Assembly: GCA_002104945.1 (NCBI GenBank)
Contig: MCFH01000021.1
Coordinates: 496,001-560,000, forward strand
Direction: 5' to 3'
Origin: Piromyces finnis finn
Lineage: Eukaryota > Fungi > Neocallimastigomycota
DNA: 64,000 bases
Under the pieces are notes generated by a model. That model saw only the letters and a list, made by a program, of their open reading frames with translations, ran no database searches and was not told where the DNA came from. This document shows positions 1 through 64,000 of the stretch, piece after piece (position 1 is the stretch's first letter; each line of letters begins with the position of its first letter). The translations under genes and the position numbers were made by a program.

Positions 1-2363
1 TCATCGTTATTCCTTTTTTCTTCGTTATTTTTTTCCTCTTCTTTTTCATCATTCATTGGAATAAAACTTCTATTCAGAGGAAATGTAAAATTACTTTCTA
101 GTAAAGCTTCACTTCTATGATTTCTTAACGGATTTAATGAATTAGCAGAATCTTCTAGATTAGGAAAAGCTTTTAAATTTTCATTATCATCCCCAACTTT
201 ATAAAATTTATCAAAAATATTTTCATCATCTTCTTCACTATCTGTATTATCACTTAAAAGGTCTACTGCTTTACTATTAGTAGTTCTTTTATATGTGGAA
301 GATGATGTGTATTTTTGTTCATTCCCTAAACGGTTTTTATTTAATGTATCTTCAAAATTTTCAGATGTATTATTTAAAAGTTCCTCTAAATTGGTTTTTT
401 TTCTATTTTCATCATCATCCTTCTATTATCATTTTTATAGGTAAAAATTTAATTTAAAAGAAATATATAAATTTAAATTAAAGTTATAAATAATAAAATA
501 TTTTTATTTCTTTAATTTATTATTATATATTGTTATATATTAATTATCATTTACATTTTCCAGTTTAAGTGACCATCCATTATCATCATTTTTAATTAAA
601 ATATATTCATTATTTCTTTCAGAAGCAATATTTTTTGACAAACCATTAAAAAGAGTTCCTTCACGATTAAATTGATGCAACGCCTCAGTTAATTTATTAC
701 GATAAATAGCACCTTTAATTTGTAATCTCGAAAAATCTAATGCAGAGTATATTAATAGTAAATAATAAATCATAGAATGATAAATAGTTGAATTAAAGAC
801 ATTTTATTATTACTTTTTTAATTATGATGATATTAAAAAAAATTGAAAGGATTACTAATTATTATGAATATTTCATAAAAAGGATATAGATGCGGCTTCT
901 AACATATTCTCAATACGTTCATAGGATCCTTGACGACTTTTATTTTTCATTTCATATACAATTTTATGTTGTACTTCTACTGGAAGTGTCTGAAAAAATT
1001 TAGATTCCAATACTTCATTGATATCCATATCGTAGCGAATTAAATTACTTAATTCATCTTTACTTGCTAAACGGTAATCGTCCATGCTTTAAATAAATTA
1101 TTATTATTATTATTATTATAGGGAATATAAATAAAAATTAAAGATAATGTTATATGAGAATAAGATTATGAATTAAAATTTAAATATTAATATATACAAT
1201 ATTAAAAATAATTCAAATACTACTATTATAAAATATAAAATATTAACATATTTTCCGGTTTTGGGGGTAAAACATATTCATCTTTTTTTGTTCTATCTTC
1301 ATAATTTGAAAGTTTAACTGCTTTTATAATTTCATCATTGATTTCTTTCTGAGAAAAAGAAGCATTTGAAATTGTATTTCCATTTTCTAATAAATATAGT
1401 AATTTTTATATTAATTCAATATTAATATAAAAAAAAAAAAAAAAATAATAAAAATATAAAAATAAAACATTTATTTTTATAATTAATACTAATATTCACC
1501 ATCTTTATTTCCTGTAGTGCTATTTGCTTGAATAGCGTTTAGGGTATTTAAATGAATTTGAGCAGCCAAAATTTTTTTTGCTGTACGTTGTACACTTTCT
1601 TGTTTTTTTATTCTTCGTTTTCTTCTTGAAGACTTTTATTATATTCAATAAATATATTACAATATAGTAATATGTTAATAACAAGAAATTTAATAATTAT
1701 ATAGATAAATTATAAAATAATGACTTAATATAAATGAAAAAAAAAGAAGTAATCCATTTGGTATTTTTAAATATACATTAATAATTTATATCATTAATTT
1801 CAATATATAAAATATTATTAAAAACCATATTATTTATTTAATGGAAATAATTAAAACAACTTACAATAGTGTTGGCTTTCAAATCAGGAACACCACCATC
1901 AAATACAAACACTGGTTTTATGTTATGAAATAAAAATTTACAAATTCTTCGAAAAAAACCTAAAATATGTGCATTATTTAGAGTTTTCCCTTCTTTATCT
2001 TTCAATGCTTTTATGAATTGGTGAAGCCAAATACTCGCATGTAATATTATTAAGGAATACATTTTTTTTTTTTTTTTTTAAATTCGAAAATTTTGTTTTA
2101 ATTTTTATTAATATTTAATTAATAATTTTGGAAAAACAAAAAATAAAAATAAATAAATTTGTATAGTTAAGGAATTTAAATTTTATAATTAGATTATTCA
2201 CAATTAAGGAATAAGATTATTTAATTATTTAATGTATTTCAAATTAAGAATTAATATTATTTTCTTAAAGGATATCTACTGCAAGAACTTTATCGCTTAA
2301 TTGTTCTAGTTGAACCGGTCTGGCGGCAGGATGAAGTAATTTCCATAGTCCTTTAACACCCAT
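1..2363 (-). CDS. RAD2: XPG/Rad2 nucleotide-excision-repair endonuclease, 5' part (runs off window start). Exons 2363-2276, 2040-1865, 1632-1500, 1386-1248, 1086-888, 746-555, 422-<1
   Basis: Spliced translation MGVKGLWKLLHPAARPVQLEQLSDKVLAVD/ASIWLHQFIKA...NAHILGFFRRICKFLFHNIKPVFVFDGGVPDLK is the XPG N-domain. Later FFQTLPVEVQHKIV and SALDFSRLQI motifs follow. All intron phases are consistent by hand count. Confidence 0.95.
747..887 (-). other. AT-AC (U12-type) intron in RAD2/XPG, 141 nt, phase 0
   Basis: Donor /ATATCCTTTT at 887 and acceptor ...ATATAC/ at 747. Removal joins EAAS to SALDFSRLQI in frame. The branch site is degenerate. Confidence 0.85.
2041..2275 (-). other. AT-AC (U12-type) intron 1 of RAD2/XPG, 235 nt, phase 1
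   Basis: Donor /ATATCCTTTA, branch-like TTCCTTAAT at 2057-2049, acceptor ...TATTAC/. Removal restores the conserved LAVD-ASIW junction. Confidence 0.93.
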
Positions 2364-2862
2364 GCCGAATTTTCAAATCACAATTAAATTTACTAAGAAT
2401 TATTAATTTAATGTTTTTTTTTTTTTTTTTTTTTTTATATTAATATCATAATGACAATTAGCAGTAAACAAATTAAAATACTTTATGCTTGAATAAAAGA
2501 AAGATATATTATTAGGATTGATTTTAATAAAATTTCATTTTTGAAATGAATTTATTTTTATATAAGATTCTTTTAATTTTAAATTCTACCTTTTTTTATT
2601 CTTCTTGAAAGTTAAATTAATTCATATAATTCATATAGAAAAAAATATCATTAAATTTAATTAATATTAAAATTTAAAATTATGGATAAATTAAAATTCA
2701 ATTAAAATTCAATTAAAATTCAATTATGCTAGTAAACAATTTTATGATATAAAATTAAATATATTTAAAATTAATTGTAAAGAAAATGTTATTACTCTAA
2801 AGAATTTTTTTTTTTTTATTAAAATATTAAAATATAGATAAAATACAAATTATTTAAAAAAA

Positions 2863-4874
2863 ATGTCTTTGCAAGGACTTTTGAGAAATATTAATTTTGA
2901 AATTCAAGATAATGAACTTAATAAATTTAAGGCTATTGACCATAATATTCGACATGCCTACTATACTCAAACGATTTATATATTATATCAATTAAAACAG
3001 TTTTGGAAGATGCAAGTAATTTAAAATTAACTTAATGATTAACTTAATAGTATATTACTATATTAAATATTAGAATATTATGAAAACGTATTATTAAATA
3101 ATTTTTATATATATTCTATATTTATGAAATAAAGCAATTAAAAAGAATAGATCCAGAAATGTTTAATAAAGAATATTTAAGTATTTTTACTAATGTTAAA
3201 CAAGTAAGTCAGGCTAATTTTGACAAACCTATTCAAAAAAAGATATTAAATGATGAAGAAATTGATGATATTACAAGAAATCAGATGTTTCAACTTTTAA
3301 CACAAAAAATAAATGGTATTGATATTGATGAACATTCCTTTAATACAAAATTGATTGCAGATAAATTATTTGAAAATTTGAACAATACTGATCCAGATCA
3401 TGCATTCAAAGTCGTTTGGATGGTTATGGATACTAAAATGTCTCATAGTGGTTTACTTGCTAAAAAAATACTCGATACGTGCTTAGAATTAGGTATATAT
3501 AATTTTTATACTATAAATTATGAAATAGTTAATTATTAACAATGTAATACTTAATATTTTTAGAAATATTTAAACCCAATGAAATATACTTGTATTCTAC
3601 AAATAAAGAAATTACAGAAAAACTAAACTATCCAAGTAATATACAATTTACAGATGATAGAATGGTAATCTTTAATATTAATTTATTTAATAAGTAAAAT
3701 AAATAATAATATCGAAAACATAAATATATATCATAAAAGCAAGTACCAAAAAATGTTGATGTAGTGATAATATCAACATCTGCCCCTGTTATTAAACGAT
3801 GCTCATTTTATACCCAAAAAATTTTTGGTAGTAATAATGAAGATGTAGTGAATCGTTTACCAATGATGTTACCTATTATACCATCTGTACCTACTTTAAA
3901 GTTAAGATTTGCTTTTGGATGGCATAGAACAATAGTTCCATGGGTGGTATGAATCATATATAGTTATTAAATATATCAATATATTTTAATTCTATAACAT
4001 TCATCGTATTTATATATAATATATAAACTAGGATAATGATTATATTTTTAATAATTATTTCAAGACTAATAATTCATATGTTAGTAATTTTTAATTTTTA
4101 ATTTTTATAGATAAATATAAATAATTTGTATAAGTAATATCCTATTAATTCAATAAATTGCATATTTATATTTTTTATTAAAAAAAAAAAATTAATAAAA
4201 ATAAAATTTTAATAGATATCATGGAAACCTGAACGTATTCCTGAAGAAATGATAAATATATATTTACCATCTCATTATTCAGATAAAATATTAGTAGAAG
4301 GTGAATCAAAATATGAAAAAGCTTATTATCAATATAAAGATTTTTTAGATCAAACTTTTGAGGTATTTTTAAATTATTGTATTGGTAAGCTTGGATTAAA
4401 AAGGACTGAAGCACAAGAGTAACTATCACCAAAAATATAATTTTAAATACTTTAATACAAATAAAAATATACGTAATAATCTTATTATTTATATAAAAAA
4501 TAACAGTTATGTTGAAATTGGGCTTTTTAATCAAGTATTTAAATTAAAAATTGAAAAGAGATTTCCAACATTTAACGAAGAGTAAATATTTACATATATA
4601 TTATTATTTTTAATAAATTATAATAAGGAGTGAAAATAAAATAACCAATATATTATCAAATAATATTTAAGAGATGAAGAGTTTTCCGAATATCAACTAA
4701 GACATCATTTTAATGAGAATTATAAAAATATAATGAAAAAATTAAAACTAATGAAAAAAATTTATGTAAGCTATCTAATATAATGTTCAAATGTTTATAT
4801 CTATGTATTATTATTACTAAAATTAAATCTATCTATATATTTTTTAATTATTAAAATAATTATATTTACAGTGA
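2863..4874 (+). CDS. Multi-exon hypothetical protein divergent from RAD2. Exons 2863-3015, 3135-3492, 3564-3664, 3740-3946, 4216-4418, 4507-4581, 4672-4765; stop at 4872-4874, or at 4783 if the last intron is unspliced
   Basis: Seven coding blocks join in frame through GT-AG introns with matching phases (MSLQGLLRNI...KVVWMVMDTKMSHSG...LRFAFGWHRTIVPWVISWKPERIP...). No family recognised. Confidence 0.7.
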
Positions 4875-5601
4875 TAAAACAATATATAAAATAAAATATT
4901 GAATTACATGTACTATCAAAAAATTTCAAAATTATAATAAAAACTACAATATTATTTATAAAAAATCAAAAGAAATTAAATTTATAAATATGAGTAACTT
5001 TCTGTTTTTTTAAAAAAATTATATATACAGTTATAAAGAATTTATATAAAACAAACTACTCACATCATTAAAAAAAAAAAAAGGCAATTATTTAAAATTT
5101 ATATATTAAATACTAAAAGTATTGAAAATGAGGAATTTCATTTTTGTTTCTATTTTATAAACATAAACTATTTTAAAATTTATGTAATAAATTAAAACTA
5201 TTGGATTAAAAATTGTGTCACCTTACATTCAACTTTAATTTATAATAATTTTATATTTTTTTATTTTATAAAAATAAACTTAAATAGCTTAAAAAAAGAG
5301 TTAAAAAAAAAAAATTATTTAAATATTAAAGAAAAAAAAAAAAAATATGAATTACAAATCCTTTTTAATAATATTTAATATTTAATTTTTTATTTTTATT
5401 TATATTAATATATAAAATTTGATTTTCCTTTATTTATCATTTTAAATAAGTTTAAATAATTATTATAAAATTTTAAATATAAATAAAATTTAAAGTGTTT
5501 TATATAAATAAATGCTTAACTATAATTATAATAATATTTATGAATTAGATAATTATTTGATGATGATAATAATAATTGAATATTTTTATTTTTTATTTTA
5601 T

Positions 5602-6789
5602 TCACCAATTATTATATAAAACCAAAAGAATTGATGCTATTAAAGTCATAAATAAAGAAACTTTAGCATTCATTCTTGCATCATCTTCAATTTCTATAGC
5701 CTTATAAAATTCATTTGTAATAGCTGTATTTTCAACTATATAGAAAGGCTGAGTAAGTGCTGGAAGAATATCACCATCACTATAACATTCAAAATTACCT
5801 TTATTTGATTGAGCATCTTTATCGTCACCATAAATTCTAAGTCTGTATTTAACATTTGATTTTGGACTTTGTCTAAAACCATGATCAGTATCAGTAATAA
5901 CTTCCCAATTATATTGGTATGATCTAGTACGACTAACAATTGGTCCTTCTTCTATTTCTGAAATTGGAATAGTTTTTGAAAATACATGTCTATCCCAAGA
6001 ATTAGTCCATATATTTGGATTGGAATCTTCTTCGTAAAACAATTTTATGGTAATATTACTACTAGGCATATTATGTTTGAATCCATCTAAAAGTTTATTA
6101 TAATACCAAATAACAGTGAAATTGGAATTCATAACAATAATGCTAAATTATGAATTTATAATATTTAATAAAAATGATATAAAAAACATTCATTAATATA
6201 TACTTTAATAATATAATTCATGATTATAATATTTCTTTCATTATTACCTTTTCTTTTGTGGCTTATGGAAGGCAAAGTTTCCTAATGAATTCTTTTCTTC
6301 AACACATTGTTTACCCATATCTACTTCTTCATCTTCATCATTATTATCATCATTAGAATCTTTATTTACAGAAGTTGTATTATTATCATTATTCATATTA
6401 TTATTATTATTGTTATTATTATTATTGTTATTATTGTTATTATTATTATTATTAATATTATTGTTATTAATATTATTGTTGTTATTAATATTATTGTTTA
6501 CTTCAGTATTAGTGTTCATATTGCTATTTTCAGTTGGGTTATTAATACTTGTATTTGCATTAACTTTTTCTTCATTAACATTAGAATTATCTGTAACCAT
6601 TTGAGCTTTTACATTTGGACTCATATTAATATTTGGTTGTTCAATATTATTTTGACTATAAAAATTATTAATATCATCTAATATTGAATTGAAACTGATG
6701 GCCTTTGTAAACTCATTATTTCCATTTTGTCCTCTTGTTAATAATAAGTTTAAAACAATACATAATATAGTAACATAGGTGTATTTCAT
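5602..6789 (-). CDS. Secreted, probably GPI-anchored protein with Asn-rich low-complexity region (exons 6789-6248, 6142-5602)
   Basis: Signal-peptide-like N-terminus MKYTYVTILCIVLNLLLTRG, poly-Asn tract, in-frame GT-AG intron 6247-6143, hydrophobic C-terminus VSLFMTLIASILLVLYNNW. Confidence 0.75.
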
Positions 6790-9700
6790 TTTGATATAAT
6801 CTATTTTAATAATTAAAAAATATTAAATATGGAATAAATATTTTTTTTTATTAGTAATTTATTTTAAATGTATAAATATATCTAAATTTATATCTTTGTA
6901 ATAAATTATTCTATTTTTATTAAATGATTTATAAAATAAAAATATTTATAAACAATTTCTAAAACTTTTGCATTTAAAATAAAATATTTTTCTAGTATAA
7001 ACTTTTAATACTTACTTTTGTGTTTAATTTAGATTAATATTTAATGTACAAAATTAATTTGACTTTTTATTATTTTTCAAAAAATGAAAATTTATGCCAA
7101 AGCTTAATAGTAATATTTAAGTTATTAAATTAAAAATTTTTATATCTTCTTTACTTTTCGATGATAGTATATATTTAATTAATAAATTAATTTCTCTCTT
7201 TTTGAAGCTTATTTTTTTTGTATTTTCTTTTATAATATAAATAAAGATTTATTATTGAAATTTAAAGCTCTTTTAAAGAGAGAAATTAAATTTTTTTTAA
7301 TTGCTTATTAATTTATAAAGTTCTTTTTTCCTAAGAAGGAAATTTGTTGATTCTTATTTTATAAATAAGATGTATATGAATTTTTAATGAAGGGTTGTTT
7401 AAAAAACAAAAGTTTTTTTTTTAGTTAAAAAAAAAATAAAAAAAAAAAAAACTTTCGTTAAATATATAATAGTGATAATATTATTGTTTTTTTTTATAAA
7501 ATAAAAAAAATTTTTTTAATTTTTTTTTTCTTTTTTACTTAGTATTGTATATTAAATATATTGAAATATATTGTGATATACAATAAAAATAATGTATTTA
7601 ATAGACGGCTATGTTTTTGAAAACTTTAATTATTAACAGAGTAATTACTAATTTTTTGTCCTACTTTATTTAATAATTGATTTTTTATATTATTATTTAT
7701 ATTATTTATATATAATGATATATATTGTTTATTTTTAACCAGCAATTATTTAATATTATAGAAAAGAAATTATTAGCTTATTTTATTTAATATATATTCT
7801 TAATATAATATTAATTAATTCATAATATATCATATAATATTATTATCATATAAAAAGTTTTGTATTGGATCATTTTTATTGATTTTAATATAAATAATTT
7901 CATAACATTATATAATATTTTTATAATAATTCAATCTACCTATTTTATATTTCAATAGTATATATTTTATATATATATAAAAATTGCTATAATGTAATGA
8001 ATATAAATGAAATATTATTATCATATATAATAATAAATAAAAAATAAATGTTAAATCAATATTTTTTGATTATATAATGTTAGAGTAAATATAGAATTTT
8101 AATAAATATAATTAATGCAAATGAAGATAAAAAAAATATAAAAAATTTATTATTCATTAGTATATTTTTAAGATAATTATTAAATAGCTATGTATGCTTA
8201 AAATAATGATAAATGCTTAGATATAAACAATATATCATAATATATCATTAATTATACATTTATTATATTATTCTGATTTAATAAGTTACTAATATTAATA
8301 ATGAATTATTGCTAATGGAAGAAATTAACTACATATATCTATAAATACACATGATACAACATGATTTGTGTAATATAGAATGTAAATATATCTATTCCAT
8401 TAAACTAAGCGCTAAGTTTTATACTTAATTTATATTAAATAAAATGATAATGAATTACAGCTTTTTTTTTTTTATAATAAAACAGTTTTTATAACGATGA
8501 TATAATATTTTTATTTTTAAATAAAATCAAATTTGAAGGGAAAAATTATCAAAATAAAATTTAAATTCGGTTTGTTTTATTGGTTACCAAGTTATATTTA
8601 AGAATGAATTTTTTTCTTCTAAAAACCAAAATAAATTTTTTTAAAAGAGTAGATATAAAGGTATAAATAAATATGTAATACCCTGCTTGCTAATAACTTT
8701 TTTGTTAATTAAAATAATAATAGGTGTTTTTAAAAAAAAGATTACCCTATAATAATATTATTATATTTTTTTAATTATGTTCATTTATATATATATAATA
8801 TTTTTGTTATTTAGTTTTGTTAAATTAAATAAGTAAAAGTTATATAAAATAATTCACTTCAGTATTATGACTAAATAAAAGAATATGATTAAAACAACAT
8901 CACCCCAATTTTATAAATATCTTGTTTCTTTTTCTTTTTTTTTTTCTTTTTGCTTTAGATATTTCCTTTTCTTCTTTTTTTTTTTTTTTAATTTCTTTTA
9001 ATTGTATTAATAATAAAAGTGTAATGTTATGAAATTATATTAAATAAACTTCAGATCACAAATATAATTTTGTTGTTTGGTTTAGAAAAAAAATTTTTTT
9101 GGTTAAGTAGTAACATACATATAAATTTTTTATATGTATTTTTTTTATTTTAATAATATATTAGATATTTAAAAATAAGGTTAAAGATATAGTAGCAAAA
9201 TATAAAAATCTAGTTTGCATATAAAGATAGTATAAAGGTAAAATACCGAACTTAATGTGATAATAATCAGTGTTAGTGAACAAAATTATAAATGAATAAT
9301 AAAAAAATAGAATTTAATTTTACAATTTAGTAATAAGAATTTCTTATAAATTATGAAGAAATACAAATTACAAAGGTTGAAACATATATATTTCCATATT
9401 TTACATAAAAAGTAATTTGTATGATAATAATAACAAACAAATAAATAAATAATTAGAAAAAGGAAAAATATATGAAATTATAAAAAAGTAGAAAACAGCT
9501 TTTAATGATATTGGAATTTTAAAAAATATTTACATGATTTATTCATATTTGAAATATCTGAATGGATAATATTGGAAATATTTAATGGAGATAAAAATGA
9601 AAATGAAAGCAAGCTATATACTAACAAACATAATCACATAATCCAATAATAACAAATATAAAACTATTGATTGCTAAAACAATAATAAATATCCAATATT

Positions 9701-9883
9701 GATATATATCCTAATACTTATGTTTTTTTTCTTTTCTCTATATTTATTAATGATCATATATAATATACATATACTTAATATTAAAGATAATAAATTCACC
9801 GGATAGCTATAACAAATATTATTTTTATAAGTGAAAATTTAATTTTCTCATTAGAAATATTTAAAAATTCATAATATAATAAA

Positions 9884-13687
<3,804 letters not shown>

Positions 13688-14168
13688 AAAAGAATAATAA
13701 AACACAAAAACACAAAAACAAAAAAATAAAAAAAAAAAAAAGACAAGAATAAAAAATATTTTAATAGCTACACATAAAATAATAATAAAAATAGTAATAA
13801 AAATTATATTTATAATAGTAATAAAAAATTTTTATATGAATTACTATATATTTGTTTAAATTAATTACTTTAAGGAAATAAATTTTAATAAAGAAAATGG
13901 ATAAAGAAAATAAATATAACATATAATAAAATTATTATATGCTATACTTTTTATTTTTTGCGATGAGAATCAACTTTTTTTTAATTTTTATTTTATTTAT
14001 ATATAATTAATATAGTTAAATATTTTTTAGAAATACATTTTTTTTTTTTTTTTTTTTTTAAAAAAAAGTAGTAGTTAGTATTAGTTATTTTATTTTATAT
14101 TATTTTTATTTTTTTTTTAAATTTATTATTTGAATATATATTTTTTTTAATATTTAGTTTTATTTGAA

Positions 14169-17100
14169 TTAATTTTCCATCATATGAGTATTTTCTTTTT
14201 CTTCAATTACTGTATCATTATCATTCATAAGTGATAAATCACCTTCATCAAATTCTTGTGTTATATCTTCATTATCATCGTAGAGTGCATCATTACTTGA
14301 AGAATTATTTAAATCAGAAGAATCTGTATCAATGGATGGTTGGGTATTCACTAAACTATTATCTTGACCAGCACTAGTATACATTGAATCAGCATTGTTA
14401 AAATCAGCAAAATTTTCAGAACAATAATTCGTTGAAGAAGAGCTTATTGAATTACTAATAACATTACTATTACTATTTGAAATAGTATTTCCCATTTGCA
14501 TAGGCATACTCATTTGCATTTGCATTTCTATTTGCTTTTGTTGTTGAAGCTTTATTTCTTCTTCATCAATTATATCTGGTTTATCATCTAAATCTGGTAG
14601 TTTAAATTCATTTCCTGATTCATGACATCTTTCATAGAACAAAAGATAAGCACTAGAAGTTATAATACTATTTTCTGAAGTTTCGGATACAAAACTATCA
14701 TTACAGTCATACCATTTATCATTATTCTTTACGTAAGCAGTGTAATGACCTCCACCAGTGGAACCACTATGATTAGAAATAGCGTATAGATTATAGATAT
14801 ATTTTTCTTCACTCTTTGGACCGATGATAACATTAGTTAAGTCTAATCCTTTAATTGGGAATTTTACTAAAACACTATTTTTACGAGAGGAATAGTATCT
14901 TCTATCTTGAATAAAACGCTTAAGATGAACAATAAGAATTTCTGGTGCTTTCCAAATGTCCATCTTTTTATAAGCTTCTCTATCATCTTTACAATTTGGA
15001 CAGAACCATTTATTTTCATCAGTTAAAATTTCTTCTTTAATAAATTCATCGATACATTCTTCTAATGAAATTGGCTTTGACTCAGGTTTTTTCACAGAGT
15101 GTATATTATTTGTCTTTGGTGAAAATACTTCGAATTTTTTTTTACCAAATAAGAATTCAAGAAGAGCTGGTTTCCATGTAACACTAATTAAAAGATCTTT
15201 TGGTCTCATACTAATTTTAGCATTTCTAATTTCATTAGTTTTTCTATAGCTATATTTTTCTTCTTTTTGTTCTGATTCATATGATGAGTTATCTTTAACC
15301 TTATATAAAGCAACTCTTTTACATGTGTATTCATAACTATAGGAATATGAATAGAAACTTTCATTTGGTTTATCAGTATAAATTAATTGAACATCAAAAA
15401 GTTTAGGTATTATCTTCCAACCATCATTGATTGGATAAATATTTTCAACGTCATTTTTATTATCATTTTCTTCATTAATATCGCTTTCATCAGATATTTT
15501 GGCTTGAGTTGCTTGATAAGTGTTTTCTAATAATGTATCTTCATCTTCATTCATTGGCATGACTTCTTCATTTCCATCATTGTTTGATAAATCGTTTTCT
15601 TGTTGACTATTTGATTCTTCAGTATCAAGAATACTTGTAATATTATTAAAGTTTTCATTATCAGAATCGTCAGAACTTGAGGCATTTTCAGCAGTTTTAA
15701 CATCTTGAGTTGTACTTTTATTTAAATTTTCTTCCTCTTCTTTAATTTGCTTAAGACATTCATATACCTTTGGGTCTAATTCATCATTTGGATCAAGAGT
15801 AGCAATTTTATATTCAGTGAAATTTTGATAGTATTTAACAATTTCACGATAAATAGCCCAACCTAAAAATCTTCTATCAATCATTTTTTCTTCATCTTCA
15901 AATTGAGTAAAGTTTGGTAAATTAATTAAGAATGGAAAACCATTGTCATCACTGGAATATTTATCAGCATTTTCAACTTTGTGATACACTGGAACATTAA
16001 TATTTAATTTTACTGTCTGTTTATCTTTTGGATTTGGTAAGTAGCTTATAATATTATTTATTGAGAATCTATTGAAATTAATATAGGCAAAAAGGGTGTA
16101 ATAACTTTGTTCAAGAGATTGAATATTTTCAACTAATTCAGAATTTTCGAAATAAGAGTTCATTGTGTGATCACGGCCTTGAAATATTTCTATATTGTTA
16201 ACTTCTACTCCAGAAATAATATTATTTTCTTTTAATTTTTCACAAATTTTTTCTTTCATTGTAGCGATAGACTGAGATTTGAGTACAATTATTTTAACAG
16301 TATCTAAATATTTGCCATTAAGAAGTACTTCAATTGGTACTTCAATTTCTTGATTTTCTGGTATTGGTAATGTCAAATAAACAAATGGTTCGAAATTTAA
16401 ACGTTTAGTGTCACATGTTTTACAAATATTAATACTACGATATTGACCATAAAATAGATCAACGATAATACTATTTTCACGACGAATATGTAAATCCCAT
16501 GATGTTTTTGCTGCTTCCATATCTTCCATGTTATTCATATCCGGATATTCTTCGAATTTCTTTACTGGAACTCTATTAATATCTTCGTGTAAACCATCTA
16601 ATAATGATGCAATAAATTCTTGACAATCATGTTGATGGTAACCTTCAAATGAAGGTGTATGCTTACTAATAACACTTTTAAATTCAGTTGGTCTAAATGC
16701 TCCACTATTTTCTCCCCATAAATTCTCCAATACCTTAACAAAGGCTTTAACCATTTTACCTTTCATACCATGAATGCTAGTTAAGTTTAATTCTTTTTTC
16801 CAATAACCCCTTAATAAATAATCACGAAGTAAAGTAGTATGAGCAATACATTGAAGACCTGAATTCATGAAACAGGTATTTCCTAAATTACTTAAACCAG
16901 TAGTTCCTGGAATATGATTACTCATTACTGGATCTGAGGAATATATTTCACTATATGGAGGTGGTAATTCATCATCATAATCTGAACTATTTGATTTATC
17001 ATCATGTTTTCCTAAGCTAGAATTTCTCATTGGTGTATATACTAGTCCATTTTGGGAAAAATCATTGTCTTCTCTCGAATTTGATATAGCCTTACTATTA

Positions 17101-17738
17101 TTAGCAAATGAACAAGAATTAGTAGTTGAGTAAGAATTAATTGAATTATTCATTTCATTCCTTATATTATTTTTATTCATATATAAAATTTAAGAATTTC
17201 ATTAAATTTAATATGTTTGAAATATATATACAAATAATAAATAAACAATAAGGATATAACATTATACATATATTACATAAATAATATTAAAAACGGGTTT
17301 TTTATAATATGAATTTGAAATTAATTAAAATATAAGTTTTATATTTAAATAAATTTTTAAGTTATCATTTATGAAATATTAAAAATAATAAATATATATA
17401 TGTTAGAAAAAAGGTTTTATCATAGAATATCATTTTATTTAAATTATTATATATTCAATTCAATTCAATTCAATTAAAAATATTTACATTTCAGTATTTT
17501 CAGGATTAAATTCGATTAATTTTGTTTTGTTGGATTCCCCATTTTCTATGGTTAAATTGTTATCGTTACTATGATTATCCATTTTTGTTGATGTTTGAGT
17601 AATACTTGTATTTTGTTCAGTTTCACTTGTTATTTTCATACGTTTGAATGCAATATTATTATTAGTTTCAATCTCTTCACTATTACCTGATTCGTTATTA
17701 TTATTATTACTTGAAGTATCAAAATTATTAATAATCAT
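14169..17738 (-). CDS. Ubiquitin-specific protease (peptidase C19, USP4/11/15-Ubp12-like). Exons 17738-17488 and 17160-14169
   Basis: Cys box GLSNLGNTCFMNSGLQC, QHDCQEF, SIIVDLFYGQ, two CxxC pairs, LIVHLKRF, His box YAISNHSGSTGGGHYTAY. The upstream exon joins in frame via a phase-2 intron. Confidence 0.92.
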
Positions 17739-19322
17739 CTGTAATAGTTTTTTTCTTAATATTTTTTATATATTATTTTTTATATATATTTTTTTTATAT
17801 ATTTTATTTTTCTTTTATTTTTATTTATTTTGAAACTATAAAGTAATTAGTTTTTGAATATGAAAAAGAAAAATTATATTAAAAAAATAAAAAAAAAACA
17901 ATAATATAATAATCAACAAAAACTATATAAAATTCTATTTTATTATGTACTTAAAAAAAACTTATTTGATTTTAAATAAATTTCATTGATTATTGTATTT
18001 TATGAAAAAATATTATTATTATAATTCATTATTCATTTATTTAGTAGTTGTATATAAAAATTATTGATAAATTTAAAGTTAGGATTTTATTTTTGAAAAA
18101 ATGTTTTTATGTTATTAAAGAATATATAATATTAAACAAAGAATAATAAAAAAGAATAAAGAAAAGAAAAAGGTTAATAAATTTTGATTTAATAATTATT
18201 TATTCTTTTTATATTTTTTTATATTTGTTAAATTTCATATTAATTTTTTTTTCTTCTTTTTTTTTTTTTTTTTTTATTTTTAATCAATAATTTTAATCAA
18301 AATTAAATTTTATCATAAAAACATTTTTAATTTTTTAACAAATATTTTATTATTATAATAGAAATACCTTATTCTACTAACCCTATTTCTTTTTATACCC
18401 TTTTATTTATTTCTTTTTTTATTTTAATTTTTAATACTTTCCAAGTTCTAATGAATATTTCTAATAGTAAAAATGTGCGAAGGAAAAAGAAAAAAAATTT
18501 TTTTTGTACTTTAAATTTCTACAAAAAAAAAATTTTTTTTTATATTAATAATATTATTCTTTAAAAATATAAGTTTATTAATTATAATATTAAAACCAGG
18601 GTGTAACATGTATATAAAATCAAAAACTTTTTATTTTATAATTAATATCATGTTTACTATTTTTCTATAATAAGACATTTTATATTTACATATAATAAAA
18701 TACTTATTAACATATAAAAAAATTGAAAATGCTAATAAAAAATATAATATCATTATATTATTAAAAACAAAATCACAAATTATGAAATAGTTTATGAAAA
18801 ATTAAATTATATAAAATATAGGAATGAAAAAATGCAGCAATTTAAAATATCAATTTATATATTCATTTTCATTGTCTGAAATAGATTGTGTTGTGTTTTG
18901 TATTACCCATTTAGGTACCCAAATATAATTTTTTGGTAACCTTGGATATAATATAATACTTTAAAAAATAAATTAGTATGTAATATTTCGAAATTATATT
19001 ATTAAATATTCAAATCAAAGAATAGTTTACCCATATATTATAAAAGCAAAAATAAAGAAACCTTCATATATTAAATAAAATCTCATGTTGTCATCATAGT
19101 AATAGGGTAAAAGAATTATTCGACACTATAAATATAATATATGATATATGGTTTTTAATGAGTTAAAAGTATTAGAAAATTGAATTTGTAAAAAAAATGA
19201 ATATAATACATACAGTGAAATCAATAAATGCTAAAAAAATTGATGCAATAAATAAATACCTATAGAAAATTTTAAAATTATTAGTTATAATAATAATTTG
19301 CATGAAAAGTATTATAAGTATA

Positions 19323-22126
19323 TTATGTATATGTTACATCATCATTATAAATTTATTTTTATAACTTTCTATTAGAATTCTGCTATATAATGTTGAGTTT
19401 TCTTCAATTGATATAATTTTTCTTGAAAGCAAATTTTCATCAATGTCAAATTCATTTTCTATAAAGTATTAATTATGGATTTTAAAATTTATTAATATAT
19501 TATTAATATTTTAATAATTGTATATATTCAGTCAATATTAAAAATATACTTTGTTTTTTATTATTTTTTTCATTTTGTGGTAAATTCTGAGGTGATGATA
19601 TTGCAGTAGATTCTAATTTTGGCGATGCTTGTGATGTCATTATATCTGATGAGGATTTCCATTGATTATTTATAGAGTTTTCATTAGTAAGTGTATTTGA
19701 AGATACAACTTTTTGATTTTCAATTGAGGTTGGATTATTATAAGTACTATTTGGGGCTCTAATATTGGCTTCTTTAGGATTATTATTATTAGAATATGAT
19801 TTATTTAAACTTGTAGATCTTTTTGGAATGGGAGGTTGTGATCTATCATACAAATTATCTGTTGGTTGAGATATTTGATTAGAACTCATTCGAATTTGAG
19901 TATTGATAGATGTTTTATTAACTGTTTGACATGCATTAGGCTGCATTAATCTATATATTTCTTCATATGTTGTTTTGGCTATTGGATCATTTGATTTATA
20001 GTTTTTAGATAATTCTTTATTATAATCTTGTTTTATTTGCTTTAAATATTTCCATAAAACAATGAGATGATGAATATAATTTTTAAAAACATATAAATGC
20101 AGTAATATTCTATAAATTGCCATAGCGATCTAATTTATTATATAATATATAAATTATAATGTAAATAATGTAATTTTAATAAATATAAATAAATATTAAA
20201 GTATTATTTACAGCTGATCCTTCTCCCAAAGCAATAAATACAGCATCTGTTAATGCAGTAAAAAGAGTAACAGCTAATATTGATCTTGATTCATCAGGAA
20301 TCATCATTATACGAATAACAAACATGCCTTTTGATAAGTATAGCATTCCAATATAAGTAGCTGTTGTCCGTACCATAATTAAAACAGAAAGTAATAAAAC
20401 TACTATAACGGAATGATCACCTATTGATATTTTTATTTATAAAATAAATTATAACTTATTATTATTTTCCTCAAAATTTATATATTAAAATTACATTACC
20501 TGCATTTCCATAATAATGATATTTATATGTTTCTAATCCTAAAGTAATAATGTTTAGTAATGGGAAAAGTGTCATTATTTTTACTAAAGGAATTTCAAGC
20601 TAAAGTTTATGTTAAATTTATTATTCAATAATTAATATATAATCATTAATCAATAAAATAACTTTCTCTCTTTTTTTTTTTTTTTTATTTTTTTTATTTT
20701 AATAATTAGGGAATATTAGATTGTTTTATATTATTATTAAACCATTATTAAATCTTACTTTAATTTTATTTATCCAAGTAAATATCCAAAGCAAAAATAT
20801 AACCATCCAAATACCTAGTAATAATAGATGCTCATTAATTAAATTATACTGATCTGTTGATAAATGTGGATATTTATTTGGATTCTTTAGAGATACTGTT
20901 ATCTATAATATATATAAAATAAAAAAAAAAAGATTTTAATATAATATATTAAATATAAAACAAAAATCAAATGTTTCGATATATAAAAACTATGCTTATA
21001 TAAAAAATACCTCTCCATCAAAGCCTAGTGATGTTAATCCTTTGGTTTTCAGCATAAATAAAGTATATTGCCCATCTTTTTGAATTTTCATTTTAAATTC
21101 ATATGATTCTGAATTTATGGCTAAACTATAAAAGTCTGTTAGGTTGACATATATTTCAGATTCATGTAATAAATCAAGAAATGGATCTATTACAGTATAG
21201 TTTCCATTATTTAAATATTTTTCATCTGTAGCTTGGTTTTCATTATCATCCAAATCTATAGGGATATCATCAATATAATAATCATCATTATTTGTAGTTA
21301 TATTGTCATGAAGAGGTTCGTCTGGAATTATTGGAGTTTTATATTCTTCTGCTTTTTTTTCTATCATATTTTCAATAGTGTGTAAAAAATTAAATGATCT
21401 TGTAAGATTTGTAATAGATTTTACAGTAATCATGCTATTATTATTAACACTTTCTGTTTCCTTAACTTTTTCAATCATTACTTTACCAAATGATCTCTTA
21501 TCATTTATTATATTATCAGATATTGTACCATTTTTGTAATAAGGATAATTGTTACTATTATCATTTTCTCTCATCTTAAATTTTTTTATATAAATATTTA
21601 ATTTAATAACAAAATATGATAATATTAACAATACTATAATACTATCTACATACGAAATCAAGCCATTTTTTAGTTTCACAAACCCCTATGTATATATCTG
21701 AAAAAAAAGTATAATTTGAAAATGTCTTACAAGAATATATAGAGGATATAAATATTTTAATTGTTAATATTATTATATTGTAGATTTTATTAAATATTCA
21801 GCTATAAAGATATAAAGATTATTTACTATATATCTTCTTCCTTGGTATTGAAGTACTACATCATCTAATCTAACGTAAATACTTCCACCTTTTTCAAATC
21901 CAAAATCAGCAATATTTAATACACGATCATAATAGTTAAAATCAAAATAAGTATTAGTATAATAGGCACTGGCTAAACTTATACCAAATTTATTTGACTT
22001 GTATTTAGTGTTATTGTTATTAATGTTATCAAATGAATTATTTGATAGTAGCTGAATCAATAGTAAGGTTTTTATAAAATATATTGGTAATTTATTGATT
22101 TTTTTGAGAAAATATGAAACTTTCAT
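19323..22126 (-). CDS. GPR107/GPR108 (Lung_7-TM_R)-like multi-pass membrane protein, multi-exon
   Basis: Signal-like N-terminus and lumenal motif VLNIADFGFEKGG, followed by several hydrophobic helices (GIWMVIFLLWIFTW; IMTLFPLLNIITLGL; IGMLYLSKGMFVIR...SILAVTLFTAL) and a polar tail. Confidence 0.55.
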
Positions 22127-23411
22127 TTTTTATGTTTTATTTACTTAATTTATTCAGCAAACTATATAATTATTCTTGTTAGTCACTTATTAACATGCTA
22201 TTTTAATTATATTCTAATTTATAATTTATAATATATATTTATTTTTTTTTGTTAAATTCTAATATTATCCATAATTATAGAATTTAAAATGTTTTTAAAG
22301 TTTTCTTTGAAAAATAAAATAAAATATATTATAGTTTTTATGTTTTTTAAATTATATAATACTTCGAATTAGTATCCGTTGTATTTTATTAATATTTATT
22401 TGAACTATTAAACTTTTTTCGTTTTGTATAAGATTTTATATAAAAACTCAATGTTTAATAATTTTAATAGTTTATTTAAATAATTTAATTAAATATTGTT
22501 TATTTATATAAGATATATAAGATATAATAAAAATCTTTATATTAAATATTTTGAAACTCAAAATACTGTGCAATAATATAAAAACATTCAACTAAAAAGG
22601 ATTTTTCTTTTATATATATACATAAAATAATAAAAAGTAAAACATATTTAAGTAGAAAAATTTATATAAATACTTTTTTAACTTTTTTTTTTTATTTCAT
22701 ATATATACTTTTAACATAAAAATAACTAATAATATTTCTTAATTATTAGTTGGAAAAAAACTTTTTAAATATCTAATTCCCATCTAATTCTTAATAATTA
22801 TTTAAATGATATATAATATTTTAAAGTAAAATTAAAATTAATTTTTTTAAAAAATTAACCATTTATTCATATTATCCTTTTTAGCAAATATAATAGGATG
22901 AAATTAAAAAAAGTTTACAGAAGTAATCTTTAAAACTCAAAATATATTATTGAACATGAAATTTTTATAATAAAAAACTTTCATATGTTTTGTTTTTTAT
23001 TTTTGTTTTTCTTTTTTTTTATACTTTAAAAGAGATAGTATTAATTAAAAATTTTATAATAAAATAATATAATTAAAAACTAATAAATAATACTTTAAAT
23101 AATATAAAAATTGAAAATTAATATTCAAAAATTTTTATAATTTTTTAATGAACTAATGTTCCATTTTGTTTAATTCTAAGAATGACATTTATCATTTATT
23201 TGTATAGTTTAATGAATACATAATTAACTTAAATCTATTAATTTTATAATGATAACTGAAAGAAAGATATTTATTATGTAAAATTAATAAATTTAAAAGA
23301 TTATAATAATGATACAATTGTATTACTCTATAGTTCATCAATTTTATTTTTAAATCTTTAGTGTTAGTGTAGAAAAACAATATAGTGAAAAAATAAAATA
23401 AAATTATTTGA

Positions 23412-23618
<207 letters not shown>

Positions 23619-23628
23619 GTATTAATTA

Positions 23629-23712
23629 AATGCTGTTGCTATTTTCACTATTTTATCTGCTACAGAAGATAAACCAGCAGAAACTCTTCTTGTTTCTCAA
23701 TTCAGATCACCA
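23629..23712 (+). pseudogene. Orphan fragment resembling a Ysa1/NUDT5 Nudix hydrolase exon
   Basis: Translates as NAVAIFTILSATEDKPAETLLVSQFRSP, similar to the AVA(I/V)...LV.QFRPP segment preceding the Nudix box. No start codon, splice sites or Nudix box were found. Confidence 0.45.
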
Positions 23713-24231
23713 AATTATATATAGTTTTTTTTTCTTTTCTATTTTTGTCAATATATGGTGTATTGAAGAAGATTAATAATTTATTATTGAAAAATATAAA
23801 GATGGATATTATTATATTATTATTATATTATTATATAGATTCCTTTTATGTATACAGAATTTGTATGTCCATTTTTTTTTTAGTAAAATAGAATTAATTA
23901 ATTAAAAGTTTGTGAAACCAAAAAAAAGATTAAATAATCATAAATTATGCATTTGTCAAACTTTATTATGTCCAAAAAAATAATTAAATAAATCAAAATT
24001 ATTATTCATTTTTAAATCAATAATTTAAATAGGTCATATATTTATATAATAAAATATATAAATTAAAAGCTTTTTTCTTTTCTTTTCTTTTCTTTTCTTT
24101 TATTTATTTTATTTTTTCTTTTTTATTTATTTTTCTATTTTCCATATTCATAATATATAAATATTATAATAAAAATATTTCTAAAATATATATCATCTTT
24201 AATCTTTTATATTAAACAAATTGTTAAAAAA

Positions 24232-27200
24232 ATGTTGCATTCGAAAATAAAATTTAAGGATATTTTAAATGACTTTGAAATACGAGATAAAAATACAGAA
24301 GTATTGAGGTATATAAAAATCAAAAATGTGTATATTTAGTATTTAATCATTTATGTAACTATTAAAGAAATATCAATATCTTACAATGTATAAATAAATA
24401 TCTTTTTGTTAGGTATTTAGACGAAAATATAAAAAATTTCTATAAAAACATATTATTAAGGAATGACTCTGAAGAGATTAAAAAAACCGAGGAAAAATAT
24501 AATATTATTGTATCTTTAATGTGTTATGTTCGAAAAAGCGATGTTTCCGGATTGAAGAAATTTATTAAAGAGACTCAAACCGTATCTAATACAACAAACT
24601 ATATTCAATTTAGCATGTATGATTTATTATTAGACGCTATTGGAAACAGTTCATCTTTTGAATTTATTGAATATTGTATTAGTTTATATAATAATCTTAA
24701 TTATTCAATTCATATACATTCTCCACTTTTTGCTGCTCTTAGTCATGATAATATTAACGTTGCAAATAAACTTATTGAAAATGGAGCTCAATTTAATTTA
24801 TATAAAGAAGGTTATCAAAATATTGTTTTTTATCTTTTAAGTCAAAAAAAGCTTAATGCTTCAAGTGTAAAGTTTTTAGTTGAACATGATATAAATATTA
24901 ATACTAATATTTATTCATCTTTAAAAACAGATTTAAAAAGTAAAGAAATTATTAAATATTATGAATGTGATGAATTAGAAAAAATAAAAATTTTCTGCAT
25001 TGATTACATTATATTTCAGATTAATAAATATAAATATAATAAGGAAGAATATATATTATATTTGAACTCACTTCAAATTATTTTCGAATTTGAGTACATA
25101 GATATAGAGACTTTTAATAAAAAATCTATAGAATTAATTGTTGATAATAAATTATATGAAGTATTAAATATATTCATTAAATGTAAAAACTTTTATAAAC
25201 CCGTTTTATACTTATCAATTTGGAATTATGCAGTAAATTTAGATATAATAGATATAAAAGTATTAAATATTTTGTTATCAAATATTGACAGAAATTTTTT
25301 AAATACTATTCAAGGAAAAAAAATTCTGTTTGAAGTTGAAAGTTGTTCAATTAATGAAATAGATAAAATAAATTTGATCAACTTATTAATGGAAAAAGGT
25401 GTAAATATTAATTCAAATTATAATAATAAGTATATATTAATAGAATCAATTAAAAGCAAAAATGACAAGTTAACAAACTTTTTAATTGAGAAAGGAATAA
25501 AAACTAATATTTATGATAAAAGTTCAAATAAAACACCTTTAATGTATTTTATTGAATATAGTAATGATATAAATACATTTGAATTATTATTACAGAAAAA
25601 TATTGATATTAATGAAAAAGACATAAGGAAAAATACACTTCTTCATTATGCATGTAAATATAATAATGTTGATGCATTAGCTTCATTACTGAAAAAAAAA
25701 CCAAAAATAAATGAAAAAAATTTCGATGGACTTACTCCATTAATGATATCAGCTATCAAAGGAAATTGGTTATGTTCTAAATTATTACTAGAACATCCAG
25801 ATATTAATGTTAATATTGCTAATAAAAATAATAAAAACCTTTTGTATTTTATGGTTGAGAATTCAATTGAAGAAAAGGAAATTTATGATGAACTTTTTAA
25901 GCATGGTGCTTATTTTAGTTCTAATTTAATTACTAAAAAAACTTTTTTTGAAAAAATTATTAAAAACAATGAACTTAAACAATCAATAATAAAATATGGT
26001 GTTTTAATTGAAAATGTAGAAAAAAAAATTTTCAAAAAATATAATTCACTTACATTTGCAATAATTTCAAATAAAATAACTTTTTTGAAATCTTTATTAG
26101 AACTTGGCGCTGATCCAAATGAAAAAGATGATGATCAAAATATACCTTTAATTATTGCTATTAAAAACAATAATTTAGAGGCTATTAAACTTTTGATAGA
26201 ATATAATGCTAATTATATTGAAGATGAACAAAAGATTTTACATTGGGCAAGTAATTGTAATAAGGAAATATTATCGTATATTATTGAAATACAAAACAAG
26301 AATAAAGGCAACATTTATTATAATAATAATAGTTCTTATTTAATTTTCAATGCATGTGAAAATGAAAATATTAAAGATTTGAAAAATCTTATTGAAAACC
26401 AAAATGTATCATATAAAATTAATTATAAAAATAGTGATGGATTGACACCTTTATTATATTCCATTCAAAATGGAAAATATGAAAGTGCTGAGTGTATTCT
26501 TGAAGTGTCTAACTATGTTGATGCCAATATCCCTGATTCAAATGGAGATATGCCTTTTGACTTTATTATTAAGAATAAAATTCAAAATATGTTTAATATT
26601 ATTGAAAAGTTAGTAAATCGTGGTGGGTATGTTGATTCAAAATATTTTAATAAATCTTTGATTAATCTTATTATTGATAATAAAGATATAATAAGGTATT
26701 TTATAGAAAAAGGAATTCCAATTAAAAACAATAAAAAAGATAGAATGTTTATTGTTCCAAACTCCTTGATTTTTGCAGTAAAACAAGATTGTTATCCATT
26801 TGTTAAAGCATTATTAGAAAATGGATCATCTGTTGATGAAATTGATAGTGATCATAAAACACCTCTTATATACGCCATTGATAATGACAATAAAGCAATT
26901 ATTGATTTGTTATTAAAATATAAAACTGATATAAACAAGATATATGATAATAATAATGAACTTACTCCTATTATATACACAGTTCAGAAGAATAATTCCC
27001 CATTGTTTAATTATCTTTTTTCAAAAGTTTCAAATGAGTCTGATAAAAAACAAATTATAACATCAATTATTGAATACTCCTTAAATAATAAAAGCCTCGA
27101 AATGATTGATTTCGTCACCAATAACTCAAGCTACGATTTAAATTTAATTAGTAATATTATTAGTTGTTTACTTAAGGAAGGAAAAATAAATTTAAAAAGT

Positions 27201-30200
27201 GAAAATGATAATAATAATACTCTATTACATTATATTTGTTTTAAAGGAAATCAATTTCTTATTAAAGAGTTTATTAATTGCCATCAAGATTTCAATATAT
27301 TAAATTCACTTAATATGACACCCTTAATGCTTTCCATTATTCACAAAAAGTATGATTGCGCTAAATATTTATTAAGTGAATTTTCTTTAATTAATGTTAA
27401 TTACATGGATATATATGGGGAAACAGCAATGACATACTTACTTAAAAATCAAGATTATGATGAAGAAATTATTGAATTATTTTATGATAAAGGTTTATTC
27501 TTTACTATAGAATATTTTAAAAACGATTCGTTATTAAAGTATATTACTAAATGTATTGTTTTACTTAAAATTTTTATTGAAAAGGGTATATATTTTAAAG
27601 ATATGAATGATAATTTAATATTAATTTCAACACCTTTGATTTTCTCTGTTAAAAATAATATAAAAAGTCTATTAATTAGTTTATTAAATTTAAAAGCTAA
27701 TGTCAATGAAATAGATGAAAAAGATAAATCAGCATTATATTATGCAATTAATAATAATGATGTAGATACTATTAATATTTTATTGAATTTTAATGCTAAT
27801 ATAAACCAAGAAATAATGAAAGGAAAAACACCTTTTATTTATACTATTGAAAATAAAAAAATAAATATTTTTATGCATTTGATTCAGAATAAAAATATTC
27901 AAGATAATTTTAATGCTGTTATTAAACACATTTATAATTATGCATATCGAACAAAAAATTATGATATTTTTACTTTTGTTATTAATCAATTAGAAGATAA
28001 ATATGATATTTACTACCCATTAATTGATTTATTAAAAACTGATGGCTATGATATATATGAAGTTAATAAAGAAACTGGATGGAACCTTTTACATTATTCA
28101 AGTTATATTGGGAACTTAAAACTTCTTAACATATTGTTAGATGATTTTAATTTCACTAAGTTAAATATAAAATGTATTGATGGATCCACACCATTAATGC
28201 TTTCTATTAAAAATGGTAAATTTGAATGTGCATCAAAATTAATGGAAAACAAACTTTTAGATGTAAATATTAAAGATAATGATGGTTATTCACCCCTTTC
28301 TTATATGGTAAAACATAATGATATGTTCAATGAGTATATATTTGATAGTTTAATTTTAAGAGGTGCATATCTTCCAGTAAAATATTTTGAGGATACTGAA
28401 TACTTAAAATACATTATTAATAACAAAACACTAATAAAAAAGATTACTTATAAAGGAATTAATGTAATTGATGAAAATTTAGTTACAACATTTATTAGTC
28501 AACCTTTGTTTTATGCTGTTCAAAATAATAATAAACTTTTGGCATTGGAATTTATTAAAAATGGGGCAAAGATTAATGAAATTGATCAAAATAATAATAA
28601 TGCTTTAGTATATGCCATTAAAAATAAGAACTCTGAAATGATACAATTACTTTTATCTCATAATATAAATATAAATTATTCAAAAAAAATTGAAAATTCC
28701 CCATTAATTATTACTATTAAGGAAAATGATATAATTTCTTTTCAAATAATAATTGATTATATAAATAGTGCTTGTAAACATCAACAATTAGATGAAATGA
28801 TAAAAAATATTATTCAGTATTCTAAGAATATAAATGATTTTAATATATTAAAATTTATTCATAAATATTTAAATAGAAAATCATACTCTAATTATGATAA
28901 TCTTAATGATATTATTACTAAAAATGATAAAAATTATAATGTTAAAGCGTGTAAAGATTCACAACCTTTACATTACGGCTGTATGGAAGGAAATATTTTT
29001 GACATTCTTAATATTTATGCTTTCAGAAAAAACGATTTTGATATAAATCAAAGAAATAACGATGGTTCAACCCCAATCATGGTAGCAGTTAAAAATGGAA
29101 ATTATGAATGTATTGAGTTATTATTCAAACTTTATAGCAATCTTGATATAAATATTGCTGATTATAAAAACATGACTCCACTAATGTACATGCTAGAAAA
29201 TAAAGTTGATAAAGTTGATATATATATGATTTTAATAAAAAATGGAGCATATATACCTTTAGAATATATTCAATCTAATTCATATTTTTATATGACATTA
29301 AATTATGATGAGTTTATTAAGTATATTATTAAAAACGGATTTATGGTTAATGACAAAGGTAACATTAAGAATATAACTAACATACTTAAATATTCAATTG
29401 AAGTCCATAATGAAATCTTATTAAAAGTTTTAATAAATAAAGGGATTGAATATAAAAAAGAAAATTGTAATGGAAAACAACCAATATTATATGCTATCGA
29501 ACAAAATAACGAAGAAGCAGTTAGCTTACTTATGAAGCATATGAATAATGAAGAAATTAAAAATTTAGTGAATAACATTATTTTTAATTCTTTTAATACA
29601 AAAAAATGTGATATTTTGATCAAACTAAAAGGAAAGGAATATATTAATGATAGTATTATTAGTAATATTATTGAAGATGCTAGTAAAAACATCAATTATT
29701 ATAAATCTAATGGGTATGAGCCATTACACGAGGCATGCAAAAATAATAATATAAATCTTTTAAACAATTTACTTTTATGTCACTATGATATAAATACAAA
29801 ATCAAAAAAAACAAATGAAACACCAATTATAGTTGCTTTAAAAAACAGAAAGTATGATATAGTTAATAAATTATTAGAATATGATAACATTAACATAAAT
29901 TATTGTGATAATAATCAACAATCACCAATATTTATTATGATTAATGATAAGCAATCAGAAAATACAAAAATCTTTGAGAAGTTGATAACTCATAATGTTA
30001 ATACCCTCGAAAAATATAAAGGTGATACTCCTTTACTTCTTTCAATTAAAAAAAAGAAAAATGAATATGTAAGAATCCTTCTTCAATATCAAACTACTGA
30101 TATTAATGAACTCTTTAGTAAAAATATGACTTTAATGAATTACATGATTGATAATATAATTGATAATGAATATGCATTTGATTTATTACTAAAAAGGGGT

Positions 30201-31946
30201 GCATATATTGATTCTAAGTACATTAACGATAATAAATTAATTAAATTGTTTGAAAAAAATAAAGGATTAATCAAAGCAGTTATTAATAATGGTTTTATCA
30301 TTAAAAATAAAACTAGTACCGTAAAAATTAATTATCCTTTAATTCATTTAATTAAAGGAAGTAAAAATAATCTTGTTGAAAATTTTTTAAAATATGGTGC
30401 TTCCGTAGAAGAAACTGATGAAGATGGTTTTACTCCAATTTTTCATACTGTTAGAAGTAACAATTCAAAAATATTCTTTTTGTTATTGGATAAATATAAT
30501 GCAGACATTAATAAAACGACTAAAAATGGACAAACACTATTAAACTATGCTAAAAAGAAGAAAATTCAACTTTTTATTACCGAATTGAATAATAGAAAAA
30601 CTAAAAATTCTTCAAATATTAATACAGTTAATGATTTTAATGAAAGCATTAAAAATATTATCAAATTGGATTCTTATTTACCTTTGGACAATAAGACAAA
30701 TAAAAAATCAAAAGTTTCAACTAGTAAAGAAAATGAACAAGGTAAAGTAAAGGTTAATAATGATTTAAAAACCAAGAAAACATCAGTAAAAAAAAATAAT
30801 AAAACCAATAATAAAAATAAACAGAAAATTAGTAATAAATTAGTAATAGAAAAGCCACAAACTAAAAGTCATAATATTGAAAATATATATGATATAAGTA
30901 GTTATCTTAATTTTGGAAAAATGATTAACATTAAAGATAATACAAAAGAAAGCAAATCATTAATATTATTGGAAGAAGAATCCAATGAGGAAGAGTTAAA
31001 TTTCTCAAGTGATTTGAGTAGTAATGAAGACTATTTATCTGATTTTATTTATGAAGAATGTATGAGTGTTAATAATAATAATAGTGATTTATTTGGTGAT
31101 GAAGATGATGAAGATGATAATAATGATGAAAATGATTTCATGTATTATATAAACAATATAAATGATAATAATAGTAGTAATAGTGATACTGAAAAAATTC
31201 AATATAATGATTATAATGAAGCATATGAAGATAATATTATTAATAAGTATCCAGAGTTACATTACGCATGCTTAAAAGAGAGTGAAGAATTTATAAATAT
31301 GCTTATCAATAATTTTATGTACGATATTAATGAACCATGTAATGATGGATCTACTCCTCTTTTACTTTCTGTAAAACATAAAAAATATAATAGTATTAGA
31401 ATTTTATTAAAAAATAAAGCAAATATTAAAAAACAAGATAATCAAGGAGAATCACCAATATCATTTATATTAAAAAACCCATCAAAAGATAATTTAAAAA
31501 TCCTTAAGCTCTTTATTCCATATATAAAAATAAAAGAAACTTATCCACCTAATAATTTAACACCATTAAATTATTTGATAAGATACAATAATATTGAAGG
31601 TATAAAGGTTCTTTTAGAGTCTAATAAATCAATTATTAATGAAATAGATAACAATGGAGATACTATATTACTAAGTACTCTTAAAAACAACATTAGTAAT
31701 AAAGAATTAATTGAAACATTATTATTATTAGGTGCCAATCCCGACCAATTAGATACTAAAGGAAAAACACCATTAATTTATGCTATAGAAAAAAGAGACT
31801 ATGATTTAATTAGATTACTAATTAAGTATAACGCAAATATTGAATTAAAGATTTCAAGTGGAATAACTCCATTAAAATTAGCAATAAAATGTAATGATAT
31901 TACAATTGCAAAAGAACTTTTGAATTCAAAGAGAAAAATGAAATAA
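24232..31946 (+). CDS. Giant ankyrin-repeat protein (about 2530 aa). Exon 1 24232-24308, exon 2 24413-31946
   Basis: Dozens of TPL...A...LL..GA.(V/I)N motifs in a 7.5-kb open exon. A short upstream exon joins in frame via a phase-2 GT-AG intron. Confidence 0.92.
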
Positions 31947-32506
31947 TTACAATATATTACTTTGGAATTTATTATTATGTATTACCATGTATACTATGTA
32001 TACTATTGTAATATTTTAAGTTAGGTTTTATACATATATTAACTTACTAAAATTAATTAGATATTATATTTATTTTTTTTTTATATAATTACTTTATAAT
32101 ATATATATTTTTTATTATTTTTATTGTATAAAACATTAATTTATATTTTATTATTGATCATATGTAAGAAGTAAGAAGATTAAAGTAAAAAAAAAAAATT
32201 TACTAGAATATAAAAGTATTTTCTGGAAATTGATTATTATAATTTTCTCTTCAAAATTATAGTAGTTTTAGCCATTTAATTATAAAATTTTCATAAAATA
32301 CCTTAAAAAAGTATAATTAAAAATGATAATCTATCACAAAAATGGCTATTTAACTGGCTATTAAATGTTAAATGTTCCACGAATTGATTCTTTGATTAAT
32401 AAATCTAAAGCTAAAAAATAAATTTATAAAATAAATAATAAATATAAACAAATAAATTTTTTTTAATTAATAAATTCGTTAATCATTCCTTTAAATTTAA
32501 ATTTAG

Positions 32507-33510
<1,004 letters not shown>

Positions 33511-34070
33511 TCAATATTCTTAAATAAAGTTTTTAGATTTTTTTCATTTTTAATTTTGTTACTCAAAAAGTTTTTCTATATTCACTCCATCAAACATTAC
33601 GATATAAATTTCCTTATTTTTATCTTCATATTGAATTAATGAAAATAGATTCATACATTTCATATCCAATATCTATATATAACCTGATATTTCGGTTTCT
33701 TTAAATTGAAAACTTTTATTTATATGATAATAGTGTTTAAGGAAAATATACATACGTTTTTAAATAAAACTTTATGATAACATCCAAAAGTGTGAGCTTA
33801 TTATTATTCACATATAATTCATTTTTAATTAATAAGAGTATTTTTTATCATTTTTTATAATGGCATCAAATATTTTCAAACTTTATTATTAATTTAATTA
33901 AAATTATTATATATGTTATAAAAAAAATAAAATTAAAAATAAAAATAAAATATGTTTAAATAAACACAAATGAATAAAAATTAGGTATAATGTATTCTAG
34001 TAATTTTAATTAAAGTAAGAAAGCCACTATAATAATTGTATTTGACACCGAGCCAAAGATCATGATTTCG

Positions 34071-34197
34071 TCATGGGACAAAATTATGATCTCCATTGGT
34101 TGCGCTGGCCCTCCTGGCCTGTCTTACTATTTCTTTAGCATTGACGCTCTTGGATTTTGCTTCAAACCTTTTAAACATTGACCATTGCTGGTCAATA
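34071..34197 (-). mobile_element. Extreme C-terminal fragment of the same non-LTR family
   Basis: IDQQWSMFKRFEAKSKSVNAKEIVRQARRASAT aligns with IN**WSMFKGYNTIKNVNIEEMKRQSYRAKAT at 38012-38107. It is GC-richer than the flanks. Confidence 0.65.
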
Positions 34198-34214
34198 ACA
34201 AAAAGTATGATTTT

Positions 34215-34670
34215 GGTTAGAAATTCCGCTATATTGTTATATAGATTTTGTGCAGAAAGAAATTTAAAAGTATTAAAATCTTTTATGAAAATGAATCCAA
34301 ATATTAATGTAAACAAGAAGATACGAAAATAAACACAGAATTAATGATATCATTAAAGATTTTGATGTTGCAAGGGAATTACTTAAACACAATCAAATTG
34401 ATGTTAATATTGGTAATAATCGTGGTTATAACCCATTATTTTATATGATAAAATAATCTAAAATATTTTTAAAAGCATCGTATGTAAATACAAAGATATT
34501 AATAAATCTGATTATAAAAAAAATAAAATCTTTTGTATATGCTATCAAAAAAAAAAGGGATTTTTTATTAAATTATTATTAGAAAATGAAAAAATAAGTA
34601 CTAACACAAAGGATTCAGAAAAGAAAAAACCACTTTACTTTTCATGCATTAAAAACGAAGAAAAGTAAAG
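34215..34670 (+). pseudogene. Frameshifted ankyrin-repeat pseudogene fragment
   Basis: Broken frames LLYRFCAERNLKVLKSFMKMNPNINVN / DFDVARELLKHNQIDVNIGNNRGYNPLFYMIK* / IKLLLENEKISTNTKDSEKKKPLYFSC resemble repeats of the flanking giant ankyrin genes. Confidence 0.7.
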
Positions 34671-35129
34671 TGGATAAAGTTTTTAATATTTAGTGAAAAG
34701 AACAATATAAATAATAGAGAAATTGATGATGAAAATAATTCAAATGATAATGAAAATGCTCAACAAGTAAAGAAAGCCATCATGATCAATATTTATTGAA
34801 AACCAAAAAACAAATGAAAGGATTAAAAAATGAAAATAATAAGCCACAAAAGGAATTTAAAAATGACTAAAAAGAATCGAAAAATAAAAGTGATAATCCC
34901 CAAAAAGAGTTAAAGGTTAAAGAATAATCAAAAAATATCCTGATTGTCCTAAATCATTCAAATAAATCCATCAAAAATATTGACAATAAAAATAATAGAA
35001 ATAATGATGTCAATAGCAATATTAGGAATAACAATTTATACACATGATTAAAAATTGAGAATAGCTTTTTTCAAATAATTTTAATTAGAATTAAAAAGGA
35101 TCACTATCATACAAGAGTACAAGAGTTGT

Positions 35130-35470
35130 AACTAACTTCCAATGTAATTAAAAAAAACAATATCAAGCTTCATCATTACTACTATTCTGCAATTAGTATC
35201 AAAAAGATAGTGTTTTTTCATAGATATCTAGTGTCTTACACTAAAAAATTTCTTTCTATTCTTTTGAATTATTATAGCTAAACCTTCTTTCATATGAAAG
35301 AATATGAAGGATTGAAATACTACTTTTTCCTACACTGAATTAATTGAACACATTAATATTAACTAAATTATTAGGACTATCATTAACAAAAGTTATTACT
35401 ATTATTACTGATGTTAATATTGGTATTTTAATTTCAATAATTTTCTTATTAAATTTTAATTAATATAATA
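35130..35470 (-). mobile_element. Heavily decayed C-terminal tail of the same non-LTR family
   Basis: NINVFN*...LHILSYERRFSYNNSKE*KEIF*CKTLDIYEKT parallels NINVYNKIFKFLLERRSF...NSREWGKLC at 33.35-33.47 kb. Confidence 0.5.
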
Positions 35471-36036
35471 ATATAATACAAGGTTTCAAAATATTTACTA
35501 GCATAAAAGAAAAAAAAAAAAGTTATAATTGAAACTCTTTCAATATTATATAAATTATTTTTGAACTGACAAATTTGTTTGTTATACTAAATCTTCAACT
35601 TTTATCTTTTATCTTTAGTATATTCTTATTATGACCAAGAATATTGTTTTTGAATAAATGAAGTTTTATTTATTGTTAGTTATCAATAATCATATATCTT
35701 AATAATTTTTTATGTTTAAGCTTTTAATGTGGCGAGTAAAGCAAAGGCTATTAATTTTTTTTTTAACTTTATTTGATAAAGAAATATGATAATTCATAAT
35801 AACCTTTAATAAAATAAATATAATAAAGAATTTAAAAAAAACCCCCATGTTCATATAATAAAAGTATCAGTAAAGTGATAATTTAGTTTTATTTTATTTT
35901 ATTTAATTTTATTTTATTTTTAATAATATAAAAAAAAATTTAATAAACTTTTTTTTGTTAAATAGTTCTTAAACTTGGCTAATAAATATCTTGTTATAAA
36001 AAAATTTATTATACAAAATATATTAACAAAATTTAG

Positions 36037-36070
<34 letters not shown>

Positions 36071-36210
36071 TTTATTATAAACTCAATTCTAAAAATCAAA
36101 AATATATTAATCAAATATAAATAATGTTATTATTTATAAATTATTTTAATATTGTTATTAATTCTCTACAATATAATAATTTAGTGTAATAATATATAAT
36201 TCTAAAAAAA

Positions 36211-36918
36211 ATGTATATATATATTAAGATTTTATTTATACTTATATTCACAATATCAAATGCTTATTCCAAAAAAACTATGAATAGCTTTTTTAAGAGG
36301 GATGTATTTTTTCAAATGAATCAATTTGATAATTGTACAAAAGCAATTGATGATATGTGTTTTTTAGATTTAAAAGTTAATAAAACTGAATTAAATGAAA
36401 CTTGCGAAGTACATGCAACAAAAAATTGTGAAATGTTAAAATATAATGGAATTGAAAGTTTAGAAGATTGTCAAGATATTGAAGAAGATGTTATTATAAG
36501 CTTAAACATTTCATTTAAAATATTAAAAACAACCATAGGATTATTATGTATAAAAGATGAAAATGAAAATTTTTGTCCATTTAGTTTATCACAAATAGAT
36601 AATGAACAAAATAGTAATGAAAATTATATGAATGCATTGAAGGAGAACTGTTATTCAAAGGAATGTACAGATAAAACTCTAATGTATATGTATGAATTAC
36701 TGGATTTATACTATGAATCAACAGATATTGTAGATGTAAATCATTTGAAAAAAGATGAGGAAAGTATTAAGATGATAATAGATTTCATATATTCGAGTAA
36801 ATGTAAATCAAAACATTTAAATCAAACAAGTAATGCTTTATATACATTAAATGAAAAATTATATGGTAATATATTATTATTATTAATTAATATGGTAATT
36901 TTACCTCTCTTTAAATAA
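36211..36918 (+). CDS. Intronless secreted Cys-rich protein with hydrophobic (GPI-like) C-terminus
   Basis: 235-aa ORF with signal peptide MYIYIKILFILIFTISNAYS, about 9 Cys (e.g. LLCIKDENENFCP, CYSKECTD) and C-terminus NILLLLINMVILPLFK. Confidence 0.8.
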   Translation: MYIYIKILFILIFTISNAYSKKTMNSFFKRDVFFQMNQFDNCTKAIDDMCFLDLKVNKTELNETCEVHATKNCEMLKYNGIESLEDCQDIEEDVIISLNISFKILKTTIGLLCIKDENENFCPFSLSQIDNEQNSNENYMNALKENCYSKECTDKTLMYMYELLDLYYESTDIVDVNHLKKDEESIKMIIDFIYSSKCKSKHLNQTSNALYTLNEKLYGNILLLLINMVILPLFK

Positions 36919-37201
36919 TTAAACTTGATAAGCTTATTTTTCTAGACTTATTTATAAAAACATGTAAATAATTTCCAAAGTAAAACGAAATAATTTTGTA
37001 AAGTTTCACTTGTTACAAATCTAACTTTTATATTCCATACCAAAGAATAATAAAATTAATTTTGTTATGGTTATATTATTATTATAATTGATAATATTTA
37101 TTTAAACAAAAACTTTGGTGCTATAATTCAATAACATTTTTTATTTATCAATTGAAATTTATTTTTGAAATTAGATAACTAAAACAATTAGTATTTTTTG
37201 T

Positions 37202-37255
<54 letters not shown>

Positions 37256-37619
37256 TAATTTAAGAAATAACACAATATATATATATAATGAAATTTAAAA
37301 TATAAAATATTATGATTTTATATATATATATATATTTTAAAAAAAAAGAAAAAAGCGAACTTTCTAAAATAATTATATTAAAGTTAAATAAATTAATTCC
37401 TTATAACTTTAATAATAATAATAATAACGAATTCATTAAACTTAAATTCTTTTTATTGAAGTTAAAAGAATTTATAAAATACGCAAATAATTCTTTAATT
37501 ATAATAAAATGATCAAATAATAAAAAAAGACTACAAATAAAGCTTTATAGAAGAAAAATAAATAAATAAATTAAAAATCCATTGGTTTAATACTTAATAA
37601 TAATTTTCTATTTTAAATA

Positions 37620-38260
37620 TCTTGGTAATAAATACTTTAATAGGTCCTATCAATAATAATAGGAATTGCAACAATAGTGATATTAAAGTTATTAAAGTTA
37701 GAAATAATAATAATAATCGTTGTGATAATGTTAATAGAAATAATGAAGATTATAATTCTTTATATTTGAATAATTGTTTTGGTTTAAGTAATAATTTAGT
37801 AAAGAATAATTCCAACAATCAAGTAAATATTAATGTAGATAATTGTTCTAGTGATTTGTGGGTAAAAAAAGTTTTAAGATATCTTCTTGTGGAAAAGATT
37901 TTAGTAATAATAATTCAAAAAAATGAAAAGAATTTTGTGAGAGTCAAACCGAGTAAGAAAATTATAAAAGGATCTCTAATTTTGACTGTAACACAATTAT
38001 ACCCATATTTTATTAATTAATAATGGTCCATGTTCAAAGGATATAATACAATTAAGAACGTCAATATTGAAGAAATGAAAAGACAATCCTATAGAGCCAA
38101 AGCAACTTAATATTTTTTCTAATAAAATTTAATCTTAACTTTTTATTGAAAGTTATATTCCTAGATTCAACCACCCAATCTATATTTTTCAATTAAATTT
38201 AATTTAATTTTTTCTATCAATGTTAAGTTTTTGGGTTTGGTTATGCGGCCAGGTCAGAAT
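37620..38260 (+). mobile_element. Decayed 3' end of the same non-LTR family (Asn-rich linker, ORF tail, putative 3' UTR)
   Basis: Asn-rich stretch, then VLRYLL(G)GKDFSNNNSKK*KEFCESQ...GSLILTVT...**WSMFK...RAKAT*, homologous to the tails at 33.4 kb and 34.1 kb. Confidence 0.65.
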
Positions 38261-38699
38261 GTTATTAATTATATAGTAAAAATGTTTTTTAAGAAATTAA
38301 ATTTAATTATAAAATAACACCTTAAACTCCCAAATGAAAAATGAAAAATTTATATTTACTTTAAAATAACTTTTTATAAATTTTTTATTTATTTAATAAT
38401 AATATAAATGATATTATAAGTAACTATATAATTAAGATTATAACTATAATCTTTACAAAGAATTAAAATCGAATTCAATTCATTCTCTTTTATATTCTTT
38501 GTTCAGATTATTAAATTGATATTAATAAGAATAAAGTATTACATGTAATATATTAGTAATATAATTAAATAAGTAATAAGATTGTTTGTTTGTTTGTTTG
38601 TTTGTTTGTCATGACATAAAATAAAATAAACATATGATTAATCATTTAAACAGTTGATCCTAATTAGTAATTATAAAAACTATTCAATTAATAATTCAT

Positions 38700-39110
38700 C
38701 ATTATTAATTGATATTACCATAACATATTTGTTATAACTAAATAATTATTATTTTCAAAATTATTTCTAATAAAACTTGCCGTTAACCTATTTTATAATA
38801 ATTAAGATTATTTAATTTATAGGTATTAACTGTTACACCTAAATGGGTCTAGTTCTATTTTTAGTAACAATCGTTATCATTAATTAAATTAATATAACTA
38901 AAATTCCTATTGATATATTTTTAATTTCATCAAGTCATAAGAAATATTTATGATCCATACTTGATATCATATTGATTTTAATTTACCTAATAAAATCTTT
39001 AAATGATCATAACTTCCTTAAATGATCAGTTAGAAGGACCGCGATTGTACCAAATTGTAGCTTTCTTCCTAAGCTTTCCAATAAACCTAGTTTCATCACC
39101 GTAGCGATCG
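38700..39110 (-). mobile_element. Possible decayed 5' end (APE endonuclease-like) of a non-LTR element
   Basis: GC-richer patch reading RKLQFGTI..(R)G, resembling the APE N-terminal L.(I/F)GT.N.RG motif, followed by a stop-riddled frame. Weak. Confidence 0.25.
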
Positions 39111-39387
39111 TTTTTGGCGAGTTACACCTTATTTCGTACTTGCTTATTTTTGGTTAAGGGTTATAGTATATTGATATTAAATTTTTGAAATCATAACCCT
39201 TTCACTGAATCAAAATTTAAAAGGTGACTTTTAAAAGTGTTTTAAAATAATTATTGAAATTATTTAATTATAATTATTATGTTTAATTAATTATAGATAT
39301 TATCTGAATTTGTTTTAAATCCAGTTAATATCTTCACAATCAAATTTTAATTAATATAAAAAAAGGTTTTAAAATATTAATTTTGCT

Positions 39388-39401
39388 ACTACAAAATACA
39401 G
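39388..39401 (+). repeat. Left target-site duplication ACTACAAAATACAG (right copy at 39961-39974)
   Basis: 14/14 identical direct repeat flanking the SINE. Confidence 0.95.
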
Positions 39402-39960
39402 TCGTTCCAGTTTTTATCCTGGTTGTTAAGGCGTTTCCTTAGCATACATAAGGCTTCTGGTTCGACCCCGCAGATTTCAGTGCCTGTGGATTTTCCCACT
39501 GGGTTTGCCATGGGTTGGGTTATGATATTCAGGTAAGTATAAATGAACTTTCTAATTTACTACTATGATAATAACACTCGTCTAGCCGGCCTGAGAGGGT
39601 CTAGTGTACATGGTACATTCCAAATTAGAACTTAATAAGTGGTGACTTAGGCTATGCCAAAAACACATAATATTCCTTAATCAATTTAAGTGTAAACATT
39701 AGGGGGCGGTTGACACGTGATCAAATTGACTATAAGAGGCTTAGCATTGTAGTTGTGAAATATCGTACAACGACATGCATCTAATGTACATGGATTAAGT
39801 GAGCGTCGAAGCTGAAGAAACAGTATGACAGACCAGGAGGGTCACAACCACCTAGCAATAGGAATGAGCCAACGTTTCTCTAAGAACCACCATTGGAGCT
39901 AACTCTGATCGATGGGAGAAATGCACTCGGAAGTTAAAAAAAAAAAAAAAAAAAAAAAAA
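39402..39960 (+). mobile_element. Full-length tRNA-Ala(AGC)-derived SINE, 559 bp, with poly(A) tail and 14-bp TSD
   Basis: The head has an A-box-like segment (about 39415-39426), the tRNA-Ala anticodon loop TTAGCAT (AGC at 39441-39443) and B box GGTTCGACCCC (39459-39469). A GC/CpG-rich body follows, then A25 (39936-39960). A perfect TSD flanks it. Confidence 0.88.
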
Positions 39961-40939
39961 ACTACAAAATACAGATTTTTTGTTTTGTTGAGCAGCAGAT
40001 TAGTATATTATTAATATAATATAATTTATAATTTTATTACATTTCAATATATTAGTGGATTAACTTTTAAGATTATTTTTTTTTTGTTTCACAAAAATTA
40101 TGGAAAAAATTATTAAAATTTAATATACAAATATAATATATAATATATATTTAAATCAATAATAATATATTATTATAATTAGTAAAATTGTAAATTTCTA
40201 ATAAAAAATTTTGAAAATATGGTAATAGTTAAAAAAAAACTATAAATAAAATTTTATAGTAAAATTAATAAATAACCATTAGGTTAATTAGTTATTAATG
40301 AATAATAATTATATATAATTATTTAATCCTATAATCATGGCTATTATAGGTTAAATAATAGTCATGATAAAAAGAATAGATTTCTTTTCATTTTTATTTA
40401 ATACTAATGAAAACCTTTGAAAACTCTAATTATAAATAAATACATTGCCAAAAAGTTTTTTTTTTTTATTTTTCGTCTAAAGTTTTAAAATTTCTAAATA
40501 CTTATTAATATGTCCAAAAAATATTAACAATTTAATATAATTTTTTATTATAAAACATAATTAACTATAGGTATAATATATTGTATAATAATTAAAAGTA
40601 TATAATCTTTTTTTTTTAAATTTTTTTATTTTTCTTCTAAAAATTTTTAAAGAAAATAAAGATATTGTATTAATCTATTTGTAATAAATAGATTATTTTT
40701 AATTAGTCATTTAAAAGTATAATACATTTAAAAGTTAAACTTTTAAAATAATTTCAAACTAAAAATTGTATGTTTTAAATTTGTATAGTATATATAGTAT
40801 TTAATTGAACAAAATTATATTATTAAAGTGATTATAATTGCAAAAATTTATAAACTTTTTTACCATTAATTTGGTAAAATTATCGAGAAATTTATATCAA
40901 ATTTAAAAATATCCTCTTTAATAATAGAAAAATAATATA

Positions 40940-41977
40940 ATGGATATAAGGTTTGTAAATAAAAATATCCAAATAAAAATATATATTAATATGTAATATA
41001 TATATATAATATTTTTTACTAATTAGATAATTTATTATAATATTAATATTGATTTTAGAGATATAATTATACATGAAATCATAAATCTAAATTCGTTGGA
41101 TAATGTAAAATCCAACCTTCCGGAATTAGAGAAATTATATAAAAATCTATATAATGATATTAGTATTATTGATGATTGTGCATTAAATGATGTTCCATAT
41201 GATGTGATTGATTTTTTATTAAGTAAACATAAAGGAAATATTAAGAAATACAACAAAAATATTAAATCGTTAGGGTCCATTCTTATTAATAATAAATTTG
41301 ATATATTTAAATTATATTTAAAATATGGTTTTGATATAAATGGAAAAATCATTATTAATAATGCACCACTTCCGCTGAATTTGTTTTTATTTTTAATAAT
41401 ATATAATGAAGTAACAGAAGAAAGGGTTAAATTTTTAATAAATAATGGAATTAATATACAAGAAAAAAAAACAGATTGTTATGTTAATGAATATAATGAT
41501 TATGATGATTATGATGATTATGATGATTATGATGATTATGATGATTATGATGATTATGATGATGAAATGGAAAATTTTACAATTTTAGATATTATAATAA
41601 TGAAAATTATTGATTGTAAAAATGAAGAAAAAATATTATATTCTAATATATTAAAGTATGTTTTCAATTATTATTCAAGAATAAATGTCGACTCTATTAT
41701 TTCATTAATTTTTTTAGGAAAGCAAAAAAAACATATTTCAAAAAAATACATGAAACATATTGTTGAAAAAAATATAAAGTTTATTGATATAAATTTAATT
41801 CACACCAATATCATTGATAAGATTGTTGATTCAAGTTCAATAAACATTGTTAAGTTAATAATATCGTATGTTGGTATTAAAAATTTTAATAATTCTTTTT
41901 TTTTTTTAAATTTGAAAATGGCAGCTAGTTTTTATAATAATCATGACTTTTTACATTTAATAGATCAATCATTTTTA

Positions 41978-42017
<40 letters not shown>

Positions 42018-45000
42018 GTAGTTCAAAAAATAAAAAGACAAATCATACGATATTTAAAAGAATAATGGAAAAGAATTTGCAAAGTGTTAAAAATATTCTT
42101 GAAAATGAAAGAAATGTTGTAGATATAAGAAACACTGAAAATAGAACACCCTTAATGTGTGCTATCCAATATTGTATAAAAAAACCTGAAATAATTAAAC
42201 AAATAATGAGATATCAACCAAATAAAAACCTTATTGATAATAATAAATTTTCTGCACTTCATTTGGCTTGTTTGTATAATAATTTTGAAATTATTCCAAA
42301 GATAATTACCGAAGAAAATGTCAATATAAAAAATATTGATGGTAATACACCTCTGATGATTGCAATAAAAAAAAATCATTATAATTGTGTTAATAAATTA
42401 TTAGAATGCGATATTTATATCAACGTTAATATACCTGATAATAAAAATGATACACCTCTTTTATATTTATTAAAAAATAATATAAATGAAGAAACTCTTT
42501 ACAGGTTATTGATTAAAAAGCTGGCATATATAGAATTTAATTTACTTAGAGATGAATTTTTGGTAAAAATAATAAATAATAGATCATTTTTACGTTCCAT
42601 TAAGAATGAAGGTTTTTATATATTAAAAAGTAATGAAACTGTTTTTATTGAATCGCCACTAAGTTTTTCAATTCAAGAAAATATTCTTTCATTAGCGGAA
42701 GCACTAGTTCAAGAAAATCCTGTATTAGAAGAAATAAATCTCATTAAACCTTGCATTTTCTATGCAATTGAAAGTGATAACGAAGAATATATCAAATTAT
42801 TACTAGATAATCAGAAAGAAGTTTTTTATATTGGAAGTCATGAACTAACTCCAATAGAATATGCGATTCATTTAAATAAGCCAAATTACACAAGATTAAT
42901 AATAAATAGATATATTGAAGAATTTGAAAAAGATTGTAATATTAAAAAAAAATTAAAAAATATAGTAGATACAAATCTACAAAAAATTTTTAATAAATTA
43001 AAAAATAAAACCGAGAATATTAATTATTCCCATCTAAGATATATTGAGAATTACGAAGTATTATGTTATAATGAAATGAAAAAGACCATTTTAGATGTTT
43101 ACAATCAACATAAGATTAAGAAAAATAATGTAATGGATATTAATAATGAAGAAATAATAAAATCAAATGAACCAAAAAAGGAAAACAGTAATAGTAAGGA
43201 AAGTTACACAATAGATAACATTAAAAATATTGATGAATATACAGTTTTATTAACAGCTTGTATAACTGGAAATGATATCATTATATCATTATTGATTAAT
43301 TCGAAAATCTATGATCTAAATAAAAAAATTACTGAATATGAATTAACTCCATTAATGCTTCTTATTTGTCATGATCATTATGGTTGTGTTAATATGTTAA
43401 TAGAGAATAATGTAGATGTAAATATTAAAGATATTTATGGAAATACACCTTTCATTTATATGTTAAAATACTCGAAAAAGAATAAAGATATTTATAATGC
43501 ATTAGTGAATGCTGGTGCTTTTATTGACTATATCTTATTTAATGATGAAAATTTTATTAATAATATAATATTGAATGACTATTTTATAGAATTATATATA
43601 AACAAAAAAATTAGAGTTAAATATGATAATGATTCAGTCGCTGATATAATTTCTACACCATTAATATTCGCGATTAAACTAAATCATGTAGGATTTATTA
43701 AAACATTACTTAATAATAATATTAAAGTTGATGAAATAGATGATGAAAAAAATGATCCATTAATAGTAGCATCTAAAATAAATAATTCAGAAATAATTGA
43801 ATTATTAAATGAATATTTCAAAAAATTCAATTTTGGTTCAGAACAAGTATCTACGGAAGTCAAAAATGATATAAATAACGATTCAGTTAATAATTCTAAA
43901 ATTTCTGAAATAGATTTAAAAGAAGATGAAATAAGAAAATTATATAAGGAAGATTATAATATTGATTTTAAATGTAATGAAAATGATGACAATTGTTATA
44001 CAGAATTTTATCTTGCATCATTAAATGGTAATACATTGATGATTAATACGTTGTTTGAAAGTAATAAACAATGTGATATGTTTGATGCTAATAAACAATC
44101 TAGTAAATATAAATTTACACCATTAATGATGTTAATTGTAAAAGGAGATTATGAAAATGCAAAGCTATTCCTCGAAAATCATGCTGACCCAAATGTTAGA
44201 GATATTTATAATAATACACCATTAATGTATATGTTAAAATATTCTAAATATAATGTGGATATATATAATTTATTAATTGAAAATGGTGCCTATATTGATT
44301 ATAAATTGTTTCTTAATAGTAATTTCGTTTATTCAATTATAAAAAACTTTTTATTTATAAGACATTTGATCAATAAAAAAATAAGGATTAACTATGAAGA
44401 TGATAATGAAATTAAACTGGTAACAAAGCCATTGATCTTCTCAATTGAAACTAATTATTCAAAATTTGTAGAAGAAATATTGAAAAACAATGTAAATATT
44501 AATGAAGAGAATGAAAATAATGAGTTAGATTTTGTATTAAATAAAACAAAAAACAAAAAAATAAAGAAATTACTAAAAAGATATGGTTACAACGTTCATC
44601 CATTAAACGAAGGTTTTGTTGAAGATACAACTTTAAATAAAAATAAAAATTATAATGAAATATCAAATAAAGATTTCACACTGAATAAAGAAAAAACAAT
44701 TATGAACAATAAATCAGATAAAATTGAAGAAGATAAAAATAAAATTATGGATATTGAAAATACAAACAGTATTGAAAATGCAAATAGTATTGAAAATACA
44801 AATAGTATTGAAAATGCAAATAGTATTGAAAATACAAATAGTATTGAAAATACAAATAGTATTGAAAATGCAAATAGTATTGAAAATACAAATAGTATTG
44901 AAAATGCAAATAGTATTGAAAATACAAATAGTATTGAAAATGCAAATAGTATTGAAAATACAAATAGTATTGAAAATGAAAATAGTATTGAAAATACAAA

Positions 45001-48000
45001 TAGTATTGAAAAAAATGAAATAAATAAAAATTGCTACAATATTGATTTTAATATTGAAAATGAAAATAAATACGAATATCCAGAATTACATTTGGCATGT
45101 TTATATAATGAAAATAATGACAGTACACTAATGTTAAATGCATTATTAGAAAATGGAAGCTTTGATATTAATGAACAAGATAAGAAATACAAATTTACAC
45201 CATTAATGTTATCAATTGTAAAAGAAAATTATAAAAATGCAAAGATATTATTGAATCATAAAGCAAATGTTAATATAAAAGATATAAATAATAATACCCC
45301 ATTTATATATATGTTAAAATATTCAAAAATAAATGAAGAGATATTCGATATGTTAATAGAAAATGGTGCATATATTGATTATAATTTATTAACTTTTGGA
45401 AAATTTAAAAAAAAAATAGCTGAAAATCAATTGTTTATTACTAATTTAATTAACAAGAAAATAAGATATAAATATAAAAATAATAGAAAAATTTATTCAA
45501 TAAACAAGCCGTTTTTATTTTCTATCCAAACTAAAAATTATAGATTAGCTGAAGAATTATTAAAAAAGAATATTAATATAGAAGAAGAAAATAAAAACGA
45601 TGAAATAAATAATGAAATAAAAAATGACAATAATAATGGAAAAATAAAAAAATTATTAATAAAATATGGCATAATAAGGAATGATGATAATAACTCTAAT
45701 GAAATAGTAATAAAAGAATCTACAACAAATAAGGAATCGGTGAATAATAGAAAGAATGAAGAAGTAATTACTAATGATGAAACAGAAAATATTGGAAAGT
45801 GTGAAAGTAATGAAGAAGTAATAACTAATAATGAAACAGAAAATATTGGAAAGTGTGAAAGTAATGAAGAAGTAATAACTAATAATGAAGAAGAAAATAT
45901 TGGAAAGAATGAAAGTAATGAAGACGCAATGACTAATAATGAAGCAGAAAATATTGGAAAATGTGAAAGTAATGAAGAAGTAATTACTAATGATGAAGCA
46001 GAAAATATTGAAAAGAGTGAAAGTAATGAAGACGTAATAACTAATAATGAAACAGAAAATATTGGAAAGTGTGAAAGTAATGAAGAAGTAATAACTAATA
46101 ATGAAGAAGAAAATATTGGAAAGAGTGAAAGTAATGAAGAAGTGATGACTAATGATGAAACAGAAAATATTGGAAAGTGTGAAAGTAATGAAGAAGTAAT
46201 AACTAATAATGAAGAAGAAAATATTGGAAAGAGTGAAAGTAATGAAGACGTAATAACTAATAATGAAGAAGAAAATATTGGAAAGAGTGAAAGTAATGAA
46301 GAAGGGATGACTAATAATGAAACAGAAAATATTGGAAAGAGTGAAAGTAATGAAGAAGTGATGACTAATAATGAAACAGAAAATATTGAAAAGAGTGAAA
46401 GTAATGAAGACGTAATAACTAATAATGAAACAGAAAATATTGGAAAGAGTGAAAGTAATGAAGAAGTAATAACTAATAATGAAACAGAAAATATTGAAAA
46501 GAGTGAAAGCAATGAAGACGTAATAACTAATAATGAAACAGAAAATATTGGAAAGTGTGAAAGTAATGAAGAAGTAATAACTAATAATGAAGAAGAAAAT
46601 ATTGGAAAGAGTGAAAGTAATGAAGAAGTGATGACTAATGATGAAACAGAAAATATTGGAAAGTGTGAAAGTAATGAAGAAGTAATAACTAATAATGAAG
46701 AAGAAAATATTGGAAAGAGTGAAAGTAATGAAGAAGTAATAACTAATAATGAAGAAGAAAATATTGGAAAGAGTGAAAGTAATGAAGAAGGGATGACTAA
46801 TAATGAAACAGAAAATATTGGAAAGAGTGAAAGTAATGAAGAAGTGATGACTAATAATGAAACAGAAAATATTGAAAAGAGTGAAAGTAATGAAGACGTA
46901 ATAACTAATAATGAAACAGAAAATATTGGAAAGAGTGAAAGTAATGAAGAAGTAATAACTAATAATGAAACAGAAAATATTGGAAAGAGTGAAAGTAATG
47001 AAGACGTAATTACTAATGATGAAACAGAAAATATTGGAAAGAGTGAAAGTAATGAAGAGGTAATTACTAATGATGAAGCAGAAAATATTGGAAAGAGTGA
47101 AAGTAATGAAGACATAATAACTAATAATGAAACAGAAAATATTGAAAAGAGTGAAAGTAATGAAGAAATAATTACTAATGATGAAACAGAAAATATTGAA
47201 AAGAGTGAAAGTAATGAAGAGGTAATTACTAATGATGAAGCAGAAAATATTGGAAAGAGTGAAAGTAATGAAGACATAATAACTAATAATGAAACAGAAA
47301 ATATTGGAAAGAGTGAAAGTAATGAAGAAGTAATAACTAATAATGAAACAGAAAATATTGGAAAATGTGAAAGTAATGAAGAAGTAATAACTAATAATGA
47401 AACAGAAAATATTGGAAAGAGTGAAAGTAATGAAGAGGTAATTACTAATGATGAAGCAGAAAATATTGGAAAGTGTGAAAGTAATGAAGAAGTAATTACT
47501 AATGATGAAACAGAAAATATTGGAAAGAGTGAAAGTAATGAAGAAGTAATTACTAATGATGAAACAGAAAATATTGGAAAATGTGAAAGTAATGAAGAAG
47601 TAATACCTAATAATGAAACAGAAAATATTGGAAAGAGTGAAAGTAATGAAGACGTAATTACTAATGATGAAACAGAAAATATTGAAAAGAGTGAAAGTAA
47701 TGAAGAAGTAATTACTAATGATGAAACAGAAAATATTGAAAAGAGTGAAAGTAATGAAGAAGTAATTACTAATGATGAAACAGAAAATATTGGAAAATGT
47801 GAAAGTAATGAAGAAGTAATAACTAATAATGAAACAGAAAATATTGGAAAATGTGAAAGTAATGAAGAAGTAATAACTAATAATGAAACAGAAAATATTG
47901 GAAAGAGTGAAAGTAATGAAGAAGTAATAACTAATAATGAAACAGAAAACATTGGAAAGAGTGAAAGTAATGAAGAAGTAATTACTAATGATGAAACAGA

Positions 48001-50941
48001 AAATATTGGAAAGAGTGAAAGTAATGAAGAAGTAATACCTAATAATGAAACAGAAAATATTGAAAAGAGTGAAAGTAATGAAGAGGTAATTACTAATGAT
48101 GAAGCAGAAAATATTGAAAAGTGTGAAAGTAATGAAGAAGCAAATATTAATAATGAAACAGAAAATATTGGAAATGAAAAAATAAATATTAATAATATAA
48201 AAATTATAAATGTTGAAAATAAAAATAGGGTTGAAGATTGTTTAATAAACAATGTTAATGAAAATGATAGTAATGATAAAAATAACACATATATAATTAG
48301 AAATGATAATAAAAACAATGCTGATACCAATTTTGAAAATTATAATATTGAAGAATTAATTGATGAAAGTAATAATGAAACTCCTGAACTTCATTTATCT
48401 TGTAATGGTAGCAGAACTGAAATGATACAATTATTATTGAATAATGGTTTTGATATTAATGAACAAGCCGGAAAATATAATCTAACACCATTAATGATGC
48501 TTATTATAAAGGAAGATTATGATAATGCTATTCTTTTTATAAAGCATAATGCGGATGTCAATATTAAAGATATATATAATAATACACCATTTATATATAT
48601 GTTAAAAAATTTAAAAATCAATAAAAATATATATGATTTATTAATAAATCATAATGCAATTGTGGATATTATTCATTTCAACAATAAAAAATTTATTGAA
48701 CAGATCTTACGAAATCAAACTTTCATTAAGCTATTAATCAAAAAGAAAATAAAAATAAGTGATGAAAATGGAATAATTAAATCAATAAGACAGCCATTAA
48801 TATTTGCAATAAAAAGAAATAATATAGAATTTGTAAAGGTGTTAATTGAAAATGGCGCAGAAATTAATGAATTCTCATACAATGGTAATACACCATTAAT
48901 TCAAGCAATAAATAATAACAATGAAGAAATAATTAAATTATTAATTGATAAAGGTGTTGATTTAAAGCAATGTAATAATGAAGGAAAATTACCATCAACT
49001 GTTGCTAAAGAAAGAAATAATAAAAAAGTTATATCAATAATTGAAAATGCATTAAAACAAAATAATACAGTCAGTAATAATGTTTATTCAAGTAATAATT
49101 ACAGCACAACTGATAACAATAAAATCTTTTATAATAGTAATAACAACAACGATAATAATAATATTGATATATATAATAATAATATCAATGCATTTAATAA
49201 CAATTATAGTATTAATGTATATAATAATAGTAGTACCAACTTATTTAATAATAATAACATCAATGTATATAATAATACCAACTTATTTAATAATAGTAAC
49301 ATCAATGTATATAATAACACCAACTTATTTAATAATAGTAACATCAATGTATATAATAACACCAACTTATTTAATAATAGTAACATCAATGTATATAATA
49401 ATAATAATAATATCACTGTATTTAATAATAATAATCTTTATAATAATATCTCATTAAATAATAATAATAATAATGCATATTTATATAATAATAATAATAA
49501 TTCAGGATTAACAAATATAAATGATTACAATATTAACCTAAATCATAAAAAAATATATAATCAGTTATTAAAATTCATTAGAAAAGGACTTGTTAGAGAA
49601 ATTATTAATCTAATTCGAAATGGTGCAAATGTTAATTATGAGTATAAAAATGGTTTAACTCCATTATTATATGCAATTCATAATAAAAATTTAAAAATAA
49701 TTGATTTATTAATATCATATGGAGCTAATGTTGATATGATCAATAAAAATAATTTAACGCCAATAAAATTATCTTTAAATAGTGGAAATATTGAAATAAT
49801 AAAAACTCTTGTAAACCAAAGTTCTAAATTTAATGAAAGTAATAAACATTATAAATCACTCATAGAAGCAATAAACAAGGAAAATGTGTTAGCCGTAAAA
49901 ACTATAATAAATAATAATACACTTGAGCCACACAACATGCTAAAAAAAGTTAAAAAAATTTATTCGAATTTCCATATATCAAATATAGCATTATTTAGAA
50001 CAATTAATAAGAAGCATATTAGTTCCAAACAAAAATATAATGAAATAAAAACTCAAGATAACATTAACAGCATAAAGAAAGAGGAAAATTCTAACTTAAA
50101 TAGAGATAATGAAAATAATATTAATAAAAATTATAATGAACTTATTGAAGAAAATATAAATATTTTTAAATGTATTGATGAAAAAAAATATGATTTAGCC
50201 AAAAAAATAATTTCTTCAAACATGAAAGAAAATATCAATATTAAAAATAAAAAAGGATCCACTGTTTTGACTTATATAATAGTAAGACCAGAAAAGTTTA
50301 ATAATAATCTCTTTGATTTTTTAATTAATAATAATGCTTATATCAACAGAAACATTTTCAATACTGGTGTTAAAACTCTCAATTCCCCCAAATTTATTTC
50401 AAGCTTCTTAAATAAAAAATTAAAAATAAAGTTAAAGGAGAATGATAAGCTAAAATCAATAACTGAGCCACTTTTATATTTAATTGAAAGTAAAAGTTAT
50501 AAATATTTAAACATCATTCTTAATATACTTAAAAATGAGAAAAAAAAAGTCTTAAATCAAAATTTAATTGAAAAAGCCATAGAAATGAATGACTCTGAAG
50601 CTTTAAATACCCTTTTAAAACATATTAATCCCAGAATGAAAAATAGAAAAGGAAAGACTTTATTAATGCATGCAGCTAAATATTGTGACAAAAGTATACT
50701 AAAAATTTTATTAAATAATAGAATAGATATAGATGAAAATGATAAAAATGGTGAAACAGCAATATTCTATGCTGCCAAAAATAATAATTTTAATAATGTA
50801 AAATATTTAGTAAAAAAAGGTGCAAATTTAAAAATAATGAATAATGACGGTAAAAACATTTTAACCTATTGTAATGAATTAAATAAGACAATCATATCTG
50901 AATATTTAACTAAAAAAATAGATAAATTATATAAAAAATAG
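40940..50941 (+). CDS. Giant ankyrin-repeat protein (about 3300 aa) with internal tandem repeats. Exon 1 40940-40950 (ATG GAT ATA AG), exon 2 41059-50941
   Basis: The 9.9-kb open exon has many ankyrin motifs. The ORF-track start at 41096 is TTG; an 11-nt ATG exon joins in frame via a phase-2 intron 40951-41058. Confidence 0.9.
41498..41563 (+). repeat. Coding 9-bp tandem repeat (GATTATGAT)n encoding (DYD)n, about 7 units
   Basis: Direct inspection. Confidence 0.9.
44753..45010 (+). repeat. Coding 18-bp tandem repeat, about 14 units, IEN(T/A)NS
   Basis: Direct inspection. Confidence 0.95.
45755..48172 (+). repeat. Coding 54-bp minisatellite, 44 full units plus 1 partial, consensus NEEVITNNETENIGKSES
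   Basis: Unit starts fall exactly 54 bp apart (45755, 46025, 46511, 48131 checked). Confidence 0.97.
49235..49402 (+). repeat. Coding 42-bp tandem repeat, about 4 units, TNLFNNSNINVYNN
   Basis: Direct inspection. Confidence 0.9.
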
Positions 50942-52603
50942 TATATATTTTAATGACCATTATTTATGACCATTTAATTAAATGTACAAATAAAAAAAAT
51001 TGTAATAATTATTAAATAAAAAAAAAATTATATATATATTTTTTTATTATTTTATTAATAGTTTGTATTTTATTAAATGAAGAATGAACAAATTTCATAT
51101 ATAATCCTTATAGAAAGGGAATAAATGTCATAGATCTTGGTTTCCTTTGATAAAAATAGATTAATAACAAAAAAAAAAAAACAGAATTTATTTCATTTTT
51201 TATTATTAAGTAGGTTCAAAACGGAAAAGTATATGATATAGAACGATTATATATTTATATTTAGATAATAAAAAATTTTGATATTGCAATACAATTGCTA
51301 TAAATTTAAAAAAAGATTGACTTATTTTATTATTTTTTATTATACTGAAATACTCTACTGTTATTTACATGGTTTTTATATGCTTTTTTTTCTATAGTCT
51401 ATTTATTTAAAAAAAAAAAAAAAAATTTTTAAAATTTTCGTACATAAATTTCCATTTTTTCAATTTAAAAAATGTATATGAAAAAAAAAAAAAACGCATG
51501 TTTTATACTTTCTTTTTTTATAAATATTTAAAGAATAATTTTAAAAGAGAAGTTATTTAAAAAGTTTACTTTTTAAAGAAGACAAAAAATACTTTAGTTA
51601 TAAATAAATATATATAATAATAATAAAAAAAAAAGTAAGAGCAATTATTAATAATTTTTTATATATACTTTTAAAAAATTAAAGATATGTTTTAAAATTT
51701 TCAAGAATATAAATTATCATTTTTTATTATACTCTTTTATAGTTCTTTTTTTTTGTTTTTTGTTTTTTGTTTTTTGTTCTTTTTTTTTTTTTTTTTTTTA
51801 TAAATAATAATAATAAGAAGAATAAGAATAAACATAATAAAGAATTAATAATGAAAAAGTTAATAAAAATAAAAAATTTCTAAAAATAAAAATAATTTAT
51901 TATCCATGGTGGTGAATAATACATTAATTATGCATCACCAAGGTTTTAAAATAATAAAATGTTCATTTATTTTCCTTTTATATATATATATATGTATATT
52001 ATATATTATTCATATATTTTTTTATTTATTTATTTTTTTTTTAAAAAAAAAAAAAGAAAAAAAGATATTTTTAGTGTATCTAATTCAATTTATTAAGTAA
52101 TTGAAAAAGAAATGTAGTAATTATAAAGATTAATTCTTTTAATGTGATCAAGAGTTAGAAATTTTTATATAAAATTTTAATATTTTAATGAAGTTTAATG
52201 TAATATTTAAATATGTGAATATGTAGAATGTTTATTATTGCTTATTAATTAAAATAATTTTTATTCATATGTAATAATCTTATTTCTATATTTATTATAA
52301 AACATATACTAATAATTTTTTTTCTTTTTTATTTATTTCTTTTTTTTTCTATTCCATATCTTATGAATATTTAATTATTCTTGTATATACTCATATATAT
52401 ATATATTCTATAATTGTAGTTCAAAAATAATATTTGTATATATAAATAATAATAGAAGCACAGTTATAAAACAAGAGGTTGATATCTTCAATAGCATTTC
52501 TTTATGAATAAAATAAAAATATTAATTAATATTTTTTATAAATAATAATTTACCACTTTAAAATATATTTTATTTATTCTTATTTCAACAAATTAGTTAT
52601 TAC

Positions 52604-52640
<37 letters not shown>

Positions 52641-52690
52641 TTGTACATTTCTATTTTATTAAATAAATAAAAAAAAAAAGAACAAATAAT

Positions 52691-55833
<3,143 letters not shown>

Positions 55834-56370
55834 ATGACTTTTTTTTTTTTGAAAAAAAAAAAAAAAAATTGTAAAAATTAAATTTTATATTATTTTTATT
55901 TTCTTTTTTTTTTTCTACTTTTAAATTGTAGTTTTTGTAGTTGATATTATTTAATTTATTATTACCCTTTTTTTTTTTATATCACTATATTATTATATAT
56001 TGTTTATTAGAAAATAACAAATAATAAATTTATACATCAATAAAAATATACATATATATAATTCACAAATTATATGCTTTATTGAGCAATATTCAAAAAA
56101 ACACATATTAATATTTTTTTTATTTCTTTTATTATTTTTATTTATTTTTTAATTTATTTATTTATTTATTATTATTTTTTTTTTATTATTTTAAAAAACA
56201 TAAATATAATAATATTATTAATTATTATATCTAAAAATTCAAAGTCTACTAAAATCAAGTCTATTATGAATAAAATAAACTTAAAATATAATTATATAAA
56301 CTTATAAATGCACTAATATTAAGTGATTATTTTTTAATTTATAAATAGAATTTTTCTATATTAATTTAAT

Positions 56371-57214
56371 TTATTCAGCCTTGTTGTATAATTGTTCAGC
56401 ATTCTTAACAGCCTTGTTAATACCACTATCGATAGCACTTTCATTTTTGAGAAGGTATACTCTAATATATTTATTGTAAATAACTTCAGCACCCTATTAT
56501 TTATTAATAATATATATAAATAATTATTAATTTTTCATTTAATATAAAAAATATTAAAAAATAAAACATTTTCTATATATATCACTAAAATTTATATATA
56601 ATATTTACTCTGAATTGTGGAAGAGATAACCATAAAGTGAAAATACTCTTAAGGAAGTAGTAGAAGGAAACCCAACCAAGAATTTGGTCAGAGAAACATT
56701 CGACTAAGTGAAGGAAACCGAAAACAGTCCAGTAAGTTAACCACTAATTATATAAAAAATACATAATATATATAATTAATTCTTTGTTTCCTATATTTTT
56801 ATTCTTTGAATTATATTCGCCATCAGATTATTATAATATATAGTATTGAAATATTTACTTGGGTATCATCATTCTTATCAGAACTTTCAATAGCCTTGAA
56901 GGAAGCATAAGCTGGGTAAATAAAGGCAATCTTTTAAAAATATTATTTGTTTTTATTTTATTTAAATTTTATTAATAAATATTATTTTCATTATATACAA
57001 TATTATAACTTATTTTTATTGTAATACATACTAAAGTAGATAATAAGTCACCAAAGATATTGAAGAAAATGAAAACTGAAATTACAGCAGCGAAACCAAT
57101 AGTAATATAGGTCTTTAATTTTGGAACCTTTGACTTTTCATCAATGACATTTAAGTATGGAACCTTCTTTAATTCCTTATCGAGTTGATCAATATAGTAA
57201 TTAACCTTATCCAT
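56371..57214 (-). CDS. YOP1: ER-shaping protein Yop1/REEP5 (TB2/DP1/HVA22 family), 4 exons
   Basis: Spliced IAFIYPAYASFKAIESSDKNDDTQ/WLTYWTVFGFLHLVECFSD...YYFLKSIFTLWLSLPQFR/GAEVIY. Confidence 0.95.
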
Positions 57215-58597
57215 TTCTGATATTTTTATATTTTTTTTATTTAATATTGTTTTTTTATTTTTTATTTATTAATTAATTATTTAATTAATAAAATAGTTTT
57301 ACTTTTTGTTTTGCTAATTTTAGTTTTTAAAAAAAAATTAATGCTATTATTATTGAATATAATAACTTTTTAATTATTGAATATATAAAAAAAAATTATT
57401 TCATAAACCTTTTATACTTTTACAAAATGATATATTAGTTTATAATCTAGTATATTGTATCAATGTATCATAATTATTTATTTATAAATAATTATTTTTA
57501 AAATAAAGAATATTAATTAAGAATTTCTTCCAATGAGATTAAAGATTTTTTTTTAAAAAAATTAAATTTATTATATAATTAAATATAATTATCCATATAT
57601 TATTGCTATAATTAAATAAAGTGTTATAATAACATAACTGATCAATAATAAAGTATCAATTAAAATCATTATATTAATAATATATGTTTAATATATAATA
57701 AAAAAATAAAATTTAAGAAAACTATAAATTTTTTTTTAAATTCTATATATATTAAATTTTATATTACATTCTACTCATTATATATATTAATAAAAAATAT
57801 AATGAAAAAGTATTTCTGGTAAAAAAAAAAGATTTATATAGTATTTTTCTGGTAAAAATTTTAAAAAAAAATTAATATAAATTTTCCTTATTAAGATTTA
57901 TTAAAGATTTATTGACATATTAAAAAGTTTTTTTTTTATTTAAATACAAGAGATTAAAAGAAAAAATAGTTAAAAAAAATAATAATATTTTCATTATTTT
58001 ATTATTTTTACAAAACTATAATACTATTATAAAACGTAATTATATATGATATTATTTTTTAAACTTAAGAATAAAAGTTTTTTATATATCCCAAATCTAA
58101 TATAAATCATTAATTATATATATATATAATTTCAGATAATTTTAACTTTTTAGTTTTTATTTTATTTGAATATACGACGAATCATTTTTATTTTTGATAT
58201 GGATAAATATATAAATATATATAAAGTTGAAAAAAAAGCATTTTATAGTAATCTTTGATTTATGGGGGATATAAAATATACTAACTCTATTTATATTTCA
58301 TTAATTTGCCAATATTATCATAATTATAAATTTATAAGCTCTAATAATCTATAATTAAATTATTAAAGGTTATAATTGTAAATCAAAGGGAAAAAAATCT
58401 ACTATAATCTAATTTAATAAAAACAATTAAAATGAAATTTTATAAATAATACAAATTAAAAATATTACAAACTATAATAATAAATTAATAAAAATTTAAT
58501 AATATAATTGAACTTAATCTTATTTCATTAATTATTGAAATAATTAAAAATCAGCAAATATTTATAATACAATTATATTCCTAAGCATCAACATATT

Positions 58598-59287
58598 ATG
58601 GCAATACTAAAAAATGAGAAAAATAAACCACATATTATTATTAGTGCAATTGGCCATACCAATCATGGTAAGACAGCTTTGACAGCAGCTATCACAAAAG
58701 TATTAAAATTTTTAGGTAATGCTGAATATAGAACGTACGATCAATTAAACAGAGAAAGAGGAATTGAAAATTTTATTGTTCCCATTGAATATGAAACAGA
58801 TACTAGAAAATATTCACATATTGACTATCGAGATCATTCTGAATTCATGAATAATTTAATCAAAGGCACTCTTCAAATAGACGGAGCAATATTGGTAGTA
58901 TCAGCTACTGATGGTGTAATGCCTCAAACAACAGAAATTATAACATTAGCTCGTAAAATTGGAATATTGCATTTGGCTGTATTCCTGAATAAGTGTGACT
59001 TGTCTGATGATGAAGAGTTATTAGAATTAGTAGAAATGGAAATAAGAGAATTATTGTCATTTAATGGTTATGATGGTGATAATATACCAATAGTAAAAGG
59101 TTCAGCTTTAGATATTTTAGAATCAAATTCCACAAATGTTAATGCCCCAGTGTATGGTCCAATTATTGAGCTAATGAAAAATGTTGAAAAATATATCCCA
59201 ACCCCACAAAGATCATTTGAATATGAGTATACCGAAGAAAGAGTAGGTGAATTATTAAATGGTATACGAAAAATTAATTTGAATTAA
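58598..59287 (+). CDS. Bacterial-type EF-Tu G domain only (domains II and III absent), intronless, divergent GTPase motifs
   Basis: KPHIIISAIGHTNHGKTALTAAIT, YETDTRKYSHID, DGAILVVSATDGVMPQT, FLNKCD, EELLELVEMEIRELLS, IPIVKGSAL, YIPTPQR, then about 24 unrelated residues and a stop. Confidence 0.9.
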   Translation: MAILKNEKNKPHIIISAIGHTNHGKTALTAAITKVLKFLGNAEYRTYDQLNRERGIENFIVPIEYETDTRKYSHIDYRDHSEFMNNLIKGTLQIDGAILVVSATDGVMPQTTEIITLARKIGILHLAVFLNKCDLSDDEELLELVEMEIRELLSFNGYDGDNIPIVKGSALDILESNSTNVNAPVYGPIIELMKNVEKYIPTPQRSFEYEYTEERVGELLNGIRKINLN

Positions 59288-60818
59288 GAAAATTTTTAAT
59301 ATAGTCAATCCAATCCACTCATCATTGTGTAATTTAAAGAGTTTGTATTACTAGTAAAAACAGAAAGCATATTTAATATTAATAATAATAAGTCTAATTA
59401 ATCAAATCTACTAATATTCGCAATAGAAAAATATAATACATAATAAAGGATAACGAATATGATAAAACTATTTAAATAACAAAAACTTAAAAGAAGAAAG
59501 ATATTGTGAAATTCAAAAAGGAATCTAAAAACTGATTAATATTTTATATTAAATGTATTTTTAAATTATAAATATACAAGTGTAAAATAAGAAAAGACTA
59601 TCTAAAGCTTTAATTTTATTTTTTTAAAATAAAATTTTTTTATTTATAATTAATATTATAATATTTTGTTATTTTTTTTTCAAAAAGCTATTTAATATAT
59701 ATTTAATATATAAAATAATTGAATTTTTTTCATTTTTTTTCATAGAAATATTAAATTTATATTGGATAAATTTTGAAAAATAAGAAACTATATTAATTTA
59801 AATTTAATAAAAAACGGCATTTTTTTCTTTTGATTAACAAATTGGAAAATGGGGTACATTATTTGATAAGGAAATTAATCCATCCATTAATATTTGTATT
59901 ATAATACATTTACATTATTGGTTGGAAGTTTTAAAATAAATATTATATGTACATTATTAATGTATTAAAAACTGTATATATTGATATTTTTAAAGTAAAA
60001 CATTTTTAATTTTTAATGGAAATTTTAGGGATTAATTCATATTAAAGTTTAATTATTAACAGAAAAAAAAAGAAGCCATTTATGGACTATTTGTGTTTCA
60101 TTAATTTAAATACATAAAAAAAAAAGAATATTAATAATATATACCTATATATTAGTATTAATAAATAATGATTTAATAATAATAAAATAAAATATAAAAG
60201 TTTATAAAGGATTTTAAAGAAAATTTTTAATATTTATACAATATATATTTTAAAATATATATAAAAAAAAAACTTTATAAAAAATTAACAGAAAAAACCA
60301 CTTTCGTAAACTTTCGTAATTACCAATAAATTTATTTGTTTTATTTTTTAATTAATATCAGAACTTTAATAATATAATTTAGGAACTAGGAATTTAATTA
60401 AATATTAAAAAATACTACCACAATTTTGTGTTACATTATTTAATTATTTGTCATTCATTTTTAAACTATAAGAAAAATATATATATATCTCTTCAATATT
60501 CTTTTTTTTTAAAAATGTAAATAAAATTCATTTTCATAAAAAAAAAAAAAAGAAATGAAAAAAGAATTGTAATAATACAAAGGGGTTATTAAGTAAGTAT
60601 TAATTATAAACATTATTATATACAACGATAATAAATTATATTTAAAATAAAAATAATTAACATTATTACAATAAAATCTAAATTCCAAACTAAAATTTCT
60701 TTTTTTTTTATTTGCATTTATATAGAAAATATATTTCTTTTTTTAATTTTTATATCTAATTTATATTTAAAATAATAATAAATAAAGTGATATTTAAAAT
60801 ATAAATAATCAAAGTATC

Positions 60819-62576
60819 ATGTTATCAAAGAAAAATTTTCAATTTATTTTTACTTCATTATTTTTATATTCTCTCAATAGAACTTTTGTTCTTTCAAGAA
60901 ACATTGATATTTTGAAAAGAAATTATAGTATTACCAACAATATAGATACACCAAAAGATAGAAAACCTATTGGTTTTGGTCGTAATACGGTCGGTGGTGA
61001 TGTAGAAGAAAGTACTATCTATAATATTTATAATTTAGAAGAATTTTTTAAAGCTCTTGATAACCAAGGTCACCCAGACGATCCAAAAATTATTTATGTC
61101 AATGGTAAAATCCAAGGAAATATTAAAAAAATAATAACTAATAAAAAAAGAAGTATTTCAACTGACTTTGAAAACGAGGAGAGTGATGATTTAATTGAAT
61201 CTATCGATGAAAGTATTGATGTAGAAGCTTTTATTGAAGATAGTGATTTTGAAGAAGAAATTCAATATATGACTGAATCAGATTATGCTCCAGGTTATTC
61301 TATTTCAGATTATTTATCTTGTTTTGGTGAAGACGGTAAGGTCTGGGAAAATTCTGACGAATGTAATCATTTAGAGGAATTAAGACTTCAAGGTCATATC
61401 AATCAAAGAGATGCTATTATGTTAAGAATTGGTAACAATACTTCAATTTATGGCGTTGATGAAAATAGTCGTCTTCAAGATATTTTCTTAAATATCAAAG
61501 GATCAGATCAAGTCATTGTTCGTCACTTAACTGTCGATACTCCAAGAGACTTCTTTTCAGAATGGGATCCAACAGATGGTATTAATGGTAGTTGGAATGC
61601 AGCTTTTACCGGTATTGCTATTGAAAATTCGTAAGAAGAATGAAAAGAAAAAAAAAATTTTTTTTTTATATAATAATATAATAATTTTATAATTACGAAA
61701 TTATCAATGAATAATAATAATTAACAACTATTTGATTATTTCATTATTAATAAATATTATCATAATATATTTATACATTTATAATATTTATGTATCTTAT
61801 AAATATTTAATAGAACAAATGTTTGGATTGATAATTGCCATATTACTGATGGTGAACATTCAATTGTTGAAGCTGGTAAAAAATTTGGTACATATATTGA
61901 ATTACATGACGGTGCTTTAGATATTTGGCGTGGCGCTGATTACATTACAATTTCTAATTGTCGTTTTAGTGATCATCAAAAAACTATGTTAATTGGTAGT
62001 AGTGATAGTATGAAAACTGATGCAGGTAAATTCCACATTACTCTTTATAACAATGTTTTTGAAAATTGTAAGGAGAGACTTCCAAGAGTCCGTTTTGGTA
62101 AAGTTCATATATTTAATAATTACTATTATTCTACTACCGATAGTAGCAATGGATATAATTCTCTTTCAGCTGGATATTATAATGATCCAAAAGTTTTTGC
62201 AAACTATTTCATTGGCTTAGGGGTTGAATGTGATATTACATCCCAATATAATTATTTCCTTTACGAGGGAACAGAAGATATTCCAGATTCAGAAACTATT
62301 GTTGTTTATAGTTATGGTGGTTACACCTTTTCTGATGTTGGATCCTTGTATAATGGTCATACTTTCGATCCAGAAGCTATTGCTAACGAAAGTTTTGAAA
62401 TTAAAAAAGCTTCTAGAATTGAAAGTGATGCTCTTAAAGGAAAAAATCCACCTGCTTGGACTAATGCCACTTTTAATAATAAATCATTTAATCCATCAGA
62501 GTATTATGACTATGAAGTCATCGAAGATATGAATGTTATTTTATCTCTTGTTAAAAGAACCATTCCAGAATTTTAA
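60819..62576 (+). CDS. Pectate lyase, family PL1, secreted. Exons 60819-61630 and 61814-62576
   Basis: IGFGRNTVGG, GNNTSIYG, QVIVRHL, WDPTDG...WNA, NVWIDNC, HDGALDI, HQKTMLIGSSD, RLPRVRFGKVHIFNNYY. No dockerin or CBM seen. Confidence 0.92.
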
Positions 62577-62640
62577 TTCATATAAATAAAAATCAAAAAT
62601 TTATATATTTATTTTAAACAAGGGAGAAATAGAATTAAAG

Positions 62641-62673
<33 letters not shown>

Positions 62674-63274
62674 ATTATTTATAGATAAAATAAAAATTTA
62701 TAACAAAAAAAAAATTATACATATTTACTAATTAGAGATTATATAAAACTAATAATAGAATAAAAAAGGAAAAGGGATTTTGATAAATAGAAAAAGAAAA
62801 TAACAATAAAATAAAATTTATAAAAAAGTAATTTTTAAAGTGTAAATTTTTTTTTGTTATTTAATCTTATTTTTTAAATATATTTTAATAATAATTCAAT
62901 AATATTTATGTGACATACTAGGTTTATCCTATAATAATAAAGAAGAATAAAGCTTTTTTTTTTTTATATATAATTTTATTATGTGTACTTTTAATTTTTT
63001 TATTTTATTTATTTATTTTTTTTTTTATTTTTTGTACTAATAAATTTATACTATAAATTTACAGACAAATATATATTTTCTTAATTCATTTTATTATTAT
63101 ATTCACTACTATTATTATTATAAATAATAGAATTTAAATAATTAAAAAAAAAAAAAAAAAAAAAAGGTGTGTGTGTATGTGTAAAATGATATGTATAGAC
63201 AAAGAAATGAATGATTAATAAATAATAATAAAATTTTTATTGTAACGATATAATGAAATAAATTTCAATTTTGT

Positions 63275-64000
63275 TTAATCCCAGTATTTAATTAAACCAT
63301 CCCAACTACAAGTTGCTACTTTACTAGTTTCATGTGGATGCCATTCACAACCGACAACAGCAGCATTATGTGCCTTGAATTTCCTAAATATTATAATGAA
63401 AAATAAAAATATATATATATATATATATATTAATCAAAAAAAATTTAAATTTTTTTTTTTTTATTCATTTAAATAATTGCTTAATTAATTTTTAAATAAA
63501 CTTACTTATATAATTTACAAGTTTTCCAATCCCAGAAGAACATTTTACCTTCAGAATCACCACTCATTAAGAAATGACCATCTGGTGAAAAGTTAACTTG
63601 ACATGAAAAACCAGCCACTAAATGACCAGTGAAACGTTTCTTATAATTCATACGGAATTTATCTTTAACAGAATAAACTTGAACTTGATTATCCATAGAT
63701 TGGCAAGCAATATATTTACCATTTGGATGAACGGAAACACTTGGTATAGCATGCATACTTGGTTCAGCAATATATTTAATAACAACAGGAATATCGTATT
63801 CCCATACACGAAGAGTTTTATCATCACTTGTAGTAACAAAACGACGGTTATTATCAACAAATGTAATTGTATTAACAGCACCCAAGTGTTGATTATATTC
63901 TTGAACTATTTCACCTGAATTTATATCATATTGATAAATCTTTTTATCAGAACAACCAGTAAGGAAAATATTTTGTTTATCTTCATCTGGATTAAATCTT
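63275..64000 (-). CDS. CDC40: Pre-mRNA splicing factor Cdc40/Prp17 (WD40), 3' part, intron 63505-63384
   Basis: [53 protein letters not shown]...[21 protein letters not shown]...KFKAH...[22 protein letters not shown]. Confidence 0.95.

Follow-up and report, generated by a model that had tools for sequence, protein, structure and literature searches.

A probable U12-type AT-AC intron in the Asp30 codon of a Neocallimastigomycete XPG/RAD2/ERCC5 gene

Described minor-class introns and the locus in Piromyces finnis

U12-type AT-AC introns follow the consensus /ATATCCTT ... TCCTTAAC ... AC, and in mammals the choice of their 3′ splice site relies on a short distance between branch and acceptor, 9–10 nt from branch to junction being the short end of the mammalian range. 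AT-AC introns of the U2 type carry donors that resemble the U2 consensus, unlike ATATCCTT. For the fungi considered here, Larue and Roy (2023; PMC10639083) have already reported that Piromyces finnis and Neocallimastix californiae possess minor introns and minor snRNAs. At the level of the gene, Table 3 of Sheth et al. (2006; PMC1557818) lists ERCC5 with a U12-type intron whose termini are AT-AT in the human gene and AT-AC in the mouse gene, and gives no intron number. A preliminary description of the present locus had stated that ERCC5 has minor-class splice sites, which this table bears out as far as it goes; it had also placed human ERCC5 intron 1 at c.88, a point on which the same unnumbered entry was the only literature found. 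The supplements of PMC11347168 and PMC2426677 contained nothing on the human ERCC5 intron position, and PMC6717342 and PMC5787415 contained nothing relevant to it. Among the minor snRNAs, a U6atac box of the type called the “[GU]CCGA CC variant” occurs in many lineages, and its poor pairing with the 5′ splice site was raised as a puzzle in 2008 (Dávila López et al., 2008; PMC2396436).

The window, that is, the whole 64-kb stretch of DNA analysed here, has a G+C content of about 20% all along, and the gene of interest is read on its minus strand. We regard the segment 2041–2275 with high confidence as a U12-type AT-AC intron in the gene of a Neocallimastigomycete XPG/RAD2/ERCC5 nucleotide-excision-repair nuclease. 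Measured against the U12-type AT-AC consensus, its donor is exact and its branch word is exact save for a terminal T instead of C. A short branch-to-acceptor distance, the AC end, the lack of a polypyrimidine tract and the presence of four minor snRNA genes in the genome are further features in common, whereas two additional exact branch words within the intron set it apart, as does a fungal U6atac of the CC variant, which pairs poorly with UCCUU (PMC2396436). With the minor intron of vertebrate ERCC5, known from a listing without intron number, it shares the gene family, and the hemichordate and mollusc genes have a U12-type intron of the GT-AG subtype in the Asp30 codon; the fungal gene differs in having two AT-AC introns, the second of which lies where the hemichordate has a U2-type intron. 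Larue and Roy (2023; PMC10639083) name P. finnis and reach the same conclusion on minor introns and minor snRNAs; their main text is without the XPG gene, and the present analysis documents a single intron with transcript support and orthologues. The novelty implied in the preliminary description therefore falls away: the species-level claim is published, the existing gene model is right, and the XPG intron counts as a well-documented example rather than as a discovery. It bears out, for an individual intron and on transcript evidence, that minor splicing works in an anaerobic gut-type fungus, and it adds no new principle, the residual interest being an anomaly of the branch site.

The Asp30-codon intron and its removal from the transcript

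The minus-strand ATG at 2363 opens a reading frame whose translation, MGVKGLWKLLHPAARPVQLEQLSDKVLAV, comprises 29 codons and is followed by a single G. Pfam searches, run on the exons singly, matched exon 1 to positions 1–31 of XPG_N (29.8 bits) and exon 2 to positions 33–90 (66.1 bits), and since position 32 is missing between them, the split codon, encoding Asp, corresponds to that position. Exon 2 starts with AT|GCG AGT ATT TGG and reads D-ASIWLHQF...PVFVFDGG (translation ASIWLHQFIKALKDKEGKTLNNAHILGFFRRICKFLFHNIKPVFVFDGGVPDLKANTI), and excision of 2275–2041 rebuilds G|AT, that is, Asp, after exactly 88 coding nt. The 8 nt between the proximal branch word and exon 2 are AATATTAC with the terminal AC at 2042–2041, and the 3′ end, ...AAAAAAATGTATTCCTTAATAATATTAC, is a run of A instead of a polypyrimidine tract. 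The preliminary description had placed an AT-AC intron of this extent inside the Asp30 codon, and its coordinates and account of the signals prove exact (Table 1). D30 of human XPG, the residue that the description had called the catalytic Asp, is a metal ligand and belongs to a set of seven conserved carboxylates that coordinate metal (PMC7515719). A GT-AG alternative around 2276/2040 was considered and rejected, as the sole GT (GCA|GTAGAT) joined to the nearest AG (GCGAG|) leads to a stop; by direct reading of the sequence, there is no GT-AG pair around these positions that keeps the frame.

Table 1. Features of the XPG/RAD2/ERCC5 homologue in the window
Feature	Position	Strand	Details
Exon 1, XPG/RAD2/ERCC5 homologue	2276..2363	-	88 coding nt from the ATG; stops after base 1 of the Asp30 codon
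U12-type AT-AC intron (very probable), 235 nt, phase 1	2041..2275	-	sequence; absent from transcript contigs in runs X1, X2 and X3
Minor-class 5′ splice site ATATCCTTT	2267..2275	-	sequence; same donor at the equal codon position in L009 and Basidiobolus (L010)
Putative branch-site word TTCCTTAAT	2049..2057	-	8 nt separate it from exon 2; presumed branch A at 2050 or 2051
Second exact branch-site word TTCCTTAAC in intron 1	2166..2174	-	sequence
Third exact branch-site word TTCCTTAAT in intron 1	2203..2211	-	sequence
Exon 2, 176 nt	1865..2040	-	finishes Asp30, then ASIWLHQF...PVFVFDGGVPDLKANTI
GT-AG intron after exon 2	1633-1864	-	sequence/contigs
Second AT-AC intron, 141 nt, phase 0	747..887	-	donor ATATCCTTT, terminal AC; joint 746/888

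The gene can be assigned to the XPG/RAD2/ERCC5 nucleases by its XPG_N and XPG_I domains with a long spacer between them, the N-terminal MGVxGLW and the conserved Asp30, and the best relatives of residues 1–100 of the stored gene model (P0001; 1664 aa, with PF00752 and PF00867) bear the names rad2, ERCC-5 or UVH3. The preliminary description had expected that standard predictors would mis-annotate the intron and truncate XPG, and this is not the case for the stored model, which reads ...LAVDASIWL... (SDKVLAVDASIWLHQF) and ...LEAASSALDFS... (NMLEAASSALDFSRLQIKG) and hence uses both AT-AC junctions. In L006, exon 7 (window 1–422; L006 5087–8422, minus) forms a single open frame of 1112 codons, about 17 of them past a likely GT donor. 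It consists mostly of low-complexity spacer rich in Asn, Asp and Lys, and this spacer accounts for a protein of 1664 aa, a length well above that of the XPG proteins from animals and yeast among the matches listed.

Four public runs (X1–X4) contain 23–47% of the words of window 1–4000, their status as RNA being guessed. The transcript data consist of contigs and not of reads, so that they bear on the presence of a spliced form and not on its share, on transcript starts and ends or on branch points. In each of X1, X2 and X3, which come from two studies (P1 and P2), one long contig lacks all six introns of the window, and a contig missing six consecutive introns is to be considered mRNA-derived. 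The pieces 1–422, 555–746, 888–1086, 1248–1386, 1500–1632 and 1865–2038 are present in all three without mismatches, the pieces listed for X1 and X3 extend to 2274–2400, and the joint 2038/2274 is listed for X1, X2 and X3. This joint skips 235 nt, has 127 nt on its shorter side and fits equally up to two places further on; within this ambiguity of 2 nt only the AT..AC placement (2040|2276) corresponds to a known intron class, and the joint was put there. The check across the junction that had been proposed for the intron thus turns out in its favour, 2276 and 2040 being joined in contigs of three runs from two studies within the 2-nt ambiguity, and the intron is excised exactly in mRNA-derived contigs. 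The joint 746|888 of the second AT-AC intron is unambiguous, AT..AC, and also found in X1, X2 and X3, and the remaining four introns of the XPG gene in the window are GT-AG.

Two further contig observations concern other places of the gene. A joint from 243 to 1607, skipping 1363 nt, appears in three runs with only 21 letters on its shorter side and is most likely a low-complexity mis-lay rather than a splice. Run X4 contains a contig of 207 nt (window 802–1008, depth 2.7) that runs unbroken from within intron 747–887 into exon 5 and reflects either intron retention or DNA in X4. On the plus strand, a divergent neighbour gene at 2831–3768 has GT-AG introns at 3016–3134, ~3489–3559 and ~3664–3738, according to contigs of X2 and X4.

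From the splice signals and the snRNA genes described below, we infer that the minor spliceosome removes 2041–2275, as we also infer which of the three branch-site words it would use. The U11/U12 di-snRNP would recognise the donor ATATCCTTT together with a TTCCTTAAY branch site, the U4atac/U6atac.U5 particle would join thereafter, and excision between G2276 and A2040 would rebuild the codon of the metal-binding Asp30.

Conservation of the intron positions and components of the minor spliceosome

With the long spacer exon as query, P0001 was retrieved together with a relative, L009, which lies on a metagenome contig of 8.4 kb and is 48% identical in the spacer. Both AT-AC introns occupy the same places in L009, where the donors are ATATCCTTTT and ATATCCTTAA and the acceptors AC. 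Residues 1–100 of P0001 retrieved XPG/RAD2/ERCC5/UVH3 orthologues, of which nine genomic loci were compared; a Gigaspora locus (L011) was set aside because it is a transcript contig and thus uninformative on introns. The Asp-codon intron is AT-AC and U12-type in the fungus Basidiobolus meristosporus (ATATCCTTTT...TACTTAAC...TTTAC), and GT-AG and U12-type in the hemichordate Ptychodera flava (GTATCCTTTG) and the mollusc Biomphalaria glabrata (GTATCCTTTT...GCCTTGAC). It is U2-type in the fungus Gonapodya prolifera (GTCAGT...AG) and the green alga Elliptochloris bilobata (GTGCGG...CAG), and there is none in the fungi Rhizopus, Mortierella and Rhizophlyctis or in the flowering plant Punica (pomegranate). 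L009 and Basidiobolus retain the phase-1 donor of the Asp codon, and its counterpart in Ptychodera and Biomphalaria is GTATCCTT; both position and class of the intron are conserved in other opisthokonts. As the phase-1 position in the Asp30 codon is common to distant lineages, as U12-type or U2-type intron, it must be ancient: animals share it in U12-type form and a green alga in U2-type form, in line with the preliminary description, which had proposed an ancient conserved intron. Judged from these sequences, the Asp30-codon intron is a retained ancestral intron that was kept as U12-type, converted to U2-type or lost according to lineage, and a single gene thus illustrates all three fates in clean, textbook form.

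The second AT-AC intron lies three codons ahead of DFS. Its position is occupied by an AT-AC U12-type intron in L009 and Basidiobolus and by a U2-type intron in Ptychodera, and no intron is present there in Gonapodya, Rhizopus, Mortierella and Rhizophlyctis.

For the minor snRNAs, the Rfam models were searched against the genome from which the window derives (cut-offs: U12 53, U6atac 33, U11 39, U4atac 53 bits). U12 (L001) reached 66.6 bits with the branch-site-binding GAGUAAGGA intact, and U6atac (L002 1501–1649; G000:C112:211500–211648) reached 52.1 bits, both above their cut-offs. The U11 candidate (L003) scored 38.2 bits, just below its cut-off, and is full-length with the conserved GUGCGGAAUCGAUAUCAAGAGAUUUCG stem-loop; the U4atac candidate (L004 1501–1629; G000:C90:253883–254011) scored 49.2 bits, also just below its cut-off, and is full-length. 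The true U4 was found at a separate locus with 89.9 bits, and the U4atac candidate is therefore distinct from the major U4. Its CGUCCUUAUCU is the exact 11-nt complement of AGAUAAGGACG in U6atac. We take the changes in U4atac and U6atac relative to human to be compensatory on both partners, and the same presumably holds for stem I (UGCCA/UGGCA). The U6atac box is GCCGA where human has AAGGA; for this reason a pseudogene was considered and then dropped in view of the exact U4atac complement and the known CC variant. Next to the U11 candidate, at a distance of about 550 nt, a match to a SNORD14-like C/D box snoRNA was observed (L003 2162–2325, minus), which has 52 bits, under the gathering score of 64, and 73 inserted nt that the model lacks.

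The search for minor-specific proteins covered 25K, 48K and 59K; for 65K, 35K, 31K and 20K there is no specific Pfam family. A Ubiquitin_4/SNRNP25-like domain was found with 38.5 bits, over its cut-off, and the exon upstream of it resembles, as we assume, human SNRNP25 too. A CHHC finger of the zf-U11-48K family was found with 28.1 bits, likewise over its cut-off. CHHC fingers occur in TRM13 as well, so that this finger is only suggestive of 48K and could belong to TRM13 instead. The search for PDCD7/59K gave no match anywhere and is in itself uninformative. The genome thus contains four minor snRNA genes, those of U11 and U4atac just under the Rfam cut-offs, and at least one minor-specific protein. 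The functional minor spliceosome that the preliminary description had proposed for this fungus is supported by the two snRNAs above and the two just under the cut-offs and by the U4atac–U6atac complementarity, and the protein check suggested with it yielded the SNRNP25-like domain and the U11-48K-type zinc finger, the latter possibly TRM13.

Alternative readings, branch-site words and their chance frequency

The U12-type reading has to be weighed against an AT-AC intron handled by the major spliceosome, on which minor-class motifs fell by coincidence. U2-dependent AT-AC introns do exist, as reported in Sheth et al. (2006; PMC1557818), and each motif taken singly occurs at chance frequency in such an AT-rich window. 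Yet donor, branch word, spacing and AC of 2041–2275 are all of the U12 class, the donor recurs in L009 and Basidiobolus and, in the form GTATCCTT, in two animals, the 3′ end is a run of A and lacks a polypyrimidine tract, and the genome contains minor snRNA genes, which together render the coincidence very improbable. Still further removed, and hardly conceivable, is the possibility that there is no intron at all and that the joint reflects an artefact of genome or transcript assembly or exons of different genes. It draws on the facts that the contigs are the only transcript evidence and that the RNA status of the runs was guessed; it conflicts with the same joint, free of mismatches and 127 nt long on its shorter side, in three runs of two studies, with a joined product that restores the XPG_N profile exactly, and with the same exon-intron layout in the independent metagenome contig L009 and in distant species.

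A different question arises within the U12-type reading, since the intron might branch at one of the upstream TTCCTTAAY words (2166–2174 or 2203–2211), leaving the proximal word redundant or in part-time use. Three exact TTCCTTAAY words fall within the 235 nt of intron 1, against a chance expectation of about 0.007 words, and these are three of the seven in the whole window; TTCCTTAAT has its complement in the GUAAGGA box of the U12 candidate. The excess speaks for upstream branching, and so does intron 747–887, which is without a branch-site word close to its 3′ end, the closest look-alike, AATCCTTTCAAT, lying about 95 nt upstream. The same direction is indicated by L009, whose only good words are TCCTTAAT, 56 nt from the AC of intron 2, and TACCTTAAT, about 70 nt upstream in intron 1, a degenerate word GCCTTTAAA standing beside the acceptor of the latter. 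Against it, the proximal word already lies at about the branch-to-acceptor distance known from mammals, its presumed branch A being only 9–10 nt from the junction. We consider branching at an upstream word unlikely and retain the proximal word as the putative branch site. The interiors of intron 1 from the window and from L009 gave no meaningful alignment, and the extra branch words can therefore not be called positionally conserved.

The odd number and placement of branch words matter for 3′ site choice by the minor spliceosome of these fungi. A relaxed or different branch rule may tentatively be suggested for minor splicing in Neocallimastigomycetes, with words tens of nt from the acceptor, as in intron 2 of the window and both introns of L009, or in several copies, as in intron 1; we assign this possibility a rather low probability. 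If such a rule held, selection of the 3′ site would be freed from the branch-to-acceptor distance of 10–20 nt, unlike in mammals.

Neither the donor nor the branch word alone is rarer than chance in a window of 20% G+C: ATATCCTT was seen 5 times with 6.5 expected, and TTCCTTAAY 7 times on both strands with 3.6 expected. For the remaining three ATATCCTT sites (17257, 24263 and 38044, minus), a branch-like word is absent within 600 nt. What makes the intron significant is the combination of signals, namely their order, the 8-nt spacing, the terminal AC and the exact repair of a conserved reading frame. The genome-wide scan that had been proposed along with the intron was performed with the strict pattern ATATCCTT-N(30-300)-TTCCTTAAY-N(6-14)-AC in the 56.5-Mb genome (56,455,805 bases, 232 contigs), and it supports the claim with 10 occurrences, the intron at 2041–2275 among them, compared with 2 in the reversed control.

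Follow-up and report, generated by a model that had tools for sequence, protein, structure and literature searches.

The genome of the anaerobic gut fungus Piromyces finnis encodes, in a normal chromosomal setting, an isolated G domain of the elongation factor EF-Tu, whose closest relatives are found in Clostridia and whose switch regions have changed far more than the remainder of the protein. A bacterial (Clostridia) origin of this open reading frame (ORF) of 229 amino acids is, in our judgement, highly probable. We lean, though only modestly, towards the reading that a Clostridia-type tuf fragment was acquired by horizontal gene transfer and was retained as a nucleotide-binding, non-switching module resembling pseudo-GTPases.

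An intronless gene for a stand-alone G domain

The ORF is located on the plus strand at positions 58598..59287 of the window, that is, the whole stretch of 64,000 nucleotides that was analysed from contig MCFH01000021.1 (820,238 bp; assembly GCA_002104945.1). The corresponding record, MCFH00000000, is that of P. finnis Pirfi3, a horse isolate (PMC6712302). The gene call is a single exon of 229 aa, running from an ATG to a TAA without internal stop, and the earlier note was thus right to describe the frame as intact and intronless. Stop codons amount to 9.6% in DNA resembling the flanks, so that 229 open codons would arise by chance with a probability of about 8e-11; the ORF is therefore not a chance product.

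Homology to EF-Tu domain I covers residues 1-209 (58598..59224, plus strand) and is seen with Pfam and NCBIfam models as well as by tblastn and blastn against tuf genes of Clostridia. It starts exactly at the ATG and ends at about residue 209-216. The sole Pfam domain is PF00009 (GTP_EFTU), which spans residues 10-201 (E 3.4e-38) with a score of 131.6 bits, well above the gathering threshold of 26.5. The NCBIfam EF-Tu models align solely at model positions 2-209 of 394, and the equivalog TIGR00485 reaches 237.4 bits, below the curated cutoff of 522.4 for EF-Tu membership. Sequence matches in the PDB are likewise to EF-Tu domain I (1e-65 to 1e-50). The Met-Ala start is aligned with that of bacterial EF-Tu and is not preceded by a presequence; a start at the bacterial position had already been noticed, and the homology from Met1 confirms it.

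The ORF is flanked by two called genes with introns, which place it in a fungal locus. Upstream lies a YOP1/TB2_DP1_HVA22 gene (56371..57214, minus strand) and downstream a pectate lyase (PL1) gene (60819..62576, plus strand), of which Piromyces sp. E2 (74%) and Orpsp1_1 (70%) have orthologues. Elsewhere in the window, two very long open frames of 2475 and 3281 aa are present on the plus strand (24519-31946 and 41096-50941; GC about 0.21), the second of which contains only an annotated product of 121 aa. They could correspond to giant repetitive proteins or to low-complexity frames.

Absence of domains II and III

When the whole window was compared with full-length Clostridia EF-Tu by tblastn, only 58598-59230 was matched, and of the three-domain architecture of EF-Tu (GTP_EFTU, GTP_EFTU_D2 and GTP_EFTU_D3) PF00009 alone is present. 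Nothing significant was detected downstream for domains II and III, whether displaced by an intron or by a frameshift, by tblastn with E values up to 10, nor with a profile HMM of both domains applied to the six frames of the downstream 1.5 kb (stops being read as X and 59539-59576 left out). The claim that the ORF ends at the boundary between domains I and II is thus borne out. Upstream of the ORF, no remnant of EF-G (fusA) was found as a trace of a str operon.

Past the end of the homology, the protein continues with a C-terminal tail of 20 aa (59225..59284, plus strand) that is predicted with low confidence. The earlier note considered this tail to be novel. The tail itself is indeed there, but its novelty is less clear, as it bears a weak likeness to the domain II motif AGDNIGxLLRGIQR. 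The best alignment of the domain II/III HMM falls on the ORF's own tail, at a non-significant E value of 0.27, and alignment of the tail to AGDNIGxLLRGIQRxEI of domain II (MAFFT and Smith-Waterman) gives a z of 2.2 and a shuffle P of 0.033. In view of this weak resemblance, which is only a hint, the tail, instead of being newly acquired, may be a vestige of domain II that persisted when about 60 aa were deleted in frame and a stop then arose.

Nucleotide-holding motifs and switch regions

In the alignment of the protein with its closest EF-Tu relatives, the motif set for guanine nucleotide binding (G1 GxxxxGK[ST], G4 NKxD and G5 SAx) is complete. The G1 motif or P-loop reads GHTNHGKT (residues 19-26, 58652..58675, plus strand, as for all the elements below) and preserves GxxxxGKT despite V to T and D to N changes, while G4 NKCD (residues 131-134, 58988..58999) and G5 SAL (residues 169-171, 59102..59110) are intact. 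Helix D, ELLELVEMEIRELL (residues 140-153, 59015..59056), is identical to that of Clostridia EF-Tu at 14 of 14 positions, with synonymous differences at the nucleotide level.

The switch regions are altered. Switch I (residues 41-62, 58718..58783) has undergone a deletion of 5 aa (KAPEE), and its Mg-coordinating Thr is replaced by Glu (RGITI to RGIEN); its AF2 pLDDT is below 50. In the segment formed by G3 and switch II (residues 76-95, 58823..58882), where DCPGH has become DYRDH, just 7 of the 20 residues that are invariant in bacteria are kept; the Asp of G3 is preserved and the Gly of DxxG is replaced by Asp. All these readings of G1, the shortened switch I, DYRDH, NKCD and SAL agree with those of the earlier note. 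An intact G2 (the switch I Thr) together with an intact G3 (DxxG), taken as the mark of a member of the EF-Tu family, is not found in this protein, which has RGIEN with the 5-aa deletion and DYRDH instead.

The AF2 model (pTM 0.75) has a core with pLDDT of about 90 at residues 100-200 and low confidence for switch I (residues 44-61) and the tail (207-229). Foldseek aligns it to EF-Tu domain I with a TM score of 0.72-0.78. The elements that remain, GxxxxGKT, the G3 Asp, NKCD and SAL, are those that a G domain requires for holding guanine nucleotide and Mg. The universal loaded-spring switch of P-loop GTPases senses the gamma-phosphate through two residues, the Thr of switch I and the Gly of G3. 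Both sensor residues are lost in the 229-aa protein.

Origin of the fungal gene

The best relatives among 5.8 billion proteins are EF-Tu of Clostridia, with 55-60% identity (Acetivibrio thermocellus, Acutalibacter and Clostridia metagenome-assembled genomes (MAGs)). A search with one genome per species placed Acetivibrio straminisolvens first (58%), followed by MAGs of Oscillospiraceae and Ruminococcaceae. At the DNA level, blastn aligns 636 nt with tuf of a Clostridia MAG at 67.5% identity, again from the ATG onwards. In a maximum likelihood (ML) tree of domain I (90 rows; IQ-TREE, LG+C20 PMSF), the protein falls within a clade of seven together with the Acetivibrio group (support 98/94). Its terminal branch is 2.24 long, about 12 times the median of 0.18, which fits a strongly relaxed constraint. 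A phage or plasmid source of the stand-alone domain was considered and rejected, the matches being only ordinary tuf genes below 60% identity. Amelioration was discarded as a clock because the GC4 of an AT-rich Clostridia donor is already 0.165, against 0.139 in the ORF, and because dS is saturated.

The same likelihood framework lends some weight to a quite different origin, in which the ORF would descend from the mitochondrial EF-Tu (TUF1/TUFM) of the fungus itself and would have remained as a relic after the loss of the hydrogenosome genome, with no bacterial transfer involved. When the protein was constrained to group with the four mitochondrial/eukaryotic EF-Tu rows, none of which is a fungal mitochondrial EF-Tu, the tree was 8.4 lnL better than the one obtained without constraint (AU p 0.60). 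Exhaustive placement of the protein on a reference tree of 46 taxa gave an ELW of 0.50 to the Acetivibrio group, 0.34 to the mitochondrial clade and 0.17 to positions elsewhere, and at sites diagnostic of Acetivibrio or mitochondrial EF-Tu the protein matches 9 and 7, respectively. The phylogenetic check proposed earlier against mitochondrial TUFM therefore has a mixed outcome, well supported grouping with the Acetivibrio group in the ML tree on the one hand, and a mitochondrial grouping that neither the AU test nor the placement scan rejects on the other. However, the mitochondrial rows, like the fungal protein, have long branches and are themselves misplaced in the tree, away from Alphaproteobacteria, and the 229-aa protein fails the composition test. 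Where it agrees with mitochondrial EF-Tu, the changes run from A to S/T and from V to I, as expected under AT pressure. This suggests that the mitochondrial signal in the likelihood tests is due to long-branch and compositional attraction. Overall identity also differs, with 0.58 to the Acetivibrio group versus 0.48 to mitochondrial EF-Tu (46-50%).

Discrete characters, which are beyond the reach of long-branch attraction, favour Clostridia. The insert SNSTNVNAPVY (59123..59155, plus strand) has the length and motif common to EF-Tu of the Oscillospiraceae/Acetivibrio type, LESNSTN-VNAPVYGPIIELM in the fungal protein being equivalent to LESTSTD-VNAPEYAPILELM, whereas EF-Tu of the alphaproteobacterial/mitochondrial type has xEIGxxSVLKLL here and is shorter by 3 residues. 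The likeness of STNVNAPVY to Ruminococcus-type EF-Tu that had been pointed out from the sequence alone is in line with this Clostridia-type insert. The protein further has RERG, where alphaproteobacterial and mitochondrial EF-Tu have KARG, the VLxFxG signature and the bacterial position of the start Met. Neither a presequence nor the set of alphaproteobacterial/mitochondrial signatures, by which a mitochondrial EF-Tu would be recognized, is present. Taken with these characters, the identity values, the ML tree and the nucleotide match to tuf argue for the transfer from a gut bacterium that the earlier note proposed, although the likelihood tests do not prove it; we consider descent from the mitochondrial gene to be improbable.

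Contamination of the P. finnis assembly by bacterial DNA, or a chimera created during assembly, would also place an EF-Tu gene in this contig, and EF-Tu genes are plentiful in any contaminating bacterial DNA. Yet even among 5.8 billion proteins no bacterial EF-Tu exceeds the 55-60% range, fungal genes are found on both sides of the ORF in the 820-kb contig, and the composition of the ORF is that of its host. Its GC content is 0.30, with GC1/2/3 of.42/.30/.17, as in neighbouring exons, while the flanks have a GC of 0.12-0.14. The amino-acid composition has moved towards residues with AT-rich codons, the fraction of FYMINK residues being 0.34 in the protein versus 0.25-0.26 in donor-like EF-Tu. 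In addition, 67-90% of the sampled words from the ORF and its 200-nt flanks are present in four runs (of uncertain type) from three studies of the same organism. A chimeric assembly, which the earlier note had named as fatal to its interpretation, is thus argued against by the neighbours, by the GC content and by the runs, and contamination or chimerism is very unlikely. Physical integration and recipient-like composition, as expected of a transferred gene, are both observed.

Selection or decay

The Clostridia-type fragment may have been preserved by selection or may be decaying. In simulations of neutral drift under the HKY model, donor-like tuf DNA evolved towards the intergenic base composition of the window. 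Among the simulated sequences, 210 codons stayed free of stops in 1.75% of cases at 75% amino-acid identity, in at most 0.5% at 65% and in 0 of 400 at 58%. In comparison with its EF-Tu relatives, the protein has a single indel, which is in frame. Its changes are unevenly distributed. Of the 130 columns that are constant among the 29 nearest bacterial EF-Tu, 31 fall in switch I and II, where the protein preserves 12/31 residues, versus 78/99 elsewhere (Fisher 8e-5). This difference in retention, 0.40, was reached in none of 300 neutral replicates, for which it was 0.00 +/- 0.10. Pairwise dN to the donors is 0.30-0.33, compared with 0.10-0.155 among bacteria, and dS is saturated. The pattern indicates that purifying selection probably acted on the fold and the nucleotide-holding elements over the greater part of the divergence, with release or remodelling of the switch regions. 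The retention advanced by the earlier note accordingly receives support of an indirect kind, from the integrity of the ORF and from the non-uniform change as compared with the neutral simulations.

This constraint is historical, and the integrity of the ORF is no proof of a present function. The gene could be a non-functional, decaying relic of the transferred tuf fragment, kept open by luck or by a recent loss of constraint, as would suit a singleton with no detected orthologue, a very long branch, a disordered tail and the loss of key catalytic and switch residues, many of the substitutions (A to S/T, V to I, D to N) following AT mutation pressure. Against this, freedom from stops has a probability of at most 0.5-2% under neutrality of the whole branch and there are zero frameshifts, the strongly non-uniform change was not reproduced by neutral simulations, the composition is coding-like and sharply unlike that of the flanks, and domains II and III have left no trace while domain I is still 58% identical. 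Neutral decay along the whole branch is therefore unlikely, and a relic of any of these kinds seems to us rather doubtful, albeit far from negligible.

Distribution in gut fungi and metagenomes

We found no protein above 60% identity among 5.8 billion proteins. A search with the remodelled regions retrieved, as sharers of words, only 38 ordinary EF-Tu at 45-51%, an exhaustive search of 50% representatives reached a top identity of 57% without any orthologue, JGI metagenomes contain no such locus, and a scan of genome contigs with patterns unique to the query gave no match. Neither a paralogue nor an orthologue of the 229-aa protein was thus retrieved in the whole-protein, remodelled-region, JGI metagenome and 50%-representative searches. 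Other gut-fungal proteomes are in the collection, as indicated by the PL1 control (Piromyces sp. E2 and Orpsp1_1). One protein of 217 aa (P0302) was examined as an orthologue candidate and dismissed, because it comes from a bacterial tuf that belongs to a str operon and carries a frameshift. On contig_5968 of ENA ERZ25039603, a bacterial str operon (3879-7205 of the stretch L092) has both fusA and tuf split into two called genes, which is probably due to frameshift errors of this long-read metagenome assembly. Splits of this kind give rise to spurious G-domain-only EF-Tu proteins in databases.

The corresponding locus of Piromyces sp. E2 (KZ150766.1) is syntenic, as seen from the genes PL1, WD40 and UQ_con and from a block of 299 nt at 76%, and the interval in which the EF-Tu-like gene would be expected, between this block and PL1, is a 2.3-kb run of N. 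Runs of N of kilobase length occur at 3685-6073, 7539-9816 and 10947-12581 of the E2 stretch (L093), among others, so that genes of the AT-rich intervals, such as orthologues of the EF-Tu-like gene and of YOP1, cannot be scored as absent there. The 299-nt block, which was used as an anchor for the synteny, is AT-rich, occupies 57394-57685 upstream of the YOP1-like gene and is 76% identical to 6182-6472 of L093 (E 2e-45). A conserved non-coding element, for instance a promoter or a 5'UTR, may be present here. A further match to the PL1 gene (60819-62576), at 76%, lies on a contig from JGI metagenomes (L094). The E2 annotation takes the ORF of the first PL1 exon (271 aa) for the complete protein, probably as a result of an assembly gap.

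Discussion

Our favoured reading can be put as a sequence of events. A Clostridia-type tuf fragment, nearest to that of Acetivibrio/Oscillospiraceae, would have moved into the P. finnis lineage and settled in a normal region of a fungal chromosome, where domain I alone would have survived as an open reading frame and acquired a host-like composition. Selection would then have preserved the core of the G domain and the elements that hold guanine nucleotide, namely the P-loop, the G3 Asp, NKCD and SAL, while the switch regions that couple GTP to conformational change would have been released or remodelled (Thr to Glu, the 5-aa deletion and G3 Gly to Asp). The resulting protein is predicted to fold as a stand-alone G domain able to bind GDP or GTP, and would neither sense the gamma-phosphate nor switch. 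It would also be unable to work on the ribosome or to bind aminoacyl-tRNA, the latter because domain II is absent.

The nearest working analogue is the engineered G domain of Escherichia coli EF-Tu (Parmeggiani et al. 1987, PNAS 84:3141, listed among the references of PMC9601768), which likewise consists of domain I alone, with about 200 residues. The isolated domain is reportedly soluble and binds GDP and GTP; it has wild-type switch regions and is said to hydrolyse GTP, without responding to aa-tRNA or EF-Ts. In contrast, the fungal protein lacks the Thr of switch I and the Gly of G3 and has an additional tail of 20 aa. A Glu at the position of the switch I Thr is found in the phosphomimetic T61E mutant of E. 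coli EF-Tu (PDB 5mi9), which retains GDP binding and is trapped in an inactive open state with any nucleotide, nucleotide binding being uncoupled from the conformational cycle (PMC5851678). T61E is a point mutant of the full-length factor, whereas in P. finnis the Glu is accompanied by the 5-aa deletion, by the loss of the G3 Gly and by that of domains II and III. Considering together the loss of both sensors, the behaviour of T61E and the nucleotide binding reported for the isolated G domain, binding without switching is to be expected, and by analogy we infer that the fungal protein would carry out neither GTP hydrolysis nor nucleotide-dependent switching.

With Clostridia EF-Tu (TIGR00485; A. 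thermocellus, A. straminisolvens and Oscillospiraceae), the protein has in common residues 1-209 at 55-60% identity, the start, the insert, G1, G4, G5 and helix D. It differs from them in its lack of domains II and III (237 bits against a cutoff of 522), in its shortened switch I with Thr to Glu and G3 Gly to Asp, in its location on a eukaryotic chromosome and in a branch 12 times the median. Its likeness to mitochondrial EF-Tu (TUFM/TUF1) is limited to the fold of domain I at 46-50% identity; unlike the latter it has no presequence, a long Clostridia-type insert and RERG rather than KARG. By the criterion of a preserved G-domain fold in which one or more catalytic or switch motifs are missing, the protein would count among the pseudoGTPases. 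Like members of this class such as the septin pseudoGTPases (PMC10731463), it has kept its fold while its catalytic and switch motifs have degenerated, and it differs from them in its probable derivation from a translation factor of bacteria.

Many metabolic and carbohydrate-active genes are well documented as having reached anaerobic gut fungi by horizontal transfer; for core translation genes, transfer and persistence are regarded as rare. The gene resembles the xenologues described in Neocallimastigomycota (bioRxiv 10.1101/487215; PMC11291939) in its recipient lineage, in its gut-bacterial type of donor, in being intronless and in its position among fungal genes, and departs from them in that its source is an informational gene of which only a fragment is present. 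The more recent study, PMC11291939, surveyed 44 genomes, P. finnis included, and reports domain loss after transfer for other gut-fungal xenologues. No elongation factor or GTPase xenologue is mentioned in the main texts of bioRxiv 10.1101/487215 and PMC11291939 or in the supplements of the latter, as far as these were available to us. Gut-fungal xenologues and pseudo-GTPases are thus both known kinds; what is unusual here is that the source is a core translation factor and that only a single-domain fragment is involved.

It appears that a fragment of a translation factor has survived here as an open ORF in which the fold is preserved and the switch machinery has been specifically degraded. 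This case also illustrates that a bacterial and a mitochondrial origin can be hard to tell apart when long branches and compositional effects intervene. If the gene is not expressed, it would show that annotation can be misled by long intact ORFs of transferred fragments. If it is expressed, it would represent a natural experiment on what the G domain of EF-Tu can do alone, and an instance of the birth of a pseudo-GTPase from a translation factor. It is tempting, if speculative, to go one step further and to imagine a domesticated Clostridia EF-Tu G domain, devoid of its tRNA-binding domains and with its switch deliberately put out of action, that is expressed and has taken on a new, non-translational role, acting as a scaffold or binding module to which nucleotide is constitutively bound. 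Should this be true, horizontal transfer of EF-Tu would have given rise in P. finnis to a natural pseudo-GTPase.
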